The notes below the pieces were generated by a model. The model saw only the letters and a list, made by a program, of their open reading frames with translations. It was not told the DNA's origin and did not search any database. Made by a program: the position numbers and the translations under genes. A stretch of DNA of 64,000 bases, taken from positions 62,001 through 126,000 of the IMG/VR virus record IMGVR_UViG_3300042261_002385; one strand, 5' to 3'. Numbering within the stretch: position 1 is the stretch's first letter; the number at the start of each line of letters is the position of its first letter. This document shows, in pieces, positions 1 to 64,000 of the stretch.

Positions 1-357
1 TGGTCTAACTGTCCTCCAGGATTAATCAACAATGCGATAAGTGTTGTTTACACTTCACAAGCTGGATGTCCTTCACCAGCTGTCAATTTGAATGTTTTGA
101 TATACCAAGTCATACCAACTATAACACCTATTGGTCCTTTCTGTGTAACTGATCCTTGTGTTGCACTATCTGGATTACCAGCTGGTGGGACATGGACCGG
201 AAATGGTGTTGTAAATGGTCAGTTCTGTCCTGGACAAGCTGGTCCAGGAGCTGCTACAATCACCTATACTTATACTAACAGTGGTTGTTCATTTACAGCA
301 ACTACAAATACAGGTGTCTCTCCACAACCTACATTGACACCAATACAACACAATTAA
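1..357 (+). CDS. 5'-truncated Ig-like/PKD-like repeat surface protein
   Basis: Frame is open from base 1. PxGGTWTGNGV..FCP..AGPG...ITYTYTNSGC module is typical of Bacteroidota adhesin repeats. Confidence 0.6.
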   Translation, partial: WSNCPPGLINNAISVVYTSQAGCPSPAVNLNVLIYQVIPTITPIGPFCVTDPCVALSGLPAGGTWTGNGVVNGQFCPGQAGPGAATITYTYTNSGCSFTATTNTGVSPQPTLTPIQHN

Positions 358-364
358 AAATTAT

Positions 365-934
365 ATGAAACTATTTTTATTTTTGTTCTTACTTATTAGT
401 CTAAATGTTTTTAGTCAACACTCGTTTGAAATATGTGAAAATTCAAATACGTTTACATATTCAACCACAATTGACTTAAACGGAACAGTAGAATGGTTTT
501 TAAACGGTAGTTCAATTGGTCAGGGTCTTTCAATTGATATCACATATGATGAACCTGGAGAATTTCAATTAGTAGCAATGGGTTATAACGATTTAGGTTG
601 TCCAGGAACACCACAAGTTTTAGATATTATAGTTACTCAATGTGATCCACTTATTTATTGGGTTCCTAATTCATTCACACCTGATGGAAATGAATTTAAT
701 CAAACTTGGGGTCCTATATTGACAAGCGGTATTTCAGTTAATAATTTTTCACTAACAATTTATAATAGATGGGGAGCTATCATCTGGGAGTCCAAAGATG
801 TCAATACTAAATGGGATGGAACATATGGAGGTTTTTTAGTTCCAGATGGAACATACTCTTGGATTATGAAATTAGATATGATAGACAATGATGGTAAAAA
901 ATTAATTACCGGTCACGTTACAATCGTTAGATAA
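365..934 (+). CDS. Secreted protein with gliding-motility-associated C-terminal (T9SS type B sorting) domain
   Basis: N-terminal signal peptide; C-terminal VPNSFTPDGN..N..W...IYNRWG..IWES...WDGTY.G..VPDGTY...GHVTIVR. Confidence 0.85.
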   Translation: MKLFLFLFLLISLNVFSQHSFEICENSNTFTYSTTIDLNGTVEWFLNGSSIGQGLSIDITYDEPGEFQLVAMGYNDLGCPGTPQVLDIIVTQCDPLIYWVPNSFTPDGNEFNQTWGPILTSGISVNNFSLTIYNRWGAIIWESKDVNTKWDGTYGGFLVPDGTYSWIMKLDMIDNDGKKLITGHVTIVR

Positions 935-935
935 G

Positions 936-1005
936 TGCCGTGTATGAGGTTCGAACTCACTTAGCCCACCTTATGAGAGTAGGTTCTTTTCCACTAAGCC
1001 ACGGC
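936..1005 (-). tRNA. tRNA-Met/Ile2 (CAT), possibly degenerate
   Basis: GCCGTG/CACGGC acceptor, CTACT-CTCATAA-GGTGG anticodon arm, GTGAG-TTCGAAC-CTCAT T arm; positions 7-9 appear missing. Confidence 0.6.
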
Positions 1006-1011
1006 TTTTAT

Positions 1012-1338
1012 TTAATGACTATGTATTACATTTTCTATTTTCTCATACAGTTTTATTTTCGGTAATACACCAACTTGTCTATCAACTACTTCACCATTTT
1101 TAAAAAAGATTATTGTAGGAATTCCTCTTACCCCATATTTATCAGGACTGATTGGATTCTCATCAATGTTTACTTTATAAACCACAATTTTTTCTTCTAA
1201 ATCATTTGAAGCTTCTTCTAATGCTGGAGCTAATGCTTTACAAGGATTACACCAATCGGCCCAAAAATCGACTAAAATTAATTTATCTGAACTTTTAATT
1301 ATATCTTGAAAGTTATCATCTGTTATACTTGCTACCAT
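1012..1338 (-). CDS. trxA: Thioredoxin
   Basis: DFWADWCNPCK active site, GIPT motif. Confidence 0.92.
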   Translation of the reverse strand: MVASITDDNFQDIIKSSDKLILVDFWADWCNPCKALAPALEEASNDLEEKIVVYKVNIDENPISPDKYGVRGIPTIIFFKNGEVVDRQVGVLPKIKLYEKIENVIHSH

Positions 1339-1369
1339 ATCTAAATTTTTTCTTTTATATATTTAATTT

Positions 1370-1458
1370 TGGTACTTCTGGTCGGACTCGAACCGACACG
1401 GACACAATGTCCAAGGGATTTTAAGTCCCTCGCGTGCTACCAATTTCGCCACAGAAGC
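1370..1458 (-). tRNA. tRNA-Leu (TAA)
   Basis: AGGGA-CTTAAAA-TCCCT arm, long variable arm, encoded CCA. Confidence 0.93.
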
Positions 1459-1464
1459 TTGTTG

Positions 1465-1547
1465 TACCCTGGGAGAGACTCGAACTCTCACGCCTTTCGG
1501 CACCAGATCCTAAATCTGGCGTGTGCTACCAATTTCACCACCAAGGT
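1465..1547 (-). tRNA. tRNA-Leu (TAG)
   Basis: CCAGA-TTTAGGA-TCTGG arm, long variable arm. Confidence 0.93.
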
Positions 1548-1557
1548 AAGTAATTTG

Positions 1558-1631
1558 AGCATCCTGCCAGATTCGAACTGGCGTCTCTGGGTTACAAATC
1601 CAGAATAATTGACCAACTATACGAAGGATGC
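1558..1631 (-). tRNA. tRNA-Thr (TGT)
   Basis: GCATCCT/AGGATGC acceptor; CTGGA-TTTGTAA-CCCAG arm. Confidence 0.85.
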
Positions 1632-1638
1632 AATTTTG

Positions 1639-1712
1639 AGACACTGGTCGGATTCGAACCGACATACCACAGTTTTGCAGACTGGGACCTAAAGCCATTC
1701 AGACACAGTGTC
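1639..1712 (-). tRNA. tRNA-Cys (GCA)
   Basis: CAGT-CTGCAAA-ACTG arm, U73. Confidence 0.9.
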
Positions 1713-1718
1713 GTTTTG

Positions 1719-1793
1719 TTGGAATGATAGGACTTGAACCTACGACCTCCACGGTATCAGCGTGGCGCTCTCGACCAACTGAGCTACATTCCA
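1719..1793 (-). tRNA. tRNA-Ile (GAT)
   Basis: CCACG-CTGATAC-CGTGG arm. Confidence 0.92.
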
Positions 1794-1800
1794 ATTTTTG

Positions 1801-1865
1801 AGGTCAGTATGGGTCTCGAACCCATGACTCGCTTGCGTCCCACTATGAAGCCTTTTATAGTGACC
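1801..1865 (-). ncRNA. Short tRNA-like RNA or pseudo-tRNA without a recognisable anticodon arm
   Basis: GGTCA/TGACC acceptor and ATGGG-TTCGAGA-CCCAT T arm intact; middle part is not a cloverleaf. Confidence 0.5.
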
Positions 1866-1874
1866 AACCATTTG

Positions 1875-1945
1875 TACCCCGAAGTGGGTTCGAACCACTG
1901 CCATCTCCATGTAAAAGAGATACGCTACCATTACGCCATCGGGGC
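1875..1945 (-). tRNA. tRNA-Val (TAC)
   Basis: TCTCT-TTTACAT-GGAGA arm. Confidence 0.9.
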
Positions 1946-1953
1946 TTTTTTTG

Positions 1954-2025
1954 CGGACTGAGAGAATTACGATATCTCGACCTCAACCTTAACAGGGTTT
2001 TGCTCTGCCTCTGAGCTACCAGTCC
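1954..2025 (-). tRNA. tRNA-Asn (GTT), atypical T loop ATCGTAA
   Basis: AACC-CTGTTAA-GGTT arm, G73. Confidence 0.85.
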
Positions 2026-2030
2026 TTTTG

Positions 2031-2112
2031 TACCGAGAGAGAGACTCGAACTCTCACGCCTTTCGAACACCGGCTTCTTAGACCGGCGTGTCTACCATTC
2101 CACCACCTCGGC
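2031..2112 (-). tRNA. tRNA-Leu (AAG)
   Basis: CCGGT-CTAAGAA-GCCGG arm, long variable arm, A73. Confidence 0.9.
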
Positions 2113-2121
2113 ATTTATTCG

Positions 2122-2194
2122 TAGCTCCTACTGGATTCGAACCAGTATCTTCGCTTTAGAAGAGCGACGTCCTGTCCAATTGAACGAAGGAGCC
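2122..2194 (-). tRNA. tRNA-Arg (TCT)
   Basis: TCGCT-CTTCTAA-AGCGA arm. Confidence 0.9.
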
Positions 2195-2205
2195 ATATTA
2201 TTTTG

Positions 2206-2290
2206 TCGGTAGAGTGGGATTTGAACCCACGTCGTGATTTCTCACCTAGTGTATCAGACTAGTCCCTGAAGACCGCTCGGGTATCTACCG
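2206..2290 (-). tRNA. tRNA with Ile (GAT) anticodon and a long variable arm
   Basis: CGGTAGA/TCTACCG acceptor; CTAGT-CTGATAC-ACTAG arm; GTGA-GAAA-TCAC variable arm. Confidence 0.85.
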
Positions 2291-2824
2291 TAATCTTTCT
2301 AACCTTTTTTCTTCTTCTATATTATAATGTATTTCCCCATGGCAATTTCTACACACTAAAATACATTTATCAACTTCATTTTTTAATTTTTCAAAAGAAT
2401 GAGTTTTCCCACTTACTGAAAAATCTTTTTCTTTTGGGTTTCTATGATGAAATTCTAAAGATGATATACATTTATTATATCCACATAATTCACATTCACC
2501 ACCTTTATATTCAACTAGTCTAATCTTAACTCTTCTTCTCCATTCAATTACACTTTGAGAATTAGATTTTGATTCACTATAACTTCTATCTTTATACTTT
2601 TTGACAGTACTTATAGAAACGTTAAACTTTTCTGAAGCTTCTTTTATTGTATGTGTTTTACAATAGTTTTTTAACTCTTCTATATCAAATCTTCTTTCAG
2701 AATTTAATCCATATCTTTTACAATGATAACTAATTGTTGATTTTGATATGTTTAATTCTTTTTTTATTTCATCATAACTTTTACCTTCTTTTCTTAATTT
2801 TATTACTTTATCTTTAGTTTCCAT
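2285..2824 (-). CDS. HTH-containing HNH endonuclease (free-standing homing endonuclease-like)
   Basis: Two HTH-like segments, then CELCG...LEFHH...CILVCRNCHGEIH. Confidence 0.8.
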   Translation of the reverse strand: METKDKVIKLRKEGKSYDEIKKELNISKSTISYHCKRYGLNSERRFDIEELKNYCKTHTIKEASEKFNVSISTVKKYKDRSYSESKSNSQSVIEWRRRVKIRLVEYKGGECELCGYNKCISSLEFHHRNPKEKDFSVSGKTHSFEKLKNEVDKCILVCRNCHGEIHYNIEEEKRLERLR

Positions 2825-2888
2825 AGGTCTTAATTATTTTATGTTAAATATTAAAAATTAAAACCTTTTTAACCAAAGTGGTTAATTG

Positions 2889-2963
2889 CGGACTTGATAG
2901 GATTCGAACCTACTATCTTCTGCTTAACAGGCAGTAGCTTATGACCACTTAAGCTTCAAGTCC
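2889..2963 (-). tRNA. tRNA-Asn (GTT)
   Basis: CTGC-CTGTTAA-GCAG arm, G73. Confidence 0.9.
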
Positions 2964-2984
2964 TTTTATTAACTATATCAAAAC

Positions 2985-3015
2985 AAAAAACCCTCAGATT
3001 TTCATCTGAGGGTTC
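2985..3015 (-). terminator. Intrinsic terminator (attenuator 1) upstream of tRNA cluster 1
   Basis: GAACCCTCAGAT-GAAA-ATCTGAGGGTTT followed by a U tract. Confidence 0.9.
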
Positions 3016-3045
3016 GTGTTATATTTAGTTATTATACGTCACATT

Positions 3046-3159
3046 TTACGAGACAAATTTTCTAAATAGATAGGAACCCTCAGAAGGTCTAATATTACAT
3101 AACGTAATATTCACCACATTGAGTGTCAGGTTCATCATATTTGTCGTATTTGTTCTCAT
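3046..3159 (-). CDS. Leader peptide 1, MRTNTTNMMNLTLNVVNITLCNIRPSEGSYLFRKFVS
   Basis: 37-aa ORF; first 24 codons use only the amino acids of the cluster-1 tRNAs; contains TCTGAGGGTTC, complementary to the terminator 5' arm. Confidence 0.85.
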   Translation of the reverse strand: MRTNTTNMMNLTLNVVNITLCNIRPSEGSYLFRKFVS

Positions 3160-3216
3160 TGTTGTTATATATTATAAATTATTAGTCTCTTTTGACTTTT
3201 TTGTCATTATTTTATA

Positions 3217-3248
3217 CAAATTTAAATAAAAGTTTTAATTCTACCAAA
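3217..3248 (-). promoter_or_regulatory. Bacteroidota-type housekeeping promoter
   Basis: TTTG-N20-TAAATTTG upstream of leader 1. Confidence 0.75.
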
Positions 3249-3259
3249 TTTAATCTAAA

Positions 3260-4615
3260 TTATTTTACTGGTGTCTCAGTTTTTTCACCAGGCTTAGCAA
3301 CTTCTGGTTTTTCACCAGGTTTCACAGGTGTCTGTTCTACAGGTTTTTCACCAGGCTTAGTCTCACTTTCTTTATGACCAGGTTTCAAATGATGAATTGT
3401 GTGATAAACGTGATAAATAGCAAATCCTATAGCAGCAACTGTAAGTAAAACTTTTATTGTTTTTCCAATTGGATCAGTCTCAGCATACAAATTAAAAGCG
3501 GCTAAAAACCATTTTTTCATATCCATAGCTGCTTCCATTCCCGGAAAAGGTGTAGCTCCTACAAGTAAACAAACATCACCAACTATACCAACTAAAGCAC
3601 CTACAATAGCACCTAAAGCTACAAATTTGAATGGACCGGGTCCACCAGCCCATTTAGATATCTTAGAAACAAAAGTAAGAGAAGCGTTTGTAACAACTTC
3701 ACCTACTAGTTCTGCAACTTTAACAATCAGTCCAAAAAAAGAAGATAAAACTCTAAGAATAAGTCTTCCCCACCATATTAGTTTTTTTCCAGTAGTTACC
3801 TCAGCATCTGGACTTTTTTCAATAAAACTCTTAAACCAATCAAGTAAAGAGTCGAATGCTGAAGACTTAACAGCCTTCACAACCTCACCTTCTTTAAGTA
3901 GTTGATAATCATAAAAATGTTTGATTAAATCATCACTCTCCGTATGTTCAATATATGATGAACTTTCTTCTACCTGATTCTCTGTCTCTTGTAGTTCTTT
4001 AAGTGTGGTTGATTCTATATTTCCTTCTCCAGATTGTAATGTAGCTGAAACTTTATTACCTAAATTAGGATTTATTTGGTTAGATTGTAATGCATCTTTT
4101 TTTTCATCACCAGTTCTTAAAAAGTTAAAAACACTTTTCAAATTCGGAATTTCTTGTTCAACTGTTTTCTTATCAGTAGATTCAATTTTTTTAGCTATAG
4201 CATCTTTTTTATCAACAGATAGCTTCTTTCCAAGATTAAGAGCTCCATTTAACATCCCCAAGAAAACATTCTTACAAAAAGTCATGATACCTTTTACAAA
4301 CCAAGAAATACCATCAATAATTTTCTTAACACGCTCTTTAAATGAATTTACAAATTTCTCTCCTTTATCTTTGACATAAGCAACTGCTTTATCTAAAAAC
4401 TGCCATTCTTCTTTTAATAGGTTGAATTTGGATTCTAAAAGTTCATTTTGGATAAACTTTTTTTCAGTATTATCAAAAATTTCAGATTTTAAACATAAAT
4501 TCCAAAAATTATCTGACAGTTCTTCATAAATTTGACCTTTTATTATAGAAGCCTGTTTATTTGCATGTTTTTTTTGTTCTTTAACAAAAGATTTATAATT
4601 TCTTACATAACTCAT
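3260..4615 (-). CDS. Hypothetical membrane protein with C-terminal KPGEKP repeats
   Basis: Long ORF with hydrophobic C-terminal helices; ATG at 4615 preferred. Confidence 0.7.
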   Translation of the reverse strand: MSYVRNYKSFVKEQKKHANKQASIIKGQIYEELSDNFWNLCLKSEIFDNTEKKFIQNELLESKFNLLKEEWQFLDKAVAYVKDKGEKFVNSFKERVKKIIDGISWFVKGIMTFCKNVFLGMLNGALNLGKKLSVDKKDAIAKKIESTDKKTVEQEIPNLKSVFNFLRTGDEKKDALQSNQINPNLGNKVSATLQSGEGNIESTTLKELQETENQVEESSSYIEHTESDDLIKHFYDYQLLKEGEVVKAVKSSAFDSLLDWFKSFIEKSPDAEVTTGKKLIWWGRLILRVLSSFFGLIVKVAELVGEVVTNASLTFVSKISKWAGGPGPFKFVALGAIVGALVGIVGDVCLLVGATPFPGMEAAMDMKKWFLAAFNLYAETDPIGKTIKVLLTVAAIGFAIYHVYHTIHHLKPGHKESETKPGEKPVEQTPVKPGEKPEVAKPGEKTETPVK

Positions 4616-4653
4616 ATTTGTAAACAACTTTTTGTTATATATTAAATACCCGA

Positions 4654-4818
4654 TTTATTTTTCTGAGCCTTTAATAATTTCCAATTCTCAACATCTCTTT
4701 CCATAAACTTTCTTATCCTTTTAGAGAAATTCATTGAGTTTTCATCACAAAATTGTTTATATTCTTCTAATAATTTTTCAGGGATTCTAATTGAAATCAT
4801 TTTATCTTTGGTTGCCAT
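4654..4818 (-). CDS. Ribbon-helix-helix (CopG/Arc-like) DNA-binding protein, 54 aa (absent from the ORF track)
   Basis: MATKDKMISIRIPEKLLEEYKQFCDENSMNFSKRIRKFMERDV...: beta strand ISIRI plus two helices. Confidence 0.75.
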
Positions 4819-4866
4819 AAATTATACATTTTTATACATATATATCTTTGTATGGACATTCCCTCA

Positions 4867-5421
4867 CTAAATATCTCTCAAAAAGTTAAAATCGGTTATA
4901 TCAAGTTTTAATCCTATGTTAAATCTGTTGAAAAAATCAACTAGTTTTTGTAGACTTTTATCTTCGATAGCAAAAATCGTATGTGTTGGATCGAATTTCG
5001 AATTATAACTTGTGTCTTGTATAACATGAACGCCTTTTCTACTTATAGAAAACTCAGACGCCATCATATCTCCAAATGTTATATCAACATCTAATCTCAT
5101 ATTTGGTATGTAACTACCAGGACTTCTATCATAGTCAAAAGTTCCTGATTTTATCACAGTAGTCTGGTCAATATGTTGTTCACCAGAATCATCTTTGACT
5201 AGATAAATATCAATTTCTAAAGTATCAGGAGCTAACCATCTGTTTATATCATAAGAGATTTGTAACATATCAGAGTTCAACATTACATTTCCTTTCTTAT
5301 ATTCCAATCTATCAATTCCATATTCCTCACCTTTCAAAACAACAATTGTTTCAGGTAATAAAACTTCCCATTTAGGATCATAAATACTAATATTCTCATT
5401 GAATCTACGAAGATATTTCAT
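4867..5421 (-). CDS. Hypothetical phage protein
   Basis: ORF with MKYLRRFNE N-terminus. Confidence 0.7.
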   Translation of the reverse strand: MKYLRRFNENISIYDPKWEVLLPETIVVLKGEEYGIDRLEYKKGNVMLNSDMLQISYDINRWLAPDTLEIDIYLVKDDSGEQHIDQTTVIKSGTFDYDRSPGSYIPNMRLDVDITFGDMMASEFSISRKGVHVIQDTSYNSKFDPTHTIFAIEDKSLQKLVDFFNRFNIGLKLDITDFNFLRDI

Positions 5422-5425
5422 TGCA

Positions 5426-6163
5426 TTATTTTAATTTTATCAAAATTGGTAAATGGTCAGAAAGAGAATTTCTATTTCCTTTGTAAGGATAAACTAAAAC
5501 TTTGCTCTCGACAATTGTGTACTTTTTTTCAACAAAAAAATGATCATAATTATTTTCTGAAACAGAACCATCTCTTTTAAGAGACGTTCCTAAACCACAT
5601 AGTGGTGAATTAAAGTTTTTTAACATAGGAACATAAACTAGATGTTTACAGCTTAAATTGAAGTCTCCACAAATCAAACCATCGGTATATTGATATAATT
5701 TAGAAACTTCGTTTTGAGGAGTTTTGCTTGTTGGAACCAAATGAACTTCTCTAATCACTAAGTCTTTTTTATTAATTTTGAAAGACGCCACAAAAGGTTC
5801 TCTATCAATTGAGTCCTGTAAAGAAGCATCTAATTTAGAATAATTTAATGTTATTGATTTTCTATAAAGATAAGCATATCTTTCAGCACCTTCCCCTGTA
5901 GTTCTTGGTGAAATTACATAATTATAATCTAATATTTTTGCCATTTTCATAATACAAGAGTCACCATAAGGACCAGTGATGACCTCTTGAATAGCTACTA
6001 TGTCAGCACCTGATGATTTAATTACAGTTGTTAATCCAGTAATGACCGAATCTCTTTTAAATTTAGTTTCACCTAAATTTTGTATGTTCCAAGAAAGGAT
6101 TGTTTGTGAATAAGATATGTATGATAATAAGATAATTATAAATAAGAAAATGTTTTTCATCAA
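5426..6163 (-). CDS. Secreted endonuclease/exonuclease/phosphatase (DNase I-like)
   Basis: Signal peptide; SWNI, AIQEV, GDFN, YDH, SDHLP motifs. Confidence 0.9.
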   Translation of the reverse strand: MMKNIFLFIIILLSYISYSQTILSWNIQNLGETKFKRDSVITGLTTVIKSSGADIVAIQEVITGPYGDSCIMKMAKILDYNYVISPRTTGEGAERYAYLYRKSITLNYSKLDASLQDSIDREPFVASFKINKKDLVIREVHLVPTSKTPQNEVSKLYQYTDGLICGDFNLSCKHLVYVPMLKNFNSPLCGLGTSLKRDGSVSENNYDHFFVEKKYTIVESKVLVYPYKGNRNSLSDHLPILIKLK

Positions 6164-6176
6164 AAGTGTTTTCTTT

Positions 6177-6332
6177 CTATTTATTAATTTTCACATTTGA
6201 TTTTAATTTTCTTTTTAATCTTTTTATCATTTTAACTATTAAATCTTCTTTATCTTTTTTGTCTGATTCCAAATATCTAAAATTTCCTTTACTACTTTTA
6301 ATCTCACCTGTTATTATTACTCTTTCTTCCAT
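6177..6332 (-). CDS. Small hypothetical protein (51 aa)
   Basis: ATG-to-TAG ORF filling the gap in a minus-strand run. Confidence 0.5.
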   Translation of the reverse strand: MEERVIITGEIKSSKGNFRYLESDKKDKEDLIVKMIKRLKRKLKSNVKINK

Positions 6333-6347
6333 CTCATTAAATTTTTT

Positions 6348-6530
6348 TTATATAAAACCTTTTATTGTATTATTTTCTATTCTGAACACTACAAAATCTT
6401 CTAATTTACATTTGTTTAAAATGTCACTTTGGTCTAATACCTTACCCTGAGGAAAAGCAGTAAGTGAACCATCAACATTTTTGTAGATGATATAAAGCTT
6501 ACTATCTGATTTTCTTTTAAAGATTGTCAT
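6348..6530 (-). CDS. Small hypothetical protein
   Basis: ORF track. Confidence 0.55.
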   Translation of the reverse strand: MTIFKRKSDSKLYIIYKNVDGSLTAFPQGKVLDQSDILNKCKLEDFVVFRIENNTIKGFI

Positions 6531-6547
6531 TCATTATATTATTTTTG

Positions 6548-6620
6548 AGCGAGAGATGAGGTTCGAACTCACGACCCCCACCTTGGCAAGGTGGCGCTCT
6601 ACCAGCTGAGCTACTCTCGC
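6548..6620 (-). tRNA. tRNA-Gly (GCC)
   Basis: CCACC-TTGCCAA-GGTGG arm, U73. Confidence 0.93.
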
Positions 6621-6630
6621 TTATTTGATG

Positions 6631-6706
6631 TGGACCAGATGGGAATCGAACCCACCACACCTACCTTGCAAGGGTAAGTCGCCGAAGCCTTGGAACATGC
6701 TAGCCC
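6631..6706 (-). tRNA. tRNA-Ala (TGC)
   Basis: G3:U70 pair; TTACC-CTTGCAA-GGTAG arm; atypical D arm. Confidence 0.88.
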
Positions 6707-6710
6707 GTAG

Positions 6711-6782
6711 TGCGGGTAACCAGAATCGAACTGACATCACCGACTTGGAAGGCCGGTGTAATAACCATTATACGATACCCGC
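6711..6782 (-). tRNA. tRNA-Gly (TCC)
   Basis: CCGGC-CTTCCAA-GTCGG arm. Confidence 0.92.
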
Positions 6783-6793
6783 ATGTATTTCTG

Positions 6794-6874
6794 TCGGCAA
6801 GGTGGGATTCGAACCCACGTTTTCAACTTCCCGCTACGTGTATAGAATGTATAAGATTCCAACGGTACTTGCCG
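6794..6874 (-). tRNA. Non-canonical tRNA-like RNA with a TAT (Ile AUA) anticodon-like loop
   Basis: Perfect CGGCAAG/CTTGCCG acceptor and T arm; GGAAT-CTTATAC-ATTCT hairpin sits where the D arm should be. Confidence 0.6.
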
Positions 6875-6875
6875 A

Positions 6876-6909
6876 AATAAAAAAACCCAGTCCTTTTGAG
6901 ACTGGGTTT
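6876..6909 (-). terminator. Intrinsic terminator (attenuator 2)
   Basis: AAACCCAGTCT-CAAAA-GGACTGGGTTT plus U tract, directly upstream of cluster 2. Confidence 0.88.
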
Positions 6910-6930
6910 ATAAATATGTAAAGTCAAATA

Positions 6931-7014
6931 TTACATAACATAACTCAGTCTATAGACTTGACGCCCCGCGCCTGTCGCTATAAATCCAACTGATATGTTT
7001 GTAAAATTTTTCAT
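6931..7014 (-). CDS. Leader peptide 2, MKNFTNISVGFIATGAGRQVYRLSYVM
   Basis: ATA, GGA, ATA, GCG, GGC, GCG, GGG control codons; AGACTGAGTT antiterminator. Confidence 0.78.
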   Translation of the reverse strand: MKNFTNISVGFIATGAGRQVYRLSYVM

Positions 7015-7067
7015 TGTTTCTATTATATTTGTTATATATAAAAAGTTTTATTTCTTCTTTTATTTTG

Positions 7068-7150
7068 TTGGAAGGGAGGGATTCGAACCCCCGTACTCGT
7101 AAGAGAACAGATTTACAGTCTGTCGGTTTTAGCCACTCACCCACCTTCCA
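7068..7150 (-). tRNA. tRNA-Tyr (GTA)
   Basis: ACAGA-CTGTAAA-TCTGT arm, long variable arm. Confidence 0.93.
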
Positions 7151-7161
7151 ATAAAGCTTTG

Positions 7162-7233
7162 TAGTCCATACGGGAATCGAACCCGTCTCTCCACCGTGAA
7201 AGGGTGGTGTCCTAGCCGATAGACGAATGGACC
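7162..7233 (-). tRNA. tRNA-Glu (TTC)
   Basis: CCACC-CTTTCAC-GGTGG arm. Confidence 0.93.
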
Positions 7234-7252
7234 GTTTATCTGTTTTGTTTTA

Positions 7253-7284
7253 CAAAGATAAGGTAACTTTTCTAATCTACCAAA
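7253..7284 (-). promoter_or_regulatory. Bacteroidota-type promoter between attenuator 3 and tRNA-Glu
   Basis: TTTG-N20-TATCTTTG. Confidence 0.7.
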
Positions 7285-7293
7285 TCTTTAAAT

Positions 7294-7323
7294 AAAAAAA
7301 CCCAATCTTTTCAGACTGGGTTT
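7294..7323 (-). terminator. Intrinsic terminator (attenuator 3)
   Basis: AAACCCAGTCT-GAAA-AGATTGGGTTT plus U tract. Confidence 0.88.
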
Positions 7324-7343
7324 GTTAAAAGTAAATCAAATAT

Positions 7344-7415
7344 TTACAACACGCAAACTAGTCCGATTGGATTACTACCCTCGGCTTCATAATAATATGT
7401 TGTTATCATTTTCAT
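7344..7415 (-). CDS. Leader peptide 3, MKMITTYYYEAEGSNPIGLVCVL
   Basis: TAT-TAT-TAT-GAA-GCC-GAG run upstream of tRNA-Glu and tRNA-Tyr. Confidence 0.82.
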   Translation of the reverse strand: MKMITTYYYEAEGSNPIGLVCVL

Positions 7416-7436
7416 GCTTTGATTAATTATTTTTAG

Positions 7437-7509
7437 TAGCGGGGGTAGGACTCGAACCTACGACCTCTAGGTTATGAGCCTAGCGAGCTACCAACTACTC
7501 CACCCCACA
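7437..7509 (-). tRNA. Initiator-type tRNA-fMet (CAT)
   Basis: U1:U72 mismatch, fMet-like D arm, CTAGG-CTCATAA-CCTAG arm. Confidence 0.88.
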
Positions 7510-7593
7510 ATGTGTTATTGTATGTGTATATATAAAAAAAGTTTTCTCTATTTCTTTATTTTAAAGGATTTTTCAACTTAATATATAATTTGT

Positions 7594-8061
7594 ATGAGAT
7601 ATTTAACAGATTTTGGTCAATTTTTATATGAAGAACTACAATCTTATCAGTTTGAACTAATTTCAGACGATCGATTCATTTACAAATACTCATTTCAAGA
7701 TGTTGTAGGTAATAAATATTTAGTTGAATTTAAAAATATTCCTATAAGAAAAGTTGGTCAATTAAGTCACGTTTATGAATTAATGTATTATGTAGAAGAT
7801 GAGGGACAATATTCAGTTTATAAAATTGTAAATGTAAATCCTTATAGAGTTTTGAAAACTGTTTTTGGGGATATCTTAAATGATTTCACAAAAAGATGTC
7901 AGTGGGCTAAAATTATTTATTTTGTTGGATTAGCCAAAGAAAAAGAAAAACAATATGTCACATCAAGAACTAGAATATATAAAAGATATTTAGATATGAA
8001 TCCTGTTTCTGGCTTTAGAATTCAACAATCAGGAAATGCAATACAATTAACAAGAATATGA
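7594..8061 (+). CDS. Hypothetical phage protein
   Basis: ORF after an AATATATA motif. Confidence 0.7.
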   Translation: MRYLTDFGQFLYEELQSYQFELISDDRFIYKYSFQDVVGNKYLVEFKNIPIRKVGQLSHVYELMYYVEDEGQYSVYKIVNVNPYRVLKTVFGDILNDFTKRCQWAKIIYFVGLAKEKEKQYVTSRTRIYKRYLDMNPVSGFRIQQSGNAIQLTRI

Positions 8062-8459
8062 AACACTTAAAAAAGATATTTGAAAGTAGTGAAGATGATA
8101 AAAGATACATCGAAGAATGTTTCTTAGAGATATCAGAGAATCCAAACTTCGAAGTTGATGATTTACTTGAAGTAGAATTGACCGAAAAAGTAGATTATCC
8201 AATTTCAGTATATAAATTACACATAGAATTTGGTAAAAATATAAGTTTACCTAATCCAGTAAATTCTAATCTTTATATTGGAATGGTAAAAACTGATTTA
8301 GATTTCTTAAGAATGAAGAATGAAAAAATATCCGAGTTATTAAATGATATTGAAGTTGCTATAAATAGAGTTGGCGAAAAATTTCCTAATTCAGAATGTC
8401 AAATCTATGCGAATAGAAGAGAAGAGATTGATATAGTAATAATTGTAAAAAATAATTAA
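8058..8459 (+). CDS. Hypothetical phage protein
   Basis: ORF with MKHLKKIFES N-terminus. Confidence 0.7.
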   Translation: MKHLKKIFESSEDDKRYIEECFLEISENPNFEVDDLLEVELTEKVDYPISVYKLHIEFGKNISLPNPVNSNLYIGMVKTDLDFLRMKNEKISELLNDIEVAINRVGEKFPNSECQIYANRREEIDIVIIVKNN

Positions 8460-8464
8460 ATATT

Positions 8465-8830
8465 ATGGAAAGACCGCAAACAAGAATTATAGACCAACAA
8501 CACGTTGAATCAGAAAGAGAAGTTACTGGATGGGAAGCGGAACAAATACTAAGAAAATACGGACACGAACCTAAACACTATTCATCAATTCCAGGTAACA
8601 CACCTCAGAGTCCTAATCATAATTTAACTTTTGAAGAAATGATTGCACAAGAAGAAGCTAAACGTAAAGAGGAAATGATGAGAAATCAACAACAAATGAA
8701 TGGTCCTAAACCATTGACTTTTGATGGCGGCCGTGGTTATGATTCTGAGATTAGGTATTCGACTGATGAAGATACTGGATTTGGTTTTAAGATTGAGATA
8801 TCTACTGATATGAAAATTCCAAAATATTAA
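8465..8830 (+). CDS. Hypothetical protein
   Basis: ORF track. Confidence 0.65.
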   Translation: MERPQTRIIDQQHVESEREVTGWEAEQILRKYGHEPKHYSSIPGNTPQSPNHNLTFEEMIAQEEAKRKEEMMRNQQQMNGPKPLTFDGGRGYDSEIRYSTDEDTGFGFKIEISTDMKIPKY

Positions 8831-9435
8831 ATCTTTTGAAAAACTACAATATCATCGATTTGAATTTTCTTTACACCTTGTAATTCTGTAAGAACTCCAT
8901 GTAGGCCTAATCCAGCGTTTTTGTTTTCAATAAGAATTGAACCCGGTGCAATCTCTGAAATAATCTTATTATATAACAGTGTAAGTTTTTCAGTTGTCTT
9001 GAAAGGAGTATAGGTATAGACAATGTTATATTTGGAATAGTCTTGATTCATTATATCATCTTCAATTACAGTAAGATTACTATCCCAATATTGAAGAAGT
9101 TTTTCGTTTAGAAAATCAATATAAACTTTTTGTTTCTCAATTCCATAGAATTTAAAAGTCTTACCATCTTCAAATAATTTTGACTGTTGATACATATCAA
9201 AAAGAGCTGTTCCTAATCCTATTCCACAATCACAAATATGATTTTCTTGTAGTAGTAATCCTCTTTCTTCAAGTCTCTGAAGAAGAAATATATTTAATTC
9301 AATATTAGATAGAACATAGTGCCACTCTTCATTTTGGATAAACTCTGGTTTTGAACTATCAAAATCAGTCCAAAGAGTTTTAGAATCCTGAAAATATTTG
9401 ACTAAGTTTTCATTCGGTGTAACTTCTTGTGCCAT
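8827..9435 (-). CDS. Class I SAM-dependent methyltransferase-like protein
   Basis: ICDCGIGLG motif I, GIE, DDI; paralog at 43335. Confidence 0.7.
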   Translation of the reverse strand: MAQEVTPNENLVKYFQDSKTLWTDFDSSKPEFIQNEEWHYVLSNIELNIFLLQRLEERGLLLQENHICDCGIGLGTALFDMYQQSKLFEDGKTFKFYGIEKQKVYIDFLNEKLLQYWDSNLTVIEDDIMNQDYSKYNIVYTYTPFKTTEKLTLLYNKIISEIAPGSILIENKNAGLGLHGVLTELQGVKKIQIDDIVVFQKI

Positions 9436-9519
9436 ATAAGTTATATCTATTTTTATATTTAAGTTGTCTATAAAAGAACTCTCTAAAGATAATATATAGT
9501 GTATAAAATAATTTATCTA

Positions 9520-12423
9520 ATGAGCAGTATAGCTTTTGGTAGCACATATTCTTTTTTAACTGCAGCTACGCCATCATCTGGATGGATCATTGGTTTTGAT
9601 ACAGATGGTGTATTAAAGCAAATTGACACATCTGGAAACATTATACTAATAGGTGGTGGACCTACTGCTGGAAATTTAGCAACATATTCTATTTCACAAG
9701 TCTTAACTGTTGGTAATAATACTCAGAATCGTTCCATTATTATGGGAACAGCTACTAACATCAAAAGTGCAAACGGCGGTGGTAAAATTGAGTTAGACCG
9801 TTTAAGTGGAACAAATTCAGTTTTAATATCGACTGATGATAGTTCACAATCTGAAAGTTACTTATTGATGAGGAATGATTATGCAAGACTGTCTACTGAT
9901 TCATCTAAACAGATGATTGATTTGAATAAAACTGATAATGACCTGCGAATTTATAATAACAATGCTGGGTCAATATCAATAGGAGTAGATACAGGTTCTT
10001 TAGTTTACGGCCAGCTAGATGAAATTAAGATATCTTATAACTCTTCATCAACAGCTTCTACTGGTAATTTTGATAAAAATGCCGTTTTAATTGGTTCAAA
10101 AAACTCAAAAATACTTTCAGGAGTTGTTAACACAGTAGTTTTAGGAGGTCAAAATTTTACCGCCTCTAATTCGAATTCAATTTATGTTCCGGATATTTAT
10201 TTACAAAATCAAAAAGGAATAAAGTCGACTAATACAAATGAAGTATTCTATTTGAATGATAATAACGGATACACATTGTTGGACAGAAACTCAGGTAACT
10301 TAGATAATTCTTGGTTACTTATGGCAACTGACTATAATTCTACTTATCAAGCTTATGTTGAAATTGGTGTAAACTCAGACTCCGGATATGGAAATGATTC
10401 TCAAATCTATATCTATAACTCTAAAGGACCATCATATAGTTATCAAGCATATTCAAGTATTACTGTCGGTAAAAATCTTCTTAGATTTGCTTCTCAAGAT
10501 GTCGATGGTGGGTTAGATACAGTTAGAATAAATTTATCAGCTGGTAATTCTATAACTGTTGATGGATCGACTTCTTCTTTTAAAGGTATGGAGTATAATG
10601 ATGATTATTCTCTAAATTTTGTGACACATTCACTTGTAGATAAACAATATGTAGATAGTCAATTTACAGGATTTAATTTAGATGTTGTCCTAGCAGCTGG
10701 AAATAACTCACAGGCTAACGACATCGTTATGGGCACAGCTACAAGTATAAAATCAGCTAATGGTGGAGGTCAAATAGATTTAGACTTATCAGGAAATGCT
10801 GATGAAGTTGTAATATCAACAGATGGTGGAGCTCAAGCAGAATCATTTATTTCTTTGACTGCAACTGACTTATTAATTCAATCAGTTGGTAATATAACTT
10901 TGGATGGTCAAGGTCTAAGAGCATCATCAAACGACTCTTTAGGTATTGTATATCAAGCTGATTATTCGGCTACTTTTATAACACAATCATTAGTGAATAA
11001 AGGATATGTAGACTCAGGAACATCTTCTTTATGGTCAGCAATAAACTCAATTAATACTGATTATATCTCAGAAATAATACCTGGGACAGGTCTTACAGGC
11101 GGTGGAACTTATGGAACGATAAACATAGATATTGAGATAGGTAATGGTTTACAATTTGTAACTAACTCGATTTCATTAGGTGGAACTCTTTCACAAGATA
11201 CAATCATAATAGGAGATTCATTTAATTTCACTTTAGATGAATTAACAAACATAAGTTTAAGTGCGTCTGGAATCATTGACAATTATGCAACAGACTTGTC
11301 GGGATTCTTCGGAGAAACTTATTTAGATTCAAATGTTTTTGAGGCTAAAGTAGGAACCATACATGGTAACACATTTTCGAGAGTAGTAATTCAGAATCAC
11401 GTTTTACTTCTTGAAAACCAAAATGAAATCGGAGATTCGACTAGTTACGGTTTATACTTAAACGAACAAACTATTGGTGACGGTTCAACTGATAATAGAT
11501 TAATAATTAATGACGAAGTTTCTCAGAAAGGTTTAGTTTACTCACAAGATTATACATCTAATTTCACAACATATTCATTAGTTAGTAAAGGATATGCTGA
11601 TTCTTTATTAAGTAGAGTTGAAAATGGTTTAACACAGAGTCCAAACGGAAATATTATGTTAGGTGGAAGTCTGAACACAGCAGTTGTAATTGAAGGATTT
11701 ACTAATAATGTGTATTTCTCAGACGTTGGTAGATTTTCAGTAACTGCGTCTGGTTTTATAGACAAAATGGTTTACGCACCGTCAACAAATACTAGTCAAC
11801 AATTTAATAATGGTGACCAATACTACACAAGAGTGGATGATGCTTTAGGAACTTATTCACTAATAAATTTAGATCCGAGTAGAGTAGATGTTGAAAATTT
11901 AGGTGACGATGGATACCTTACTAAATTCACTATATATTCATCTGGTCAGAGTATAGGTGACCAATCGTCAAATAATAGATTTATAGTGACTGATGATAGT
12001 TATCAAAAAGGAATAGTTTATTCTGATGACTACACTGCAAACTTTACTACTTACTCATTAGTTACTAAACAATATGTTGATTCAAAAAAACCGTATAAAG
12101 TTTATGTAGCTCTTCTTAAACAATCCGGAACCTCAGCACCAACAGATATTGTATTAGAGAACACCTTTGGAATAACAGCTACTTTTAGCTACACTACAAC
12201 AGGTAATTACGAGTTGTATATGACAGGTCAATTTACTTATCAAAAAACATACATAGTAAATGGAATTGCTGATCAAAACCCAATAGGTGGGGATTTTGCC
12301 TTATTTGCAACTCAATACTTTAATACTGATAAAATAATACTTACTACCCAAGATATAGGTGGAACTGGACCAATGAACGGTTTACTAAACGACACATCAA
12401 TTGAAATCAGAGTGTATCCGTAA
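9520..12423 (+). CDS. Repeat-rich virion fibre/adhesin-like protein
   Basis: Four DYxxxFxTxSLVxKxY(V/A)DS repeats and duplicated MGTATxIKSANGGG modules. Confidence 0.65.
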   Translation: MSSIAFGSTYSFLTAATPSSGWIIGFDTDGVLKQIDTSGNIILIGGGPTAGNLATYSISQVLTVGNNTQNRSIIMGTATNIKSANGGGKIELDRLSGTNSVLISTDDSSQSESYLLMRNDYARLSTDSSKQMIDLNKTDNDLRIYNNNAGSISIGVDTGSLVYGQLDEIKISYNSSSTASTGNFDKNAVLIGSKNSKILSGVVNTVVLGGQNFTASNSNSIYVPDIYLQNQKGIKSTNTNEVFYLNDNNGYTLLDRNSGNLDNSWLLMATDYNSTYQAYVEIGVNSDSGYGNDSQIYIYNSKGPSYSYQAYSSITVGKNLLRFASQDVDGGLDTVRINLSAGNSITVDGSTSSFKGMEYNDDYSLNFVTHSLVDKQYVDSQFTGFNLDVVLAAGNNSQANDIVMGTATSIKSANGGGQIDLDLSGNADEVVISTDGGAQAESFISLTATDLLIQSVGNITLDGQGLRASSNDSLGIVYQADYSATFITQSLVNKGYVDSGTSSLWSAINSINTDYISEIIPGTGLTGGGTYGTINIDIEIGNGLQFVTNSISLGGTLSQDTIIIGDSFNFTLDELTNISLSASGIIDNYATDLSGFFGETYLDSNVFEAKVGTIHGNTFSRVVIQNHVLLLENQNEIGDSTSYGLYLNEQTIGDGSTDNRLIINDEVSQKGLVYSQDYTSNFTTYSLVSKGYADSLLSRVENGLTQSPNGNIMLGGSLNTAVVIEGFTNNVYFSDVGRFSVTASGFIDKMVYAPSTNTSQQFNNGDQYYTRVDDALGTYSLINLDPSRVDVENLGDDGYLTKFTIYSSGQSIGDQSSNNRFIVTDDSYQKGIVYSDDYTANFTTYSLVTKQYVDSKKPYKVYVALLKQSGTSAPTDIVLENTFGITATFSYTTTGNYELYMTGQFTYQKTYIVNGIADQNPIGGDFALFATQYFNTDKIILTTQDIGGTGPMNGLLNDTSIEIRVYP

Positions 12424-12424
12424 G

Positions 12425-12510
12425 CGGAGAGCAGAATACTCGAAACCCATGCAATTGAACGCACCCAACGCTTTCCAGGCGTGACTGATGACCTCATCAG
12501 TTTACTCTCC
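12425..12510 (-). tRNA. tRNA-Ser (GGA), 8/4 fold
   Basis: ACGC-CTGGAAA-GCGT arm; 8-bp acceptor, 7-bp D stem with 4-nt loop, 4-bp T stem. Confidence 0.82.
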
Positions 12511-12517
12511 AATTTAG

Positions 12518-12603
12518 CGGAGAACAGAGGAATTGAACCCCACACAAATGAACGTGCAACTCGCTTAGCAGGCGGTCCTAATCACCAGATTAGTTTATTC
12601 TCC
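12518..12603 (-). tRNA. tRNA-Ser (GCT), 8/4 fold
   Basis: CGC-CTGCTAA-GCG; CTAATC-TGGT-GATTAG D arm; G73. Confidence 0.82.
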
Positions 12604-12609
12604 ATTTAG

Positions 12610-12693
12610 CGGAAGAAGTAGGTGTCGATCCCAATACCTTTCAGTACCCACAGTTTTCAAGACTGGGTTGCAGGCCGCTGCAATTCATCTTCC
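12610..12693 (-). tRNA. tRNA-Ser (TGA), 8/4 fold
   Basis: CAGT-CTTGAAA-ACTG; TTGCAG-CGGC-CTGCAA D arm; G73. Confidence 0.82.
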
Positions 12694-12699
12694 AATTTG

Positions 12700-12772
12700 T
12701 GGTTCTAGAAGTATTCGAAACCTCACTTGATCGTTCGTAGCGACCTGTCCTGTCCAATTAGACGATAGAACC
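12700..12772 (-). tRNA. tRNA-Arg (ACG)
   Basis: GGTCG-CTACGAA-CGATC arm. Confidence 0.9.
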
Positions 12773-12780
12773 AAATTTAA

Positions 12781-12908
12781 CGGGGATGGTTGGACTCGAA
12801 CCAACGACCTTATAATTTCAAAATATACGAAGTAACTCTTTCAATCAACACTCTTACGAGGTAAAGTTTCAAAAGAGATAGTTTTCTCTACCACTGAGCT
12901 AAATCCCC
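12781..12908 (-). ncRNA. 128-nt tRNA-like RNA with a large structured insertion in the anticodon domain
   Basis: Near-canonical acceptor, D arm (GCTCAGTGGTAGAG) and T arm (GTTGG-TTCGAGT-CCAAC) flank about 55 extra nt. Confidence 0.7.
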
Positions 12909-12919
12909 AATAACATTTG

Positions 12920-12994
12920 TGACTCCGGTGGGACTCGAACCCACATATCCCTGATTAAGAGTCAGGTCCGGAAACCAATTACGGATACGAAGTC
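12920..12994 (-). tRNA. tRNA-Lys (CTT)
   Basis: CCTGA-CTCTTAA-TCAGG arm. Confidence 0.88.
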
Positions 12995-12999
12995 ATTTG

Positions 13000-13087
13000 T
13001 GCACCCAGAAGGACTCGAACCTTCAACGGACTTTCGTCTACCCCTCGCATTAAAAGTGCGATGCTCTACCAATTGAGCCATAGGTGC
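13000..13087 (-). tRNA. tRNA-Lys (TTT) with long variable arm
   Basis: TCGCA-CTTTTAA-TGCGA arm; 20-nt variable region containing GAC-GAAA-GTC. Confidence 0.85.
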
Positions 13088-13100
13088 TTAATTACCTTAG

Positions 13101-13173
13101 TGACCCCGGCGAGAATCGAACTCGCGACCCCCTGGTTAAAAGCCAGGTGCTCTACCTACTAAGCTACGAAGTC
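13101..13173 (-). tRNA. tRNA-Lys (TTT)
   Basis: CCTGG-CTTTTAA-CCAGG arm. Confidence 0.93.
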
Positions 13174-13216
13174 AAATTTTTTCTATGTGATGACTTATAA
13201 CTTAGTAAGCCATCAC

Positions 13217-13240
13217 TTAGCGTTTTCGTTTAGTTTCCAT
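13217..13240 (-). CDS. Candidate mini leader ORF METKRKR
   Basis: ATG GAA ACT AAA CGA AAA CGC TAA after an A-rich tract, followed by an 11-bp hairpin, upstream of the Lys/Arg tRNAs. Confidence 0.45.
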   Translation of the reverse strand: METKRKR

Positions 13241-13258
13241 TTTCTTTTTTATTTTTAG

Positions 13259-13329
13259 CACGTCGCCTAGGAATTGAACCCAGCCATCGAGGTTTTGGAG
13301 ACCTGACCGACACCTTGTCTGTGCGACGT
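13259..13329 (-). tRNA. tRNA-Trp (CCA), short D arm
   Basis: AGGT-CTCCAAA-ACCT arm, G73. Confidence 0.82.
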
Positions 13330-13336
13330 ATGTTTG

Positions 13337-13410
13337 GGTGAACGACGGGTTACGATCCCGCTACCTCTGGCTTCACAAACCAGCACTCTTCCGATTGAGC
13401 TACATTCACC
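13337..13410 (-). tRNA. tRNA-His (GTG)
   Basis: G-1:C73 pair; CTGGT-TTGTGAA-GCCAG arm; T loop ATCGTAA. Confidence 0.9.
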
Positions 13411-13415
13411 ATATA

Positions 13416-13487
13416 AACCCCACTTCACCAGGTTAACGGACTGGCTGCCATATGGGAGTGGGGGTCTCCTGTTATTCCAGGACTCCG
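13416..13487 (-). ncRNA. GC-rich structured RNA of unknown class, 3' of tRNA-Phe
   Basis: TCCTG/CAGGA, CCCCACT/AGTGGGG and CCAG/CTGG stems; possible ACGGA/TCCGT pseudoknot; strand inferred from context. Confidence 0.5.
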
Positions 13488-13560
13488 TGGAATGGGTGGG
13501 TATCGAGCCCACTCCTCTGGATTTTCAGTCCAGCGCAATTACCTAATCTGCCACCATTCC
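13488..13560 (-). tRNA. tRNA-Phe (GAA)
   Basis: CTGGA-CTGAAAA-TCCAG arm. Confidence 0.9.
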
Positions 13561-13573
13561 AATTTTTTTAAAT

Positions 13574-13607
13574 AAAAAAACCCGAACTTCTTTCGAGGTT
13601 CGGGTTT
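13574..13607 (-). terminator. Intrinsic terminator (attenuator 4)
   Basis: AAACCCGAACCTC-GAAA-GAAGTTCGGGTTT plus U tract. Confidence 0.9.
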
Positions 13608-13630
13608 AAATTATATTGTCTTTTATAAGT

Positions 13631-13732
13631 TTACACTTCTAAATTTGAGCAATACTCTTTTAGTACCGAACCAGTGGTGCTAAACCACGAAGTCGATTTA
13701 CTAAATGTGCTATGTTTGCGAATTGCTCTCAT
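13631..13732 (-). CDS. Leader peptide 4, MRAIRKHSTFSKSTSWFSTTGSVLKEYCSNLEV
   Basis: R/K/H/S/F/W-rich control region; GGTTCGG antiterminator. Confidence 0.85.
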   Translation of the reverse strand: MRAIRKHSTFSKSTSWFSTTGSVLKEYCSNLEV

Positions 13733-13789
13733 TTTTTTTATATATTGAATTGTTAAACTCTCTTTTTAAATTATTGTCATTATTCTATA

Positions 13790-13821
13790 CAAATGTAGAT
13801 AAAAGTTTTTAATCTACCAAA
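13790..13821 (-). promoter_or_regulatory. Bacteroidota-type promoter upstream of leader 4
   Basis: TTTG-N20-TACATTTG; closely similar to 3217-3248. Confidence 0.75.
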
Positions 13822-13835
13822 TTTTTTTGAAATTT

Positions 13836-14048
13836 TTATCCTCCATAAACATCAACTACTTTACCGTCTCTTACTCTGAAGTTGACTCTGTCCCCTCTAT
13901 TAGACATATCTAACATTTTTGGAACGCCATTTTCTTCTACTATTCTAGTGATAAAACCACCGTCATTAGCATACTTCGTAGCTTGTTCTAAAGTTTTTCC
14001 TACATATTCTTCTTTACTAATGATACCATTGTTTCTTAATTGTGCCAT
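13836..14048 (-). CDS. Small protein resembling the I78/potato-inhibitor-I protease inhibitor fold
   Basis: YVGKTLEQA...RIV..G...LDM...DRVNFRVRDGKVVDVYGG. Confidence 0.55.
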   Translation of the reverse strand: MAQLRNNGIISKEEYVGKTLEQATKYANDGGFITRIVEENGVPKMLDMSNRGDRVNFRVRDGKVVDVYGG

Positions 14049-14095
14049 AAGATTTAAATTATTTTTTTTAATATATAGTAAAAATTAATTTCTTT

Positions 14096-14362
14096 ATGCC
14101 ATCAAAATCGAAAACTCAGCAAAGATTAATGGGAGCAGCTTATGCTTATGCAACCGGTCAGAACAAAGATGTTCCAGAAACAGCCAAAGACGTTGCAAAA
14201 TCTTTTATTCAGAGTGAAACAAAGGGTCTAAAAAGTAAACCGGCTAAAGAAAGGGCTAAGAAGAGAGCTATAAAGAAACTCAGAGACTTTGCCAAAACTA
14301 AACACGACAAATTACCTGAAAGTGTTTCAGAACACATTATAACCAGATTTTCTGATTTCTAA
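14096..14362 (+). CDS. DUF3008-like small basic protein
   Basis: MPSKSKTQQRLMGAA...LRDFAKTKHDKLPE. Confidence 0.55.
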   Translation: MPSKSKTQQRLMGAAYAYATGQNKDVPETAKDVAKSFIQSETKGLKSKPAKERAKKRAIKKLRDFAKTKHDKLPESVSEHIITRFSDF

Positions 14363-14387
14363 CACTCATGAAACATCATGACTATAA

Positions 14388-14813
14388 TTATCCTATTTTG
14401 GTTTTGACAACTTCTGATACAATTTTCTTATCAACCGGTAGTTGCGCGAATTCTTTCATTATTTGACCTATCTGTGTTATGCCGTTTGCTATGAGTTCGT
14501 CTACTTTTGATTCAATCTCTAACTTGGTCATTTGTTTTGGTAGATAAGATTCGATTATTGCTAACTCAGCACAAGCTTGAACTATATCTTCACCTTTACC
14601 ATCAATTGGTGCTAATGATTTAATCGTTTCTTTCAAAGATTTTGATGCTTTGATTAAAATTTTTAAAACATCTTCATCGGAAAGATTTTCGACTCCAGTA
14701 TTTTTTTCGGCAGTTTGAATTTCTCCTTTGACTACAGAAAGTAAATTTTTGGTAACAGTATTCTTCATTTTGAATGCTGTCATGTAGTCTTTGTTAATTT
14801 GTTCTTTTATCAT
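14388..14813 (-). CDS. yqeY: GatB/YqeY domain protein
   Basis: IKEQINKDYMTAFK...ELAIIESYLPKQM...IGQIMK. Confidence 0.88.
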   Translation of the reverse strand: MIKEQINKDYMTAFKMKNTVTKNLLSVVKGEIQTAEKNTGVENLSDEDVLKILIKASKSLKETIKSLAPIDGKGEDIVQACAELAIIESYLPKQMTKLEIESKVDELIANGITQIGQIMKEFAQLPVDKKIVSEVVKTKIG

Positions 14814-14839
14814 TGTTTTAATTTTTCTTTATCAAATAA

Positions 14840-14993
14840 AAAGAGAGTTTTGGAACGCCTGTCAAGTATGGTCGGAACCCTAGAACCTGTAGTATCTTGA
14901 CTTTTAGTGACCTCATCACTTAGGATTACCTTTTAATGGGCTCATCACCCTTCTTTGAGCAGTGTTACCATTCTGCTCGGAAAATCTCTCTTT
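14840..14993 (-). ncRNA. Candidate multi-stem structured ncRNA
   Basis: Closing AAAGAGAG/CTCTCTTT helix enclosing five hairpins; non-coding. Confidence 0.5.
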
Positions 14994-15243
14994 GTGTTGT
15001 TTTTTTTTCTAATTATTTACAGATATTTCAATCCAACACAAATTTTAATACCTACACTCTTGAATTATATCATATATAGTATAAAATACAAGGTGGTTCA
15101 CTGATTTTTAGTAAGAGTGTAAATTTATTTGTCAGCTACTTACCACCATAATTACATTAAAACTCACACATAAGCGTATGAAGTTAAAAACTTGTTTCTG
15201 TCCGCATTTTTCGAAACTATTGTTTTAATGTCTTTTAAGAATA

Positions 15244-15274
15244 CAAATATAGATATTATTTTTTAATAAACAAA
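15244..15274 (-). promoter_or_regulatory. Bacteroidota-type promoter driving the structured region and yqeY
   Basis: TTTG-N19-TATATTTG. Confidence 0.65.
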
Positions 15275-15293
15275 TATTTAATATATAATCTGT

Positions 15294-16919
15294 ATGAGAT
15301 ATTTAAAATTTTATGAAGCTTTTAAATCTAAAGGAATTTCGAACACGATTAAATTCTTAAAATCAAAAGTTGGTCAGAGTTCAAGTCAAGAATTTATATC
15401 ATCACTTAAAGATTTTATGACCCACAATGATTTTCCAATAGATATTTTATCAGATGATGATATCAAATATATGAGTGCTAAAAAAGCATTATTATTAAAA
15501 TCAGACAAACAGTTATCTAATTCTAAAGGAATCTGGGTGTTGAAATATTGGTTTTCTTTAGATAAAGGATTTTTAGGATACACAGCAACAGGTAATCAAA
15601 CTAGTCCATTTAAAGGCATGGAATCAAGTGAAGGTCATGACGGTCTAAGAAGTGCGGAATTATTCACTGACAGAGACTTAGAACATATTAAAGAAAATAT
15701 TACAAGTATGGGAGAAATTTGGCCAGTCACAGATTATAAAAAACTTAAGACAGGAGATATAGTAATAGGTAGATTTGATAGTGAAATATCATTAGCTAAA
15801 ATATTTGTTGATGAACCAGACAACCATAGAGTGTATGCTATACAGGGTGTGGCATCTGGATCTGAACCTAGAGATGCATCTTGGACAAACTTAAGGCAGT
15901 ATGGCGACCTAAGTTGGTGGTTATATGATAACTCAGAAATGGGTCATGATCACCGTAAACTGCATTTCTATAGAAGTTCGAGTAACGAGTTAACCTATGT
16001 CAATCCTCCGGTTGATGAAGTAGAAAATACAGATGATGATGAAATTTTAGAAAACCCTTTAGAATGGAATTTACCACTTAGTAATAGATTTGCCTTTAGT
16101 ACTTGGGGTAGAAGTCAATTTTCTATCAATTCTTATAAAAAAATTGAGGAAGCTGATTTTGCTTTAGTTCTTTACTTTGATGATATGTTAGTATCTAATA
16201 ACGATGTTGCTTATTACGAAAAACCGTCTGAAACAAAACAAAGAAGAGGACAAGAAAAAATGGGAGCTAGTAAATTTATGTCTGACTCTGATATTAGAAG
16301 AATGAACATAGAAAGATATATTCAAAAATTATCAGCGTCTCTCAACATCACAGAATCTGAATTCTTTAATTTAGAAAAAATTGTGTCTAAGTTCTTATCA
16401 CAAGAATTTAGTTTTATTTCAATTTTCCTTAAAAAACCAGACTGGGAATATCTAGAAGAATTCACTTCAAAACTATATGCTGTTGTTGATTGCTCAGACG
16501 ATGAAAAATCATTCTATATAGAAAGAGTAAGAAGTTACTATCAAACAAAAGTTAAAGACTATTACACGTCGTATGTAAGATTTCAAGATTGTAAAAAATA
16601 TATTGTTGGTGATAGCCAATTGAAAAAGATTTTCGATGAGATTTACAAATTAGGATTAGTGATTCATAATAAGTTAGCAAAAACCGAAATAAACACAATT
16701 GAAGATTTATTTATTACAACTAAGAAATTTGAATCATTGTCGAGTTTCATCAGAATGAGTAGAAACCAATTAAATTATAATGTTAGAGAACTTATGAGTA
16801 ATTTTAGATATGGAGATGATACCGAAAGATGCTTTGAGATTTATAAACAAAGTTATGATAAATATGATGAAGATTTAATTAAAATTAAAAGAATAGAACA
16901 GTTTGTAAATTCTTTATAA
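15294..16919 (+). CDS. Hypothetical phage protein
   Basis: 541-aa ORF, MRYLKFYEAF N-terminus. Confidence 0.75.
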   Translation: MRYLKFYEAFKSKGISNTIKFLKSKVGQSSSQEFISSLKDFMTHNDFPIDILSDDDIKYMSAKKALLLKSDKQLSNSKGIWVLKYWFSLDKGFLGYTATGNQTSPFKGMESSEGHDGLRSAELFTDRDLEHIKENITSMGEIWPVTDYKKLKTGDIVIGRFDSEISLAKIFVDEPDNHRVYAIQGVASGSEPRDASWTNLRQYGDLSWWLYDNSEMGHDHRKLHFYRSSSNELTYVNPPVDEVENTDDDEILENPLEWNLPLSNRFAFSTWGRSQFSINSYKKIEEADFALVLYFDDMLVSNNDVAYYEKPSETKQRRGQEKMGASKFMSDSDIRRMNIERYIQKLSASLNITESEFFNLEKIVSKFLSQEFSFISIFLKKPDWEYLEEFTSKLYAVVDCSDDEKSFYIERVRSYYQTKVKDYYTSYVRFQDCKKYIVGDSQLKKIFDEIYKLGLVIHNKLAKTEINTIEDLFITTKKFESLSSFIRMSRNQLNYNVRELMSNFRYGDDTERCFEIYKQSYDKYDEDLIKIKRIEQFVNSL

Positions 16920-17288
16920 ATGTTTTAAGTCCTGAATTCTATCATCTAATTCCTTAATCAGGATTATACACTCAGTTTTTAAATCTTTAAGTTTTGAAAT
17001 AGTCTCATCATCTGAAGTTTTTCCGGTTTTATTTAGCTTGACAATTTCATCATTAATACCAGATATCTCCTCTTTTAAATTAGCTTTCAATTGATCTAAC
17101 TCTGATTTAATCAGCAATTTTACTTCCGGAATAAAAGTTTTGAAATAAGGATTTTCATACAAATCGTTTTTGTAGTAATCAGAGCTAAATCCTTTAATAA
17201 TTTTAGTGATGTTATCTAAAACCTCTTCTTCATTTTGAGAAGACTTTAATTCTGATAATAACCTCTCATAATCTTTTCGTTTATTCAT
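16914..17288 (-). CDS. Hypothetical coiled-coil protein
   Basis: ATG at 17288, just after the smpB stop. Confidence 0.6.
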   Translation of the reverse strand: MNKRKDYERLLSELKSSQNEEEVLDNITKIIKGFSSDYYKNDLYENPYFKTFIPEVKLLIKSELDQLKANLKEEISGINDEIVKLNKTGKTSDDETISKLKDLKTECIILIKELDDRIQDLKHL

Positions 17289-17289
17289 A

Positions 17290-17724
17290 CTACAATCCTC
17301 TTTGCATTTCTCTTTTGATATCTCTCTCTTTAATTGATTGTCGTTTATCATAAAGTTTTTTCCCCTTTACAACACCAATTTTAACTTTTAACTTATTGTT
17401 TTTACTAAATACTTGAAGTGGAACACAAGTTATTCCCTTATCATCCATCATTCTAGAAATTTTGACTATTTGATTTTTAGTAAGTAATAGTTTCTTTTCT
17501 CTATTTTCTTCGTGTTTTTCAGAAAGGTGTGTTTGTTTGTATCTGGCTACTTTGAAGTTTTTTATCCAAACTTCACCAGACTTTAGGTAGATAAAAGAAT
17601 CAGTCAAATTAACATTTCCCATTCTAATAGACTTAACTTCAGAACCAAGCAGAATTATTCCTGCTTCAAATTCTTCTAAAACATGGAATTCAAAATATGC
17701 TTTTCTGTTGTTTACAATACTCAT
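17290..17724 (-). CDS. smpB: SsrA-binding protein SmpB
   Basis: NRKAYFEF..EAGIILLGSEVKSIR..KLLL..KGKKLYDKRQSIKERD. Confidence 0.95.
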   Translation of the reverse strand: MSIVNNRKAYFEFHVLEEFEAGIILLGSEVKSIRMGNVNLTDSFIYLKSGEVWIKNFKVARYKQTHLSEKHEENREKKLLLTKNQIVKISRMMDDKGITCVPLQVFSKNNKLKVKIGVVKGKKLYDKRQSIKERDIKREMQRGL

Positions 17725-17790
17725 ATAACAAATATAATTATATTTCTACAATTTGTTTAGTAAAGTTAAACAACTCATTAAATTTTTTCA

Positions 17791-18135
17791 TTAAGAAAGG
17801 TGTTCGTTAATGACCTCTTTAAGTCTGTCTTTACCAACATTACCTACAAGTTTTACTGGATTTCCCTCTGAATCAGTTACCAACTGCCCTTCTTTATAAA
17901 AAAGAAGTGTAGGAATATTCCTGATTCCCAGTTTTTTTACTAAATCTGAATTTTCATCAGCATTCAGTTTACCAACAGATAATTGACCCACGTATTCTGA
18001 AGATACTTGGTCGATAATTGGAGCAATCAATTTACAAGGTCCACACCACGGGGCCCAAACATCTACAAGTGTTAGTGGATGGTTTGTAAACTCATCAAAG
18101 TTTGTATCATTTAATTCTGTAATATATGCTATCAT
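17791..18135 (-). CDS. trxA: Thioredoxin
   Basis: WAPWCGPCK. Confidence 0.92.
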   Translation of the reverse strand: MIAYITELNDTNFDEFTNHPLTLVDVWAPWCGPCKLIAPIIDQVSSEYVGQLSVGKLNADENSDLVKKLGIRNIPTLLFYKEGQLVTDSEGNPVKLVGNVGKDRLKEVINEHLS

Positions 18136-18175
18136 TTTTTCGCTTTCTTTTTTATATTTATTAAATTGATAAAGT

Positions 18176-19462
18176 TTACTCTAACCAATTAAGGTTTATT
18201 TGGGTAGTTTCTTTATCATCTTTTATTCCTAAGATTTTTCTGACCTTTCCCTTAGTGTCATTAATTATATTTTTTCTAACTGAGAGTTCTAATAGTAGTA
18301 GGTTCTCTGGAGATAACTCAACATCTTCAAGGTCATGTTTTTCAAGAATTGAAATTCCAATTATTGGATCCTCTTCAAAAATTTCTAATACATTTTTAAC
18401 TATTTTTAATTGTTCTGAAAGTTTTTTTCCCTTCAAATTTCTGATGCTATTCGGAGCGTAACGACCAACTCTTGATAGAAGTTCTAAATCTTCATCAGTT
18501 GGATCACAATCTACGTAACTATTATCTTTAAAAAAGAAATAAAGTTTGTCCCACAATTTAGCTAGCAAGTCTTTTTGCCAAATGTTTCTCATATAAAATA
18601 AAAACTCAAAAGAACTACGTATTTTTCTTAGATTATCATCTACGAATTCTTCATGACCATAAACAAAATCAGCATTATCATCTATTTTTTTATCAGTTTG
18701 AACAGGATTGAGGTGATAAATATTAGACACTTCATTAAAATTAATTTTGATATATTCCTCAATGTCTTTGTCTCTATGTATAGTAAAAAATTGATTCAAT
18801 TTTTCAGAGTATCTCTGATACATATTAAAGTATCTTTCTTTAAATCTAAATTTGAAAGTGTCATTAAATCTAACTCCAATAGTATGTTTTACAAGTTTTA
18901 ACTCAAAGTCGTCTAATTTACAATTTAGTTCATCAGCCTTTTTGACAATTCTTATTGCAGTATGAGCAGGTGTCATTAGATTACAAACTTTTAGTTCACC
19001 GGTGTTTAGAAATTCTTCAAATTCTTGAGTCCAATAAACTTTATCTTCTTCAATTGAATATCCCACCTTTGTTGAATTGATATCAAATGAACGAAGTATC
19101 AAATCAGTGTCTTTTTTATTAGATTTATACTTTACTATATTTAACATTCCATTATTTTCAGAACTAACAATAGTATAGAAGTCTCTATTAATATTTCCAT
19201 ATCTCATACCAGAATAGTCTTCCCAGAAACTTTCTTCTTTTTCTTGGTATTTGAATAAAAGACTTTTATCAGAATCGTCAATTGCTTCAATCACTCCATC
19301 AAATATAAAAATATCTACATCATTAACAACAGCTTTATTACCAGAGACTGATTGCCAAACTAAGTTGGCAATCGATCCACCAGCGATAAATCCACTACTT
19401 GGAAGAGTCCATTTAGACTTAATTACATCAACCGCGTCCCTAACAAGTTTTTCTATATTCAT
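18176..19462 (-). CDS. Pol-beta-superfamily nucleotidyltransferase (CCA-adding/poly(A) polymerase-like head)
   Basis: FIAGGSIAN...NDVDIF and RSFDIN motifs. Confidence 0.6.
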   Translation of the reverse strand: MNIEKLVRDAVDVIKSKWTLPSSGFIAGGSIANLVWQSVSGNKAVVNDVDIFIFDGVIEAIDDSDKSLLFKYQEKEESFWEDYSGMRYGNINRDFYTIVSSENNGMLNIVKYKSNKKDTDLILRSFDINSTKVGYSIEEDKVYWTQEFEEFLNTGELKVCNLMTPAHTAIRIVKKADELNCKLDDFELKLVKHTIGVRFNDTFKFRFKERYFNMYQRYSEKLNQFFTIHRDKDIEEYIKINFNEVSNIYHLNPVQTDKKIDDNADFVYGHEEFVDDNLRKIRSSFEFLFYMRNIWQKDLLAKLWDKLYFFFKDNSYVDCDPTDEDLELLSRVGRYAPNSIRNLKGKKLSEQLKIVKNVLEIFEEDPIIGISILEKHDLEDVELSPENLLLLELSVRKNIINDTKGKVRKILGIKDDKETTQINLNWLE

Positions 19463-19464
19463 AA

Positions 19465-20031
19465 TTATTTAAGTATTTCGTCAACTACACCAAGTTCTAA
19501 TGCTTCATCAGAAGTCATATACCAGTCTTTTTTATTTTCTAAAATTTCTTTCAGTTTTTTCTTACCGATTTTAGTTCTATCTTGAGTATAATCTTCAATT
19601 TGTTTTTGAAGTCTTTTTGTTTCTTCTAATTTTTCTTCCATATCTTGAACCTTTCCCCAGAATCCAGTTGATACCTGGTGATAAAGTGGAGTAGACATTT
19701 TGTGAGCAAATCTCTTATGTCCGGAAATAAGTAATAAGAATCCACAGCTCATTGCACATCCAGTTACAATAGTATGAACAGGTGTTTTACTTCGTTCAAT
19801 AACCGAAAGTAATCCAAAACACTGATAGACAGCACCGCCGTAAGAATCAATATAGATGTTAATTGGTTCTGGTTTGTAGTCAAGTCCATAAATAGAATAG
19901 ACCTTTTTTAAGTGTTCATCATCTTGGTTTATTTCAATAACTCTTTGTGTCAATTCTCCAATTGACGATTGGTCAACCTGTTTTGTGAAAAATAGGTCGC
20001 GTTTTTTAGGTAGTGGTAAATTTTCTGCCAT
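19465..20031 (-). CDS. clpP: ClpP-family protease subunit
   Basis: IYIDSYGG, GCAMSCG, HQ, DWYM..EALELGVVDEI. Confidence 0.9.
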   Translation of the reverse strand: MAENLPLPKKRDLFFTKQVDQSSIGELTQRVIEINQDDEHLKKVYSIYGLDYKPEPINIYIDSYGGAVYQCFGLLSVIERSKTPVHTIVTGCAMSCGFLLLISGHKRFAHKMSTPLYHQVSTGFWGKVQDMEEKLEETKRLQKQIEDYTQDRTKIGKKKLKEILENKKDWYMTSDEALELGVVDEILK

Positions 20032-20056
20032 ATTATTTTAGTTTTAAAAGTTTAAA

Positions 20057-20656
20057 TTACATATACATTTCATCAATATCATCAAATTCCTTTTTGGATT
20101 GAGATATTAGAATGTGTCGTCCGTTTCTAATTTGTGATTTGATAGTAGATAGGTTTTTACCTAATTTGTCGGCTATGTCTTTATAAGCCATCTTTTTAAT
20201 TTCTCTCATTTCAATTACAGTCTTATACGGTTCTTTGAGAGATTCCATATGCTTCTTCATAATGTCAGCTTTCATTGAAGAAACATCTTGAAGATGTAGG
20301 TCTGATTCTTCTTCAGTGATAAAGTCTTTCATAGTTGTTCCTTCGTCGTCAAATTCAATATCTAAAGAGATACTACGTTTTTCAACTTTCATGTCTTGAA
20401 GTGTTAAGTTTTTTGCTATTGTAAATAGCCAAGTTGAGAACTGTGATTTGTCTTTATCATACTTTTCAATTTTATCCAGTGCTATCATAAAAGAGTCTGT
20501 GGATAAATCTTCTGCCTTTTGAGAGTCATTACAAATACGTGAAGTAAAGTAGATTAATTTGGGATAATACTTTGAATAAAGTTGAGTAAATTCTTTCCCT
20601 GTTTTTTCTCTGAACAATTTTTCTTGTTCAGCAAATGATTTCATTTTTGATTCCAT
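20057..20656 (-). CDS. Sigma-70 family, ECF-type RNA polymerase sigma factor
   Basis: AEDL..F....FSTWLFTIAKN (region 2); YKDIADKLG..TIKSQIRNGR (region 4). Confidence 0.9.
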   Translation of the reverse strand: MESKMKSFAEQEKLFREKTGKEFTQLYSKYYPKLIYFTSRICNDSQKAEDLSTDSFMIALDKIEKYDKDKSQFSTWLFTIAKNLTLQDMKVEKRSISLDIEFDDEGTTMKDFITEEESDLHLQDVSSMKADIMKKHMESLKEPYKTVIEMREIKKMAYKDIADKLGKNLSTIKSQIRNGRHILISQSKKEFDDIDEMYM

Positions 20657-20761
20657 AATTGCCGTTAATTTTTATTTGACCGTGAGCCGCCATCGCCGTT
20701 TAATTTGCCGTTTATATTATATTTATATTGTATATATCCTAGAAGTTTAGTTTCCATGTTA

Positions 20762-21265
20762 TTAATTATCGAAAAAGAAACAACATCTCACATTAAGAGG
20801 ATCATCATCAATCTCTTTCATTTTTTCAATAGTTTCCATTAACTCTTCAATATAATCTGAGTCATATTGAGACCAATCAACATTTAACAATTCTTCTAAT
20901 GTAAAGTAAGAATGTGAGTGAGCATCACTATCCCACTGGTCACACTTATAAAGGTAACCTGTTGAAGCATCGTTAGGTATTCCACGAGGATAACCTAATG
21001 GTTCAACTTCACCACTATTTCTTACATCGGCTAAGATACTAAAAAGATAGTAGTTTCTATTATTATAATACTCTAAATTCCAAGGAATATGCCAATTACC
21101 ATCTTCGAGTTCCCATTTATCAGCAGATACCCAACGATATTCAGTTGGAACATCTCCTAATACTTCGTTTAACTTTTGATCTCTATCATCTGATAGGTTT
21201 CTTGGGCCACTATAATCATTTGATGAAGTCCATCTTTCTACACAAAAATGTATATCACATCCCAT
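20762..21265 (-). CDS. Hypothetical phage protein (MGCDIH...FFDN type)
   Basis: RNYYLFSILADVRN, PRGIP, HSHSYFTLEEL motifs. Confidence 0.7.
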   Translation of the reverse strand: MGCDIHFCVERWTSSNDYSGPRNLSDDRDQKLNEVLGDVPTEYRWVSADKWELEDGNWHIPWNLEYYNNRNYYLFSILADVRNSGEVEPLGYPRGIPNDASTGYLYKCDQWDSDAHSHSYFTLEELLNVDWSQYDSDYIEELMETIEKMKEIDDDPLNVRCCFFFDN

Positions 21266-21267
21266 AT

Positions 21268-21600
21268 TTATATTTTATATTTATATTCATTAAATTCACC
21301 TCGTCTATATTCATATAAAACAGTTATATTATCTTCTAAAACTACATTTTTATCTTCTAAAACATTGTCAATTTGACAATTCCTTCTTTCATCTTTTGGA
21401 TAAACATTTATCTCGACTTTATAATCTTTTATTAAATTAGAATCGACTAATCTATTTTGTATTTGTTTAGATATAAGTTCTCTAAGTTCTGCTTGTTTGT
21501 ATCCAGACTTATTAAATTTAATATGATTTGGATATTCTATACAGAAAAATTCAATAATATTTCTGACATAATCCAATTCTATTTCAGCGAGTGTTTTCAT
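21268..21600 (-). CDS. Hypothetical protein
   Basis: ORF in operon. Confidence 0.6.
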   Translation of the reverse strand: MKTLAEIELDYVRNIIEFFCIEYPNHIKFNKSGYKQAELRELISKQIQNRLVDSNLIKDYKVEINVYPKDERRNCQIDNVLEDKNVVLEDNITVLYEYRRGEFNEYKYKI

Positions 21601-23417
21601 TTAAGTAAATCTTCTAATTCCTCAACCGTTAAAATTGTAATTCCAAGTGAGATAGCCTTTGTTTCTTTTGAAGAACCAGAACCTTTAGACTTCATAACCA
21701 AGTGTGTTGTGTTTTTAGAAACAGAACCACCGATTAAACCACCTCTACTAACAATAACTTCTTCTAAATCTTTTCTACGAACACCAGTGAAAACAAATTG
21801 TTTTCCATCTAAGTCATTTCCAGTTTTTACAACCTCTACTTTTTCAGAAATAGTGATAGGTAAGTCTTTTACAAAGTTAAAGAATTCATCATAACTATCA
21901 ATATAAGATTTAGCAGAAATCTCAGCAAATCCTTCGATTGCCATAACCTGGTCAATAGTTGGTTTAGTAACAAAATCTTCTAACAATAACAATTTCTTAC
22001 TACCTAAACCTTTAAAGATACCAGTAGCGTGTTGTAGTTTAGATAAACTCACATTAGTGACTGATTTCTGAATTGAGTCATAGACAATCTTTGCTTTACG
22101 TTTTCCAAATCGCTCAATCTTCTCTAAGTCAGAAGTTGTTAGTGAAAGAATATCCTTAATAGTTTTATATCCAGCATCCCACAGTTGAGTGATAACTCCT
22201 TCAGAAACATTATCAGCTTCTAAAATTTCAAAGAAAGAGATATTCTTTTTTAATTTTTGTTCATCAGTTTCGGTCAATGTCACCAACTCAACACCATTTT
22301 CATTCCAATCGATGTTATCGACATCAGGCATTTGAAATTCAACCGGTGTAACAACATCAGCGATAATTGGAATAACCATTCCACTTCGTTTTACAACAAC
22401 TTTTGCTCCAATACCAATACCCATATCTTTTACAAAACGGGCGTTGTTACCAGTCACATTAGATACAGTAACTCCGTCTAATTTAACAGGACTAATGTGT
22501 AGGGTAGGTTTAAGATAACCTTGTTTTGAAATATTCCAAGAGATACCGATAATTTCAGTTTCTGCAGATTGTTCAAAAGAAGGATGTTTGAAGGCTCTTG
22601 CCCAAACAGGATTATTTGATGAGGTTTCACGACCTAAAGTCATTTGAGTATTAAGATCATTAATTTCAATGATTAAACCATCGATTTCATAATCAACAGA
22701 ATATTCGTGAAAAAGGTTGATAAGAAGTTCTTCTGTAATATCAGAAATTCTACAGATATGGTAAGGAACTTTAATACTTTGACTTGAATTAAGTTCGTCT
22801 ATAATTTGTTTTTTTGATTGAAATGTATTTTTTGATTGAATAGCTCCATATTTGATGTAGCTACAATCTGTTAAAGCTTGAGTTGCTTCTTTTGAATTGA
22901 GAAGACCAGCAACTAAATTACGTGGATTTGCAAAATCGTTTGAATACTTTTCTAAAAAAGTTTTCTTAGACATCATCACTTCACCATAGGTAAAAGTGAA
23001 AGTAGGTTTAGTTAAATGATTGTCAATAAGAGCATAGTGTTCATTTGACTTCTGACCAGTAGTGCCATCACCTCGAGTCCAAGCTTCTGATGTTGATTCA
23101 TTTACACATAAAGAAAGACCATCATATTTAGGTGTGATGATAACAAAATTGTGAGTTTGTATGTTTTTTAGTCGACACCAATCCTTAATGTCATCCATGG
23201 ATTTAATTTTGTTCATCGAAGCCATCTCAATTGGTAACTTTGACTTACGAGATTCATCTGTGATAGAGTGTCCTACTTTAGATAGTAGTTCATCATTAGG
23301 AGAAAGTAGTTCTAATTCTTCAATTAATTGGTCATATTCTCTATCAGAGATAATTGGGTTACCCAATCTATAAGCTTCGTTAGCTTTTACAATCTTTTCC
23401 TTTAAGTCATTAATCAT
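21597..23417 (-). CDS. ligA: NAD-dependent DNA ligase
   Basis: KYDG adenylation motif, NPRN, IDG, OB fold, HhH, C-terminal BRCT. Confidence 0.95.
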   Translation of the reverse strand: MINDLKEKIVKANEAYRLGNPIISDREYDQLIEELELLSPNDELLSKVGHSITDESRKSKLPIEMASMNKIKSMDDIKDWCRLKNIQTHNFVIITPKYDGLSLCVNESTSEAWTRGDGTTGQKSNEHYALIDNHLTKPTFTFTYGEVMMSKKTFLEKYSNDFANPRNLVAGLLNSKEATQALTDCSYIKYGAIQSKNTFQSKKQIIDELNSSQSIKVPYHICRISDITEELLINLFHEYSVDYEIDGLIIEINDLNTQMTLGRETSSNNPVWARAFKHPSFEQSAETEIIGISWNISKQGYLKPTLHISPVKLDGVTVSNVTGNNARFVKDMGIGIGAKVVVKRSGMVIPIIADVVTPVEFQMPDVDNIDWNENGVELVTLTETDEQKLKKNISFFEILEADNVSEGVITQLWDAGYKTIKDILSLTTSDLEKIERFGKRKAKIVYDSIQKSVTNVSLSKLQHATGIFKGLGSKKLLLLEDFVTKPTIDQVMAIEGFAEISAKSYIDSYDEFFNFVKDLPITISEKVEVVKTGNDLDGKQFVFTGVRRKDLEEVIVSRGGLIGGSVSKNTTHLVMKSKGSGSSKETKAISLGITILTVEELEDLLK

Positions 23418-23435
23418 AATACAAATATAGTTAAT

Positions 23436-23678
23436 TTATTCTGAAATATCAAGATTTTGTAAATTCTTTTGACGGATATATGTTTTTTCATCATAGACCT
23501 CAATAACATATCCTTCTATTTTAAATTCTACAGCCCATGCGTCGTATCCTGTCTTATACTGAGGATTCTTTTCTAAAACTTTATCAATCGCCTCTTTTGT
23601 GTCCTCAGCAACTACTCGGTATTCAGGTTTTGATGAATACCAACCACCATCATTAAATGTTACAGTCCAAATCTTCAT
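23436..23678 (-). CDS. Hypothetical protein
   Basis: ATG at 23678 (MKIWTVTF), just downstream of a TACATTTG promoter element. Confidence 0.6.
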   Translation of the reverse strand: MKIWTVTFNDGGWYSSKPEYRVVAEDTKEAIDKVLEKNPQYKTGYDAWAVEFKIEGYVIEVYDEKTYIRQKNLQNLDISE

Positions 23679-23759
23679 AATAACAAATGTAAAAAATAAA
23701 AAACAAAGACCAAAGAAATAACTAAAAATTAATATATAACAAAAAATCAAAATTTAAAA

Positions 23760-26700
23760 ATGGCTACATATTCTACAGTTCAAAGTACATTTCCTAAAGT
23801 AGCAGAACAGATAATTAACTATAATAAAAACATTGTTGATATATTAACAAATTTATCTAAAATAAGTGAGACACAAGACACAGTGATAAGTTTTACTGTA
23901 GCGGATGAAAACGGAGTTTCTCGCTCTTACACTATGCCTTCTCTTTTAGGAATACAAAAGGAACTACAAAGATTGGATAATAACATCAAATCTCTTTACT
24001 CGATTGACGCATCTGGTTCATTAGTTAGAACAGAAGGTTCGAATGCCTTTAAGAAAATAATTACTGTAGATTTAAATAGAGAACCTCAAGATATAGGTGT
24101 TCTCACATCTGTAGCAAAATTCAAACAATCACCAAACTGGTTTTTTGATTCACTATTAAATCCATTACTTTCAGTTGAATTTGACTTAACTGGAATAGAT
24201 GATAATGTTAGAAAAATTCAGAGCAGAAGGTATATAGTAGACTTCGCAAAAAATTCAGATGGAACACTAACGACATTAGGTCAATCGGCCTTAAATTCTT
24301 TTAATGATAATTTTATAGGAAAAGCTACGGGAGCCGGTGATTTATCTAGTTTTTTGAACTGGCATAGAACTACTCCTGGAGTTGTAGAACCAAATAATCC
24401 AAGATATGATGAACAGATTTTTGACTGTGAGCCAAATAGTGTTCAATTTGACGGACTGTTTGATGTTTTGAAAATGGACGAAGATAGAATCAATAGAAAA
24501 TTATTTATAGTTTTAAATAAACTAGAATATAGGGATATTTTAAGTAACAGTTCAAGAAATTTAGCTATAGGTGATGAAGTTGTTGTAAATACAATTGGTC
24601 AAAATTCAAAAGCATCTACTCGATATAAAATAATTGAGATAAATACCAACTCGTATGGTGATGGAGCAGGTGTTAGAATGGAGAGACTTGATGGATTCGA
24701 TCCTATAACTACAGGGATTGGAACTTTAAAATTATACTCACCAGTGATTTATTCTAAGAAAGTTAGAATTAGTATAGGTTATGATGAAAGAAACGTTGTT
24801 TTTCTTAAACCTGTAAATGCCGATTCAAACATCGTGGCAAAAAATTGGAGTAGAGGCACTGCCTTCTATACTAATGATTTATTATTAGAAGACTCATCTG
24901 ATGCTAATGGAACTTCTTTACAACAATTTTATATAGACTATGTTTATGATTATGGAACAGTCCTTAAAGATTTAGTTGCCAAGAAAATACCTAATACTTT
25001 AGCGGGACAACCAAATATTGTTACTCTAAATCCCGACAACTTTAAAGTAGTTCAAATTAATCAACATCTTACTGATACACCAGATGCTAATTTGATAAAA
25101 CAAAAACATAATATTCAACTAAACTTAAAATCAGAAATCGAACAACTGCAAAGTGCGATTTCTGATAGAGGAAAAAAACTCAAAGTTTCTAAATTCAAAT
25201 CTATCTCTGAGAAAAAGAAATTTGACATTGAAATAGACGACTTGCAGCTAAAAAGAGAAAGCAAAGCTAAACAATTAGCTACTATTGCACAAGAGATAAT
25301 TAACATTTCTAATAATCCTAACTCAAAAGTCGAACCAAAGTTTAGACTAAGAGGTTTTTGGTCGATTCCAGAGTCTGTAGCTACAAGAGGAACTAAACCT
25401 CAAGAAATTGTTCAGTTTAGAGTTCAATATAAGTATGTCTCTAAAGATGGAAAAGAAACTCCGGTTGAAACATTCCAAGTTGACAGTGCTAACAATAAAG
25501 CTAGTTTCTCTAACTGGGAAGAATTCAAAACAGATGCTAGAAAAAGAGTGTTTGATTCTACAACTGGTGAGTATAGTTGGCAGATGGAAGATGTCGCTGA
25601 TGCTGACACACCAAATATTAACCAAATTGATATACCAATTCAACAAAATGAAACTGTTCAGTTTAGAGTAAAAGCTATTTCTGAAGTTGGTTGGCCTGAC
25701 TCCGCTGTTGAGTCAGAGTGGTCGGAAATTCTATCTATTGAATTCCCTGATGATTTAAACAATGTTTATCAAGAAAATGACATCAATGCAATCCTTCAGT
25801 CAGCAACTAAAGAAGAACTTAAAGTAACAATGTCTAATGAGCTTACTGCTAAAGGATTAGATGAACATTTAGCTGACCAAATTACTGTAGAAGGTAAGGT
25901 TTACCTACACGATAGTGAATCAATACTATCAGGATTCAAAGATGAAAATGGACAATCATTAGATCTATACGAGTATCTACAGAGTCTTCAGAATAGAATT
26001 AAAAGTTTAGAAGATAGAATTAATAGAGTTAAAGGAGAACTCGAAGTTATTGTATTTAGAAATAATCAAGAGTTTGCTATTTCTAATGGTTCAGAAACTG
26101 TATTTAATGTAGAGTGTGAAGACTACTTAGAATCATTTACAGCACAAGGAGTTCCAACTGGTAGAGTTTATGAAAACAACATTTATGTTATTAAAGACTT
26201 TGTGGTTCGCATAAGAAATAAATCGACATCACCACTTGGTTTATTATCTAATAGAACATATTTACAAAATTCAGCTGTTTATAACACAGCGGTTCCTCAA
26301 TGTTTCTGGGTAAATGATAAAGATGAGCTTATGACTTCTGATATCTCAGGTTCTACAAAAACTCAAATTAACTATCAATTTGTTTGGTCGGTCAACTATG
26401 ATTCTGTTTCCGATACTACAGTAACTAAATTATCCGAGAATGTAGGTAATGCCTTTACAACCAATAATTCAATTACTGGAGTGTTATCTTCTAATGAATT
26501 CAATGTAGGATATAATGAAACAAACGTTCTTAACTTTATTGGAAATAATCTATCTCTATTAGAGCCTATAAAATGGATTGATAATTCAACATCTGTAGCG
26601 TCAACTACAAAGTTATTAACAACAATACATCCAGTTGTTCAAGATTTAGAAAAAATAACTGAAACTAATAGTGACAAAGTAAAAACTATAAATACTGGTG

Positions 26701-26957
26701 AACAAAATGATATTATAGTTCCAATTAATATTTACTTTAAATTAAATGCTTTAGACACTAATCAACAAGGTCTAAACTACCAATATGTAAATTTAAATAA
26801 TTCAACTAAGACTGTGAAACACATTAAGAAAATCAAATTCTTCTTAGAAAATGAATCTGAAAATAGACCGTTTACATTTAGTTTGAAATTTAATATCAAT
26901 AGAAATAAAGTAATTATGAAAAAAATTACCCCGGCATTAAATACACAAATTAAATAA
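23760..26957 (+). CDS. Large putative virion protein with coiled coils and an FN3-like segment
   Basis: 1065 aa, first gene of a cluster of large ORFs. Confidence 0.55.
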   Translation: MATYSTVQSTFPKVAEQIINYNKNIVDILTNLSKISETQDTVISFTVADENGVSRSYTMPSLLGIQKELQRLDNNIKSLYSIDASGSLVRTEGSNAFKKIITVDLNREPQDIGVLTSVAKFKQSPNWFFDSLLNPLLSVEFDLTGIDDNVRKIQSRRYIVDFAKNSDGTLTTLGQSALNSFNDNFIGKATGAGDLSSFLNWHRTTPGVVEPNNPRYDEQIFDCEPNSVQFDGLFDVLKMDEDRINRKLFIVLNKLEYRDILSNSSRNLAIGDEVVVNTIGQNSKASTRYKIIEINTNSYGDGAGVRMERLDGFDPITTGIGTLKLYSPVIYSKKVRISIGYDERNVVFLKPVNADSNIVAKNWSRGTAFYTNDLLLEDSSDANGTSLQQFYIDYVYDYGTVLKDLVAKKIPNTLAGQPNIVTLNPDNFKVVQINQHLTDTPDANLIKQKHNIQLNLKSEIEQLQSAISDRGKKLKVSKFKSISEKKKFDIEIDDLQLKRESKAKQLATIAQEIINISNNPNSKVEPKFRLRGFWSIPESVATRGTKPQEIVQFRVQYKYVSKDGKETPVETFQVDSANNKASFSNWEEFKTDARKRVFDSTTGEYSWQMEDVADADTPNINQIDIPIQQNETVQFRVKAISEVGWPDSAVESEWSEILSIEFPDDLNNVYQENDINAILQSATKEELKVTMSNELTAKGLDEHLADQITVEGKVYLHDSESILSGFKDENGQSLDLYEYLQSLQNRIKSLEDRINRVKGELEVIVFRNNQEFAISNGSETVFNVECEDYLESFTAQGVPTGRVYENNIYVIKDFVVRIRNKSTSPLGLLSNRTYLQNSAVYNTAVPQCFWVNDKDELMTSDISGSTKTQINYQFVWSVNYDSVSDTTVTKLSENVGNAFTTNNSITGVLSSNEFNVGYNETNVLNFIGNNLSLLEPIKWIDNSTSVASTTKLLTTIHPVVQDLEKITETNSDKVKTINTGEQNDIIVPINIYFKLNALDTNQQGLNYQYVNLNNSTKTVKHIKKIKFFLENESENRPFTFSLKFNINRNKVIMKKITPALNTQIK

Positions 26958-29900
26958 TGAGAAGTTTTGCAATACTTAGAACTAATGTTGGATTAACAAC
27001 CAATGTCAAAGTTATGGTTGACTCAACCTACAATTTGAGTCTATCAAGTATTGAGTCTAACTCTGAGTTGTCTTTAGATAGATATAGAAAACTATCGTTT
27101 ACCAAAAATAACTTTTACGACGAATTAGTTCCTTATTTCTTTAAAAACACACCATCTGATATAGCTTATCAAATTAAATACGATAGAGACGTTGATAATA
27201 TGTCAAATGATTTTAAAGACCAGTATGATGAAATATATCAATATGGCGCTAGAAATATAATTGCAAACAAAAGTTATACAGAAGAATTTGAGTATTTTGC
27301 ACCGCTTTATTTAGACAAAAATCACATTCCAAAAAATTTCATAATTTTCAGAGTTGATGGACCCGGTATGGATTTGTTAACAAAAGAAAACTTTACTAAC
27401 CAGATAACAAATAATTTTAAAACTGTTAAAATCTTTGACCTAAGTCTCTCTACAAATGTTGGTCAGTGGATTGATAGAAATTTCATTAGAAATGAATACT
27501 ATCCAGAAACACCTTTAGAAATGGATTTTAGAGAGCTAGAGTTCTGTAAGTGGAATGGTATCGATTACGAATCTGGAGGTTACACATCTAAATCTTATTT
27601 TATCGATGATTTTTTAGAAGAAGAAAAAGAAATATTTGAATTTGAAAAATTTATACTTGACTCTTACAAGAGCAATAAAGTAATTTTTTCTAATATAATT
27701 AATTTTTCTTTTCTATTTGATGACGAGCCATCTAATCCAGATGTTAAAAGAAAATGGTCATTAAATAGATATTATGGATTTTATTTAGATAGTATAGAAA
27801 AGAACTCAACTATTTCGCCTTACATAACACCGTTCTTAAGACAAGACGTTGAGATTTTAGAAGGTAACGTGATTTATTCACCTTCAAACACAGATCCATT
27901 TGTAGAAGGTTTTTCAGAAAAAAGGCCGTTTTATGTAGAGTATAATGGTGAATACTATAAAGTTGAGAAGTACTTAGAGACACTAACTAACCAGTTAATG
28001 CTCGTTCCGGAAAGTTCTGGTCTTGTTGTAGAACAATATGCAAATGTTAGTCAAGAAAAATTCAAAATTATATCAGACGTAAATTTATCCGGTAAACAAT
28101 CGGATTTAAATAAAAATTATGGTAGAATTGATTCACAAAACTTTCTAATAGACTATAATAATAACTATATCACAATTGACGATTTTTCAGAATGGTCAGT
28201 CTGGTTGATTGAAATAGATGGAGTATATCATAATTTAATTTTGACTGACGGTAAATTGAAAGTAAACACAGATTATTCTTTCACATTTTCGGAAAACAGT
28301 TTTAGTTATAAAGTAGCTGGTGAAATCAAAGAAGTCAGTTTTGTTGTAGATTTTGTCAATCAACCAAAAAAGTTTACAATCTACAAAACAAATTTCACGG
28401 ACATAAAAGATTTTGACACGAAAATTCTTGACACAGAATATTCAAAGTTTGAATATGAGAAACAAGACGAACTAACATTAACAGATGAAACTAAAATGTA
28501 TGTAGAAAATTTAAATACGTCTGGTGATCCAAAAGACTATGATGATTATATTTATAAAGGTGAAGTTGTAAATATCCCAGTGTCATCTGAATACACAGCT
28601 AACTACGAAACTTTTAAAATAATTGCTAGTCCAGATCAAAGATTTGGTGGTGATAAAAATGAACTTTCTAGTATATGGAGAAAAAATCCAGTATACTGCA
28701 GATGGTCTTACCAAAATTCACTATCTGCAAATGATTATCCTTACTGTCTAAATAACTCTAATCTATTCGAAGATTTTAATAGAACAACTAATGTATTTGA
28801 TCCTAATCCTTCAAGAATAGAAAGAAATTTAGATTACTTTTATTCTATAAATTCTTCAACTAGTTCCTACACACATCATAGTCTACACATTGAGGGATTC
28901 AATGATGATTATTCTTTAAATACTAATTTTAATTTTGAATTAGATAAGTATCTAAACTTAGCAACTTATTCTGTTGGAACAAATTCTTTTGCGACTTATT
29001 CTTTAGACTACTTTTCTGATTTCTTTTACATAAAACAAAGATTTCAAAACAACGATATTATTAAAAATGTTAAAAAATTCTCAGAATTTAATAAAGGAGA
29101 TGTCTCTCTACCGAATGTTTCATTATTTAGAGGTTTAAAACTATATTTATATGATGTTGAAAGTATTGACACAAACTCAAATGGAGAAATAAATACAATC
29201 AATTTATCTTCAAATAATAATTATGACAATTATAAATTTTCAATATTATTATCAGATAACGATAGTTCTGTGAATTTTGAAGGCCAAATCGAAAATTCTA
29301 CAAATTTGATGGAATGGGAAATTATAAAAGAGTGGGAGATGGATAAATTGTATGCTACTGGTTCAATAATTATTTTTAATGATATATTGTATCAAGCACA
29401 AAATCAATCAATTACGGAAAACCCAACAGATTCTACAATAGGAACCAATGTGAAGACAGCACCATACACATCATTAGATTGGTCTTTTTTAGAGGTATCA
29501 TCAAATAACCCACTTGGAACTAACTCAATATTCTGGTCTCCTGTGGCTAGTTTTACAGCTAGTGACATTGTGTATAATAATGAAGAATGGTACTATTATG
29601 ATATATCAGGAACTGATGATTTTTGGGATCCAAGTTTTGCAGTGGTCACAGGATATTCTCAAAATGATGTCGTTTTGTTCAAAGGAAAATATTACAAATC
29701 TAATGTAAATAATAACAAATGGTCACCTGATTTCAAAATACCATCGTTCTCTTTCACAGTTGGTTCACCAGTTACAGTCACAATGAAATGGCAAGCAACT
29801 ACAGCATCAACAAGTCCTAAATGGAGACCAGTTGAGCTGTGGAATCCTATATCATCTTACTCTACTAATAAAATTATAGTTCACAATGATATTGTGTGGA

Positions 29901-31003
29901 TAAGTTCACTCATTATTTCTCCAAGTGTCGGAGACGAACCTGGAATTAGTGAAAACTGGACAAAAAAATACAGTCTGATACCAGACACAGATTTTGCATA
30001 CAATAAAGACAACAATCCAATAATTCAAATGAATGATGCCTACTACTTGTGTAAATCAAATACAACAGGATCCACTTTAGATAATGGTATAGTAGTATAT
30101 GTTAATAAAAAATGGAAAAACATATTAGTAAATATCAACGTTTCAGACAATACTCTTCCGTATTTAAGAAATGCGGATAGAGATAACTTATACCAGGAAC
30201 TTTTCAAAAAACTGACAGCTTTTAATTTTTCAAATTGCATAAATGATATTTCAAATAAATATGGATTTACTGATTACATTTCATATGTTATTATTAATGC
30301 CGATGGAACGATAACTAAACACAATTATCAAAACAATATTGAAGGTTTACCTTGTTTACTAAAAGTTGAAGAACCAGAGGAGTTCAGAGTTAAAATAAAC
30401 TCTTTGACTATTAAACCTTTAGAAAATTCTAAGAAACTACAATCTAAGAGAAAATTAGTGAACGGAACAATCAGAAATTTAGACCAGATAAACTGGTATA
30501 ATGATTTACCACTTGCTGCCGATATAAGGGTTAATAAAGAAGAAAGAAAAGTAGTAAATAATAAACATGGTCAAAAAAATTATACTACAAATATATTATA
30601 CAGGCACAATGGATATTACATGCCTACTTTTTATGATATTCAGTTATTTGATAAGACACTAAATGGCATCACTGAGAACACTAAATTTGACACAAGTCTT
30701 ACAGATTTCGGATTGATGAAAGAAAGAAAAATATCAAAAATAAATAGAAAAGGATCAATTTTAAAACTAAGAAATGAAGAGGACATAAAATCAATATATC
30801 CAATGTTAGACGAATTTGGTTATACTACTAGAGACTTCTTTATTTTTTCATCTACTTGGGACTTTCAGTATCACTGGGAGACAATCAATCTGAATTTGAA
30901 ACCTAAGTTTAACATTGAATTCCCAGCTATTCAAAGTTCTATTAGAGAAAATTTTGGACAACCGTTAGATTACAAAAAAAATAACGAAAACTATAACCTA
31001 TAA
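26957..31003 (+). CDS. Large putative virion protein with Trp/Tyr carbohydrate-binding-like repeats
   Basis: 1348 aa; repeated W....Y....I(V/I).(F/Y/H)N...(Y/W) units. Confidence 0.55.
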   Translation: MRSFAILRTNVGLTTNVKVMVDSTYNLSLSSIESNSELSLDRYRKLSFTKNNFYDELVPYFFKNTPSDIAYQIKYDRDVDNMSNDFKDQYDEIYQYGARNIIANKSYTEEFEYFAPLYLDKNHIPKNFIIFRVDGPGMDLLTKENFTNQITNNFKTVKIFDLSLSTNVGQWIDRNFIRNEYYPETPLEMDFRELEFCKWNGIDYESGGYTSKSYFIDDFLEEEKEIFEFEKFILDSYKSNKVIFSNIINFSFLFDDEPSNPDVKRKWSLNRYYGFYLDSIEKNSTISPYITPFLRQDVEILEGNVIYSPSNTDPFVEGFSEKRPFYVEYNGEYYKVEKYLETLTNQLMLVPESSGLVVEQYANVSQEKFKIISDVNLSGKQSDLNKNYGRIDSQNFLIDYNNNYITIDDFSEWSVWLIEIDGVYHNLILTDGKLKVNTDYSFTFSENSFSYKVAGEIKEVSFVVDFVNQPKKFTIYKTNFTDIKDFDTKILDTEYSKFEYEKQDELTLTDETKMYVENLNTSGDPKDYDDYIYKGEVVNIPVSSEYTANYETFKIIASPDQRFGGDKNELSSIWRKNPVYCRWSYQNSLSANDYPYCLNNSNLFEDFNRTTNVFDPNPSRIERNLDYFYSINSSTSSYTHHSLHIEGFNDDYSLNTNFNFELDKYLNLATYSVGTNSFATYSLDYFSDFFYIKQRFQNNDIIKNVKKFSEFNKGDVSLPNVSLFRGLKLYLYDVESIDTNSNGEINTINLSSNNNYDNYKFSILLSDNDSSVNFEGQIENSTNLMEWEIIKEWEMDKLYATGSIIIFNDILYQAQNQSITENPTDSTIGTNVKTAPYTSLDWSFLEVSSNNPLGTNSIFWSPVASFTASDIVYNNEEWYYYDISGTDDFWDPSFAVVTGYSQNDVVLFKGKYYKSNVNNNKWSPDFKIPSFSFTVGSPVTVTMKWQATTASTSPKWRPVELWNPISSYSTNKIIVHNDIVWISSLIISPSVGDEPGISENWTKKYSLIPDTDFAYNKDNNPIIQMNDAYYLCKSNTTGSTLDNGIVVYVNKKWKNILVNINVSDNTLPYLRNADRDNLYQELFKKLTAFNFSNCINDISNKYGFTDYISYVIINADGTITKHNYQNNIEGLPCLLKVEEPEEFRVKINSLTIKPLENSKKLQSKRKLVNGTIRNLDQINWYNDLPLAADIRVNKEERKVVNNKHGQKNYTTNILYRHNGYYMPTFYDIQLFDKTLNGITENTKFDTSLTDFGLMKERKISKINRKGSILKLRNEEDIKSIYPMLDEFGYTTRDFFIFSSTWDFQYHWETINLNLKPKFNIEFPAIQSSIRENFGQPLDYKKNNENYNL

Positions 31004-31004
31004 T

Positions 31005-31694
31005 ATGAGAAGACATTACATATCGCCAGAATATAATAGTATAAGAGTATATGGAAGCTTCAACATGGTTGAGGAGAGTAATTTTTTTGGTTCAAAGATG
31101 CTCGAAATAGAAGACTCTTTTTCAATCACAAATCAAGAAATTATTTACTATCAGAATGCAAATGGAGAACAACTAGATTTCTCAATAGAATCATCTCTTC
31201 AATCTTTAAACTATTCAGCAATAACAGATAAGCAACAAAATCATACACTGGTCATTGATGAATCACAACCACTTTATCAGAAAACAGAAAATACTAGATG
31301 GATATTGACAATAGATTTAGAAAAAATAATAAAAAATTATATTTTCGCTAACTTAAAAAAATTCAGAACATTTGAAGGTGTAAAAAAAGAGCTGACTTTA
31401 TATGATGATATAAATGTAGCTATAAAAAAATACATAGATTTTAATGTTTACGATAGATATAAAGTTCAGTCTATAGATTTATATGTTAGTTATCAGTCTT
31501 TGAGAAATCAAAATATACTAAGATTGAAAAATAACTGGAATAAAAATATAACAATATCAGAAAACCTTTTAACAAAAGTTCAAACCGAATATTCAACAAA
31601 TAATTCAACAGCTAGATTGATATTCAATCAAGAAAAGCCAAGTCAAGAGTTCTCATATGATTATTTTTTTAATGTAAATCTGCTAAAACTTTAA
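31005..31694 (+). CDS. Hypothetical protein, likely structural
   Basis: Closely follows the upstream large genes. Confidence 0.6.
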   Translation: MRRHYISPEYNSIRVYGSFNMVEESNFFGSKMLEIEDSFSITNQEIIYYQNANGEQLDFSIESSLQSLNYSAITDKQQNHTLVIDESQPLYQKTENTRWILTIDLEKIIKNYIFANLKKFRTFEGVKKELTLYDDINVAIKKYIDFNVYDRYKVQSIDLYVSYQSLRNQNILRLKNNWNKNITISENLLTKVQTEYSTNNSTARLIFNQEKPSQEFSYDYFFNVNLLKL

Positions 31695-31716
31695 CAACTT
31701 TGTTTATATAAACTCT

Positions 31717-32106
31717 ATGAGTGATAGAACACAGAGAAATCTCATTACATTACTAAAACTATTTAAAAACAGACCATACCATTTATCTAAATATCTTTTA
31801 GATAACTCAGCTTTTAATAAAGAATTTTTAAAAAAAATTGATAAAAGTTTCAAACTTAACGAGTTATCAAATAAATACTCTAACTTGGACTTAGATAGCT
31901 TTAGTAGTTTGACACAGATGGATGATTTTTACAATAGCCTTTTGGAAGAAATGCATGAAATAGTAATTCGTGATAAGTCGGTAGATTTAACAAAGTCTCT
32001 AAACGAAAGGCTTGATTTTTTAATCAAAGATGAAAAATACGAAGAGGCCGCTGCAATTCGAGACTATATGGTTCAATTAGGAATAAAAAGAAGGCCTAAT
32101 TTATAA
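31717..32106 (+). CDS. UVR (UvrB/UvrC motif) domain protein
   Basis: LDFLIKDEKYEEAAAIRD. Confidence 0.7.
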   Translation: MSDRTQRNLITLLKLFKNRPYHLSKYLLDNSAFNKEFLKKIDKSFKLNELSNKYSNLDLDSFSSLTQMDDFYNSLLEEMHEIVIRDKSVDLTKSLNERLDFLIKDEKYEEAAAIRDYMVQLGIKRRPNL

Positions 32107-32156
32107 ACTTTAATATTAATTAGTAATAGAATTTTTAACTTTTAAATAAAAAAAAT

Positions 32157-33233
32157 ATGATACAAACAATCGGAAACCCAGAATTAGAGTTCTTATTTGA
32201 GGAGGACTCTTTCAGAACGAAGAAAAAATCTCAAAAAGAGGTAGAACTTTCCAAACTCTACGAATCAACATTTGTTGAAATGCCACAAGTTGGTCAAATC
32301 ATCAATGCCACCTTTGCTGGTGAAACAAAAAACAGCTTCATTTTCACAAAACCAGGATATAAAGACGATATCCGAGTTGACAATAGACTTTCTGAAGCTA
32401 AATATCTTAAAAACTCACAAGTTGGAGACACAGTTGATGTTCTTATCGTTGATATTAATCACGATAATTTTTACATCAAAGGAAGTATTTCTACACTTTA
32501 TGAAAATAGAGCACACCAGACTCTTAAATCTCTTAAAGAAGGAGAATCTGTTATTGCCCACATCAAATCATTGAATCCAGCTGGATATGATGTTGAATTG
32601 ACACACGGAGGTGTTACACTTCCAGGATTTATGCCAAACACACTAGCTGGTATCAATAAACTCTACGACCCTAACTCAATCGTTGGTAGCACTTTTGAAG
32701 TGATGATAGAGTCATATGCTGAACAAGAAGGAACTTACATCGTCAGTAGAAGAAAATATCTACAAACGTTGATTCCTAAAGCAATCAAAGAACTGAATTT
32801 TGAACTGACTTACAGAGGTCACGTTACAGGAACTACACCATTCGGAGTATTTGTTGAGTTTAATGAGTGTCTTACAGGTATGATTCATAAAGCAAATGTT
32901 CATCCTGAGTGGCAGGAAAGATTAAGTGATATCAAACCAGGTTTTGAAATCGAGTTCTATATCAAAGAGATTGTCAAAGAAAAGATTATTCTTACGCAAA
33001 TTCTTAGAGAAACTCTTTGGGATAACATCAAAAATGGTCAAACACTTAAAGGTGTCGTTAAAGATGTTAAACAATTCGGAACTCTTGTAAGTCTTGACGA
33101 TGAAACTGTAGGTCTGATTCACACTTCTGAAATGGAGAAACTCAAAATGAGATTTCAACCAGAACAAGAAGTAAAAGTGAAAGTTCTATCAGTAGACAGA
33201 GCTTCTCGAAAAATTTTCCTCACTGTAGGATAA
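32157..33233 (+). CDS. rpsA: Ribosomal protein bS1-like multi-S1-domain protein
   Basis: About four S1 repeats, e.g. GHVTGTTPFGVFVEF..GMIH and GVVKDVKQFGTLV..GLIHTSE..VKVLSVD. Confidence 0.85.
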   Translation: MIQTIGNPELEFLFEEDSFRTKKKSQKEVELSKLYESTFVEMPQVGQIINATFAGETKNSFIFTKPGYKDDIRVDNRLSEAKYLKNSQVGDTVDVLIVDINHDNFYIKGSISTLYENRAHQTLKSLKEGESVIAHIKSLNPAGYDVELTHGGVTLPGFMPNTLAGINKLYDPNSIVGSTFEVMIESYAEQEGTYIVSRRKYLQTLIPKAIKELNFELTYRGHVTGTTPFGVFVEFNECLTGMIHKANVHPEWQERLSDIKPGFEIEFYIKEIVKEKIILTQILRETLWDNIKNGQTLKGVVKDVKQFGTLVSLDDETVGLIHTSEMEKLKMRFQPEQEVKVKVLSVDRASRKIFLTVG

Positions 33234-33264
33234 AAAAAACCTCAGATTTTTCTGAGGTTTTTTT
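33234..33264 (+). terminator. Intrinsic terminator, bidirectional
   Basis: AAACCTCAGA-TTTT-TCTGAGGTTT with flanking A/T tracts. Confidence 0.8.
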
Positions 33265-33277
33265 TATATATATTAGT

Positions 33278-33769
33278 ATGATATTTACTAAATATAAATT
33301 GTTTATAGAAGCGAGATTATCCGACGTCCTTAATATTAAAGGAAATAGTGATTTAGCAAAACAAATAACAAAAATAAAAGACGCTGAGTTTGATATAAAT
33401 AAAAAATTAGTAAGGTTCATAACACTTAAAAAAAGAGTAAACAATAAAAAAATTCAATTCGAAATTGAATGGAATGACTCAGCTAAACATAATTTAATCA
33501 AAAGGATTCAAGAAAGAACGTCATTTAATAGTGTAGAGGAATTTAATCAATATTTCAAAGCTGAGTTTAATAAGATTTTTCCAGATATGGTTGGTAAAGA
33601 ATTATTGTCAACCGGTCGATATTCACTTTATTCATCTGAGTACAATTTCACAGTTATAATGCATTTTGATTTAGATGAATATTCAGATGGAATTTATGAA
33701 GTAAGAATTATTACTATTTTACCAGGAAAAAAAGGAAATGATGTTGTAAAATTCATTGATATTCTGTAA
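33278..33769 (+). CDS. Hypothetical phage protein
   Basis: ORF. Confidence 0.7.
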   Translation: MIFTKYKLFIEARLSDVLNIKGNSDLAKQITKIKDAEFDINKKLVRFITLKKRVNNKKIQFEIEWNDSAKHNLIKRIQERTSFNSVEEFNQYFKAEFNKIFPDMVGKELLSTGRYSLYSSEYNFTVIMHFDLDEYSDGIYEVRIITILPGKKGNDVVKFIDIL

Positions 33770-33788
33770 AATTATTTTATATTTGTAT

Positions 33789-34037
33789 ATGATTAATTCA
33801 AACTTAGACATCAAAGATAAATTTGTTGAAATGTGTAAACTAATATTTATCAACGGTGATGGAAAATTTGTTTTTCCAGTTGATAACTTATTACATGATG
33901 AAGATTACTCTGATTTTGTTAATCACCAGGACTGGTCTATTTTAGAGTCTAAAATGACAAATCTTATTTCTAAAATAAATAATGACCAAACTATCTTAAA
34001 TAAAGATATCGAAACAGAAATCTGGGAAATGATTTAA
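33789..34037 (+). CDS. Hypothetical protein
   Basis: ATG 3 nt after TATATTTG. Confidence 0.6.
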   Translation: MINSNLDIKDKFVEMCKLIFINGDGKFVFPVDNLLHDEDYSDFVNHQDWSILESKMTNLISKINNDQTILNKDIETEIWEMI

Positions 34038-34038
34038 T

Positions 34039-34314
34039 TCAAAAATTATTCTTCTTTCTCAATTCACAACTTTTTTTAAAACAGTGAATTGAGTTTATAT
34101 CTAAGACAACACCAAAACTTACCCATACACCTACAAAAAGATAGCTGTAGTGATTATTTTTATTATTAATATAGGTTGTATGTGCTACGTAGTAAGGTAA
34201 AATAGAAGCTGTTAGCGATATTGCACCCGCTGTAAAATATTGACGCGATAATTTTGTAGAATCTTGACAGAAAGAGTTAAAACAAATTAGTAAACTCAAT
34301 AAAAATATTTTCAT
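34039..34314 (-). CDS. Small membrane protein
   Basis: Signal peptide plus two hydrophobic segments. Confidence 0.55.
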   Translation of the reverse strand: MKIFLLSLLICFNSFCQDSTKLSRQYFTAGAISLTASILPYYVAHTTYINNKNNHYSYLFVGVWVSFGVVLDINSIHCFKKSCELRKKNNF

Positions 34315-34332
34315 AACTTATATAGCAAAAAT

Positions 34333-34358
34333 AAAACCCTCTGAATCTCAGAGGGTTT
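34333..34358 (-). terminator. Intrinsic terminator
   Basis: AAACCCTCTGA-GAT-TCAGAGGGTTT plus U tract, after the gene ending at 34362. Confidence 0.8.
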
Positions 34359-34361
34359 AAA

Positions 34362-34853
34362 TTAGTCGTGGTCACAATCTGATATATCAACACCAGTTCG
34401 TGTGACTGTTATCTCGGCGTGGTCTCCGAACTTTCTTAAATAGAAATCATTGTCAAATTGTGATAAAAATTCTATAATCTCATTATGAGCGTCAACTAAC
34501 ACTTTATCATAATTTTCATTTTCGACTTCCTCACGTCCTTCATAAACTCTTTGTGTGGAATTCCAGGTTCCCCAATTCGTTACATTTTTTTGATTAAACC
34601 AAATTGAATCTTCAGCGTAATCATCATTTACTTTAATATATTCTGTATTCGCAAAGAATACACATGTATCACCGTCATTAAAATAGGGTGTATATTGTGT
34701 CCATCCAAAAGATTCTAACGTATTATACTTCTCAAAGATGTATCTATAAAAGTCTTCAAAAATTTCAGATGAAAATTTTGTTAACTCGGTGTTTAATTTG
34801 TTAATCTCTTTTTGTCTTTGTTTAAGTTCTTTAAGTTTTTCTGTGAATTCCAT
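34362..34853 (-). CDS. Hypothetical phage protein
   Basis: WTQYTPYFNDGD and FGDH motifs. Confidence 0.7.
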   Translation of the reverse strand: MEFTEKLKELKQRQKEINKLNTELTKFSSEIFEDFYRYIFEKYNTLESFGWTQYTPYFNDGDTCVFFANTEYIKVNDDYAEDSIWFNQKNVTNWGTWNSTQRVYEGREEVENENYDKVLVDAHNEIIEFLSQFDNDFYLRKFGDHAEITVTRTGVDISDCDHD

Positions 34854-34855
34854 AT

Positions 34856-35569
34856 TTATTTTGTTTCTAATTTTTTCAATATATCTTTGAGAGGCATTTG
34901 TAGTAATTCATCATAGTCACTTACTTCAATACTCATTTTACTTCCTAAACGAGCCGCCCATTCTATAATACTTAAATGATGTCGATTTCTATCAAAGATA
35001 GATTTTGAAAGATATAGAATTAAATCTTTATCTTTATTAACTGAATGGTCAATTTTTCTCAGTTTATCTGTCTTAATTATTTCAGGTTCTTTACCATCTA
35101 AAATAGAATTAAGTGACATTTCACGAGTTTCTTCTGGATTTAAACTTCTAAATGACCAAGAACTAAAATCAAGAGTTCTCTTAACTCCTTCGAACTTAAT
35201 TTTTTGTTCTTTTCTAATTCCTTTAGTTCCATTCCAAGATTTGATTTCAACTTCATTAACAATTAATTTTTCTATCTTATACTTGGCACCCTCTATCATG
35301 GTTTTATACCTACTTGTATTGCAAACTAAAATGTCACCAACTTTGAGTTCAGAAAAATCTAATCTAGAGATTTTATCAGAAGTTCCGATGATGTCAGTTT
35401 TAGGTAATGGATTTCCATTTGTATCTGTGAAATTGTCTACTTTATATCTACCAAAACCTGAGATATAAACATAATTTCTTCTTTGTCCGGGTGAATTATA
35501 AAGAGAGTGAACTTCATATCGACACCCTTTAATAATCTTTGTTGAGTTTTTTTTGGCTATTACTATCAT
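34856..35569 (-). CDS. Hypothetical protein
   Basis: ORF in operon. Confidence 0.65.
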   Translation of the reverse strand: MIVIAKKNSTKIIKGCRYEVHSLYNSPGQRRNYVYISGFGRYKVDNFTDTNGNPLPKTDIIGTSDKISRLDFSELKVGDILVCNTSRYKTMIEGAKYKIEKLIVNEVEIKSWNGTKGIRKEQKIKFEGVKRTLDFSSWSFRSLNPEETREMSLNSILDGKEPEIIKTDKLRKIDHSVNKDKDLILYLSKSIFDRNRHHLSIIEWAARLGSKMSIEVSDYDELLQMPLKDILKKLETK

Positions 35570-35964
35570 TAGTCTAAATTTACTTTTATATTTCCTTTTT
35601 GAGATATTTTTTCAAATGAACTTGGATGGCCTTTTATACCGTTTTGCATCCAGTCTTTGAATTCCATATTCTCTAAATAATCCTGTGCGGTTGGGATGAA
35701 TTTCATTCCAAAATCTTCAAGTAAGTGAGCCTCACAGATATCTTTGACAGAAACTTCTTTTCCTATTGAATTTTTGATAACATAACCAAAAATAGGAATC
35801 ATTACTTCATGTATCCAGAAAGAGTGGTGAGTGAGCGCTCGGTGTCTATTATCAGCAATATAGGCTTTTGAACAATCCATTTTTATGTGAATGTTTAAAT
35901 AATCTTCCGGTTCTCCTCCGAATTTCCTAGCTGATGATTTTGAGTGTATCCATGCATTTGCCAT
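35569..35964 (-). CDS. DUF6915-like protein
   Basis: HSKSSARKFGGEPEDYLNIH..D.SK...RHRALTHH...HLLEDFG..IPT. Confidence 0.65.
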   Translation of the reverse strand: MANAWIHSKSSARKFGGEPEDYLNIHIKMDCSKAYIADNRHRALTHHSFWIHEVMIPIFGYVIKNSIGKEVSVKDICEAHLLEDFGMKFIPTAQDYLENMEFKDWMQNGIKGHPSSFEKISQKGNIKVNLD

Positions 35965-35967
35965 ATT

Positions 35968-36405
35968 TTATATTTTAATTTTGTTAACTATTTCAACTAA
36001 ATCCTCTTTATTCAGTTTTGAAAAGATGGATTCTAAAATCATTTTATTTTCGTCTAAGTTGTTATAACTCATAAATTCAGATATGAAATTAAGGTAATCT
36101 TCCAATTCACCAATACCTATTCCAAGCATCTTTGAGTCTCTTTCCCAAGAAAGACCACCTGTGACTTGAAAGTCACCAAAGTCTTTAATTTTAGTTGTAA
36201 ACTCTTCAAATGGATTAAATGTTTTACCTTCTTTAAGATATGGTTCTACTAATTCTATTTCTTTTACTAATCCTATTTTATTGAACATTTCATCAGCAAT
36301 ATCTTTAGATTGCTTAAGTCCTAAACCGGTGCAGTCTTTTATCAACTTCACAACTTGAAGTTTACTATCACATTTAGATAGCAACTTTATTCTTAATCTT
36401 CTCAT
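35968..36405 (-). CDS. Protein with ribosomal L7/L12 C-terminal-domain-like N-terminus
   Basis: KLQVVKLIKDCTGLGLKQSKDIAD. Confidence 0.7.
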   Translation of the reverse strand: MRRLRIKLLSKCDSKLQVVKLIKDCTGLGLKQSKDIADEMFNKIGLVKEIELVEPYLKEGKTFNPFEEFTTKIKDFGDFQVTGGLSWERDSKMLGIGIGELEDYLNFISEFMSYNNLDENKMILESIFSKLNKEDLVEIVNKIKI

Positions 36406-37025
36406 AGAGCAAATTCCTTTTTAGACATATTATCTTTTAGATAATTATCAATTATCAACTGGTCTATTTGATTTACTTGTGTCAATGCATCTCCATAGAA
36501 AGAGTTATCAACATTATAGTTATGAATTACATACTTAGACATTTTATTTTTTTCTAATTCGTCCATTTCAGTTCTAGTTAGAGTATAAATAGAAGAAACT
36601 GATTTTTTTGTCAAAAATTTACACCTCTCAACTCTATCAACATAAGGAGCGAAAACAGAAATATTCTGGTCCATTTCTTTGTATAAACCAGACTCAAATA
36701 AAATTGATGAATGGAAAATACAATAAATGGCCTTTTTGTTTTTGGCAACAAATTTGTTCCAAGCTGATAGTAATTCTGGTTTGACTATATCTAAAATTTT
36801 CTGAAACTTACCGTCTGATTTGACTTTATCTTCATTGAGAAGACCATCTTTGAAATAAACCCGACCTACTTTGTCAGATATCTCGGCTTGTAATTCGTAA
36901 TTGTGTTGTAAAATAAATTTTAAAATTACATCAGCTTCAAATACTGGAATTCCAATTTGATTGAAGAGTGTAGCCACTCTGTTTTTTCCTGAATAACGAT
37001 TACCTGATAATCCTATTTTTAACAT
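36402..37025 (-). CDS. coaE: Dephospho-CoA kinase-like protein
   Basis: KIGLSGNRYSGK, GIPVFEAD, LFESG. Confidence 0.8.
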   Translation of the reverse strand: MLKIGLSGNRYSGKNRVATLFNQIGIPVFEADVILKFILQHNYELQAEISDKVGRVYFKDGLLNEDKVKSDGKFQKILDIVKPELLSAWNKFVAKNKKAIYCIFHSSILFESGLYKEMDQNISVFAPYVDRVERCKFLTKKSVSSIYTLTRTEMDELEKNKMSKYVIHNYNVDNSFYGDALTQVNQIDQLIIDNYLKDNMSKKEFAL

Positions 37026-37092
37026 ACTGAAAGTTTATTCTACAAATATATAACCTTTTTAAAACAAAACAAAATATTTGTCTATTAATTTA

Positions 37093-38076
37093 ATGAATTG
37101 GACTTTAGAAGAACTTGGTTTTATACTTTACAATAATCGTTCAGTAAATGGAGTTGTCAAAAATTTCATACCTAAACACATCAATCCATTTAAGTTGAAA
37201 AAAATTGAGAGTGTTCTAAAAACATCAAAGTCTAAATTTCAATCAGATGATAGAATGGTTGAAGTAAATATAAATGAAATAAATCAACTATCGGAAGATG
37301 TCACAGTCACACCAGAAGAATTAAAAAGTCTATCAGAAGATTTTTATCTAAAATGTGGTAAATTCTCCTATGATGAGTTTCACTTTTTATTTGATAGAGG
37401 AGTGTATGACCAAGTAATGTGGAAATGGAGACTCTTTGGTCTATCTCAAATTGAAAATAGAAGACATCTTGAAATAATTGGAACCACAGTTCACCCAACA
37501 ATGAGTGGATTCTTAGATGACGCAATTGAAAAAGGTGGTATTGTAATTCCACTTTATGACGAAGATGATAACTTAATCAATTGTGCTGTTAGAAAAATAT
37601 CATTGGAAAATGACGGAACAAAAACTCTTAAATATACATTGGCTTGTCCAGATGTTCCAGTATGGGGATTAGACCAGATAGAAGAAGGTGATGAGTTTTG
37701 GATTACAGAGGGTATTTTTGATACAATGGCTATTTATGAATTAGGAGAAAAGTCGGTTTCTTGTTCTTCTGCTATGTGGTCCTCAATTCAACTTTATCAG
37801 GTATTGGAAAAGAAACCAAAGATGATTAAATTCTTTTCAGATAATGATGAAGTAGGCCTTAGAACATCCGCAATTTTGAAAGAATTCTTTACTCAATATG
37901 ATATACCCTCTAAAATATACATCAGTGAAAATCACAAAGACGCATCAGAACTTTACTTCTTAAAGAAATTGAATTTATCAACTTTAAAGGAGATTGAAGT
38001 GACCGATGATATGATAAACCTAAACAAAGACAATTCATTTAATTTCATAGAGCATCTCAAGAATAGAAAATTCTAA
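37093..38076 (+). CDS. TOPRIM-domain DNA primase-like protein
   Basis: IVIPLYD, ITEGIFD, DNDEVG, KDASE. Confidence 0.75.
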   Translation: MNWTLEELGFILYNNRSVNGVVKNFIPKHINPFKLKKIESVLKTSKSKFQSDDRMVEVNINEINQLSEDVTVTPEELKSLSEDFYLKCGKFSYDEFHFLFDRGVYDQVMWKWRLFGLSQIENRRHLEIIGTTVHPTMSGFLDDAIEKGGIVIPLYDEDDNLINCAVRKISLENDGTKTLKYTLACPDVPVWGLDQIEEGDEFWITEGIFDTMAIYELGEKSVSCSSAMWSSIQLYQVLEKKPKMIKFFSDNDEVGLRTSAILKEFFTQYDIPSKIYISENHKDASELYFLKKLNLSTLKEIEVTDDMINLNKDNSFNFIEHLKNRKF

Positions 38077-38091
38077 TTAAATATATACTCT

Positions 38092-39066
38092 ATGAAATTA
38101 AGAAGATATGGTCAGTTTATAAATGAATCTGTTGAGATAACTGATGACCTAATCAATATACTTATAGAAAGAGGTGAATTCTGTGAAGAACTTATGGAAT
38201 TGGATTATTCTCGTTTTGATTTTACAGCTAGTTATTCTGATATGTGTAAAAAAGAGGGTAGAAATCCAAAAGCTGATTTTTTAAAAATTCAAAAATATTT
38301 TGATGAAAAAGGATTTACTTTAGAAAAGTTAAAATATCTTTTTTCAGAAGAAAGTGATATAAATTGTGGATATAACCTTTATGAACTTTATACCGGAGAT
38401 AGGTCTGTATTAAATAGAGAACCACTCAAAACAATATTGTCTAAATTACCTTCTTCACAACAAGGTGGAATAAAACAAGTTTTTTCAATTGGTGGTAGTT
38501 TAGACTCTCAAAATGCAGCAGTTGATGTTTATCTTTATTTTCTTTTCGAAGAATTAAGAGTTTTTGGACATGGACCAGTTTGGTTAGGTGGAGACGGTTG
38601 GGGAAATGTTGATTTAGAAGATGATGACGGAGGTGGTTACTCAGAAGCATTTATCAGATATAGATATGGATATCATCAAACAGAATACGGAAAACTTTGG
38701 ATGGAACAATGTGGAGTAGATGAAGAATGGTTTCAAGAAAGAGCTATGCAGGATTTACAGAATTATTTGACAGATGAATTCTCAAGTATTGTTAGTATAG
38801 TTGATATTTCAAAAGATATGTCAGGTTTATCTTTAAGTGATTACTCTATAATAGAAGAAGATAGAATTATCATTGATTTACCAAAATTAGTAGAAGATAT
38901 TAATAGTTGTCCAGTGAATAGATATTGGGGTGGTGAAAAAAAATATGTAGTAGATGAGGAAAATATTGCTGCTCGATTCACAAAAGAATTGGAAGGTTTC
39001 CATTTAGATATCGAACTAACAGATACAGATGACTTAATTATCTGGGGAAGATTTAAGGAGGATTAA
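38092..39066 (+). CDS. Hypothetical phage protein
   Basis: MKLRRYGQFINES N-terminus. Confidence 0.7.
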   Translation: MKLRRYGQFINESVEITDDLINILIERGEFCEELMELDYSRFDFTASYSDMCKKEGRNPKADFLKIQKYFDEKGFTLEKLKYLFSEESDINCGYNLYELYTGDRSVLNREPLKTILSKLPSSQQGGIKQVFSIGGSLDSQNAAVDVYLYFLFEELRVFGHGPVWLGGDGWGNVDLEDDDGGGYSEAFIRYRYGYHQTEYGKLWMEQCGVDEEWFQERAMQDLQNYLTDEFSSIVSIVDISKDMSGLSLSDYSIIEEDRIIIDLPKLVEDINSCPVNRYWGGEKKYVVDEENIAARFTKELEGFHLDIELTDTDDLIIWGRFKED

Positions 39067-40014
39067 TAAATTCTTAGCGATATCTACTATATTAGAATAT
39101 GACTCCCTGAGATGATTATGTTTAAAATTTATAACATCATCATACTTAATTATATTATTGAGTAATTCATCTTTACTGATCCAACATTCATCTTGTTTTT
39201 TTATGTTATCTTTATAGTATATCATTTGTAGATTACAAGGATGTGTAATTATTTCTATAGGTATATTTTGTAAAAATCCTTGTTTTATTGAAAATAAGTG
39301 GTCTATATGATAGCCTTTTTTAGACCTTTTTAAATTTTCAGGATTTATTAACTTATAATTATTCCTATAAATTGAGAGTGTTCTATTCATCACAACTTTT
39401 TTGTAGTCAATAAAGTTATCAATTACTTCATCATTTATTTGAGTTCCATTTTTTATTCTAGTCTTCCTAGTTTTATCTGGATTGTTGAAATTTTCATCAT
39501 TATATTTTTCTAACAGAACATCTTTTCTTTTCTCTTTATAAAAATCTGTCTGTGTAATATATTCAACTCCATACTTTTCTAAACAGGTTTTTTTTACTCT
39601 TTTTTGTAAATGACTTTTATACTCTTCAAAACCACCATATTTTTCTAAAATAGTTTTATTACGATTAGCTATGTGCTCATTATTACTGTTGCCATTTTTC
39701 CAAGATTTCAACCATTTTTCTTTAGCAATTATACAAGAGTTTTGGCAAGTAGAAGAGCAATATTTTTGATAACCATCTATCAATCTTTTATATTTAACTT
39801 CCTTTTGACAATTTAAACAAACCGGAATTTCAATACAGTTACTAATATAGTGATAAACCTTTCTTTTAAATTCTAAATTGGTCAATTTATTTACATCACA
39901 CCAATTTATTATTTTGTTCCACAACTCAAAGTTGTTCTTTGATAACCACTTTTCTGTGCACTTTTTACCCGATATATTATCAGTTATAAAATAGTTAAAT
40001 AAATCTTCTTTCAT
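39034..40014 (-). CDS. Putative homing endonuclease (zinc ribbon, EKYG repeats, HNH-like C-terminus)
   Basis: CLNC..YCS..C; LEKYG repeats; YHIDH...NLQ...N. Confidence 0.65.
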   Translation of the reverse strand: MKEDLFNYFITDNISGKKCTEKWLSKNNFELWNKIINWCDVNKLTNLEFKRKVYHYISNCIEIPVCLNCQKEVKYKRLIDGYQKYCSSTCQNSCIIAKEKWLKSWKNGNSNNEHIANRNKTILEKYGGFEEYKSHLQKRVKKTCLEKYGVEYITQTDFYKEKRKDVLLEKYNDENFNNPDKTRKTRIKNGTQINDEVIDNFIDYKKVVMNRTLSIYRNNYKLINPENLKRSKKGYHIDHLFSIKQGFLQNIPIEIITHPCNLQMIYYKDNIKKQDECWISKDELLNNIIKYDDVINFKHNHLRESYSNIVDIAKNLLILLKSSPDN

Positions 40015-40103
40015 ACTCTTATTTATTAAAATTATGTTCTAAAAAATGACAAATACCAAACATGGATTGTTTATTTTAATATATAGATAAAATAATATTC
40101 GAA

Positions 40104-41210
40104 ATGATAATTAATTTAAAATCAGACATAGGATTATCAGGTTTCTATGTAGTATATGAAGGATCAACTAACTTAGAAAAAAAAGGATGGTATGGGTTGA
40201 GTCACCTAATGGAACACCTTTTATGCAAGTCATTTGATCACTTACAAGAAGCTTTTGACCGCGACTCTATAGAGTGGAATGCTTACACAAGTTCTAATGA
40301 AATTGTATTCTACCTAACAGGATTAGAAGATAAAGTAAATAAATGGAAAGGCGAATTTATGGACCTTTTAGGTCAATTTAATGTCACCAAAGCAGAGTTT
40401 GAAAATGAAAGAAATATTGTGTTAGAAGAATATATGGATTCTTTTAATGAACAAACACAATGTCATATTCTAAACCTATCAAGAAAACTCTTTGGTGATT
40501 TTGATCCAATTGGTCTAAAAGAAGATTTAGAAAATCTTAAGTTTATGGATTGCCTCAACTACTTTGAATTACAATATGCAAAACCAACAAAAATTATTAA
40601 CGTTTCAAAAAAAGACTACAAAAACGCGACTTTAGATTTCGCAGAAAGAAGTATCATTAAATCTTTAGAATACGGAGACCATAAAGTTCCATTAGAGCTT
40701 AATAATGATTGGAAAGATAAAACCTCTGTTGCAATACTTTCTCCAGTAATCAGTGAAGACTTTGCTTATGTTCATTTCATAAACGCGATGTTATCACTTG
40801 GTCTTAAATCTCCGTTATATCAAGAAGTAAGAGAAAAAAGAGGACTAGTTTATTATGTTCATTGTTATCAAAGTAGAATGAATCAACAAGGTCTGAATTC
40901 GATTTCAACTCAAACTTCAAATAGAAACTTTAATGCTGTAGTAGATGCTATTGAAGGTGTAATTAAGAATCCAAAAAAATATCTTACTAAAGATAGATTT
41001 AACTTGGTTAAAGACTATTATGGTGTTAGAATGAAAAAGGATGAGATTCTAAGATATAAAAGTGTAAATCAGTGGATTAATCCAGAAGGATGGTCTGTTT
41101 ATGATATTTTAGATGAAATCAATCTCAAAAAAGTATTAGAGGTTTATGAAAAATACTATCAATTTGACAACTTCTATATCTCTAATGATAAAAAAGAATT
41201 TAAAAAATAA
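40104..41210 (+). CDS. M16 family zinc metallopeptidase
   Basis: HLMEH inverted zinc motif, NAYTS, ERNIVLEE, VREKRGLVY. Confidence 0.9.
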   Translation: MIINLKSDIGLSGFYVVYEGSTNLEKKGWYGLSHLMEHLLCKSFDHLQEAFDRDSIEWNAYTSSNEIVFYLTGLEDKVNKWKGEFMDLLGQFNVTKAEFENERNIVLEEYMDSFNEQTQCHILNLSRKLFGDFDPIGLKEDLENLKFMDCLNYFELQYAKPTKIINVSKKDYKNATLDFAERSIIKSLEYGDHKVPLELNNDWKDKTSVAILSPVISEDFAYVHFINAMLSLGLKSPLYQEVREKRGLVYYVHCYQSRMNQQGLNSISTQTSNRNFNAVVDAIEGVIKNPKKYLTKDRFNLVKDYYGVRMKKDEILRYKSVNQWINPEGWSVYDILDEINLKKVLEVYEKYYQFDNFYISNDKKEFKK

Positions 41211-41936
41211 ATGTTATTTCCATATTTAGGTGAAAAGTCTAAATTTGCTTCATTTATAACTCCAAATATTCCTGAAGATATTTCTCATTATGTAGAACCG
41301 TTCGGAGGAGCTTTTGGGGTTTTTTTTTCTTTAAACTTTTCTAAGTTTAAAGATGTTAATTTTGTGTATAATGATATCAATACTTTAAACTGGAATCTTT
41401 TTAAACAATTAAAGGAAAATGATGATTTTATCAAATATATCAAAGACATAAAAATTGATAGAGAATACTATAAAAAATCCTTAGAGTCAATTTTAAGTAA
41501 TCACGATGAACTAGAGCTGGCAAAAGATTGGTTGATTATACTTTGTAGTTCTTCGCCATATGAAATCGGTCAAGATTCTTGGAGAAACGATGTTGAGTTT
41601 GAAGTTTTCAAACTAAAATGGAGAGCTTATAAATATCACATTGATAAAATATCTGAGATTGAAAAATTAGACTATAAAGAATCCATACTTAAGTGGGATT
41701 CTAAAAGTACTTTCTTTTATTTAGACCCGCCTTACTTCGGCAAAGAGAGTTATTATTTCAATAGTGAATTTGATGAAGCGTCCCACTATGAATTAGCTAG
41801 TCTACTAAGTAATATCGAAGGTAGATTTTTATTAAGTTATTGGTATTTTGATGGAATTGAGGAATTATACTCTGATTGTAGATTCGAATTTAAGAAGACT
41901 ATAATGGGAACAGAGTATATTATTATGAATTACTAA
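41211..41936 (+). CDS. DNA adenine methyltransferase (Dam/D12 class)
   Basis: YVEPFGG, YNDIN, FYLDPPY. Confidence 0.88.
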   Translation: MLFPYLGEKSKFASFITPNIPEDISHYVEPFGGAFGVFFSLNFSKFKDVNFVYNDINTLNWNLFKQLKENDDFIKYIKDIKIDREYYKKSLESILSNHDELELAKDWLIILCSSSPYEIGQDSWRNDVEFEVFKLKWRAYKYHIDKISEIEKLDYKESILKWDSKSTFFYLDPPYFGKESYYFNSEFDEASHYELASLLSNIEGRFLLSYWYFDGIEELYSDCRFEFKKTIMGTEYIIMNY

Positions 41937-41959
41937 TTTAATATATAATATAAGAAAAA

Positions 41960-42550
41960 ATGTTATCTATGAAACATATCAAATTATTTGAAAACTTCAA
42001 CTACGAACTCATTAAAGAAGATATTTTAGAATTAAAACAAATGTCTAAACAAATGTATTCTTATTTTAAAGGTAAAGGATTTCCAGTTGAAATTGAAGAA
42101 AAGATATCTAGTGAAAAGTTAAAAGAACTTGCTGATAAAGGTATGGTCAATTCTGGATTTTCTATAGGACCTAATAAAAAGAATGCTTATCAATGGAAAG
42201 GTGGCAGTAGAGAAGAATCAACAATTAGAAAAGTTGCATCTGGCAAATGGGGAGATATACCTGTAAAGTTACATATAAATGAAAAAGAAGAGTATGTAAT
42301 GGTTGCTATTCCTGGAAATGAAGTTGATAGATTATTACAAAAAGACGGTAAAGGAATAAATCTCAATGGAAAAGGTTATACAGACATTCCTGAAATAGTA
42401 GAATATGTAAACAAAATAGGAGTAGAACTTCAAAATATGATAAAAGAAAAATATCCTGAAATGGTTTATAAATTTGAAACTCAACATGGTTATTGGTTTA
42501 TCATGTATTTTGGATATCAAACAACATCAAAAGGTGGATATAAAAACTAA
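41960..42550 (+). CDS. Hypothetical phage protein
   Basis: MKHIKLFENF motif; alternative start at 41969. Confidence 0.7.
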   Translation: MLSMKHIKLFENFNYELIKEDILELKQMSKQMYSYFKGKGFPVEIEEKISSEKLKELADKGMVNSGFSIGPNKKNAYQWKGGSREESTIRKVASGKWGDIPVKLHINEKEEYVMVAIPGNEVDRLLQKDGKGINLNGKGYTDIPEIVEYVNKIGVELQNMIKEKYPEMVYKFETQHGYWFIMYFGYQTTSKGGYKN

Positions 42551-42570
42551 TTCTTATACTCCACTATAAA

Positions 42571-43131
42571 TTAATAATTGTTTTTTACCCAATCAACTAG
42601 TTTAAGTAAGTTCTCGGTATTATGTGGATATTTGTCTAATAAAGATTCTAAAAATTTAATTCTACCCTTTTTATATTGCTCTTTAGGAAAAACCGAGAAT
42701 TCTTCTGATATTCCATTTTCCCACTCTAATAGATGGGCAAAATCTCTTTCAATAATACTCATATCAAATTTATTAAAAGATTCAGAAAGATTTGTTATTG
42801 AATTATGATATTTAGTATCCAAAATCATTTGTTTAACATCTAAAATATCAGAATCTGATTTATCAACTACACATTCCATTAAGAATTTAGCAGAATCTTC
42901 TTCATTTGTCGAACTTTTAGGGTCATAAACACAATCATGAAAAAGAGCAGTCAACATTAACTTTTCATATTCTTTTTCTGTGAACTTACTTTTGTTTTCA
43001 TTTATTTGTTCAATCAATTCATTTAAGTGATTTAAGTTGTGATAGTGTCTATGAGACTCATTCCACATTGAAAGAAGTGTATTAACATCACATCTAATAT
43101 TCCATTTATTAAGTAGTTCTTGTAAATTCAT
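42571..43131 (-). CDS. HD-superfamily metal-dependent phosphohydrolase
   Basis: RHYHNLNH, LFHDCVYD, NEEDSA. Confidence 0.8.
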   Translation of the reverse strand: MNLQELLNKWNIRCDVNTLLSMWNESHRHYHNLNHLNELIEQINENKSKFTEKEYEKLMLTALFHDCVYDPKSSTNEEDSAKFLMECVVDKSDSDILDVKQMILDTKYHNSITNLSESFNKFDMSIIERDFAHLLEWENGISEEFSVFPKEQYKKGRIKFLESLLDKYPHNTENLLKLVDWVKNNY

Positions 43132-43149
43132 ACAAATATTAATTTTTGA

Positions 43150-43338
43150 TTATATATTAAATAACCTCCTTATAGTTTCTTTTCTACTTTTAGATCTTTC
43201 AAAACTTTTATGAAGAGTCTTCCAAGCTTCTAAGGAAGCAGTTGACCAACTTGCACCACTTTGTCTTGATTTACCTAATATAATTTGTTTATTACCATTA
43301 AGTAGTTTTCCAAATATTTCTAAAGTCTCTTTATTCAT
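43150..43338 (-). CDS. Small hypothetical protein
   Basis: ORF in operon. Confidence 0.55.
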   Translation of the reverse strand: MNKETLEIFGKLLNGNKQIILGKSRQSGASWSTASLEAWKTLHKSFERSKSRKETIRRLFNI

Positions 43339-43931
43339 TTCTTTTTAAATACAAAGATATTATCAAGTTTGATTTTTTCTAACTCTACGAACTCTTCTAA
43401 AAGATTAAAATGACCTAAACCTTTATTAGCATGTTCTATTAGTATTGAGTTTGATTTTATATCAGATATAATTTTCTGATACATAGACTTCAATTGTTTC
43501 TGATTATTAAATGGAGAATAAGAATAAACTATATTATAATTAGAATAGTCTAAGTTCATAATATCATCTTGAATCAAATTTAAACCATCTTTCCACAGAT
43601 GTAGAAGCTCTTTATTAATGAAATCAATGTATACTTTTTGTTTTTCGATACCAGTAAATGAAAAAATCTTATCTAACTCTGTTGATTGTAGATATATTTC
43701 AAAAAGAGTATTTCCAAGTCCTATTCCACAATCACAGATATGATTGGATTCTTTTAGTAGATTTAATTCATCTAATTTTTTTAACAAAAAAATATTCTCA
43801 TTAATATCACTAAGAATATTATAATTCTCACCAGCATTAGTGAAGATATCGACGGTCAAGTCTGATTTAAAATTATGAGTGATTGTGTAATACTCAATCA
43901 AATCTGGATGTGGATCTAATTCTTCAATCAT
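43335..43931 (-). CDS. Class I SAM-dependent methyltransferase-like protein, paralog of 8827..9435
   Basis: NHICDCGIGLG, GIEKQKVYIDF and YNIVY shared with the paralog. Confidence 0.7.
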   Translation of the reverse strand: MIEELDPHPDLIEYYTITHNFKSDLTVDIFTNAGENYNILSDINENIFLLKKLDELNLLKESNHICDCGIGLGNTLFEIYLQSTELDKIFSFTGIEKQKVYIDFINKELLHLWKDGLNLIQDDIMNLDYSNYNIVYSYSPFNNQKQLKSMYQKIISDIKSNSILIEHANKGLGHFNLLEEFVELEKIKLDNIFVFKKK

Positions 43932-43955
43932 ATGAGTATTTTACTGTATTTATTA

Positions 43956-44672
43956 TTATTTGTTAATATTCATTAAATCATTCATAACTTTTTGCATACC
44001 AGTAGAAGCGACTTCTTGGATATGTGTTAAAAATGGTCTTCTTTGTTTATCTATATAAAAATCCATATCTGACGGATCAACTACATAGATAAGAGTATTT
44101 GATTTTGTTAAGAATGGTATTTGATTTGCAGGAGCCACTTGCATAGAAGTTCCTACAATAATGCAAACATCACACTCATAAGCCGCCTCTTCAGCTCTTT
44201 CGACAAATTTAGGATTTAAGTTCTCACCAAACCAAACAATGTGAGGTCTAAGTTGTGATCCTTTCTCACATTTATCACCAATATTACAATCTTCTGTCCA
44301 ATCATAAATTAATGTAGAGTCTAAGGTAGAACGAACTTTTGTTAATTCACCGTGTAAGTGAACAACATTTGTTGAACCAGCTCTTTCGTGTAAGTTATCA
44401 ACATTTTGAGTGACAACAGTAACATCGAAGTCTTTTTCTAAATCGGCAATTATTTGATGTGCTAAATTAGGTTCAACTGTTTTTAATTGAGAACGTCTCA
44501 TATTATAAAAGTCCAGAACTTTTTCTCTATTTCTACGCCAACCATCAGGAGTTGCAACATCTTCTACCTTATGATTATACCACAATCCATCATCTCCTGT
44601 TCTAAAAGTAGCTACACCACTTTCAGCAGAAACTCCAGCTCCTGTAAAAATCAATATTTTTTTCTTTTCCAT
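43956..44672 (-). CDS. cobB: NAD-dependent protein deacylase (sirtuin)
   Basis: GAGVSAESG..TFR, TQNVDNLHERAG, HLHG, RPHIVWFGE, VGTS. Confidence 0.95.
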   Translation of the reverse strand: MEKKKILIFTGAGVSAESGVATFRTGDDGLWYNHKVEDVATPDGWRRNREKVLDFYNMRRSQLKTVEPNLAHQIIADLEKDFDVTVVTQNVDNLHERAGSTNVVHLHGELTKVRSTLDSTLIYDWTEDCNIGDKCEKGSQLRPHIVWFGENLNPKFVERAEEAAYECDVCIIVGTSMQVAPANQIPFLTKSNTLIYVVDPSDMDFYIDKQRRPFLTHIQEVASTGMQKVMNDLMNINK

Positions 44673-44762
44673 ACTATTTTACAAATCTAATAAAATTAAG
44701 TTTTATAACCTATAGAAACTCTTTATAAATTTATATATAGTCTTAAAGTTAATTGATTTATT

Positions 44763-47700
44763 ATGCCTACTATTGGAGGATTGAGTTTTAGTAAGATTGG
44801 ACTTCAGAAAAGTTTTTCAGGCACGACAGCGTCATTGAATATAAATACCAAACTTACTACAAACATTGGTAAATTACTAAAAAATAAATTAAAAAATTTA
44901 GTATCAATAAAACCAAAATTAATTGACTATAATTTTTACTCAAGCCTTGGATTCGACTCTGGTATTGTTGGTTTTGATACAACACTATCTCAAGTTGACT
45001 CTACTGATAAACCAATGAGTCCGAGATTGATGAACTGGGTTGAACCTTATTTAATTTCTGGAGTCAGAAAAACTCTTTTTTACACAGAAGTAAACTCGGG
45101 TCTTAAAATAGGAGATAGAGTTTTTATAATAAATGGTAACTACGATAGTGATGTATTGATAAAAGAAGACAAATATAAACGAGGTAGAGATGGTTATAAA
45201 GTTTTATTTGTTGACAATTGTAGAATAGTTTTAGATATTGATTATACAGGCACATTGCCCTGGACTGAAGAAGATTTGGACCGATTTATAAAAGTTCATT
45301 ATGTTGAATCAAAGAGTGATTTTGAATCAGTAAACAGACAAATCACTACAACTAATGGATATCTTGATTACAAGTTTAATTTTTACAATAAAAATTTAAT
45401 TTTCACAACAACAAATTTTACGGCTACTACAGGTCCAGATTTCGGTGTTAATGGAGGAATTACTCAGTCTGGTTTTTTTGTGAGAGATGACCAGAATGTC
45501 TTACTACAAGGCACTTATTCCTGGATTCCAATAACCTCATCAATAATAGCTGGTTCTTTCTCATACGCAGAATCAATAATTGATTTGAGTAACGACCGAA
45601 TGAAAATATTAGGTGGATCATTTACCGTATCGAGTGTCTCATGGAATTTCAAAGAAAATTTTATTTATAAGTATGAAGTAGGGCCAACTCAATCTCTGTG
45701 GGTAGTAGACGTTAAATATTCAAGACCTATACTAACAAAAACAAACTTTAGAGATGGTAACTTTGATGGTCTTTGGAACGTTGGTCTTTTTGGTAGACAA
45801 GATAAGAAAATTATCTGGCATGGAACAAGATCAACTTGGAACACAGGAACATTATTAAATACAAATTGGGTTAAAGGCACATTTAACTCAAAATTCTCAC
45901 TTGCTGAAAGTTTTTTTTGTGAATATGATCAATATGGTTTACCAAATCAAAAACAAAATGGTCCGAATAATAATGGAAGAGGTTTTAACTTTATCATAGA
46001 TTCTGAACTTAACAGTTCTACGATTGAAAATGGAACATTAATAAATACAAGAGTAGGTTACGGATCATCAACATATTCATTTGTAGAACAACATTTACTA
46101 AACAACACTAATTTGAACTTTTTGAACAAAATCAAAAAAGGATATTTTGATAACTGTGAGTTCAATAATACAAAAATTGAAAACTCCGAAATTAAAAATG
46201 GTAGGTCTACTAATAGTGACTTTAATAATATAAAGTCAATTAATTCTTATTTTAAACAGTCTGTCATAAAAAACTCTGATTATATCAGTGATGAGATAAT
46301 TAAAATTCTTAATTATGAAGAACTTAATATATCAGAATGGAAAACAACCAATCCTATATACTCTTCTTTTACTTACTCTCAAAGAAATGGTCCATCACAC
46401 AAACTTTTAAAATTTTATATTTCTAAAAAAGATTTTGAACGATTTAGAAAAGACGATTATTTTTATTTGAAGAACATTATCATAAATGACGGACAAAAAA
46501 AATTAGTCAATTTTTTTGACAAAAAATTTAAATTAGGTGCTTGGACAGAATACATAGATGATTTTTATGATCCGACAAATCCTTATTTTACATCACAGCC
46601 TACATCAGGACAATCGTCTATTGTAGGAACCTATTCATTTTTCAAAAGAGGTATATCAGCTACAGCATATTTATCGACTCCAAAGGAAAATAAATACTTA
46701 TTAACAACTGTTACAGATGGGACAAACTTTTGGACTCAGGTCGCAGGTACTAACTCAAATGGTTCACTAAGTGGACACGGATTATATTCTGTCGATGTTT
46801 TGATTTCTCTTTATGATAGAGATGACAATTACGTTTCAGGATTGAACTTCGACAGACTAGATTCTACTTTTACAATATATACAAACGAAACCATAAAATT
46901 TATTTACACAGACAGTGGCACTGAATATACCGAAATCAGACAGCCCTCTGGATACTACGACTCAAAACCGTATTACATTATAACAAGTGGAACTGGTCTA
47001 ACTCAAGGTTATATTTTTTACACAGCATCAAACTCAAGATGGGAAAACTATCAAAACTTCGATCCATTGACTGGTTCTGCGAGTGGAAATTTCTGGATGT
47101 CATTATCAGAAACAGGAACATTACCACTTAGCACTAGCTACAGTTGGGTTCAACAAACAAGTTTATCGATTAGTATTACCAGTTCATCAATCTATAACCC
47201 AGAAATATCTCCACCAAATTCTACTCAGAAAGTCTCAATTTATCCTAGACCTGGTTCTATCGGATATGTAATAGATTCAGACTTTGAGAGCGGAATAGTT
47301 GAAAGATCTAATTGGAACTCTGGCTATAATATTGGTTACAACAATGATTTGAATATTACAAAGTTTTTGAATGAAGGAGGTCAATATGACTTGACATTTT
47401 TAACACAAAGCTCGACTATAATTGCAAAAACAGGATTATACACACCACATCAAGAAGTGTCAAATGACACTATAAAAGTTGGTAATGTAGTGTTCCTTAA
47501 TTCTGTTGATTATGACAGCACCGGTAAAATACTTACAATTACTTTAAACAATCCAGGAACTGGTTATGTAAGTGCAACAAGTCTTCAATTATCAGGTGGT
47601 TCGGGAACTCAAGCAACTGTTATGATTACAGCAACTGCTATAGGTGCAGTCACTGGAATTACTGGACCTGCTAATAACTCACACACTTATACAACTTTAT

Positions 47701-50243
47701 CGAGTCCTGTATCCACCTACAACATTTCGTCATCTGGAACAGGCCTCACAGTAAATGCAGTTCTTAGTGGTTCAAATATATCATCAATTACAGTTGCTAA
47801 TCCTGGTAGTGGGTATTTAGCAGGTGATGTCATAGCAGTTCCGGGAAATACAAGTCCTAATCCAGCGACTTTTAGCATAACATCAGTGACAAATGGTGAA
47901 ATAATTTCTGTTACAATTTCAAATGGTGGTATTCAATATATTGAAAATGAGTTATTAACGATTGTTGGTGGTGGTTCTAATGGTATAATAGAAGTCACTT
48001 CAACAACTGGTTCTATAGTCACCCTACCAGATGCGTATAAAATCACGTCTGTAATCAACGATGAAATTAGATTAAAAGAAATCGCAACATCTTCTACAGT
48101 AATATCAACACTTTTGACGGGTGGTGTGAGTTACACAAAAAATTCATTTAATAGATGGGGGTATATACATCCTTTGAAAATTAATAAAAGTTTCATAAAA
48201 AGTGGTTTACTGAGAAGAACTTATATTTATAACTCTTTGATTGAGAATACTACAATCAATCTTCAGGATTTAGATTTCAATAATATTATTAATTTTAAAA
48301 ATCTAATAAATATAGAGATTTTGTTTAAAAACAATAAAAATATTCTTTCAAAAGCGTCATATGTCAATTCAAATATGGTCAGTGGAAGTGATGATTGGTA
48401 TGATGGACTTTGGAATAATTCAATTTGGAATAGCGGAACTTTCTCAAAAGGAATAGTAAAAGAATCCTCTTGGCACGATGGTAGATTTGTCAACGGTACA
48501 TTCTATCAATCAAAAAGTTTCAACGCTACTCCAGACTCAGTTTTTCAGTATTATGATTCTGACAGAATATACTCTAGTTGGAAAAAAGGACTAACTTCAG
48601 ATATTTTAGCCAATGATAGATTCTCCTGGAGAAAAGGAGTCTTTGTAAATGGTAGTTTTCTTAAAAGTGATTGGGAGTCTGGTCAATTCTTAAATGGTAA
48701 ATTCTATAATTCTAAGTGGTATGCTGGAACTTTTAGTTCAGGAATTATAGGAGACGTCACTCTTTCATCATCTGATACAAAATTTTATAACGGAGAAATA
48801 AAAACAGCCATAGTAGAAAATGCTAACATTTATGCTGAAGACACTTCATTCACAGGAGCTTCTACATCAACAATTGTCTGGAATACAGGAACTTTCAATG
48901 CTGGTATTTTTGGCTGTGACATATTAAATCAACCAACAAGCTACCATACAGCAACTTGGAATGATGGTGAATTCAATGGTGGTGAATTTCAAACGAATGG
49001 TAAATGGAAAACAGGAATTTTTAACGGTGGTAAATTTATCTCTGGTTTTGGATGGACTTCTTCTTTAACTTCACAATCAGAATTTGGTTGGGAGGACGGA
49101 GAATTTAATGGTGGTGAGTTTGGAAATGCAAATTTAGGCACAAATTCAATTTGGTATACCGGTGAGTTTAATGGTGGTAAATTTGTAGGAAGAATTTGGA
49201 ATGACGGTGTGTTTACATCCGGAGATTTCTTAGGGTCTGCAACATATGCAGCAGTCGGTGGAAATAATCCAGATGGAATGACAACGTCAAATGTCGACTA
49301 TTTTGTTGACTCATTTACAAATGAATATTACGGAAAATGGTTATCAGGTATTGTCACAAACAACAAAGATGAATTTATTAAGAATAAAAAACTATTTACC
49401 AAGCAGATAAGATCTATACAGATAAAAAGGCCATTAAGTATTGCAAACTTCAAAAAAATGCTTTGGCTTGGTGGAACCTTTAGTCATCCAGGGGGAAATT
49501 TTTATAGCAGTGCATGGTTAGACGGTAATTTCTTAAAAGGAAAGTTCGAATTAAGTTCGTTTAATCCCTATGTGAAAAGAAATGGTTCACCTAGTCAGAG
49601 TTTTAATCTAAATGATGATATCTCAACTGGAGAAGGAAGTTGTCTATGGCAAGATGGAATTTTCTCAGAAAGTGAGTTCTATATTTCACAATGGAATACA
49701 GGTAAGTTTTTATCTGGAACAGCCTACGGTATGGTATGGAAAAACGGAACAAGTAACTATATGAATGCCTACAATATATTCTGGGACAACGGAACTTGGA
49801 GAAACGGAAACTGGTTTGGTTCTTATATTGGATACAACGGAACAATTGATTCAGATTTTAATAGACAAATATTACTAAGAGGTATGTCATATAGTGGAAC
49901 GTCTTCTACTCATTTTTGGAATGTATTTGAAGAGACTCAAGCTAATATGGTTGTAGAGAATATGATCGGATCACAAACAGTAAATCCATTAAGTCTTTCT
50001 GCTGTACCAGCTAGTCATATAACTTCCGACAGAAGATTAAAGAATATTTTAAAAGTTCATGAAATAGTGAATGGTATAAACGTTTATGATTTTGAATATA
50101 TATATGAACCTGGACAAGTATACAGAGGAGTTATAGCACAGGAATTGTTAGAAACTAAATTTAAAGATGCTGTAATTTTAGTTGATGATACTTACTTGGT
50201 CGACTATAGCAAACTTGAAATAGAATTTAAAAAAATTAACTAA
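44763..50243 (+). CDS. Giant tail fibre/spike-like protein with (W/F)xxGx repeats and C-terminal S74 chaperone domain
   Basis: 1826 aa; NPGxGY repeats; SDRRLK...GVIAQEL...VDYSKL. Confidence 0.7.
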   Translation: MPTIGGLSFSKIGLQKSFSGTTASLNINTKLTTNIGKLLKNKLKNLVSIKPKLIDYNFYSSLGFDSGIVGFDTTLSQVDSTDKPMSPRLMNWVEPYLISGVRKTLFYTEVNSGLKIGDRVFIINGNYDSDVLIKEDKYKRGRDGYKVLFVDNCRIVLDIDYTGTLPWTEEDLDRFIKVHYVESKSDFESVNRQITTTNGYLDYKFNFYNKNLIFTTTNFTATTGPDFGVNGGITQSGFFVRDDQNVLLQGTYSWIPITSSIIAGSFSYAESIIDLSNDRMKILGGSFTVSSVSWNFKENFIYKYEVGPTQSLWVVDVKYSRPILTKTNFRDGNFDGLWNVGLFGRQDKKIIWHGTRSTWNTGTLLNTNWVKGTFNSKFSLAESFFCEYDQYGLPNQKQNGPNNNGRGFNFIIDSELNSSTIENGTLINTRVGYGSSTYSFVEQHLLNNTNLNFLNKIKKGYFDNCEFNNTKIENSEIKNGRSTNSDFNNIKSINSYFKQSVIKNSDYISDEIIKILNYEELNISEWKTTNPIYSSFTYSQRNGPSHKLLKFYISKKDFERFRKDDYFYLKNIIINDGQKKLVNFFDKKFKLGAWTEYIDDFYDPTNPYFTSQPTSGQSSIVGTYSFFKRGISATAYLSTPKENKYLLTTVTDGTNFWTQVAGTNSNGSLSGHGLYSVDVLISLYDRDDNYVSGLNFDRLDSTFTIYTNETIKFIYTDSGTEYTEIRQPSGYYDSKPYYIITSGTGLTQGYIFYTASNSRWENYQNFDPLTGSASGNFWMSLSETGTLPLSTSYSWVQQTSLSISITSSSIYNPEISPPNSTQKVSIYPRPGSIGYVIDSDFESGIVERSNWNSGYNIGYNNDLNITKFLNEGGQYDLTFLTQSSTIIAKTGLYTPHQEVSNDTIKVGNVVFLNSVDYDSTGKILTITLNNPGTGYVSATSLQLSGGSGTQATVMITATAIGAVTGITGPANNSHTYTTLSSPVSTYNISSSGTGLTVNAVLSGSNISSITVANPGSGYLAGDVIAVPGNTSPNPATFSITSVTNGEIISVTISNGGIQYIENELLTIVGGGSNGIIEVTSTTGSIVTLPDAYKITSVINDEIRLKEIATSSTVISTLLTGGVSYTKNSFNRWGYIHPLKINKSFIKSGLLRRTYIYNSLIENTTINLQDLDFNNIINFKNLINIEILFKNNKNILSKASYVNSNMVSGSDDWYDGLWNNSIWNSGTFSKGIVKESSWHDGRFVNGTFYQSKSFNATPDSVFQYYDSDRIYSSWKKGLTSDILANDRFSWRKGVFVNGSFLKSDWESGQFLNGKFYNSKWYAGTFSSGIIGDVTLSSSDTKFYNGEIKTAIVENANIYAEDTSFTGASTSTIVWNTGTFNAGIFGCDILNQPTSYHTATWNDGEFNGGEFQTNGKWKTGIFNGGKFISGFGWTSSLTSQSEFGWEDGEFNGGEFGNANLGTNSIWYTGEFNGGKFVGRIWNDGVFTSGDFLGSATYAAVGGNNPDGMTTSNVDYFVDSFTNEYYGKWLSGIVTNNKDEFIKNKKLFTKQIRSIQIKRPLSIANFKKMLWLGGTFSHPGGNFYSSAWLDGNFLKGKFELSSFNPYVKRNGSPSQSFNLNDDISTGEGSCLWQDGIFSESEFYISQWNTGKFLSGTAYGMVWKNGTSNYMNAYNIFWDNGTWRNGNWFGSYIGYNGTIDSDFNRQILLRGMSYSGTSSTHFWNVFEETQANMVVENMIGSQTVNPLSLSAVPASHITSDRRLKNILKVHEIVNGINVYDFEYIYEPGQVYRGVIAQELLETKFKDAVILVDDTYLVDYSKLEIEFKKIN

Positions 50244-50245
50244 AA

Positions 50246-53200
50246 ATGCCTTGGACATCGACTTCGGTAAGTTTTTCTGGAAATTTTCACTGGACTTATA
50301 ATACATCATTGACACCAGACCAATTAGTTCGTTCTAGCAATGGATCATCAACAATGGGTAGGTTGACTTTTAGAAAACCTGGAACAAGTGCAGGAACATA
50401 TCAAAATTATCAATTTAAATCAAATAAGACATACATCTGGAAAACTTATGTTAGAAATTTCAATTCAGCATCTCAAAGTGGATACGGTCTGATACCAACA
50501 TTTCCAAAAAGAGCACTAAATATAACACCGCCTTATAAATACGGATCGACTTTTTCATTTCGAGGTGCATTTTATATTGAATCATTTACCAACTACGGAG
50601 TTGCAACAAATTCAAACACTTTACCGTATTCTACTACTAATACAAGTGATAATTGTTTGATTTTTATAGATAGACCATCGAATGATACCGTTACTAAAGA
50701 TATGGTAATTTACTCAGCTACTTTTTCGAATTTCGAGACGTCAGGTATAGTAGAATCAAAACTTTTAGAAATAGACTATCTTATACAAGGATATTCATTT
50801 GCAACCGCGTCATCACCAAGCTCACCAACAACAGATGATAGAAGATATGAAGGTTGGAGATTTGATGAAAGTGATGAGTCTTTTCATTATGTTCATCAAA
50901 GTAAAAGTGGAGCAAGCCAAGTAAGACTTCCTTTATCGTTAGCTATTTCACAAACCGGGGATTTAAATTCGTTTGCACAGTCAACCGGTAATGGATTGAC
51001 TTACACAGGTGTGACACATAGTAATTTTATTAGTAGATATGTTTCGAGTGAGGTGTTTAATCTTATTGTAGAAGTCGATATTTATGGATCATCTTATATC
51101 AGAGTTTATTTGTGTGACTCAGAACCACCAATTACTACCTCACCTACAATATTTGACCAATTCTTATCGACATCACAAAAAATTGGCGAACTAACGGTTT
51201 CAGACTCTATAGTAAATTTTTATAATCTCACTGGTGAAAAGTATTTAGTATTTACAAGTGAGTATAAAAATACAATTGGATATTATCAAAACTCAATAAA
51301 TAAAATACAAATAATTGAGGGTTATTCGGATACTGATAATAATGAGCAGTTCTTACTCACAGATAGTGACCAATACTTTGAACCAATCACTTTAAGTCCA
51401 ATCGGTTCATCTACTTATTCAACATACAGCGTAATCATAACAACAAATAATACTTATCACGAAGTAGGTAATGAAATTTTTGGACCAACAGGTTCGACAG
51501 GTTCTTTTGGTGGATTCTTTACTTCACAATTTGGAACAGTTTCAAACCTTAGCTATCAAATATCAAAAATAGGTAATGGTAAATTTAATTCAGGAGTTTG
51601 GGAAAATGGTGTTTGGAATAGTGGATTAAGAATTGATGATGCTGTTTATGAATTTGACAATGTAGAATTAGCAATAAAATTATCTACTAGAAATATAGTA
51701 TGGCGAATACAAATAGTAGGTTCAACCTTTTCTACTCCATATTTTGAAGTTGGTGATAGAATATCTATAAGTAATATTGTGGCAATAGATATAAACGAAG
51801 AAAGAAAATTATTGAAGAACTACTACACGGTCATTGCTAAAACAGATACAATTCTAGTTGTTGAGACAGAAAATAACTTTCCTATAAGAAGAATTGAAAA
51901 AGACTCAGACAATCATAAAATTTTAGTCACAAAAAATGTGTGGCTAAATGGTGGTTTCTTAAACGGATACTTTGAGGGAATATGGAATGATGGTCTATTT
52001 AGAGGATATCCTTATATAACAGAGATGTATAATTCTCATTGGATTGATGGAACATTTAACGGTGGACACTTCAATTCTGAGAGGCAATCATATACATTTA
52101 TTGATACATATTATTACAATGGATACGTAGGATTGACATTTGGAGCTACAGCTCATGGTTTCATACCTGGCGATTTGATAAAAATTGACAAATTTGATAA
52201 AACTGTGAATTCAAGTTACGATGGAATTCACACTGTAACAGAAATTATTGACAATTATCTACTCATAACTGACAAAACATGGGAAACTTCAACAGCGACT
52301 GAGTCCGGAATTGTATATAAACAAGCCACAACCGGTTTAATTCAGAATTTCAAATTTTTTGACAACAATGTTGCAAATAAAACCTCACAAACATCTGTTA
52401 ATCCAAAAGAAATTTGGAAATATAATTCTTGGATGGATTTAGTTTATAAAACTCAATCTTCAACAAATATTGGTTCTAATAAAATACTTTTTAATTCACA
52501 GAGTAATAATATAGACGAAGTTATACAACAACACAAATTTGGATTTGGAGACTACACGGCGATGAATTTATATGGATACATTACTGAGGATGTTTTATCA
52601 AGTGTGTCGCAATTTAGAGATATTGAAACTTTCTTTAAAAGAAACTACTCACTTGGAACAAAATATCAAATTTACCAAGATTTTTTAGGTGACATATCAG
52701 AGTTTAATAATTCCTTCGATTCTAATCCAGAGCTTGGTAACCTAAATAATTTTTATGCTGACGGATGGACTTACAGTTTTTCAGGAATATTAGCCACATA
52801 TTCATATTTAAATAAGTATGTAAAAAGTAGAACAGGTGTTCAGAATTTTACTAGTTATGACTATAATGGCGGGTCTGCATATTTATCTCCAACTTTTAGT
52901 GCTAATAGTGGAGTTTCAATCTGGGGAACTGTTTCATTCAATTCACTTCAAGAGGATTCATTTGGACTTTTACTATCAGAAGATGTCGCAAACCAGAGCT
53001 TTGGTGTAAGTGTATCAGGTATTTATCAAATAAGTGTATCGATACCAGCTAATTTCTATACCGTAGCTTATGCACCGGGTATATCTAGTTTTTTAGATAA
53101 TGACAGACTATTTATTTCAGGAAACTATTTATTAGGAGAACTCAGACTTGTGAAAGTTGCCAATAATAATAAAGCGGTTGTTACTCTTTCGAAAAAGATT

Positions 53201-54226
53201 ATCAAAACTTCAGGTGGTGATTACAATACTGGAATTGAAAGTTATCCAGAGGGTCAGGATTACGCAGAATTTCAAAGAAACTTGACTCTTAACATAGATT
53301 GGAAAGGACAATTAGAAGAAAACGACAAAATAAAAGTTCTTTTTAGAGGAACTGAAACAGTAATTAGAAACTATAACTATGCTGGTCCGTGGAGAGGATC
53401 CGGATTTGAGCAAGGTCCTGGATTCAACGATAACATAACAGACGCCGCGGCTAGATGGAGATTTGGAACTGCTTCTACATTATCAATAAACAATCAAGGT
53501 GTTGATGAGTCTATAGGATTTAATATTAAAAGAACGACAAATAAAACACTTCAATATGAAAGTGATAAAGAGATATCATTCTTTACTTTAAATAACACAA
53601 ATATTAATATTGAAAAAAATAGATATTCGATGATTGAGTTTGATATCATTCAACAACCACACTCAATTATGAATATTTTTTCTTATGGCTCTCAGAGTTT
53701 TGATATTCAATTTCACACAATTGATTTATATAACTTTACAAATTTTATAAATGAGGATGGTTCATATGGTCTTACACACGCTTATCCAGCTGGATATGAT
53801 CCTACAGTAGAACCTTTTCAAAACTATCTTTCTGTTTATTCAAATGGTATCGACTACAAATATACAGGTGAATCTACTGTTAGAGAATTCTTTTATAATA
53901 GACCAGGTCTAGATTTAGGATTTTGGAACTTTAACACTCAGTTTACGGATAATGAAATTATAAAAGTTCATGAGGTTGATAACGTTAAGTTTTATGAAAT
54001 AGATATGATACCATTCTTTCAATACACGACGGAGGACTATATAAATAAACAAATTCAATCTCCATTAGTTGGAGTAGCACCAATTATAGACTATAGTGAC
54101 GTGAATTTTAACTTTATTGGAAATATACAAATTAGCCTTGATGGTATTTCTTTAAATCAATCAACACTACCATCTACTACAATTTTTGATTCAAGTAACA
54201 CTACAGTAGCCCCTACGACTTCCTAA
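50246..54226 (+). CDS. Large putative virion protein
   Basis: 1326 aa; shares W..G.F..G repeats with the upstream gene. Confidence 0.6.
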   Translation: MPWTSTSVSFSGNFHWTYNTSLTPDQLVRSSNGSSTMGRLTFRKPGTSAGTYQNYQFKSNKTYIWKTYVRNFNSASQSGYGLIPTFPKRALNITPPYKYGSTFSFRGAFYIESFTNYGVATNSNTLPYSTTNTSDNCLIFIDRPSNDTVTKDMVIYSATFSNFETSGIVESKLLEIDYLIQGYSFATASSPSSPTTDDRRYEGWRFDESDESFHYVHQSKSGASQVRLPLSLAISQTGDLNSFAQSTGNGLTYTGVTHSNFISRYVSSEVFNLIVEVDIYGSSYIRVYLCDSEPPITTSPTIFDQFLSTSQKIGELTVSDSIVNFYNLTGEKYLVFTSEYKNTIGYYQNSINKIQIIEGYSDTDNNEQFLLTDSDQYFEPITLSPIGSSTYSTYSVIITTNNTYHEVGNEIFGPTGSTGSFGGFFTSQFGTVSNLSYQISKIGNGKFNSGVWENGVWNSGLRIDDAVYEFDNVELAIKLSTRNIVWRIQIVGSTFSTPYFEVGDRISISNIVAIDINEERKLLKNYYTVIAKTDTILVVETENNFPIRRIEKDSDNHKILVTKNVWLNGGFLNGYFEGIWNDGLFRGYPYITEMYNSHWIDGTFNGGHFNSERQSYTFIDTYYYNGYVGLTFGATAHGFIPGDLIKIDKFDKTVNSSYDGIHTVTEIIDNYLLITDKTWETSTATESGIVYKQATTGLIQNFKFFDNNVANKTSQTSVNPKEIWKYNSWMDLVYKTQSSTNIGSNKILFNSQSNNIDEVIQQHKFGFGDYTAMNLYGYITEDVLSSVSQFRDIETFFKRNYSLGTKYQIYQDFLGDISEFNNSFDSNPELGNLNNFYADGWTYSFSGILATYSYLNKYVKSRTGVQNFTSYDYNGGSAYLSPTFSANSGVSIWGTVSFNSLQEDSFGLLLSEDVANQSFGVSVSGIYQISVSIPANFYTVAYAPGISSFLDNDRLFISGNYLLGELRLVKVANNNKAVVTLSKKIIKTSGGDYNTGIESYPEGQDYAEFQRNLTLNIDWKGQLEENDKIKVLFRGTETVIRNYNYAGPWRGSGFEQGPGFNDNITDAAARWRFGTASTLSINNQGVDESIGFNIKRTTNKTLQYESDKEISFFTLNNTNINIEKNRYSMIEFDIIQQPHSIMNIFSYGSQSFDIQFHTIDLYNFTNFINEDGSYGLTHAYPAGYDPTVEPFQNYLSVYSNGIDYKYTGESTVREFFYNRPGLDLGFWNFNTQFTDNEIIKVHEVDNVKFYEIDMIPFFQYTTEDYINKQIQSPLVGVAPIIDYSDVNFNFIGNIQISLDGISLNQSTLPSTTIFDSSNTTVAPTTS

Positions 54227-54237
54227 ATAAAGGTAAA

Positions 54238-54951
54238 TTAATTTTGGATAATTAACACATATCCAACTTTACCTGATTCAGACTTTGAGTGATGACCCAT
54301 TGATTCAATTTTTGTCTCAGATCCAGTAAGTTTTATACCAGTAATTTTTTGTTTGCCAAGTATCCTCTTTTCGCCGTCACAAACAGAACATTTGTTGATT
54401 CCAATTTTACCTTGTCCAAAACAAAAACTACAGTCAAAGTTTTCAAATTTACCAGTTCCTTCACAAAAGTCACAACCATCTTCTGCTTCAAAAGTCTTTA
54501 CTACTTCACCTTCTAAGTTTCTAACTATAATTTTAGAACTATTATCCTTTCCAGTTCCTGCACAACTTTTACATTTGACCCATCTCTCATATTCTAAAGT
54601 TCCATCAAATTCTTTATCAACCGATATTTTTATATTTAGAACTTCGTTTTTTACAAAATTTTTTAAGTCTTGTTTTTGTTTGTCATAATCATATTCAACA
54701 TTGATATCAAAAAGCTCAAAGTATTCATTATAATTATTACCAAATTTACTTTTGAGGTCATAGTCTTTTCTCTCATCACCACAGAGAACATCATACGCTT
54801 CTGTTATAGAATTAAATTTAATAGGATCAACTTCTTTGTTTCTATCAGGATGATATTCAAATGATAGTTTATAGTAGGCTTTTTTTATTTCTTTTTCATT
54901 GGCGTTATTTCCAACACCAAGTATTGAATAATAGTTAATATTTAAATTCAT
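54238..54951 (-). CDS. dnaJ: DnaJ-like co-chaperone
   Basis: J domain with HPD; four CxxCxGx(G) repeats. Confidence 0.88.
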
Positions 54952-55553
54952 ATTTTGTTATATTTTCTTAAATTGTCAATTGCCCAAAGAGCCTGAAAGT
55001 TTGTGTAGTGATTTAATTTTATAGCATCTTCGTATGTCTTAGCTTGTGATATTGGTATTATATGATCTAAGTGCCATTGACCATAATTTTCAAAAGTCAT
55101 CCCATTCGAAAAGGTTGATTGTATATAAATCATAAAATACCCCATGCTACAACCAATTATATCTGTAGTTTTGGTTTTCTTTTTGAAGTTTAAGCTTCTT
55201 ATCGAAGATCTTATTGAATTTCTAACAATCCTGGTTAGTTTATAAATTTCATTATTGGATTTTTTATTAAGTTCATGTCTTCTTTTAATCTCATTAACTT
55301 TTTCTTTATTATTAGATACCCATTCTTTATAGATATGGTATCTTTCCTTCATCCATTTTTTATTATACTCACTTACTTTTTCTTTATTGAGAGATTTATA
55401 TTCTCTATTATAATCTCTTAACTTTTGTCTATTATTCTCTCTGTATTTAGCAGATGACTTTTTTCTTCTACAATTCTTACATGATGATTCATCAACACTT
55501 TTTAAAAATAGATTATCATCCTTTTCAATATTACAATCTGGACATTTTTTCAT
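54948..55553 (-). CDS. Putative HNH-type homing endonuclease
   Basis: CPDC/CKNC N-terminus; WHLDHIIP...[13 protein letters not shown]. Confidence 0.75.
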
Positions 55554-55751
55554 ATTTTTATATATTAAAAAATCTCCTCCTTTATCCTAAAAATTACTCA
55601 AATTCATAAAAGCCAATTTCTTTTAATTTTTCTTTCATCTCATGTTCGTCTTTTGTTAAGCCAACAATATCACAAACTTGATTAGATATACCATCAAATT
55701 CCTAAATCGTAAGTTTTATTACTTTGATTAGTAAACAAACTAAATAACTTT

Positions 55752-55943
55752 TTAATCATTACTTCTGTACTTTTTTTGAATGTATGCAGCTCTTTGTAGT
55801 TCATCTCTTCTTTTTACGCATTTCTTTTTGAATTCCTTTTTTTCTTTCAGAATTTTCATTGCTTTAGATTTGTCCCATTTCTTTTTTAAGACTTTTAGAG
55901 CTCTTTCAATTGGTTGTTTCGCGTTTACTTCTACTATTAACAT
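55752..55943 (-). CDS. rpsU: Ribosomal protein bS21, Bacteroidota-like
   Basis: MLIVEV...IERALK.LKKK......LK.KKEF.K..VKRR.ELQRAAYIQ. Confidence 0.85.
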   Translation of the reverse strand: MLIVEVNAKQPIERALKVLKKKWDKSKAMKILKEKKEFKKKCVKRRDELQRAAYIQKKYRSND

Positions 55944-55962
55944 ACTACTTTTAATTTATTTT

Positions 55963-56619
55963 TTATAATTGTTTAAGTATATTTATTAAAAAATCTTTTG
56001 AATAATTTTCTATTATTTGTTTAGCAACATTTCTGTCTAATGGATAATACTTATTCTCTCTTATCCAGACAGTCAAAATCCACTTCTCACCAACTAAAGG
56101 TGGTTTACCACTATGCCAAGAGTCATCAAAAATGTTTAAATCACTGTCAACATTATTCCAGTAGATGCAATCACCAACATTTAGTCTCAAAGATATACCA
56201 GACTTATCAAATGAAGTTTCTCCACCAACTTCACATTGTCGTAAACAAATAATAAATGTTTTTAGACGCTGACCACCTAAAACAGACTCTACATAAAATT
56301 CACTTTCTTTTGAGAATGCGTCAAAATGAGGTTTAAATTCCTGTCCTGGACTATATTTAATCAGAGTTAATAATTCTTGATTCTCAATCGGTAGGTTAGA
56401 AATTTGAGAAATTTTGTCTTTTAGATCAAAAATAATATTTTTAACTGCAAAATCTTCAATGTTCAACAAATCTATATAACAATCATTAGATGTCCTCAAT
56501 TCGGAATTACCAATCACTTTTGATTCAGAAAGTTTGTCTGAGTAATACTCAATTATTTTGTCACAACTACTAACATCTAAGAAGTTACTATCTACAGTAT
56601 ATTCAAAACTCATAATCAT
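55963..56619 (-). CDS. 2OG-Fe(II) oxygenase, prolyl 4-hydroxylase-like
   Basis: RTS, Y.PGQEFKPHFD, GGETSF, HSG.P...GEKW. Confidence 0.88.
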   Translation of the reverse strand: MIMSFEYTVDSNFLDVSSCDKIIEYYSDKLSESKVIGNSELRTSNDCYIDLLNIEDFAVKNIIFDLKDKISQISNLPIENQELLTLIKYSPGQEFKPHFDAFSKESEFYVESVLGGQRLKTFIICLRQCEVGGETSFDKSGISLRLNVGDCIYWNNVDSDLNIFDDSWHSGKPPLVGEKWILTVWIRENKYYPLDRNVAKQIIENYSKDFLINILKQL

Positions 56620-58325
56620 TCAAAGTCGGTTTCATAAACTACTTCCTCAATTGAGGTAAATACTTCTTTATTAATTTTCAAAATCTTATCAAACATTTCC
56701 TCACTCAAAATGGCATGATGAACTACGAATATGTTGATATTGTAGTCATTTGCAAACGATTTAAGTAATAATAAAATAGAGTCGATACCTTCTAAGTCGA
56801 TTGAAGAAAAAACCTCATCTAAAAAAAGTATATTGATATGTTTTTTTGTTCTAATTAGTTTTAAGTAGGCAATTAAAATTGCAATATTAATCTTTTTTGT
56901 TTCTCCAGTCGAAAGCGAGTCGTGTTCAATTGCAACACCCAGGCTTTTGATTTCAGCAGTAAACGTTTCATCTAACTTTACATCAAATGGTAAAAGCATT
57001 TTCTTAACATTCTCAGATACAAAGTAGTTTATTGGCTTTATTATACCAGAAATAATAGCTTTCTTTACACCATCTTCACTTAAGATGCGATTTAATTCTT
57101 TATAGTATAACTCTTTTTCTTTACAAATCGTCTGACTTTCTTGTGAGATATTTTTTTTATCCTGTAACTCAATAATAGTATTTTGAAACTCTTGTATGTT
57201 AACAGAGTCTTCACCTGATTCTTTAGATTTTTTAAGATTTAGTTTTTCTATTTGAGTTTTATAATTCCTAAGTAGGTAATTTAAGTCGTTAAAGGTGGTT
57301 GTTGTCTTTTCAGATAAAGTCTTTAGCTTTTGTTGTTTTTCTTTAATTAACTTTATAGATTCTTCGATTGTCTTAAGTATAGATACAAATCCATCTTTTT
57401 TTTCTACTAATACCTGTCTTAGTGAGATAAAGTGGTCAGAATTAAAATCTGTTCTACAAGTGGGACATTTACCTGAATCATATAAATCAATTTCTCGTTG
57501 TACATTTTTAATATCATTCTGTGTATTGATATATTGACGTTTTTCAACTTCAAGTTCCTCAGTAAGTTCATTTTCTTTATCTTTAATTTTTTCTACTTTT
57601 TCTTTTAGTGCTTTGTAGTCTTCTTTTTTTGAAGACATCTCGTTCATCAGTTTTTCTATCTCAGATTGAATATTCTCTTTTTCTTTCTCAATCGCCTTTT
57701 CAATAGACTTTTTGATAGATTCAATAGAATCTTCTAAAGTTCTAATTTCAGAGTCCAATGAGGCCATCCTGACCTTATTATTTTTGTTTATATCTTTTAA
57801 AATACCATTCAGTATGTTGATTACTTCTAAGTTGAAAAGTTTATCAAGTAGTAATTGTTTTTCTTCATTTGTTAGTGATATAAAGTTTTTAAAATCATTT
57901 ATAGACATTGAAATAAAAGATTTGAAAGTTTCTATATCCATACCAATATATTTTTCAATCTTCTCATCTATATTAGCTTTACCTGCTCTTTCATTGACAA
58001 CTCCATTTTCAACAAGCTCTAATACATTAGGTGAAATACCTCTTTTAACTTCAACTTCAGTTGAGTTTGAAATAAATTTTATACGATTTAAAAGTTCTCC
58101 ATTTATACGGTTTGGTAGTGTAGAAAGCTTGTGCCATTTTTTCGTCTTACCTGATTTGACTTTACCATAAAGTGTATATTCAAATGACTCTAAGAGAGAT
58201 GATTTACCATTTCCATTTTTACCAACGAGTAAAACTAATTCACCACTTTCAGTGTTGAGTTTTACAATTTGTTCATTATTTCCAAAAGATTTATATCCAC
58301 GGATTCCAATTTCACTAATTAGCAT
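56616..58325 (-). CDS. SbcC/Rad50/gp46-like recombination ATPase
   Basis: GKNGNGKS Walker A, CPTC zinc hook, LSTGE signature, LFLDE Walker B. Confidence 0.92.
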   Translation of the reverse strand: MLISEIGIRGYKSFGNNEQIVKLNTESGELVLLVGKNGNGKSSLLESFEYTLYGKVKSGKTKKWHKLSTLPNRINGELLNRIKFISNSTEVEVKRGISPNVLELVENGVVNERAGKANIDEKIEKYIGMDIETFKSFISMSINDFKNFISLTNEEKQLLLDKLFNLEVINILNGILKDINKNNKVRMASLDSEIRTLEDSIESIKKSIEKAIEKEKENIQSEIEKLMNEMSSKKEDYKALKEKVEKIKDKENELTEELEVEKRQYINTQNDIKNVQREIDLYDSGKCPTCRTDFNSDHFISLRQVLVEKKDGFVSILKTIEESIKLIKEKQQKLKTLSEKTTTTFNDLNYLLRNYKTQIEKLNLKKSKESGEDSVNIQEFQNTIIELQDKKNISQESQTICKEKELYYKELNRILSEDGVKKAIISGIIKPINYFVSENVKKMLLPFDVKLDETFTAEIKSLGVAIEHDSLSTGETKKINIAILIAYLKLIRTKKHINILFLDEVFSSIDLEGIDSILLLLKSFANDYNINIFVVHHAILSEEMFDKILKINKEVFTSIEEVVYETDFE

Positions 58326-58369
58326 TAATAAGTATTATTTTTTACTTATATCAAAAAAAAAGTAAATTG

Positions 58370-58675
58370 TTATTTATTTACGACTTGTATTTTATAGATT
58401 TTAGGATCAAAGTCATTTACAATGTTAATCATTTCATCATAGGGAACAATTTTTTCGATTATTCTAAGCATCAATCTTGAATAACCTGACCAATCCTCAA
58501 TTTGACAACCAAGTTTCTTTTCAAGCTTACTATCCGGTGTAAGGGCAACTACTGCTTCTTTGTAATAAAATATTGTTTCATAAAACTGTTCTTGATAAGC
58601 AAGTGTCATAAGAACAAAAATTCCATCGTCCAGTTTGCCAATATACTCAATGATATCAAAATTTATTTCTTCCAT
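58370..58675 (-). CDS. Hypothetical protein
   Basis: ORF in operon. Confidence 0.6.
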   Translation of the reverse strand: MEEINFDIIEYIGKLDDGIFVLMTLAYQEQFYETIFYYKEAVVALTPDSKLEKKLGCQIEDWSGYSRLMLRIIEKIVPYDEMINIVNDFDPKIYKIQVVNK

Positions 58676-58893
58676 TAAGACAAAATAGTGTCAATTTTTT
58701 CTGACCTGATTTCTTTTAAGTAACCTGATTGACTTAGTGTGTTAAAAATCGATTTACCGACTGATACTCTATTACCACCATCACAAAAACAGTGCATCAT
58801 TTCCATGTAATAACGATGTATCTGCTCTTTTTCCAACTTATCTTCAATTATGTTGACTTTTTCTAAGTCTAAATAGTAATTATCAATTTTCAT
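58675..58893 (-). CDS. Hypothetical protein
   Basis: ORF in operon. Confidence 0.6.
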   Translation of the reverse strand: MKIDNYYLDLEKVNIIEDKLEKEQIHRYYMEMMHCFCDGGNRVSVGKSIFNTLSQSGYLKEIRSEKIDTILS

Positions 58894-58897
58894 ATCA

Positions 58898-59170
58898 TTA
58901 AATTATATCATCAATTATGAACTCTAACTTCTTGAATCTCTCATCTGTGTCAGTGAATATAATTTGAATTTTATCAATATCTTTAAATTCTTGAGCTTTA
59001 CCAGTGACCTCGTTAATCATAACATCTTTTTTGTAAATGATATCAATTCCAGGTTCTTCCCCTAAAAATCTTCTCATATCTTCTTTGATTTGAGATAATT
59101 TCCAATCGTCTTTTTTAAAATCAATTTTTGAGATATACTCTCTGATTGCCATTTCTTTTAATGAATTCAT
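58898..59170 (-). CDS. Hypothetical protein
   Basis: ORF in operon. Confidence 0.6.
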   Translation of the reverse strand: MNSLKEMAIREYISKIDFKKDDWKLSQIKEDMRRFLGEEPGIDIIYKKDVMINEVTGKAQEFKDIDKIQIIFTDTDERFKKLEFIIDDII

Positions 59171-59199
59171 AAAAATAAATTTATTTTTTTATTATATAT

Positions 59200-59532
59200 T
59201 CAAAAATCACCTTTGTCTAAAAAATAGGTATTTTGTTCACTAATTAATTTAAGATTATTATGAATAGAAGTGCAATGTTTTTTAAACATTTTTACATCTT
59301 CATCTGATAGGTCAAACCACTCACCATTTATTTTTTTTGGTTTATAAATACGATGTAACATTGCTTCTATTTTTGTTCCCCATCGAGATTCAAAACTATC
59401 TACTAAATAGATCTCGGAAGCATTTCCAGTCTTAAATTCTTTAATTCTTTTTTCAGGTGTTCTTCTTGTAAATCCAATTTTATGTAATTTTTGACCACTT
59501 ATTTCAGAACAAACTAAATAAATTGAAATCAT
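59200..59532 (-). CDS. GIY-YIG superfamily (T5orf172/MUG113-like) protein
   Basis: IYLV..HKIGFT..PEKRI..F.TGN...E..LH...GEWF. Confidence 0.8.
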   Translation of the reverse strand: MISIYLVCSEISGQKLHKIGFTRRTPEKRIKEFKTGNASEIYLVDSFESRWGTKIEAMLHRIYKPKKINGEWFDLSDEDVKMFKKHCTSIHNNLKLISEQNTYFLDKGDF

Positions 59533-62500
59533 TATTTATCCTTTTTTTGTTTTACATCAACTTTAATTTCAAGAGGTTCTTTTGGTTTATTACCCTGTGA
59601 TTTAACAAAACCATCAATGCTATTAGCACTTCTACTAATATTTGTCAGTAATTTTACTACTTCGTCCATTTTTTGGGACACATACAAAATCTCATTCTTT
59701 CTTTCAAGATCCGCTGACAATTTTTTCTTTTTATCATCTCTAACAGTAAATAGCTCTTTGGTTTTTACTGGAGATACACGTTTTTCAGGATCAAAATTAC
59801 CAGTAGATAATTGTTTTGTTATGGACCCTAACTCTGATAAGTTTTTCAATTTCAACATTTGAAGAGCCCTACCGAGTTTCATTAAAGCCGTTGCCATTGC
59901 ATCATAACCTCTAGCAAGTGTAATCATTTTACGGGTTGTTTGAGAAATAGGATCTCTTCCAAGTGCCGATTCAAAGGCTGAACCCATCCTACCAAAGAAT
60001 GTTGTTCCTTTTCCTTCTATTTCAGCAATTCTTTTGACTACATAAGTGAAATCAATTAAATTTTGACCTACTTTTCTCATGAAGAATGGATCTACTTTCA
60101 TTTCGAATGCTTTTCTACCACTAAGAATTATATTTGCAACTTTGACAAGTCTAAATGCATAATCAGCCACTATATCATAGCTTCCAAAGCCAAAAAATGA
60201 AAGACCTCTACTCATGCTTTTTAAGAAACCACCACCATCGAGTCTTTCAAGCATTAAAACTGTTTTTGCATATGTTATGATAGAACCCGAAGGAGCTAAC
60301 ATAGACCTACTCCATCTTAATACACTACTGGCAACTGAAGAACTAAATAATTTTCTATTTCTGTAGAAAATTGCAGCAACAGTTGCCATTTGAATTGAGA
60401 CATCTCTTGGTAGTGTCAAATCTTTCCTTTCTTTAACTTTTCTAGTAGTAGATGATGATCCAATACCGAAGAATCCGGAATTAGTGGAAGTAACTGTTTT
60501 CTCTGTAACAAGCATCTTATCTAACTGTAGTGCTAATTTTGCAAATCCAATAATATTTTTAGAAATATTTTTAATGAAATTAGGACTTAAAGTAACAGTG
60601 AATGCTTTTCTATTGTTATATAAAACTGCCGCTGTCATCGCCATCGACGCGGCACCATCAGCTACTCTACCCGCTAAATCTCTAAACATAGCAGTGCTTA
60701 AACCACTATCCCAAATCATATTGAATATTTCTAAGAATGACTGAATACCGGTTTTTATACCCTGACCCCATTGTTTGGTTGGAAAAGCGGTATATTCAAC
60801 GCCACCAATTGCACCAGCGACATCTCTTATACCATAAGCAATCTGAACCATAGCATATCTCATCTGGTCGATAACTTCTTCAGCACTGTCTGAGAACCAA
60901 CCCGAAGAATTTTTAAACATATAATCGAATACCGGAGCAAACGCTTTGATAGATTCACCGACTCCTTTACCCCATTTCTTAGAAGGAAAGTTCCCACCAA
61001 AGTCTACATCACTCTCTGCAAAAATCTTAGCAGCTGCTACAATACCTTTACTTATGGCTACTATACCATAGACCATATCATCTACAACATCCTGACCGGT
61101 AGTAAACCAGCCTGTGTTTTCGTTAAGTGCGACAAACACTGGTGCAAAAGCTCCTATTGCTTTTCCAACTCCAGTAGCCCATTTCACAGGAGGACCATTC
61201 TCAAATACTGCTTTATTTTTTGCAAAGTAACCAGCGGCCGCTACAATACCTTTCGCCACAATTCTAATCGCTCTGGCAAAGTCATCAGGTCCAACTCCAC
61301 CTGATCCAAAAGCCTCAAACACAGCATTTCTAACAAGCATTGAGTAAACAGGTGAAAACGCACCTATGGCTATAGCCACACCTTCGGCCCATTTTTTTGT
61401 GGGACCTCCGGTATATTTACCCTTACTTAAAATAAAACTTACCTCAACTATTGACCAAGCAATACTCGCTAACATACCTCTACCTGTCTCAAATGGATCA
61501 GGACCACCAAAAAAACCTGATATAGCAGCCGCAATACCAACTGCACCAAGAATTAAAATTATAGGAACAAACAACGCGTAAAGAGTGGCAACTCCCATGG
61601 CCCACTGACCAAAGTTAGCATTGTATTTACCTTGTCCTAAAATATTCGCCACCTCGACTATGGTATTAGCCACAGTTAGTATCATCGGAAGACCAACCCA
61701 GAAGAATGGATTTATCACATTAAGACCTAAAGCGATTGCACCGATTGCAAAAGCACCAAGTGCAGCTCCAACCTGAATAGTCCATTTAAGTTTTGGATAT
61801 TTTCCATACTTACCCGCGTTCAAAATCATTGATGTCGCAACAATAGTTGCTGAAACAAGTAAAATCGCTGCTAGACCAGCTAAGAATACCAAAGCTTGTG
61901 GTCCAAACACAGCCGAACCTAAAGCCAGAGCACCAATTGCAAAAGCCCCTAATGAAGCAGCGACTCCAATTGCCCACTTAAGTCCTGGATAATTTTTATA
62001 TTTACCGATATTTAATATAAGTGATGATACCGCAATGACACCTGCTAAGATTAAAATAACAAGTCCACCTTTTAGTGCATCAACTGGTTTTAGAACTTTA
62101 CCTATGATCTTAGTCGCAAAGGCGTAAGCAACAAATATAATTGCTGTTACTAATCCAAAAACTAACAACTTTAGTATCATACCAAGTGTGAGTTTGTCAA
62201 ATGATGATTTAAACTTGGCGAATATAAAAGCTGACAACGCCAGTGATAGTGCCATCAAAGTAAACAACACCGGTAGTAGAATTACTTGTTTAAGAGACAA
62301 TTTACCTAAGAATTTTGAGGCAAAAGCCACTATAAAAACTACTACACCCATAGCAAACCCTAAGAAAAGTATTCTTAATATTGTTCCATAACCTAATGCA
62401 TCAATTGACTTTTTAAACATAGGTTTAGCAAATATAAATGCTGAAAGAGCCAAAGCTAATGACATAGTCGTCAAGAAAAGAGGTAGTAGTAAAACTTCTT

Positions 62501-63875
62501 TTATACTTAATTTACCTAATTTATTAGTTGCCATAGCCATTAAAAACGCAACAACACTTATACTAGCTCCTAAAAATAATATTTTGAATATTGTGCCATA
62601 TCCAAGTTTATCAAACGAAGATTTGAATTCTGAAAATATCGCAGCAGAAAGTGCGATAGCTAATGCAATAGCAACCATCGCAATAGGTAATAGTAATATA
62701 GCAACTGGATTTGTTTTTTCTAATGAGTTTATCAGTTTCGCAATACCTAACGATACAACAGCAAACATACCGGCGATTAATATTGCGGTGATTGCTTGCA
62801 TAAATCCGATAGGTTTAATCTGGTTTAAAGCGTGAGATGACCATGTGATACCTTTAGCAATCATAAACATTATCAGTGGTAGACCTAAAATAATTGCAAA
62901 CATTTTACCCATTCCAATTGAAGTAGTCTTAAAACCAAAACCTCCACCACTCGCCTGTTGTGAGGTTGTTAAAGACGTAATCAAACCAGCGATACCTCTA
63001 GCGACTATAGCAAACATTACACCAATCAAAATTGCAGTCAATGCTTTCGGGATTGATATAGGTGTAATTTGTGCCAAAAATTTAGATGACATCATAATCC
63101 CTATTGACATAGAGACCATAAGAAGAGGAAGCATCACAGCTGCTTTTAGAACTGTTCCAAATGACATACTTTGCGTCTTCATCTTCATACCTCTGAACTC
63201 CACATCCTGAGATGTTGTCATCGCAGCAATTAATTTTGATATAGCCGGAGCTACTAAAGTGAAGAGTAGAGCTATTGAAGCAGCGGTCAAAATTTGAGGT
63301 ATAGTTATTGGTTTAATCTTTGATAATAACCAAGAAGAAACCATAATACCTAAAGATGCGATGACCATTATCGCCGAAGTAATTGCAGCTTCTCTTATAG
63401 TCATTGGTCCACCAGTTGCGCCCGTAATTTTAGCTACTCTTTCAAACGCAAAAGCTACTAACATAATACCAATTCCAAGTGCAATTACGGAAAGAATATT
63501 TACTTTACCTACAATTTTAAATGCTAAACCTATTGCTAATACGGCTATTGCGATTAATAAAATAGTTGCTACACCTTTTTTGAGTTGAGATTCTTTCTTA
63601 GGATCTCCACCTTCCATAGGTTCAGTTTTTTTATCATCATTTTTTTGTTTACAAAGACCAATTATGGTTTGTTGATTTTTAAGAATCTCTTGAGTATCAG
63701 TTTTTATAGATTTAATTTCAACACTTATTTGTTCCAAAGATTTACCAAAATCTCCAGATTGTAAGGCAGCACCCGTGTCTGACTTCTTTCCATCATCTTT
63801 CTTCTGTAAAGCCTCAACTAATGCTTCCAGTCCGAGTGATAAGTTATCTAATGCTGCTAATAATTGTTTATCCAT
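59532..63875 (-). CDS. Tape-measure-like or multi-pass membrane virion protein
   Basis: 1447 aa; Ala/Gly/Ile-rich helical repeats, PxKxWxxGV repeats. Confidence 0.65.
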   Translation of the reverse strand: MDKQLLAALDNLSLGLEALVEALQKKDDGKKSDTGAALQSGDFGKSLEQISVEIKSIKTDTQEILKNQQTIIGLCKQKNDDKKTEPMEGGDPKKESQLKKGVATILLIAIAVLAIGLAFKIVGKVNILSVIALGIGIMLVAFAFERVAKITGATGGPMTIREAAITSAIMVIASLGIMVSSWLLSKIKPITIPQILTAASIALLFTLVAPAISKLIAAMTTSQDVEFRGMKMKTQSMSFGTVLKAAVMLPLLMVSMSIGIMMSSKFLAQITPISIPKALTAILIGVMFAIVARGIAGLITSLTTSQQASGGGFGFKTTSIGMGKMFAIILGLPLIMFMIAKGITWSSHALNQIKPIGFMQAITAILIAGMFAVVSLGIAKLINSLEKTNPVAILLLPIAMVAIALAIALSAAIFSEFKSSFDKLGYGTIFKILFLGASISVVAFLMAMATNKLGKLSIKEVLLLPLFLTTMSLALALSAFIFAKPMFKKSIDALGYGTILRILFLGFAMGVVVFIVAFASKFLGKLSLKQVILLPVLFTLMALSLALSAFIFAKFKSSFDKLTLGMILKLLVFGLVTAIIFVAYAFATKIIGKVLKPVDALKGGLVILILAGVIAVSSLILNIGKYKNYPGLKWAIGVAASLGAFAIGALALGSAVFGPQALVFLAGLAAILLVSATIVATSMILNAGKYGKYPKLKWTIQVGAALGAFAIGAIALGLNVINPFFWVGLPMILTVANTIVEVANILGQGKYNANFGQWAMGVATLYALFVPIILILGAVGIAAAISGFFGGPDPFETGRGMLASIAWSIVEVSFILSKGKYTGGPTKKWAEGVAIAIGAFSPVYSMLVRNAVFEAFGSGGVGPDDFARAIRIVAKGIVAAAGYFAKNKAVFENGPPVKWATGVGKAIGAFAPVFVALNENTGWFTTGQDVVDDMVYGIVAISKGIVAAAKIFAESDVDFGGNFPSKKWGKGVGESIKAFAPVFDYMFKNSSGWFSDSAEEVIDQMRYAMVQIAYGIRDVAGAIGGVEYTAFPTKQWGQGIKTGIQSFLEIFNMIWDSGLSTAMFRDLAGRVADGAASMAMTAAVLYNNRKAFTVTLSPNFIKNISKNIIGFAKLALQLDKMLVTEKTVTSTNSGFFGIGSSSTTRKVKERKDLTLPRDVSIQMATVAAIFYRNRKLFSSSVASSVLRWSRSMLAPSGSIITYAKTVLMLERLDGGGFLKSMSRGLSFFGFGSYDIVADYAFRLVKVANIILSGRKAFEMKVDPFFMRKVGQNLIDFTYVVKRIAEIEGKGTTFFGRMGSAFESALGRDPISQTTRKMITLARGYDAMATALMKLGRALQMLKLKNLSELGSITKQLSTGNFDPEKRVSPVKTKELFTVRDDKKKKLSADLERKNEILYVSQKMDEVVKLLTNISRSANSIDGFVKSQGNKPKEPLEIKVDVKQKKDK

Positions 63876-63956
63876 AAAAAACTTTTAGTATTCACAACTA
63901 TATATTAAAATCAACATACTCTTTAGAATATATAATTAGAAGGAGAATGATTAATT

Positions 63957-64000
63957 ATGAAAATAAAACGACTTATTAAATATTATCTTTTAGGTGAATC
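63957..64000 (+). CDS. 3'-truncated ORF (MKIKRLIKYYLLGE...)
   Basis: ATG after an AATATATA motif; frame open to the window end. Confidence 0.4.
   Translation, partial: MKIKRLIKYYLLGE

What the first reader, a model, noticed from the sequence alone, without database searches (positions are those of the whole stretch)
3200..13825. Attenuator and promoter cassettes appear duplicated and re-programmed
Terminators 2 and 3 share AAACCCAGTCT and a similar stop-to-hairpin spacer (plus strand gtaaagtcaaatattaca vs gtaaatcaaatatttaca), yet their control codons differ completely. The promoter blocks upstream of leaders 1 and 4 are closely similar over about 50 nt (ttgtcattat-tatacaaat-ta-ataaaagtttt...ctaccaaattt). 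This suggests one ancestral module was copied and its sensor codons adapted to each tRNA set.
Basis: partly seen in the sequence, partly recalled or inferred. Interest (0 to 1): 0.6.

Follow-up and report, generated by a model that had tools for sequence, protein, structure and literature searches.

The report
Codon-matched attenuators gating phage tRNAs
A giant freshwater phage puts, in front of each block of its tRNA genes, a tiny test reading frame and a stop-or-go RNA hairpin; the frame's codons are the ones read by the tRNAs behind it, and the switches are related copies with different codon content, so the phage could make each set of tRNAs only when that set runs short.

Summary
P1 and P4 are the most similar pair among 2207 promoter-like pairs in the 436 kb genome. 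The T2 and T3 cassettes are the most similar of 2391 terminator pairs, although their shared 11-mer alone is within background.

These are leader-peptide transcription attenuators on the minus strand. Each has a Bacteroidetes-type promoter, a 23-37 codon frame and an intrinsic terminator directly before a tRNA array. A segment inside the frame can pair with the terminator's 5' arm. The frame's codons are those read by the downstream tRNAs (identity assignment rank 1 of 120 here, 1 of 5040 in LR745206.1).

A fifth cassette lies outside the window. Homologous cassettes occur in at least 25 related contigs. In relatives the same design precedes ileS, asnS, leuS and lysS with Ile, Asn, Leu and Lys codons.

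Copy-and-reprogram is partly supported. L1, L4 and L5 share a promoter and 5' UTR module. L2 and L3 align over their whole length except the control codons. Both paralogies are old and shared by relatives. Nothing links all four to one ancestor. The promoter family also serves an ordinary gene elsewhere.

All evidence is computational. I found no prior description in five library searches.

The parts
3217..3248 (-). Promoter P1: -33 TTTG (3245-3248) and -7 TAnnTTTG (3217-3224), 20 nt apart.
   Evidence: Pattern scan; profile R1 hit E 6.5e-21; orthologous promoters in five other contigs.
3160..3216 (-). 5' UTR of leader 1, homologous to that of leader 4. It contains the genome-wide AATATATAA gene-start box.
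   Evidence: Alignments A1 and A3; motif statistics.
3046..3159 (-). Leader ORF L1 (37 codons). Of codons 2-24, 21 are read by the downstream Asn, Ile, Arg, Leu, Val, Cys and Thr tRNAs; the other two are ATG.
   Evidence: max-segment P below 5e-5. Orthologs are 88% identical in the ORF region.
3073..3085 (-). Antiterminator strand (region 2) of cassette 1: an 11-nt exact copy of the terminator's 3' arm, inside the ORF.
   Evidence: Duplex -20.5 kcal/mol versus -7.7 for shuffles, p=0.003; truncated-RNA fold.
2980..3015 (-). Terminator T1: 12-bp hairpin at 2988-3015 plus T-run, 24 nt before tRNA-Asn.
1370..2963 (-). tRNA array 1: Asn, an inserted HTH ORF, then Ile, Arg, Leu, Asn, Val, Ile, Cys, Thr, Leu, Leu.
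   Evidence: ARAGORN and Rfam.
7436..7509 (-). tRNA-Met, directly upstream of leader 3 with no promoter between them in this genome.
7344..7415 (-). Leader ORF L3 (23 codons) with control run Tyr-Tyr-Tyr-Glu-Ala-Glu. Region 2 is at 7353-7366.
   Evidence: P about 1e-3; p=0.023.
7290..7323 (-). Terminator T3 (hairpin 7298-7323 plus T-run). Its 5' arm shares the 11-mer with T2.
7253..7284 (-). Promoter P3b, located after T3 and 19 nt before tRNA-Glu. In relatives the homologous promoter lies before the leader, so this cassette is rearranged.
   Evidence: R1 hit E 1.3e-3.
7067..7233 (-). tRNA-Glu(TTC) and tRNA-Tyr(GTA).
6931..7014 (-). Leader ORF L2 (27 codons) with a control run rich in Ile-ATA, Gly and Ala. 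Region 2 is at 6941-6952.
   Evidence: It has no promoter of its own and follows tRNA-Tyr.
6875..6909 (-). Terminator T2 (hairpin 6883-6909 plus T-run).
   Evidence: The identical hairpin occurs in contigs L026 and L035.
6547..6874 (-). tRNA array 2: an Ile(TAT)-like tRNA with an extra arm (low confidence), Gly(TCC), Ala(TGC) (low confidence), Gly(GCC).
   Evidence: Relatives have confident Ile(TAT), Gly and Ala calls at the same place.
13790..13821 (-).
   Evidence: R1 hit E 7.9e-21.
13631..13732 (-). Leader ORF L4 (33 codons) with a control run of Arg, Lys, His, Ser, Phe and Trp codons. Region 2 is at 13665-13673.
   Evidence: p=0.017. 13 orthologs are aligned in A4.
13570..13607 (-). Terminator T4 (hairpin 13578-13607 plus T-run), 17 nt before tRNA-Phe.
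12425..13560 (-). tRNA array 4: Phe, His, Trp (low confidence), three Lys, Arg(ACG), type-II Ser-like tRNAs and several non-canonical tRNA-like stretches.
13187..13240 (-). Nested mini-ORF (7 codons, Lys/Arg rich, 13217-13240) followed at once by a hairpin without a U-run (13187-13216), just before the three Lys tRNAs.
   Evidence: It is conserved in three relatives with different hairpin sequences.

Best explanation
The region holds four members (a fifth lies at genome 48700-48850) of a family of ribosome-dependent transcription attenuators that gate the phage's tRNA gene arrays.

Proposed mechanism. Host RNA polymerase starts at a Bacteroidetes-type promoter and transcribes a short leader frame. 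If the ribosome runs through the frame, region 2 is covered or paired with region 1. The terminator then forms and the tRNA genes are not transcribed. If the ribosome stalls on the control codons because the matching charged tRNAs are scarce, region 2 stays free and pairs with the terminator's 5' arm. Transcription then continues into the array. Each array is thus made on demand.

Proposed evolution. The family grew by copying cassette parts and replacing the control codons. L1, L4 and L5 share one promoter plus 5' UTR module. L2 and L3 share the whole frame scaffold, spacer and terminator. These copies are old and conserved across a clade of huge freshwater phages.

Shown: anatomy, codon match, pairing potential, homology and conservation. 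Inferred: translation of the leaders, termination, read-through on stalling, and the direction of regulation.
For: (1) Anatomy. Of about 50 intrinsic terminators in 436 kb, only the five before tRNA arrays follow a 23-37 codon ORF. All the others that have an upstream frame end ordinary genes or chance frames.

(2) Codon match. The identity assignment of leaders to arrays ranks 1 of 120 in this genome and 1 of 5040 in LR745206.1. Clustered-run P is below 5e-5 for L1, about 1e-3 for L3 and about 4e-4 for L5 using confident tRNAs only.

(3) Isoacceptor level. Leaders use ATT 21/21 before Ile-GAT arrays and ATA 8/9 before Ile-TAT-only arrays. They use ACA/ACG 22/22 before Thr-TGT arrays.

(4) Alternative pairing. 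In all five cassettes, RNA truncated before the 3' arm pairs the 5' arm with a segment in the last third of the ORF. The full RNA instead folds into a region 1:2 helix plus the terminator. The duplex beats shuffles at p<0.05 in 16 of 26 cassettes (Fisher 2e-15). Own leader with own terminator ranks 1 of 40320 in LR745206.1 and 3 of 120 here.

(5) Co-variation of leaders with arrays across genomes. Where relatives split an array, a new leader appears: a Gln-run leader before three tRNA-Gln, and Ser/Arg-run leaders before Arg and Ser tRNAs.

(6) The same design precedes aaRS genes with cognate codons: Ile to ileS, Asn to asnS, Leu to leuS, Lys to lysS.

(7) Homology. P1/P4 and L2/L3 similarity are reported. 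Profile R1 finds only the five tRNA-cluster upstream regions in the genome at E<0.1.

(8) Promoters fit -33 TTTG / -7 TAnnTTTG. The relatives' clade is predicted to infect Bacteroidetes (PMC7162821).
Against: - There are no expression data. The laid runs are contigs and show no transcript ends.
- In this genome promoter P3b lies after T3, so Glu and Tyr can escape attenuator 3.
- The L2 and L4 statistics need low-confidence tRNA calls (P 0.2 and 0.075 with confident calls only).
- L4 carries four Thr codons with no Thr tRNA identified in its array.
- Antiterminator complementarity is weak in L5 and L2 here (p 0.31 and 0.12) and in some short leaders.
- Orthologs are not independent, so pooled P values overstate the support.
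- Within the L4 family the pairing core is invariant, so it gives almost no covariation.
- The A-rich N-termini shared by all leaders may reflect initiation requirements rather than descent.
- The promoter family also drives an ordinary gene in L012/L023.
Confidence: 0.72

Rival explanations
1. There is no special relationship. The similarities are what any two promoters and any two terminators of this AT-rich genome share, and the short ORFs are chance frames.
For: Terminators are stereotyped (AAACCC...GGGTTT), and 32 of 2278 pairs share 10 nt or more of the 5' arm. The AATATATAA box is genome-wide.
Against: P1/P4 lies 11 sd above the promoter background, and T2/T3 ranks first of 2391. The ORFs are conserved as ORFs in 49 cassettes. 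The codon-to-array match ranks 1/120 and 1/5040.
Confidence: 0.03
2. The cassettes are attenuators, but the likeness of P1 and P4 is convergence or constraint. Both must bind the same polymerase, sigma factor or regulator, and a dyad sits in the spacer. They would then not be copies of one module, and the leaders were assembled independently behind a standard early promoter.
For: The same promoter family precedes leaderless tRNAs (genome 37219, 37068) and an ordinary gene in L012/L023. Paralogs within LR745206.1 are more alike (87-91%) than orthologs between genomes (75-84%), and they share genome-specific states such as TTAG versus TTTG. This fits co-adaptation to one trans factor.
Against: The similarity runs about 55 nt past the -7 element through a UTR with no known protein-binding role, up to the first three codons. 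Concerted evolution of true paralogs explains the genome-specific states equally well.
Confidence: 0.15
3. The T2/T3 likeness in this genome is mainly recent sequence exchange (gene conversion) between two neighbouring cassettes 415 nt apart, on top of the old paralogy.
For: The 3' parts of L2 and L3 are 79% identical here, versus 67-72% in five other genomes. The 3' part of the window's L3 is as close to L2-type copies (67-79%) as to L3 orthologs (63-75%). The L3 cassette is also rearranged in this lineage.
Against: Diagnostic sites are few and mixed. T2 here is identical to T2 of L026 and L035, and T3 keeps L3-type states such as the G-U pair in the stem. The excess is about 10 positions.
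Confidence: 0.3
4. The hairpins are plain terminators or insulators between transcription units, and the short ORFs encode small functional peptides. There is no sensing of tRNA supply.
For: T3 is followed by its own promoter here, so it could simply end the tRNA-Met unit.
Against: T1, T2, T4 and T5 have no promoter between hairpin and first tRNA; the gaps are 5-24 nt or are filled by a tRNA-like sequence. Across orthologs the amino-acid composition of the control run is kept while the order changes. The codon sets match the arrays and the aaRS genes.
Confidence: 0.05

Closest known systems
Leader-peptide transcription attenuators of amino-acid biosynthesis operons (trpL, hisL, leuL, thrL, ilvL, pheL of Proteobacteria)
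   Same: A short ORF with a run of regulatory codons, an intrinsic terminator before the regulated genes, and mutually exclusive 1:2, 2:3 and 3:4 pairings. The read-out is ribosome stalling on codons whose charged tRNA is scarce (established knowledge; anatomy tested).
   Different: The regulated genes are tRNAs, not enzymes. The control run mixes up to eight amino acids, chosen codon by codon to mirror an array of anticodons. The ORF runs through region 2 and ends 20-33 nt before the hairpin. The setting is a phage and a Bacteroidetes-type promoter. There is no match to any Rfam leader family.
pheST (pheM leader) attenuator of E. coli phenylalanyl-tRNA synthetase
   Same: Leader-peptide attenuation applied to a translation-apparatus gene. 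The relatives' Ile, Asn, Leu and Lys leaders before ileS, asnS, leuS and lysS follow this logic.
   Different: Those are single-amino-acid sensors for a synthetase. The cassettes in the window control tRNA genes themselves.
T-box riboswitches
   Same: A terminator/antiterminator choice that reports the charging state of a specific tRNA and controls translation-related genes.
   Different: T-box RNA binds uncharged tRNA directly through one specifier codon, without translation. Here there is a start codon, a conserved ORF and many codons, and no T-box hit in Rfam.
Phage tRNA gene clusters (for example T4 and the huge phages of Al-Shayeb et al. 2020)
   Same: Arrays of phage-encoded tRNAs, sometimes with homing-endonuclease-like ORFs and small stable RNAs between them.
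   Different: No codon-sensing leader has been described for them to my knowledge. The huge-phage paper contains neither 'attenuat' nor 'leader', and five library searches found nothing.

Membership tests
Leader-peptide transcription attenuator (trpL/hisL type) | Short ORF with start codon between promoter and regulated genes | tested here: met
   23-37 codon ATG ORFs at 3046-3159, 6931-7014, 7344-7415 and 13631-13732. They are kept as ORFs in 49 cassettes of related contigs. The genome's gene-start motif lies before the ATG.
Leader-peptide transcription attenuator (trpL/hisL type) | Clustered regulatory codons tied to the function of the regulated genes | tested here: met
   Codon runs match the downstream anticodons, with rank 1/120 and 1/5040. 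Ile ATT versus ATA is specific to the isoacceptor.
Leader-peptide transcription attenuator (trpL/hisL type) | Intrinsic terminator between the leader and the regulated genes, with no promoter in between | tested here: met
   Met for T1, T2, T4 and the fifth cassette. Not met for T3 in this genome, where promoter P3b follows the hairpin. Met for T3 orthologs in four relatives.
Leader-peptide transcription attenuator (trpL/hisL type) | Antiterminator that competes for the terminator's 5' arm and is itself masked by translation or by region 1 | tested here: met
   Folds of truncated versus full RNA in all five cassettes. Duplex versus shuffles gives Fisher 2e-15, and own versus foreign arms rank 1/40320. 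The pairing is weak for L5 and L2 of this genome.
Leader-peptide transcription attenuator (trpL/hisL type) | Read-through rises when the cognate charged tRNA is limiting | not testable with these tools
   Only contigs were available for the runs that hold this DNA.
Rfam leader families (Trp, His, Leu, Thr, Phe leaders) and T-box | Covariance-model match | tested here: not met
   No such hit at gathering score or at E up to 1 in 1300-14000.
Bacteroidetes primary-sigma promoter | -33 TTTG and -7 TAnnTTTG about 19-20 nt apart | tested here: met
   P1, P3b and P4 and 18 homologs have a 20-nt spacing. The transcription start was not determined.
One paralogous cassette family by descent | Sequence similarity beyond the shared functional motifs | tested here: inconclusive
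   Met within L1/L4/L5 (promoter plus UTR, z 10-24) and within L2/L3 (whole length, z 17; 67-79% in six genomes). Not met between the two groups (z 0.2-4.7).

The most novel reading that the evidence does not exclude
A clade of huge Bacteroidetes phages runs a modular, codon-programmable homeostat for its own translation apparatus. Every tRNA array, and several aminoacyl-tRNA synthetase genes, sits behind a leader frame whose codon list mirrors the anticodons or amino acid it controls. The phage would thus sense which decoding capacities the infected cell lacks, for example after host shut-off or tRNA-cleaving defence, and transcribe just those arrays. New sensors would arise by copying a cassette and rewriting its codon run whenever arrays split or gain tRNAs.
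Probability: 0.6. Interest if true: 0.85.

Novelty: new variant of a known kind. Interest (0 to 1): 0.75.

Why it matters
How phages regulate their large tRNA sets is an open question, and tRNA genes are generally taken to be made constitutively. A leader frame that reads out the supply of exactly the tRNAs it controls would be direct feedback control of tRNA genes by translation. It would be multi-codon and isoacceptor-specific.

It would make testable the idea that phage tRNAs compensate for depleted or cleaved host tRNAs. It also gives a natural series of re-programmed sensors: the same scaffold with different codon lists, plus split arrays that carry new leaders. Such a series shows how attenuators evolve, and it could serve as a design template for codon-specific biosensors in Bacteroidetes.

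Tried and rejected
- Rfam at gathering score and at E up to 1 gave no known leader, T-box or other cis-regulatory family, only tRNAs and chance hits.
- Five literature searches found nothing on leader peptides before tRNA genes.
- Sequencing runs: the DNA occurs in lake, freshwater, lagoon and drinking-water metagenomes of 15 studies. All the runs I laid were contigs, so they gave no transcript starts, ends or levels. One metatranscriptome library holds contigs over cassettes 1 and 2, but that does not show transcription.
- Covariation counting in the 13-sequence L4 alignment was uninformative. The antiterminator and terminator cores are invariant except in one copy, which MAFFT places one register off. 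I therefore did not run the count of structure pairs.
- Diagnostic-site analysis to decide whether the window's L3 3' part was converted by L2 gave 11 mixed sites and was inconclusive.
- ARAGORN at low thresholds on the gaps between tRNAs gave unstable calls. Several tRNA-like stretches remain unassigned.
I repeated the analysis from stored coordinates only.
- One Pfam call failed on a wrong coordinate and was corrected.
- No alternative genetic code was used.

Full report
SETTING. The window is bases 62001-126000 of a single 436,265-bp contig with 31% G+C. IMG/VR holds it as a virus record with a CheckV completeness estimate of 95%. Its nearest public relatives are the 634,780-bp and 642,428-bp 'uncultured phage' genomes LR745206.1 and LR756502.1. 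Those lengths match the largest genomes of Al-Shayeb et al. 2020. That paper places its genomes above 634 kb in the Mahaphage clade and predicts that they replicate in Bacteroidetes (PMC7162821). Near-identical DNA occurs in lake, freshwater, lagoon, estuary and drinking-water metagenomes from 15 studies. All 22 confidently called tRNA genes of the window lie on the minus strand, so everything below is read on that strand.

THE OBSERVATION.
- The two spacers are at plus 6918-6935 and 7331-7348. Each runs from near a hairpin into the stop codon of a short minus-strand ORF.
- The shared 11-mer is the 5' arm of the hairpins at 6883-6909 (T2) and 7298-7323 (T3).
- The promoter blocks are at about 3201-3252 (P1) and 13774-13824 (P4).

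Whole-cassette local alignments give z = 23.6 for cassettes 1/4 and 17.4 for 2/3 against shuffles. The other pairs inside the window give 0.2-4.7.

I built both backgrounds to apply it.
- Among 67 TTTG-N17-23-TAnnTTTG sites (2207 pairs), P1/P4 scores 78. The next best is 50, with mean 17.7 and sd 5.5.
- Among 70 terminator-like hairpins (2391 pairs), T2/T3 ranks first at 67. The next is 60, with mean 20.8 and sd 8.1.

Two parts of the observation turn out to be generic.
- Almost all terminators here have the form AAACCC...GGGTTT, and 32 of 2278 pairs share at least 10 nt of the 5' arm. The shared 11-mer alone is therefore background, and the spacer alone ranks 7 of 2258.
- The AATATATAA box before both start codons is a genome-wide gene-start motif. 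ATATATA lies at -40..-1 of 138 of 433 long ORFs, against 1.4% expected.

WHAT THE CASSETTES ARE. Each consists of a short ATG ORF, a 20-33 nt spacer, and a 10-13 bp G+C-rich hairpin with a T-run. The ORFs are L1 at 3046-3159, L2 at 6931-7014, L3 at 7344-7415 and L4 at 13631-13732. A tRNA array follows within 5-24 nt, or after a tRNA-like stretch.

P1 and P4 fit the Bacteroidetes primary-sigma consensus: -33 TTTG, a 20-nt spacer, and -7 TAnnTTTG. L2 has no promoter of its own and is read from the Glu/Tyr unit upstream.

A fifth cassette lies outside the window at genome 48700-48850, before tRNA-Gln, Asp and Pro.

In the whole genome these five are the only terminators preceded by a 23-37 codon ORF and followed by tRNAs. 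Nearly all other terminators end long ORFs.

CODON MATCH.
- In L1, 21 of codons 2-24 are read by the array behind it (Asn, Ile, Arg, Leu, Val, Cys, Thr). The two exceptions are ATG.
- L3 has three Tyr and two Glu codons in a run of six, before tRNA-Glu and tRNA-Tyr.
- L2 has Ile-ATA, Gly and Ala codons, before an Ile(TAT)-like tRNA, Gly, Ala and Gly.
- L4 has Arg, Lys, His, Ser, Phe and Trp codons, before Phe, His, Trp, three Lys, Arg and Ser-like tRNAs.
- The fifth leader has a run of Pro, Gln and Asp codons.

Assigning each leader to its own array gives the best total of all 120 permutations. Clustered-run P values against genome codon usage are below 5e-5 (L1), about 1e-3 (L3) and about 4e-4 (L5) with confident tRNAs only. 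L2 and L4 reach about 1e-3 and below 5e-5 only when low-confidence tRNA calls are admitted; otherwise they are 0.2 and 0.075.

The test repeats independently in LR745206.1, where seven cassettes give rank 1 of 5040.

The match is at codon level, not amino-acid level. This holds over 49 cassettes from all loci.
- Leaders before arrays with tRNA-Ile(GAT) use ATT in 21 of 21 Ile codons.
- Leaders before arrays with only tRNA-Ile(TAT) use ATA in 8 of 9.
- Leaders before Thr(TGT) arrays use only ACA/ACG (22 of 22).

Orthologs are not independent, so these counts represent a handful of lineages.

ALTERNATIVE STRUCTURES. For all five cassettes, RNA truncated just before the terminator's 3' arm folds so that the 5' arm pairs with a segment in the last third of the ORF (region 2). 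The full RNA instead folds into a helix between region 2 and the control-codon region (region 1), plus the terminator.
- In L1, region 2 is an exact 11-nt copy of the 3' arm (-20.5 kcal/mol against -7.7 for dinucleotide shuffles).
- Over 26 cassettes the duplex beats shuffles at p<0.05 in 16 (Fisher 2e-15, not independent).
- Pairing is specific. Own leader with own terminator ranks 1 of 40,320 permutations in LR745206.1 and 3 of 120 here, where L2, L3 and L5 have related stems.
- In the LR756502.1 copy of L4, region 2, the 5' arm and the 3' arm have changed together. Otherwise the L4 cores are invariant and uninformative.

This is the classical arrangement, and the following steps are inference. 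A ribosome stalled on the control codons frees region 2, which captures the 5' arm and lets polymerase read on. Smooth translation, or no translation, gives termination.

RELATIVES. Homologous cassettes occur in several sets of loci.
- LR745206.1: loci L001, L002, L010, L011.
- LR756502.1: loci L003, L009.
- Three IMG/VR contigs: L004-L006.
- Metagenome contigs among the 24 fetched as L012-L035; 18 of these carry a promoter-linked cassette.

The control runs keep their amino-acid composition while the order drifts. That is the behaviour of sensor codons rather than of a functional peptide.

Where arrays are organised differently, the leaders differ accordingly.
- LR745206.1 has a separate leader made almost only of Gln codons before three tRNA-Gln genes.
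- Several genomes have a Ser/Arg-run leader before the Arg(ACG) and Ser tRNAs. One has 13 Ser codons. In the window these tRNAs sit behind L4, whose run includes Arg and many Ser codons.

In relatives the same cassette type also precedes aminoacyl-tRNA synthetase genes with cognate codons.
- An Ile run precedes ileS (TIGR00392, 1e-131).
- An Asn-rich leader precedes asnS (TIGR00457, 394 bits against a cutoff of 343).
- A leader with three Leu codons precedes leuS (TIGR00396, 4e-116).
- A Lys-rich leader precedes a lysS-like gene (3.8e-129).

That is the logic of the E. coli pheST attenuator. It is strong circumstantial evidence that the family senses charged-tRNA supply.

DUPLICATED AND RE-PROGRAMMED? 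Promoter plus 5' UTR (about 106 nt up to the third codon) is 75-87% identical among L1-, L4- and L5-type cassettes, whether paralogs or orthologs. After that the ORFs fall into clean orthogroups: L1 at 88%, L4 at about 70%, and L1 versus L4 at about 40%, which is no better than chance.

A sequence profile of this module finds five places in the 436 kb at E<0.1. They are P1, P4, the fifth cassette (1.9e-5), P3b (1.3e-3) and the promoter of the tRNA cluster at 37.2 kb (0.02). All five lie before tRNA genes.

L2 and L3 align from start codon to T-run in all six genomes that have both. The shared parts are:
- the N-terminal codons;
- a G+C-rich centre;
- the antiterminator and the stop region;
- the spacer;
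- an ACCCAGTC-type stem.

Only the control run is exchanged. Their 3' parts are 67-72% identical within five other genomes and 79% here.

So there are two old paralog groups in which a common scaffold carries different codon programmes.

Three qualifications apply.
- Nothing significant links the two groups, so a single ancestor of all four is not shown.
- The copies predate the divergence of these phages, so this is not a recent duplication. A modest extra likeness of L2 and L3 in this lineage may reflect exchange between the neighbouring cassettes, but diagnostic sites are mixed.
- The promoter is a family that also drives leaderless tRNAs and an ordinary small gene in L012/L023. Paralogs within one genome also share genome-specific states such as TTAG versus TTTG at -33. 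That fits concerted evolution or adaptation to one polymerase. Part of the P1/P4 likeness may therefore be constraint.

A LOCAL ODDITY. In four relatives the order is tRNA-Met, promoter, leader 3, terminator, Glu/Tyr tRNAs. In this genome leader 3 starts 20 nt after tRNA-Met, and the homologous promoter (7253-7284) lies after T3, 19 nt before tRNA-Glu. Here the Glu/Tyr tRNAs can thus be made without passing attenuator 3. That attenuator would act only on transcripts coming from the tRNA-Met unit.

COMPARISON WITH KNOWN SYSTEMS AND NOVELTY. The mechanism proposed is that of trpL/hisL-type leader-peptide attenuation, and of pheST for a translation gene. The anatomy meets the testable defining features, but no Rfam leader or T-box model matches. 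Three things are new:
- the target, which is tRNA gene arrays in a phage;
- the multi-amino-acid, isoacceptor-specific control run that mirrors an array;
- the visible series of re-programmed copies.

Five full-text searches and the huge-phage paper gave no earlier description. The library does not cover all journals.

I rate it a new variant of a known kind. I put 0.72 on the combined statement (attenuators with array-matched codons, diversified from shared scaffolds). All evidence is computational. Translation of the leaders, termination at the hairpins and the response to tRNA supply remain to be shown.

LIMITS.
- Several tRNA-like stretches in arrays 2 and 4 are not confidently assigned.
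- L4 has four Thr codons without an identified Thr tRNA.
- Pooled statistics over orthologs overstate independence.
- The laid sequencing runs were contigs only (4701 letters, within the operators' limit).

Noticed in passing
G000:C1:48700-48850 (locus L007, minus strand), outside the window: A fifth leader-terminator cassette lies directly before tRNA-Gln, Asp and Pro. Its 31-codon ORF has a run of Pro, Gln and Asp codons. Its 5' UTR matches the P1/P4 module (E 1.9e-5), but the -33/-7 promoter is degenerate.
   Followed up: yes
L002:10399-11901 and 2194-3510; L011:4248-5772; L025:346-1756 (relatives, minus strands): In related phages the same cassette type precedes aminoacyl-tRNA synthetase genes with cognate codons: an Ile run before ileS, an Asn-rich leader before asnS, a Leu triplet before leuS, and a Lys-rich leader before a lysS-like gene.
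   Followed up: yes
window 13187-13240 (minus strand): A 7-codon mini-ORF rich in Lys and Arg codons ends at the foot of a 11-bp hairpin that has no U-run, just before the three tRNA-Lys genes. A 9-codon Lys-rich counterpart with a hairpin of different sequence sits at the same place in L001, L003 and L006. Its function is unknown. The ribosome at the stop codon would melt the hairpin, which is the opposite geometry to the main attenuators.
   Followed up: partly
window 7253-7415: Cassette 3 is rearranged relative to four relatives. The promoter that normally precedes the Tyr/Glu leader lies after its terminator here, so the Glu and Tyr tRNAs can bypass the attenuator.
   Followed up: yes
whole genome; for example window 3165-3173, 7576-7590, 14070-14080: (T)AATATATA(A) lies 11-13 or 25-32 nt before the ATG of about a third of long ORFs (138 of 433, against 1.4% expected). 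It is probably a phage-specific promoter or initiation signal, distinct from the host-type -33/-7 promoters.
   Followed up: partly
window 3225-3244, 7261-7280, 13798-13817 and homologs in L001-L011: The spacers of the tRNA-array promoters carry a dyad whose arms differ between promoters but stay complementary (GTAGA/TCTAC, GGTGA/TCACC, GGTA/TACC). This could be an operator or a nucleic-acid hairpin. It is unexplained.
   Followed up: partly
window 13410-13486, 12780-12909, 12425-12517, 12611-12693, 6783-6880, 6621-6709: These stretches between called tRNAs look tRNA-like but are non-canonical. One has a roughly 60-nt insert in the anticodon region. One is a 77-nt structured RNA with no cloverleaf call. 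There are also type-II Ser-like or Sec-model hits, and an Ile(TAT)-like tRNA with an extra arm.
   Followed up: partly
window 2285-2824 (minus strand): A 179-aa ORF lies inside tRNA array 1. It has an N-terminal helix-turn-helix (Pfam HTH_28, 2e-9) and a Cys/His-rich C-terminus that resembles an HNH nuclease. It is probably a homing-endonuclease-like insertion between tRNA-Asn and tRNA-Ile.
   Followed up: partly
G000:C1:37118-37204 (locus L008): ARAGORN calls a tRNA with a four-base anticodon (agta) of undetermined identity. It sits behind its own host-type promoter and is followed by a second promoter and a tRNA-Met. Neither has a leader.
   Followed up: no
L001:1799-2122 and L003 minus-strand 6956-7290: A 14-codon leader (His-Thr-Tyr-Lys motif) has a strongly complementary antiterminator (p 0.003-0.007). 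It precedes a 65-67 aa very basic protein with no Pfam match. This would be an attenuator of the same build with a non-tRNA, non-synthetase target.
   Followed up: partly
window 5426-6163 and 1012-1338 (minus strand): Two ordinary genes lie between and next to the arrays. One is a signal-peptide-bearing endonuclease/exonuclease/phosphatase family protein. The other is a thioredoxin.
   Followed up: no

Follow-up and report, generated by a model that had tools for sequence, protein, structure and literature searches.

A tRNA-like gene from a very large phage, with a core that is probably a non-circular permutation of the tRNA core

Few features in biology are as conserved as the order in which the arms of tRNA follow one another. 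The exceptions of which we know are of two kinds: tRNAs from which arms have been deleted, as in mitochondria, and permuted genes in which the normal order is restored by processing. For RNA at large, Eckert and Weinberg stated in 2023 that no natural non-circular permutation had been known before their own ribozyme cases (PMC10085705). In the circularly permuted tRNA genes of Cyanidioschyzon merolae (Soma; cited in PMC10085705), the 3′ half lies before the 5′ half, and a canonical tRNA is regained through processing. UAU, the anticodon that concerns us here, is a frequent one among the allo-tRNAs (Mukai et al. 2017, PMC5389517).

Here we describe an 81-nt element on the minus strand of a phage genome (6874..6794). 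All positions refer to the window, by which we mean the whole stretch of 64,000 nucleotides that was analysed. It covers bases 62001-126000 of the virus record IMGVR_UViG_3300042261_002385, which is 436,265 bp long and estimated to be 95% complete. Reading of the strand and comparison with homologues show that the element is genuine and conserved. Judging from sequence, it is most likely the gene for a phage tRNA-Ile with the anticodon UAU, for the codon AUA, and with a permuted core. The phage has a GC content of 31.4%, the standard genetic code fits it, and its DNA is present in lake and other freshwater metagenomes; among the phage records of GenBank, those closest to it come from two uncultured phages, 634 and 642 kb in size.

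What is the architecture of the element? The acceptor stem is a perfect 7-bp helix in which the 5′ strand CGGCAAG (6868..6874) pairs with CTTGCCG (6795-6801). The discriminator at 6794 is A, as it is in every Ile-type member of the family, and CCA is not encoded, A73 being followed by CAG. The T arm (6802..6818) is likewise perfect, with GTGGG-TTCGAAT-CCCAC (6818-6802) forming a 5-bp stem and the loop UUCGAAU. The unusual order lies between these two arms. The acceptor strand leads into U8, A9 and C10 (6865..6867), of which C10 may be the counterpart of position 22, and then into CGT (6862..6864), the 5′-located strand of a 3-bp D-stem-like helix, which replaces canonical 23-25 and pairs with 6837-6839. 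The position-26 counterpart U6861 and the anticodon arm occupy 6844..6861 (stem 6860-6856/6848-6844), and the hairpin GGAAT-CTTATAC-ATTCT (6860-6844) presents, in the loop CUUAUAC (6855-6849), U33, the anticodon UAU (6853-6851) and A37. The AUAC linker that follows (6840..6843) stands in place of 44-47 with three nucleotides bulged; A6843 pairs with U6861 in the manner of 26-44, and this pair is U-A in 26 of the 26 rows of the first homologue alignment. Across the wider family the linker varies (mutual information is 0.75 between the counterpart of position 26 and the column next to it), and it may act as the substitute for 44-47. The chain then continues into ACG (6837..6839), the 3′-located strand of the D-stem-like helix, which replaces canonical 10-12, and into a displaced D loop, U-A-G-C-G-G-G-A-A (6828..6836), in which A6835 corresponds to A14, G6834 to R15, G6832-G6831 to G18G19 and G6830 to position 20. 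The last segment before the T arm (6819..6827) consists of the linker GUUGAAAA and C6819, the counterpart of Y48 and partner of G6834; a mini hairpin in this region, GUU-GAA-AAC, is invariant in the Ile type and is not kept in Arg-type relatives.

Standard searches pass over this gene. ARAGORN finds 22 tRNAs in the window, the element not among them, Rfam at gathering thresholds makes no call on it, and the tRNA model RF00005 (gathering threshold 29 bits) gives no match even at E<=10. The only Rfam matches around the element at E<=10 are an opposite-strand plastid-UTR and an 18-bit tmRNA. We rejected the tmRNA reading (6801-6990, 18.2 bits against a threshold of 47) because the acceptor stem forms locally and covaries, and a match to the YrlA tRNA-like domain was set aside as lying elsewhere (6568-6682) and below threshold. 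Folded as a single sequence, the element is unexceptional (-23 kcal/mol, z -1.68), and 11 of 200 shuffles fold as well.

Homologues were sought by several routes. An exact 16-mer scan returned 88 stretches, mostly chance matches, from which blastn identified ten loci with genuine homologues, nine from the scan together with L001. One of these ten loci is in a 642-kb phage that also carries a canonical tRNA-Ile(UAU). Orthology with the canonical tRNA-Ile(UAU) genes of LR756502 and LR745206 was considered and rejected, the alignment giving no close relation; LR756502 holds a true homologue at L001:1516-1595 besides its canonical gene. A pattern that fixed non-anticodon positions only, and was thus anticodon-agnostic, matched 31 viral contigs with 26 distinct sequences, all with UAU save a single GAU, likewise an Ile anticodon. 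These 26 distinct homologues were aligned with MAFFT, and the covariance model built from the alignment scores the element at 104.2 bits (E 1.8e-29); the next best match in the 436-kb genome reaches 30.9 bits, so that the element is the sole strong match there. A second scan in which the 3′ half alone was fixed added 52 further loci, and the covariance model yields 72 matches of at least 35 bits, 69 of them distinct, from 50 sources. The anticodons of the 69 distinct members are UAU (33), GAU (19), UCU (7), UCG (7) and ACG (3), and a further member at 32.8 bits (L050:5432-5507) has CAU. Permuted tRNAs with an Arg anticodon (UCU, UCG, ACG) occur at L125, L134, L154, L133, L094, L166, L174, L057, L101, L151 and L168, and up to five permuted tRNAs are found at some loci.

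The class was found in dozens of contigs from uncultured phages, and many of these contigs belong to very large phages. All genes of the class lie inside phage tRNA clusters, on the strand of the cluster and often beside other Ile tRNAs. ARAGORN overlaps 5 of the 71 class genes outside the window, each with wrong boundaries. No cultured phage with the element was found by blastn against 50,697 GenBank phage records, among which LR756502 alone, itself uncultured, matched. A single pattern match was obtained among 185,579 species genomes of cellular organisms, on a contig of an archaeal metagenome-assembled genome (MAG). This contig (L177, CAZOXV010000004.1) is a 19.5-kb piece of a Methanosarcinales MAG with a permuted tRNA-Ile within a tRNA cluster; it is probably a phage contig mis-binned into the archaeal MAG, because its tRNA gene order matches that of the viral locus L104.

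Comparative evidence supports the secondary structure very strongly. The original prediction, made from the sequence of the window, had recognised the perfect acceptor and T arms, which are read directly on the minus strand, and had nested the anticodon-like hairpin inside another helix, a topology that proved right. It had, however, built that outer helix from CCGTT and AGCGG. We counted pairs for the two rival structures on the MAFFT alignment of the 26 distinct homologues: in the CCGTT/AGCGG helix, pair 12-43 fails in 9/26 sequences and pair 13-41 in 16/26, whereas the structure in which CGT (6864-6862) pairs with its true partner ACG (6839-6837) has 99.3% of its cells paired. In the CGT/ACG helix, pair 12-37 is GC in 14 and AU in 12 sequences and pair 13-36 is GC in 13, UA in 10 and AU in 1, which amounts to 12 and 11 double compensatory changes with 2 unpaired cells in total. 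RNAalifold, given the unfitted MAFFT alignment, independently predicts exactly the same structure. The region of the tiny hairpin, which had been assigned to the normal anticodon position, is better read as the displaced D loop and linker. The covariance-model search that the prediction had suggested did find homologues, 69 of them distinct, with covarying stems and in part with other anticodons, and in their alignment all four helices covary. Double compensatory changes are present at all seven pairs of the acceptor stem (98.3% of cells paired); the three pairs of the D-stem-like helix (95.7% of cells paired) and the five pairs of the anticodon stem covary without exception, as do four of the five pairs of the T stem (97.1% of cells paired). 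For the whole structure 96.2% of the cells are paired and 516 are double compensatory, values that 0 of 500 shuffles reach, and slid controls all fall to about 40% paired.

Does the displaced segment behave as a D loop? In canonical tRNA, R15 and Y48 form the Levitt pair; A14, which pairs with U8, comes just before R15, and G18G19 follow. In the class described here, the 3′ strand of the D-stem-like helix is followed by an invariant U-A, by a purine and then by (N)YGG. That purine, the R15 counterpart (6834), and the pyrimidine just 5′ of the T stem, the Y48 counterpart (6819), are G-C in 50 members and A-U in 19, with 0 exceptions. Their mutual information of 0.85 bits equals the entropy of each column, which is the maximum, while the next best partner gives 0.34; the 14 column pairs with higher values are all Watson-Crick pairs of the model. 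Both the G-C and the A-U states are found within the GAU, UCU, UCG and ACG groups, and the covariation is therefore not a single inherited change. The counterparts of U8 and A14 are invariant (69/69), and GG is present in all members. The nucleotide after GG, at the position-20 counterpart, is A in 17/17 members with Arg anticodons and U or G in 50/52 Ile members, A being found in 2/52 of the latter; A20 is among the major identity elements of ArgRS in bacteria. Ile-type bodies carry UAU or GAU only and always A73, and the anticodon loops have U33 in 68/69 and A37 in 69/69 members. The R15-Y48 covariation, the conserved U8, A14 and GG and the behaviour of position 20 thus lead us to conclude that the 3′ segment functions as a D loop. 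We also note that at the position-20 counterpart itself (window 6830, plus-strand C>A) contigs from X15 and X16, two runs labelled RNA-Seq of which X16 is probably DNA, show G to U on the tRNA strand, the same G/U alternation that is found across the family.

We propose that the core of the element would be a permutation of the tRNA core, and a non-circular one because the ends are unchanged. The canonical order is D-stem 5′ strand, D loop, D-stem 3′ strand, position 26, anticodon arm and variable loop. The order in the element would be, in its first part, U8 A9, C10 C11 N N (the counterparts of 22-25), U (26), the anticodon arm and A-U-A-N (44-47), and, in its second part, N N G U (10-13), A14 R15 ..G18 G19.. 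(the D loop), an 8-nt linker, Y48 and the T stem. After U8-A9 the chain would enter the segment that in ordinary tRNAs makes up the D stem's 3′ strand and would pass directly on into the anticodon arm; it would then return through the short linker into the normal 5′ strand, and only at that point would the D loop, with A14, R15 and G18G19, be formed, to be connected to the T stem by a 9-nt linker that ends in Y48. Threaded in this way, the D stem and the anticodon stem become one continuous hairpin. In the known tRNA structure, D-stem strand 10-13 has the anticodon stem's 3′ strand stacked directly beneath it, and strand 22-25 continues without a break into 26-27. Given this stacking, the new wiring would seal one nick of the coaxial stack and open the top of the D stem, the D loop now leading to Y48. 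The contacts U8-A14, R15-Y48 and G18G19 with the T loop should all still be able to form, and the predicted three-dimensional fold would be the L shape. The D stem of the element has 3 bp and a 13-22 mismatch, as in class II tRNAs; with no D-arm hairpin separating position 9 from the anticodon arm, the element is not a canonical cloverleaf.

The codon usage of the phage fits a need for such a tRNA. ATA makes up 26.3 per 1000 codons, 35% of the Ile codons, and none of the 28 tRNAs that ARAGORN finds in the genome has the anticodon UAU. If one counts the tRNAs whose position 34 is U or A (inosine), ARAGORN provides decoders for 11 A-ending sense-codon groups, and UCA and GCA are covered only by genes that we read by eye (window 12690..12610 and 6709..6625); AUA is the one A-ending sense codon then left without a canonical decoder. 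One of the two tRNA(CAU) genes of the genome could be a tRNA-Ile2 modified by host TilS. In most loci of the class the permuted tRNA is the only tRNA with its anticodon, and a canonical tRNA(UAU) occurs in the same locus, as far as these partial loci extend, for 2 of the 32 UAU members. In L001 and L094, a canonical tRNA-Ile(UAU) and a permuted one are both present, so the permuted tRNA is not always the sole decoder of AUA. No IleRS, TilS or CCA-adding enzyme encoded by the phage genome scored above the cut-off, and host enzymes would therefore be used.

The element lies in a same-strand cluster; followed the way it would be transcribed, this cluster consists of Met, Glu, Tyr, a terminator-like hairpin, the element, Gly-UCC, an odd tRNA-like gene and Gly-GCC. 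The terminator-like hairpin with its U tract (6877..6909, minus strand) ends 2-3 nt before the 5′ end of the tRNA and is outside it; hairpin and element together fold strongly (z -4.4). Within the tRNA cluster, near-identical hairpins of this kind (AAACCCAGTCT..GGGTTTTTTTATTT) are found at 6877-6909 and 7298-7323, both on the minus strand, and the arrangement of hairpin followed by element recurs in L066, L098, L108 and L007/L051. No sigma-70-like promoter was found on the strand of the element, and transcription may proceed by read-through of the hairpin or from a phage-specific promoter. The element is present in metatranscriptome assemblies from lake and marine samples, one contig being identical over 6792-6888; the four runs concerned are labelled RNA-Seq (one is probably DNA) and show presence only, carry-over of DNA and related phages being possible sources. 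The flanking ORFs give a match to an EEP-family nuclease/phosphatase and a weak methyltransferase match, nothing more.

What, then, does the element do? What the sequences establish is its secondary structure, covariation like that of R15-Y48, conservation of the tertiary nucleotides, an association of anticodon with body type and a setting in tRNA operons. From these sequence data we consider it likely that the element is a working phage elongator tRNA-Ile(UAU) with a permuted core that reads AUA and is charged by the host. It would be transcribed together with the neighbouring tRNAs, its ends would be processed and CCA added by host enzymes, host IleRS would charge it and EF-Tu would deliver it, and it would decode the AUA codons that this AT-rich phage uses heavily. 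The original prediction of a tRNA-like RNA with rearranged topology, possibly a true AUA decoder, is thus supported, apart from the wrongly chosen helix partner; the grounds are the 69 covarying homologues, the tertiary signature, the fact that no other UAU tRNA was found and the frequency of ATA (26/1000 codons). Two ATA codons in a leader, which had been cited as a hint of a decoder or a decoy, have no bearing that we could find, and the suggested alternative of a decoy for nucleases specific to tRNA-Ile2 is weakened, since the same architecture also occurs with GAU and with three Arg anticodons accompanied by A20.

A broader form of this last idea is that the element is a mimic that does not decode, serving as a decoy or sponge for a host nuclease, modifying enzyme or synthetase or in some other non-translational role. 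The coexistence with a canonical tRNA-Ile(UAU) in L001 and L094 would suit a mimic, as would the known counteraction of tRNA-cleaving defences by phage tRNAs (PMC10264068, PMC11555353). Yet a decoy would not need the features that the class retains, namely five anticodons for two amino acids with matching identity features (A73 for Ile, A20 for Arg), the full 7/5 acceptor-T helix of the EF-Tu type, U33 and a purine at 37, nor would it need to be the only tRNA with its anticodon in most loci, and we regard a mimic as unlikely. Still less probable, in our judgment, is a working tRNA that is D-armless in the mitochondrial sense, with an extended anticodon stem, a floppy connector, no canonical core and hence a permutation that is only formal. 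The secondary structure taken by itself, three helices and an 18-nt connector, would fit such a tRNA; what speaks against it is the perfect R15-Y48-like covariation in 69 sequences, the invariance of U8, A14 and GG in the right order and spacing, and an A20 that tracks Arg identity, all of them elements that mitochondrial D-armless tRNAs have lost.

Could the element instead be a precursor from which a canonical cloverleaf is made by cutting and rejoining or by editing, in the way known for red algae and their circularly permuted tRNA genes? RNA repair enzymes are often encoded by large phages, but both ends of the element already form the acceptor stem, its junction sequences show the conservation expected of a mature RNA, and a bulge-helix-bulge motif was not seen. 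We also went through intron, splicing and circularisation routes to a cloverleaf by inspection and rejected them, as no single excision or circularisation restores the canonical order; a precursor of this kind strikes us as very improbable. To the idea that the element is a tRNA pseudogene in decay, or resembles a tRNA by chance, we give practically no credence: that standard finders make no call and that the single-sequence fold has a weak z-score might have suggested it, but 69 distinct homologues, compensatory changes in every helix, invariant nucleotides of the loops and of the tertiary core and a score of 104 bits refute it.

If, as we favour, the element is a working tRNA, why should its core be rewired? 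Evasion of tRNA-targeting host factors may be the reason, an attractive one in view of the published work on phage tRNAs and tRNA-cleaving defences (PMC10264068, PMC11555353, PMC12445682, PMC13056530). We offer, as a tentative conjecture that we think is more probably wrong than right, that the class consists of active Ile and Arg tRNAs of large phages whose non-circular permutation has been selected to hide them from host factors that act on the D-arm side, such as defence nucleases and modification enzymes, while leaving them acceptable to synthetases, EF-Tu and the ribosome.

Other tRNA-like genes of the window are odd in other ways, all of them on the minus strand. A second gene that ARAGORN misses (6625-6709) has the acceptor GGGCTAG/CTGGTCC, which includes G3-U70, the identity pair of AlaRS, and a normal T arm; it has a 6-bp stem with the loop CUUGCAA (anticodon UGC), an odd 19-nt region in place of the D arm and a 1-nt variable region. 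It is probably a non-canonical tRNA-Ala. L093 has a canonical Ala(UGC) at the equivalent place, and the sole Rfam match of the window gene is tRNA-Sec, at 19 bits. The tRNA-Ile(GAU) at 2206-2290 is built in a class-II-like way: its D arm, which has a 3-bp stem, is normal, and its variable arm (GTGA-GAAA-TCAC) is long. Class I is where tRNAs for Ile normally belong. Similar genes are found at L050:5122-5205, L057:651-735, L101:12149-12233 and L142:6526-6610 and recur beside many permuted tRNAs, and the window copy is the second-best match of the covariance model (30.9 bits); the class-II-like genes may be evolutionary relatives of the permuted tRNAs. In a 69-nt tRNA-like sequence (1801-1869) that receives no call from ARAGORN or Rfam, the acceptor stem, D arm and T arm are present, but the place of the anticodon arm is taken by a mere short hairpin whose loop has 3 nt. 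A tRNA-like gene at 12789-12908, with no tRNA-finder call, is normal in its acceptor, D and T arms; its anticodon region holds an insertion of ~45 nt, which may be an intron. ARAGORN also misses a Ser(UGA)-like gene (12610-12690) and a Ser(GCU)-like gene (12518-12604), both with long variable arms, the latter matching Rfam tRNA-Sec at 47.1 bits, just at threshold, as well as a Trp(CCA)-like gene whose anticodon stem is irregular (13262-13333). Outside the window, ARAGORN calls a tRNA with a four-base anticodon (agta) at G000:C1:37118-37204, adjoining a tRNA-Met(CAU).

Should our reading be correct, the L-shaped fold of tRNA would be reachable in nature through another topology, and phage tRNAs might have a new route of escape from tRNA-targeting immunity. 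A blind spot of annotation would also be exposed, as standard tRNA finders almost never call the class; given the 5/71 overlap with ARAGORN, tRNA counts of large phages and analyses of codon supply are biased, notably for AUA, AGA and CGA. The class might furthermore give scaffolds for orthogonal translation.

Finally, how does the element compare with the systems described so far? No earlier description of its architecture was found in a full-text search of a literature collection with few subscription journals, and a 2020 review of non-canonical tRNAs (PMC7609411) does not mention it. With the D-armless mitochondrial tRNAs, such as tRNA-Ser(AGY) (PMC7609411), the element shares the lack of a hairpin D arm and an anticodon helix in effect extended by pairing of the two connectors with each other; those tRNAs, however, are shortened and have lost the elbow elements, whereas the element is 81 nt long and has a displaced D loop with A14, R15 and GG. 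Like the element, the allo-tRNAs (PMC5389517) are non-canonical tRNAs out of metagenomes and phages, but they are of the 8/4 or 9/3 type with long V arms and arms in their normal order, in contrast to its 7/5 type without a long V arm. The permuted tRNA genes of C. merolae also depart from the textbook order of tRNA parts; in the element, by contrast, the termini are canonical, their ends pairing as the acceptor stem, and the mature RNA itself would be rewired. In the permuted ribozymes (PMC10085705), as in the element, internal parts are reordered while the ends stay in place and three-dimensional contacts are presumably kept, the difference being that those are self-cleaving ribozymes and the element is a tRNA. 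Canonical tRNA-Ile(UAU) and tRNA-Ile(GAU) of bacteria and phages (RF00005) share with it the 7-bp acceptor stem, the 5-bp T stem, the TTCRANY loop, A73, the setting in tRNA operons, the 5-bp anticodon stem with a 7-nt loop, U33 and A37, as well as U8, A14, R15-Y48 and G18G19, for which it has counterparts; it differs from them in that the D strands, the D loop and the anticodon arm are reordered and the hairpin-type D arm is gone.

Follow-up and report, generated by a model that had tools for sequence, protein, structure and literature searches.

A block of four tRNA and tRNA-like genes on the minus strand of a huge phage genome is directly preceded by a short open reading frame (ORF) and an intrinsic terminator, raising the question of how, and in response to what, the transcription of these genes is controlled. 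To our knowledge, there is essentially no prior work on the regulation of phage tRNA genes. The purpose of these genes has been under debate for decades, and the proposals include compensation for codon usage, substitution for host tRNAs that have been degraded, and evasion of anticodon nucleases (PMC10264068, PMC11555353). The DNA analyzed here (referred to as the window) is a stretch of 64,000 nucleotides that corresponds to bases 62001–126000 of a 436-kb virus record with a genome GC content of 31.5%, and all coordinates are those of the window unless otherwise indicated.

Judged from its sequence, the locus is very likely a ribosome-mediated (leader-peptide) transcription attenuator that controls the phage tRNA-gene block. 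This interpretation was supported in that all of its testable sequence-level predictions held, both at the locus itself and across a family of related units. The locus comprises a start-to-stop ORF, clustered cognate codons, a terminator, an exclusive antiterminator, and a geometry that allows masking by the ribosome; on the promoter side, the evidence consists of a conserved motif only. The features of the locus and its immediate surroundings are listed in Table 1.

Table 1. Coordinates of the leader, its RNA structures, and the neighboring genes in the window
Feature	Position	Strand	Remark
Sister attenuator with YYYEAE leader	7298-7415	-	precedes tRNA-Glu and tRNA-Tyr
tRNA-Tyr	7150-7067	-	upstream of the leader
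Promoter-like motif	7031..7049	-	A-rich, then CTTTTTATATATAAC; about 17-30 nt before the leader ATG, just past tRNA-Tyr
Leader ORF, 27 codons plus TAA stop	6931..7014	-	reads MKNFTNISVGFIATGAGRQVYRLSYVM; kept in 27 orthologs
Region 1, codons 6-9	6988..6999	-	AACATATCAGTT; pairs with region 2 in the full-length fold
Sensor codons 7-17	6964..6996	-	two ATA, GGA, GGG, GGC, and two GCG cognate to the four downstream RNAs
Region 2, last codons of the ORF	6931..6951	-	pairs with region 1, or with the spacer and terminator 5′ arm
Antiterminator hairpin (regions 2:3), 56 nt	6898..6953	-	excludes the terminator and vice versa
Intrinsic terminator (regions 3:4)	6876..6909	-	11-bp stem 6909-6883, then TTTTATTT up to the next RNA
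Atypical tRNA-like RNA, TAT anticodon (would read AUA)	6793..6874	-	first regulated gene; ARAGORN, relaxed thresholds only
tRNA-Gly(TCC)	6710..6782	-	standard call
Atypical tRNA-Ala(TGC)	6630..6706	-	G3:U70, unusual D region; ARAGORN, relaxed thresholds only
tRNA-Gly(GCC)	6547..6620	-	standard call

Leader, downstream RNAs, and RNA folding

The original prediction placed a leader at 6876–7014, and all of its coordinates agree with a minus-strand, 27-codon ORF running from 7014 to 6931. The list of sensor codons was exact, with ATA at codons 7 and 12, GGA at codon 10, GCG at codons 13 and 16, GGC at codon 15, and GGG at codon 17, and the proposed GC-richness of codons 7–17 is equally apparent (51.5% GC versus 31.5% for the genome). 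It had further been claimed that these codons match Gly(TCC), Gly(GCC), Ala(TGC), and the TAT RNA; seven of the 11 codons are indeed readable by the anticodons of these RNAs, with the remaining four (TCA, GTT, TTT, and ACA) having no cognate tRNA in the downstream block. Of the codons in the long ORFs of the phage, 11.7% can be read by one of the four downstream anticodons. The binomial probability of finding seven cognates in codons 7–17, a stretch that was chosen after looking, is 6e-5, and that of finding seven among all 26 leader codons is 0.026. Three of the sensor codons, GCG, GGG, and GGC, are rare in the phage, each accounting for 0.2–0.4% of long-ORF codons.

Two of the four regulated RNAs, the TAT RNA and Ala(TGC), were missed by ARAGORN at default settings and at Rfam gathering scores, and are treated as candidate tRNAs, atypical and as yet unproven. 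In the TAT RNA, the acceptor stem and the T arm are normal but a regular D arm is absent. Its anticodon arm is enclosed by a 3-bp helix (CGT/ACG) and followed by a D-loop-like stretch (TAGCGGGAAG...). A homolog in the megaphage LR756502.1 carries compensatory changes in both helices (CAG/CTG and TGCATC/GATGCA), as judged by eye. Relatives of this RNA, labeled “???” by ARAGORN, are located directly after the same terminator in several phages, and an RNA of this type is also noted at about 3010–3090 (minus strand) of L003. On the basis of these sequence features, the TAT RNA may represent a rearranged tRNA class. In the Ala(TGC) RNA, the D region contains a GCTTCGGC mini-hairpin. Both RNAs, missed by standard tools, were predicted by the leader codons, which provides an annotation rule for atypical phage tRNAs.

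The terminator stem at 6909–6883 (−15.5 kcal/mol) begins 21 nt past the leader stop codon and is followed by a T-run. A one-mismatch pairing between the 3′ part of the leader and the terminator arm had been proposed, and this pairing was found, with AGACTGAGTT (6951–6942) complementary to AACCCAGTCT (6908–6899) at nine of 10 positions. The structure had, however, been under-described, as the antiterminator is a 56-nt hairpin and is joined by a helix between regions 1 and 2. By itself, the 10-bp core duplex is within chance (−10.1 kcal/mol, z −0.85) and was dropped as stand-alone evidence. It forms the base of the longer hairpin at 6953–6898, which was used in its place (−14.0 kcal/mol, z −4.25, unmatched by any of 200 shuffles) and is comparable in strength to the terminator. 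Bases 6909–6899 are common to both hairpins. The core of region 2 ends 8 nt before the stop, and its extension reaches the stop codon.

Folding of the whole leader (z −4.29 versus shuffles) yielded a structure holding both the region 1:2 helix (−13.7 kcal/mol) and the terminator; when the terminator 3′ arm was left out, region 2 folded instead with the spacer and the terminator 5′ arm. Ribosome-masked folds were computed with a 28-nt footprint on the leader codons. With the footprint on any of codons 7–17, the antiterminator was the minimum-energy fold, and once the stop codon occupied the A site, region 2 lay under the footprint and the terminator formed. The minimum-energy fold of the truncated transcript free of a ribosome is also the antiterminator, with 2:3 pairing preferred over 1:2 pairing. 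Consequently, termination without translation would depend on the 1:2 helix forming first.

Alignment of 27 ortholog sequences, from the ATG through the T-run, revealed that 73% of codons 7–18 encode Ile, Gly, or Ala, compared with 19% in phage genes. The choice among synonymous codons is also skewed: ATA accounts for 78% of the Ile sensor codons (35% in genes), GCG for 82% of the Ala sensor codons (7.6% in genes, with GCT never used), and GGC for 47% of the Gly sensor codons (5.8% in genes). Terminator pairing is held in 98% of cells of the alignment and the core 2:3 pairs of the antiterminator in 86%, as compared with 12–45% when the partner is slid. The 1:2 pairs are held in 78% of cells, with the core pairs present in 25–27 of the 27 orthologs. 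Within-family covariation is thin because the stems are nearly invariant among orthologs; one compensatory 2:3 pair was identified, being U-A in most orthologs and A-U in the window and in L071. Region 2 is conserved at the nucleotide level in spite of a 1-nt indel that separates two subgroups, one translating it as ...WLSYV... and the other as ...GWxML..., and the position of the stop is kept to about 3 nt. Conservation across two frames with the stop so nearly in place points to selection on the RNA and on the stop position rather than on the peptide.

Leader units in this and other huge phages

When the sequence upstream of every tRNA cluster was printed, five leader-plus-terminator units were found in the 436-kb phage, and the leader codons match the unit's own downstream tRNAs in all five. 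In addition to the Ile/Gly/Ala leader and the YYYEAE leader, which is followed by Glu and Tyr tRNAs, they comprise ...QVNPQPQDQDP..., followed by Gln, Asp, and Pro tRNAs; ...RKHSTFSKSTSWFS..., followed by Phe, His, Trp, three Lys, Arg(ACG), and Ser tRNAs; and MRTNTTNMMNLTLNVVNITLCNIR..., followed by Asn, an inserted HNH-type ORF, and then Ile, Arg, Leu, Asn, Val, Ile, Cys, Thr, Leu, and Leu tRNAs. The Leu codons of the MRTNTTNMMNLTLNVVNITLCNIR leader (CTG, CTC, and TTA) match the anticodons TAG, AAG, and TAA. Units are chained in series, Tyr/Glu, for example, being followed by Ile/Gly/Ala, and Pro/Asp by Gln. The tRNA-Met genes of the phage are without a leader, and a genome-wide scan of 87 terminator-like hairpins revealed no comparable leader before protein-coding genes. 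The inserted ORF, at about 2300–2880 on the minus strand, has an HNH-endonuclease-like Cys/His motif and lies between tRNA-Asn (2963) and the ten-tRNA block, within the unit of the Asn/Thr/Leu/Val/Ile/Cys/Arg leader.

Units in other genomes were collected with a finder blind to codon content, which required a hairpin and T-run 250–300 nt or less upstream of a tRNA, the leader being taken as the longest ATG ORF ending 10–50 nt before the hairpin. From 39 units in six huge-phage genomes and 84 from IMG/VR and metagenome contigs, 101 distinct leaders were obtained. Examples include MRTTTQYQQQQQINPTD, which precedes three tRNA-Gln genes; MKNKVGNISWSSRRRSSSRITCSW..., followed by four Ser, three Arg, and three Trp tRNAs; MKTISLCLCLLLANC..., followed by Leu, Cys, Leu, Leu, and Leu; MKNLTNISSQRFFQVVFFVQQ..., followed by Gln, Phe, and Arg, with Val further on; and MTTITTYTGKQYPQGKQTPTG..., followed by Pro, Gln, Tyr, Thr, Gly, and Lys.

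Under strict wobble rules, 35.3% of leader codons in the 39 units of the six genomes are decoded by the unit's own block, versus 14.4 ± 1.9% when blocks are permuted within a genome (z of the true pairing 10.9, 0/20,000). With codons 7–18 alone, the true pairing is the best permutation in six of six genomes; the per-genome permutation ranks are 1/120 once, 1/720 three times, and 1/5040 twice. Among the 101 leaders, the codon match is specific to the ORF frame (31.3%, as against 12.9 and 11.7% in the other two), which is the best frame in 90 units, and it is concentrated at codons 7–18 (44–54%, versus 10–17% at both ends).

The match extends to the level of the isoacceptor in the case of Arg, where leaders before Arg(TCT/CCT) contain 15 AGR and no CGN codons and those before Arg(ACG/GCG) contain three AGR and 16 CGN codons (P = 4.5e-7). 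The corresponding test for Gly, over all families, gave no contrast because no block had a GGY-reading tRNA alone, and that for Ile, again over all families, lay in the expected direction (P = 0.10); in both of these tests many blocks are cut by contig ends. Where sensor codons are read by a U34 anticodon, 127 of 242 end in G, compared with ∼39 expected from phage gene usage, a count that is inflated by orthologs. Rare G- and C-ending codons such as GCG, GTG, CCG, GGC, and TCG were also observed far above gene usage over all 101 leaders. Such codons may tune the sensitivity of the sensor or serve the RNA structure.

The geometry of the units is similarly uniform, with a median leader length of 27 aa and a median stop-to-hairpin gap of 24 nt (5–95% range 20–33). 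The complement of the leader-type terminator 5′ arm lies a median 22 to 11 nt before the stop (median z −2.56, 71% below −2). The fold-based antiterminator z has a median of −2.25 in the 101 leaders versus +0.07 in 82 other terminators of this phage (Mann-Whitney P = 5e-17), from which the antiterminator complementarity is absent. As the stems of different families are unrelated and each has its own upstream complement, this amounts to covariation at the level of the families. The region 1:2 helix, by comparison, is not general across the other leader families (median z −0.85). An MKNLxNIS N terminus is kept in many leaders.

The motif CTTTTTAATATATA (A or C) precedes 58 of 100 leaders and also lies immediately before tRNA-Met at 7509. 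It was observed together with a preceding AAAGRGA-like box, 10–30 nt before leaders, at 7031–7049, 7520–7545, 3165–3185, and 13738–13755 (all minus strand). This combination recurs across the genome, in about 95 loose copies, and may act as a promoter specific to the phage. In the sister unit, a promoter-like sequence of the Bacteroidota type is located at 7250–7283 (minus strand), between the sister terminator (7298) and tRNA-Glu, and in the megaphage LR745206.1 a sequence of this type precedes the sister leader. The placement in this phage may reflect a rearrangement that bypasses the attenuator.

Proposed mechanism and alternative explanations

In the proposed mechanism, which follows the classical four-region scheme of attenuation, transcripts starting at the promoter-like motif (∼7040) or arriving from the upstream Glu-Tyr unit would carry the 27-codon leader. 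When decoding of AUA-Ile, Gly, or Ala codons is slow, the ribosome would linger on codons 7–17 and cover region 1, leaving region 2 free. Region 2 would then pair with the spacer and the terminator 5′ arm to form the antiterminator at 6953–6898, and RNA polymerase would continue into the TAT RNA, Gly-TCC, Ala-TGC, and Gly-GCC genes. When decoding is fast, the ribosome would reach the TAA codon and cover region 2, the terminator at 6909–6883 would form, and transcription would end 8 nt before the first tRNA-like gene. The tRNA products would be expected to relieve the stall, so that negative feedback would keep the supply of phage tRNAs in line with demand. We infer that the leader is translated, that transcription and translation are coupled, and that the unit responds to decoding stress. 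Extended to huge phages in general, the units probably constitute a modular decoding homeostat, in which most blocks of tRNA genes are headed by a leader of their own, leader codons 7–18 list the downstream isoacceptors, and only those tRNAs that are needed are transcribed.

The same switch could instead sense amino-acid supply or general translation stress, the tRNA genes being merely stress-induced and the unit not a homeostat of tRNA abundance. As established for the trp, his, and phe attenuators, a leader peptide reports whether aminoacyl-tRNA can be delivered to the A site, and such a readout cannot separate a missing amino acid from a missing tRNA; sensors of several amino acids, moreover, resemble thrL and ilvL. 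Set against this, the Arg codons track the downstream isoacceptor (AGR versus CGN being 15/0 in one class of leader and 3/16 in the other), the orthologs of the locus prefer ATA, GCG, and GGC over the common ATT, GCT, and GGT, and the regulated tRNAs are themselves the readers of the sensor codons, an arrangement that is sensible only as feedback on decoding capacity. Sensing of amino-acid supply is for these reasons considered unlikely. Although the mechanism cannot in principle distinguish the two quantities, decoding capacity is favored over amino-acid supply as the one sensed, given the isoacceptor-level choice of codons and the identity of the regulated genes.

Were the hairpin a plain terminator of the tRNA-Glu/Tyr unit, the ORF and its codons would be due to chance, and the downstream genes would rely on their own promoter or on leaky readthrough. 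The hairpin does come after tRNA-Tyr with no intervening terminator, and the promoter-like sequence of the sister unit lies between its terminator and its first tRNA, as this explanation would have it. The 8 nt between the terminator stem and the TAT RNA, however, leave no room for a promoter, and the ORF, the sensor codons, and the stop position are kept in 27 orthologs; a plain terminator accompanied by a chance ORF was ruled out by the permutation, frame, and antiterminator tests on the family together with this lack of promoter space, making this reading highly improbable. Hardly more credible as the main role is an action of the leader product in trans, either as a micropeptide or as a terminated leader RNA functioning as a small RNA. 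Its attraction is the MKNLxNIS N terminus shared by many leaders, and trans roles have been described for sRNAs and peptides derived from the trpL attenuator of Sinorhizobium. The peptide is nevertheless not conserved at its C-terminal end, where the nucleotides are read in different frames, its middle varies with the tRNA block, it matched no family in Pfam or PHROG, and at the locus the conserved nucleotides of the N terminus are engaged in pairing with region 2; an action in trans, which may exist as an additional role, would also leave the block-specific codons unexplained. Least probable of all, to the point of being nearly negligible, is the reading as an untranslated RNA, tmRNA-like or T-box-like, to which tRNA would bind directly. 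A sub-threshold Rfam tmRNA match covers 6801–6990 (18 bits versus a gathering score of 47) and permuted tmRNAs carrying the tag AGRQVYRLSYVM are suggested by ARAGORN when its thresholds are relaxed, but the Rfam match rests on the tRNA-like 3′ part, and no tmRNA or permuted tmRNA exceeds the default thresholds of either ARAGORN or Rfam. No match to the T-box family RF00230 was obtained in 6500–7600 at E values up to 10, and binding through a single specifier would not require the codon match to be specific to the ATG-defined frame, as it is.

Relation to known attenuators and genome setting

The attenuator reading places the locus close to the trpL, hisL, pheL, leuL, thrL, and ilvL leaders of Enterobacteria, with which it shares a short ORF, clustered regulatory codons, an intrinsic terminator, an exclusive antiterminator with an upstream strand that a ribosome on the stop codon would cover, and, at this locus, a predicted 1:2 helix; sensing of several amino acids is shared with thrL and ilvL. 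A search with the Rfam Trp, His, Thr, Leu, and Phe leader families gave no match at E values up to 10. Unlike the enterobacterial leaders, the phage units, which are carried by huge phages, control tRNAs rather than enzymes, and their sensors are isoacceptor-specific and mix up to about eight amino acids. With tRNAs as the controlled genes, the loop would feed back on decoding capacity directly. In the pheST (pheM leader) attenuator of Escherichia coli, Phe-tRNA synthetase is regulated by the decoding of cognate codons. As in that system, attenuation in the phage governs a component of the translation apparatus; there, however, the target is a cellular synthetase serving a single amino acid, and in the phage it is the tRNA genes themselves, controlled in blocks. 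With T-box riboswitches the units have in common a choice between terminator and antiterminator that depends on tRNA status, upstream of translation-related genes, yet a T-box binds uncharged tRNA directly, through one specifier codon and the conserved T-box sequence, without translation, whereas the phage leader presents a run of codons within an in-frame ORF.

A search of cellular genomes with the leader N-terminus pattern gave 23 matches, mostly ordinary protein starts, none of which precedes tRNAs. Among the observations made there is an element in L218, a Fusobacteriaceae MAG, at about 2737 (minus strand), in which MKNFKNISMIIIIICSMVWI is followed by a strong hairpin and then by an ORF that we take, from its N-terminal sequence, to be a dihydroxy-acid dehydratase. 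It looks like a putative cellular ilv-type (Ile) attenuator. The element has the same N-terminal words and layout as the phage leaders and differs from them in being cellular, in addressing one amino acid, and in preceding a putative biosynthetic-enzyme ORF.

The proposed mechanism is textbook attenuation, extended to a new class of target, the decoder itself. No earlier description of the attenuation of tRNA genes was found in the full-text literature, a scope that leaves subscription journals largely outside, and as far as could be found, the use of tRNA genes as the target, their autoregulation, sensors for several isoacceptors at once, units in series, and the occurrence in a phage have not been described. 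If the interpretation is correct, the phage would gauge, one codon family at a time, where host translation is failing before transcribing its tRNAs, with codon-usage mismatch, tRNA degradation during infection, and anticodon-nuclease defence as possible causes of the failure. The units would then be the first case of leader-peptide attenuation of tRNA genes and a built-in sensor of tRNA-targeting immunity. Since the sensor codons name the tRNAs that the phage “expects” to lack, each hypothesis on the purpose of phage tRNA genes becomes testable block by block. The units also offer compact natural parts that would report the decoding capacity for chosen codons.

The closest named relatives of the phage are the uncultured megaphages LR756502.1 and LR745206.1, which originate from a French lake and a Japanese subsurface sample (PMC9723777). 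DNA nearly identical to 6300–7700 of the window is present in freshwater metagenomes (lake, river, and other). Promoter-like sequences of the Bacteroidota type (TTTG, then TAnnTTTG) occur at many units, which suggests, without being proof, a Bacteroidota host. As a check at the RNA level, four metatranscriptome runs were compared with the same 6300–7700 region. The pieces recovered were mostly tRNAs from other organisms, at 90–95% identity; three contigs, for which DNA carry-over or relatives are possible sources, cover parts of 6730–6896. These start inside the 3′ half of the terminator and cross the TAT RNA, and two enter Gly-TCC, with the same possible sources to be borne in mind.

Several further features were noted in the surroundings. 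A 245-aa ORF at 5426–6163 (minus strand) has a lipoprotein- or signal-peptide-like N terminus of the Bacteroidota type, and its motifs look like those of the endonuclease/exonuclease/phosphatase fold, to which we presume it is a candidate member. A GC-rich stretch without a tRNA call lies between tRNA-Phe and tRNA-His at 13420–13480 (minus strand). At 12790–12905 (minus strand), a tRNA-like gene with an internal insert, possibly an intron, received conflicting ARAGORN calls. Outside the window, at genome positions 37118–37204 (minus strand), a tRNA with a four-base anticodon call (agta) adjoins a tRNA-Met gene, and the two are located directly behind a promoter-like sequence of the Bacteroidota type, without a leader.

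Follow-up and report, generated by a model that had tools for sequence, protein, structure and literature searches.

A candidate leader-peptide gate ahead of tRNA-Glu and tRNA-Tyr genes in a huge phage

Introduction

Leader-peptide attenuation is a textbook mechanism of amino-acid operons such as trp, his, pheA, leu, thr and ilv of enterobacteria. A short open reading frame (ORF) with clustered regulatory codons is followed by an intrinsic terminator, an antiterminator shares the 5' arm of this terminator, and a further upstream pairing blocks the antiterminator, so that slow decoding of the regulatory codons gives read-through. In T-box riboswitches, tRNA status likewise decides between a terminator and an antiterminator upstream of translation-related genes, although T-boxes bind uncharged tRNA directly and without an ORF. 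Clusters of phage-encoded tRNAs, on the other hand, are known from T4-like phages, mycobacteriophages and huge phages, for which roles in codon compensation or in evasion of tRNA-targeting defences have been proposed (PMC10264068).

Here, we analysed a stretch of 64,000 nucleotides (positions 62,001 to 126,000 of the IMG/VR virus record IMGVR_UViG_3300042261_002385), hereafter called the window, to which all coordinates refer unless a locus is named. An earlier note, based on the sequence alone, had proposed that a leader with a run of Tyr and Glu codons and a terminator gate the tRNA-Glu and tRNA-Tyr genes directly downstream. Our analysis confirms the anatomy and supports the attenuator reading. 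Dozens of related phage contigs were found to carry matching modules, which suggests that these phages make each tRNA on demand by sensing how fast its codons are read. In the literature that could be searched, which does not cover all journals, we found no description of leader-peptide control of tRNA genes, in phages or elsewhere, nor of this mechanism in a virus.

Results

ARAGORN finds 22 tRNA genes in the window, all of them on the minus strand within the first 14 kb. Read on that strand, the module of interest (module A) is composed of the following parts.

7545..7527, minus strand: conserved A/T-rich motif (AAAACTTTTTTTATATATA), a candidate phage-type promoter about 18 nt upstream of tRNA-Met
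7509..7436, minus strand: tRNA-Met(CAU), initiator-like, upstream of the gate
7415..7344, minus strand: leader ORF of 23 codons plus TAA (MKMITTYYYEAEGSNPIGLVCVL)
7403..7377, minus strand: segment 1, tentative, ACAACAU (7403..7397) and CCGAGGGU (7384..7377)
7397..7380, minus strand: control codons 7-12, UAU UAU UAU GAA GCC GAG
7366..7354, minus strand: segment 2, the antiterminator 5' strand UCGGACU-A-GUUUG
7324..7311, minus strand: segment 3, CAAAC-CC-AGUCUGA, the terminator 5' arm plus two loop bases
7323..7291, minus strand: intrinsic terminator with an 11-bp stem and GAAA loop (7323..7298) and a U7 tract (7297..7291)
7284..7253, minus strand: Bacteroidota-type promoter motif, about 19 nt before tRNA-Glu
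7233..7161, minus strand: tRNA-Glu(UUC), first gated gene
7150..7067, minus strand: tRNA-Tyr(GUA), second gated gene

The coordinates, codon run, terminator, tRNA identities and promoter given in the earlier note are thus all correct once the minus strand is read. tRNA-Met scores 62.9 bits against the Rfam tRNA model, and its orthologue in L056, a 262-kb contig described below (numbers with the prefix L denote the collected loci), has the GGG/CCC anticodon stem typical of initiators. A tRNA-Met lies just upstream of the Glu/Tyr leader in the window and in L002, L024, L056, L083, L086 and L100.

Two kinds of promoter motif accompany the array. The A/T-rich motif was matched 18 times in the window against 4.4 expected, recurs at 7046..7031 before the next leader, is nearly identical in L056 and is present before tRNA-Met or leaders in L002 and L024. 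In its general form, AAAACTTTTT(T)WWATATATA, it lies 18-25 nt before tRNA-Met or before leaders, also in L001. It is unlike the host promoter consensus and may be a promoter for a phage-directed polymerase, its promoter function being inferred. The motif at 7284..7253 matches TTTG-N20-TAnnTTTG (TTTG at -33, TAtcTTTG at -7), in line with the Bacteroidota primary-sigma consensus (PMC7366714). This pattern was matched 8 times against 3.0 expected, and three near-identical copies, all at tRNA modules, lie at 3248..3217, 7284..7253 and 13821..13790. The position behind the terminator is kept in L056, L357 and L362. In L357, an orthologue from a lake metagenome, the promoter is followed by an ATG-initiated ORF before tRNA-Glu, so this intergenic slot appears to accept insertions. 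In L056 (10545..10570) and L002 (about 11845..11820, minus strand), a conserved small hairpin, CCAAGTAACCCCTTGG, followed by a T-run lies just after a host-type promoter; it is absent from the window.

We next asked whether the RNA can adopt the alternative structures expected of an attenuator. The terminator alone folds at -15.2 kcal/mol (z -4.2). The nascent RNA that exists before the 3' arm of the terminator is made (7370..7309) folds, with 62% ensemble frequency, into an alternative structure in which segment 2, containing the GGACTAGTTT that the earlier note took as an imperfect antiterminator, pairs with segment 3 around a small hairpin spanning the stop codon. Its energy of -15.1 kcal/mol (z -3.24, 0 of 200 shuffles as good) is about that of the terminator, and the two structures share the terminator's 5' arm and exclude each other. 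By a duplex-only measure, however, the antiterminator of this copy is unremarkable (z -1.6; rank 1 of 8 in a swap test). In the minimum free energy and centroid folds of the untranslated full leader, ACAACAU (codons 5-7) pairs with GUGUUGU near the stop and CCGAGGGU (codons 11-13) pairs with AUCC..UCGG, the latter sequestering the start of the antiterminator strand. This anti-antiterminator remains tentative here, as this particular copy shows no cognate advantage (z +0.26).

The geometry fits the classical model. The control codons end 13 nt before segment 2, which lies 8-22 nt upstream of the stop codon. A ribosome with a Tyr or Glu codon in its A site reaches to about 7368, covering the upstream pairing partners and leaving 7366..7354 free, while a ribosome at UAA (7346..7344) covers roughly 7361..7332 and blocks the antiterminator but not the terminator, which starts 20 nt after the stop codon. 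No sign of stop-codon recoding was detected in the window, so the leader stop codons are read as stops.

The module is conserved in relatives. Window positions 6422-10367 are identical to locus L016, a stretch of a 436-kb IMG/VR contig, and are found in DNA runs from lake and other freshwater metagenomes. The nearest GenBank phage records, two uncultured phage genomes of 635 and 642 kb, both carry homologous Glu/Tyr and Ile/Gly leaders. L056, about 76% identical and syntenic over 10 kb, has the orthologous module with the same order of parts, including the promoter behind the terminator, and its leader reads MNKLATYYYEAEGLNPVGRVCVL. There, YYYEAEG is kept, with one synonymous TAT>TAC change in the control codons; the top of the terminator stem differs but stays paired, and the antiterminator strand changes only at unpaired positions or from a G-U pair to G-C. 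The region is 85% identical, against about 76% in the flanking genome. Further orthologues occur in lake metagenomes, and a second orthologous leader reads MKGLATYYYEAEGLNPVGRVCML. These observations argue against both chance and decay.

To test whether leader and tRNA content are linked beyond this single case, we scanned IMG/VR for the terminator pattern and applied an objective pipeline requiring a terminator, the longest ATG ORF ending within 90 nt upstream and ARAGORN tRNAs downstream, which gave 38 non-identical modules. In 37 of them the stop-to-terminator distance is 17-30 nt. The one exception is L015, where the longest-ORF rule mis-picked the ORF although the 18-aa MKMITQQQQQNNIREVDR ahead of three tRNA-Gln genes is the obvious leader; this error was left in the statistics. 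A second scan used only the recurrent N-terminal coding motif (MxTIxNI), with no terminator or tRNA in the query, and every short ORF it found that was followed by a terminator again had matching tRNAs downstream, such as FEFDFFAAEADF ahead of Phe, Glu, Asp and Ala and HQLSHSRRLSS ahead of Ser, His and Arg. In further examples, QQQQQ precedes Gln x3, SRSRSSRS precedes Ser/Arg x6, TTYTGKQYPQGKQTPTG precedes Pro, Gln, Tyr and Thr, YYKQYYYK precedes Lys, Lys and Tyr, RTHKHFSKSSKWF precedes Phe, Lys, Lys, His, Trp and Arg, LSVLCLCLLVLV precedes Cys, Val and Leu, and IATDIRTKGVK precedes Lys, Ile, Gly, Met, Asp, Thr, Val and Arg.

Shuffling which tRNA run goes with which leader gave z = 9.1 for the 38 modules of the first set and z = 13.6 for all 55 non-identical modules pooled from huge-phage contigs. 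The match exists only in the ORF frame (matched fraction 0.369 vs 0.108 and 0.122 in the other frames), peaks at codons 7-17 (0.42-0.71) and vanishes at both ends; the YYYEAE run of module A sits at codons 7-12. With one representative for each of 32 distinct tRNA sets, the matched fraction at codons 7-17 is 0.528 against 0.169 (z = 10.9, 0 of 50,000 permutations as high). The modules are related by descent, so these numbers overstate independence, but the number of distinct classes and the way leaders change with tRNA content within a class are hard to explain otherwise. In multi-codon families the leader codons are those the downstream anticodons can read (93 of 134 tested codons vs 61.7 expected, z = 5.7), most markedly AUA with tRNA-Ile(UAU), which points to sensing of tRNA isoacceptors rather than amino acids.

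The alternative pairings were also examined across the family. Leader segments complementary to the terminator's 5' arm are better than shuffles (mean z -2.46) and better than leaders from modules with different stems, the cognate leader binding its own terminator arm best in 21 of 38 modules. The covariation is clear, for example CCCUCAGA with UCUGAGGG, CCCGAAC with GGUUCGGG, and CCCUAGAA with UCUAGGGG. A second helix joins the N-terminal and C-terminal coding segments (mean z -2.35; cognate vs swapped z -1.47), which explains why both peptide ends look conserved, including third codon positions; in the Glu/Tyr class the register of this helix is specific, but its column-wise covariation is not significant. 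RNAalifold on 15 Glu/Tyr modules finds only the terminator, as expected for alternative structures, with compensatory changes at 3 of its 10 pairs. In L012, L018, L019, L078 and L083, a conserved element of about 100 nt lies between the Glu/Tyr terminator and the first tRNA-Glu. It begins GGGAGTATAACGTCA and ends GTTCGAATCC...ACTCCCACA, has a tRNA-like acceptor and T arm with a large insert, and is not called by ARAGORN.

Module A is one of four such modules in the window, the others (minus strand) being the following.

Module B: A/T-rich motif 7046..7031, leader ORF 7014..6931 (MKNFTNISVGFIATGAGRQVYRLSYVM), terminator 6909..6883
Module C: host-type promoter 13821..13790, leader ORF 13732..13631 (MRAIRKHSTFSKSTSWFSTTGSVLKEYCSNLEV), terminator 13607..13578
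Module D: host-type promoter 3248..3217, leader ORF 3159..3046 (MRTNTTNMMNLTLNVVNITLCNIRPSEGSYLFRKFVS), terminator 3015..2988

A strict scan finds only five strong intrinsic terminators in the 64 kb, three of them in modules A, B and D, whereas the terminator of module C was picked up only by a separate scan. The only other strong one is a 14-bp bidirectional hairpin with U-tracts on both strands at 33233-33264. No terminator separates tRNA-Tyr from leader B, so the gates are chained. Module B lies ahead of an odd tRNA-like sequence and two tRNA-Gly genes, and orthologous leaders in relatives precede tRNA-Ile(UAU), Gly and Ala and are rich in AUA, GGN and GCN codons. Module C lies ahead of tRNA-Phe, His, Lys x3, Arg(ACG) and long-arm tRNAs. 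In module D, an 11-nt perfect antiterminator copy (UCUGAGGGUUC) lies inside the ORF, and the first 24 residues use only M, R, T, N, L, V, I and C, which, apart from Met, are exactly the amino acids of the downstream tRNAs (Asn, Ile, Arg, Leu, Val, Cys, Thr) at 2963..1370. Leader D still 'lists' the tRNAs beyond a 179-aa ORF (2824..2288, minus strand) with helix-turn-helix domains and weak HNH/NUMOD1 signals, which sits between tRNA-Asn and the other ten tRNAs and looks like a homing-endonuclease insertion. The ORF right after the last tRNA (about 1336..1013, minus strand) reads, judged by eye from its translation only, like a thioredoxin with a WCNPC active-site motif. tRNA-sized or tRNA-like stretches not called by ARAGORN lie at 6865..6788, 6709..6625, 13486..13410, 13330..13259, 12910..12789, 12693..12430, 1870..1800 and 1005..936 (all minus strand). 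Among them are one with a CUUAUAC loop (possible tRNA-Ile UAU), one apparently interrupted by an intron-like insert, several that score as tRNA-Sec-like (probably long-arm Ser/Leu types) and a weak YrlA-like hit; some may be other small RNAs or ribozymes.

A cmscan against Rfam at E <= 1 over 1..15000 gave no leader, T-box or riboswitch hit, and only a meaningless 21.9-bit hit to an Enterococcus sRNA overlaps the region. A weak tmRNA hit on module B (6801-6990) was rejected, as it scores 18.2 bits against a gathering score of 47 and ARAGORN reports no tmRNA. The leader ORF has no Pfam family, and tblastn of a leader peptide against phage records gave no match, the query being too short. The same terminator pattern in 120 bacterial loci is never part of a leader-plus-tRNA module, and a Lak-B1 locus suggested by a weak blastn hit has no tRNAs and was a spurious lead.

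Discussion

We suggest, with reasonable confidence, that the region 7415..7291 (minus strand) is a ribosome-mediated transcription attenuator that gates the phage's own tRNA-Glu and tRNA-Tyr genes. This function, including translation of the leader, is inferred from sequence anatomy, alternative folds, conservation and leader/tRNA covariation, as public RNA runs compared with 5200-9200 matched only through short tRNA-like contigs of other organisms, and neither the polymerase that uses the AAAACTTTTTWWATATATA motif, the polymerase that transcribes the array nor the degree of transcription-translation coupling in the uncultured host is known. In the proposed mechanism, transcripts start upstream of tRNA-Met and run into the leader. 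If UAU and GAA/GAG codons are decoded slowly, because usable tRNA-Tyr or tRNA-Glu is scarce, the ribosome would stall at codons 7-12, cover segment 1 and leave segment 2 free to pair with segment 3, so that the terminator cannot form and RNA polymerase reads through into tRNA-Glu and tRNA-Tyr. If decoding is fast, the ribosome would reach UAA and occlude segment 2, the hairpin would form and transcription would end in the U-tract. The result would be a feedback loop that supplies these tRNAs on demand. The promoter at 7284..7253 could express Glu and Tyr tRNAs without passing the gate and may supply most of them in this genome, so the gate's contribution may be small here; the 'two-phase control' proposed in the earlier note is architecturally possible but remains speculation.

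But could the module be a mere relic? In most relatives the promoter precedes the leader, as it does in modules C and D, whereas here it follows the terminator, and this copy lacks the N-terminal MxTIxNI consensus of the family and has a weak 1:2 helix. The gate might therefore merely terminate the tRNA-Met transcript, with the Tyr/Glu codons as a fossil. We consider this unlikely, since the same architecture, an intact ORF, the control codons and both helices are kept in relatives about 76% identical, and the region is more conserved than its surroundings, whereas a fossil would decay. It is less likely still that the leader senses decoding but acts through Rho-type termination, RNase processing or stability of the tRNA precursor. 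The codon match does not by itself specify the output step, and some Glu/Tyr modules have weak antiterminator scores; however, the modules have a strong hairpin plus U-tract at a near-constant distance from the stop codon, and the complementary leader segments covary with the terminator stem sequence. That the small ORFs encode functional peptides merely co-transcribed with tRNAs is very doubtful: the family does show a recurrent N-terminal MxTIxNI and C-terminal hydrophobic/MS-type endings, but the middle of the peptide is not conserved as a sequence and changes with the tRNA set, third codon positions in the conserved ends are fixed (AAC ATA), the ends pair with each other as RNA, and no Pfam family matches. 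Chance, meaning an ordinary terminator after tRNA-Met with a spurious ORF, is equally improbable, for although 5 or more Tyr/Glu in some 6-residue window of a 22-aa peptide has P = 0.0013 and some pair of amino acids fills 5 of 6 positions in 17.5% of random 22-mers, the match is family-wide, frame-specific and position-specific across 32 tRNA sets and the ORF is conserved in orthologues.

A broader hypothesis, which we regard as somewhat more likely than not, is that huge phages of Bacteroidota-type hosts run a codon-resolved 'tRNA-stat', in which each sub-cluster of phage tRNA genes sits behind its own leader peptide, spelled in exactly the codons those tRNAs read, down to isoacceptor choice, and in which ribosome speed on each codon type sets transcription of the matching tRNAs. 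Gates would be chained along one array, here Met, the Tyr/Glu gate, Glu and Tyr, the Ile/Gly/Ala gate, and so on. Such a circuit would let the phage top up only the tRNAs that the host lacks or that host anticodon nucleases destroy. If the gates work as their anatomy implies, phage tRNA genes are feedback-regulated rather than simply expressed, the leaders give a direct read-out of which codons limit phage translation in an uncultured host, and they supply dozens of natural, compact, codon-specific sensors. This would bear on the long debate over why phages carry tRNAs, codon compensation versus escape from tRNA-targeting defences.

Compared with described phage tRNA arrays, the array analysed here shares the clustering of phage-encoded tRNAs, while leader-peptide gates have not been described for such arrays in the literature we could search. 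T-box riboswitches share the decision between terminator and antiterminator according to tRNA status, but no T-box or specifier features are present here. The closest resemblance is to the leader-peptide attenuators of enterobacterial amino-acid operons, whose logic appears to be repurposed to control tRNA genes. In contrast to these, the regulated genes are tRNAs and not enzymes, the control windows mix several amino acids and match a tRNA set down to anticodon choice, the elements are phage-encoded, there is no sequence or Rfam similarity, and the context has Bacteroidota-type promoters and no Shine-Dalgarno sequence.
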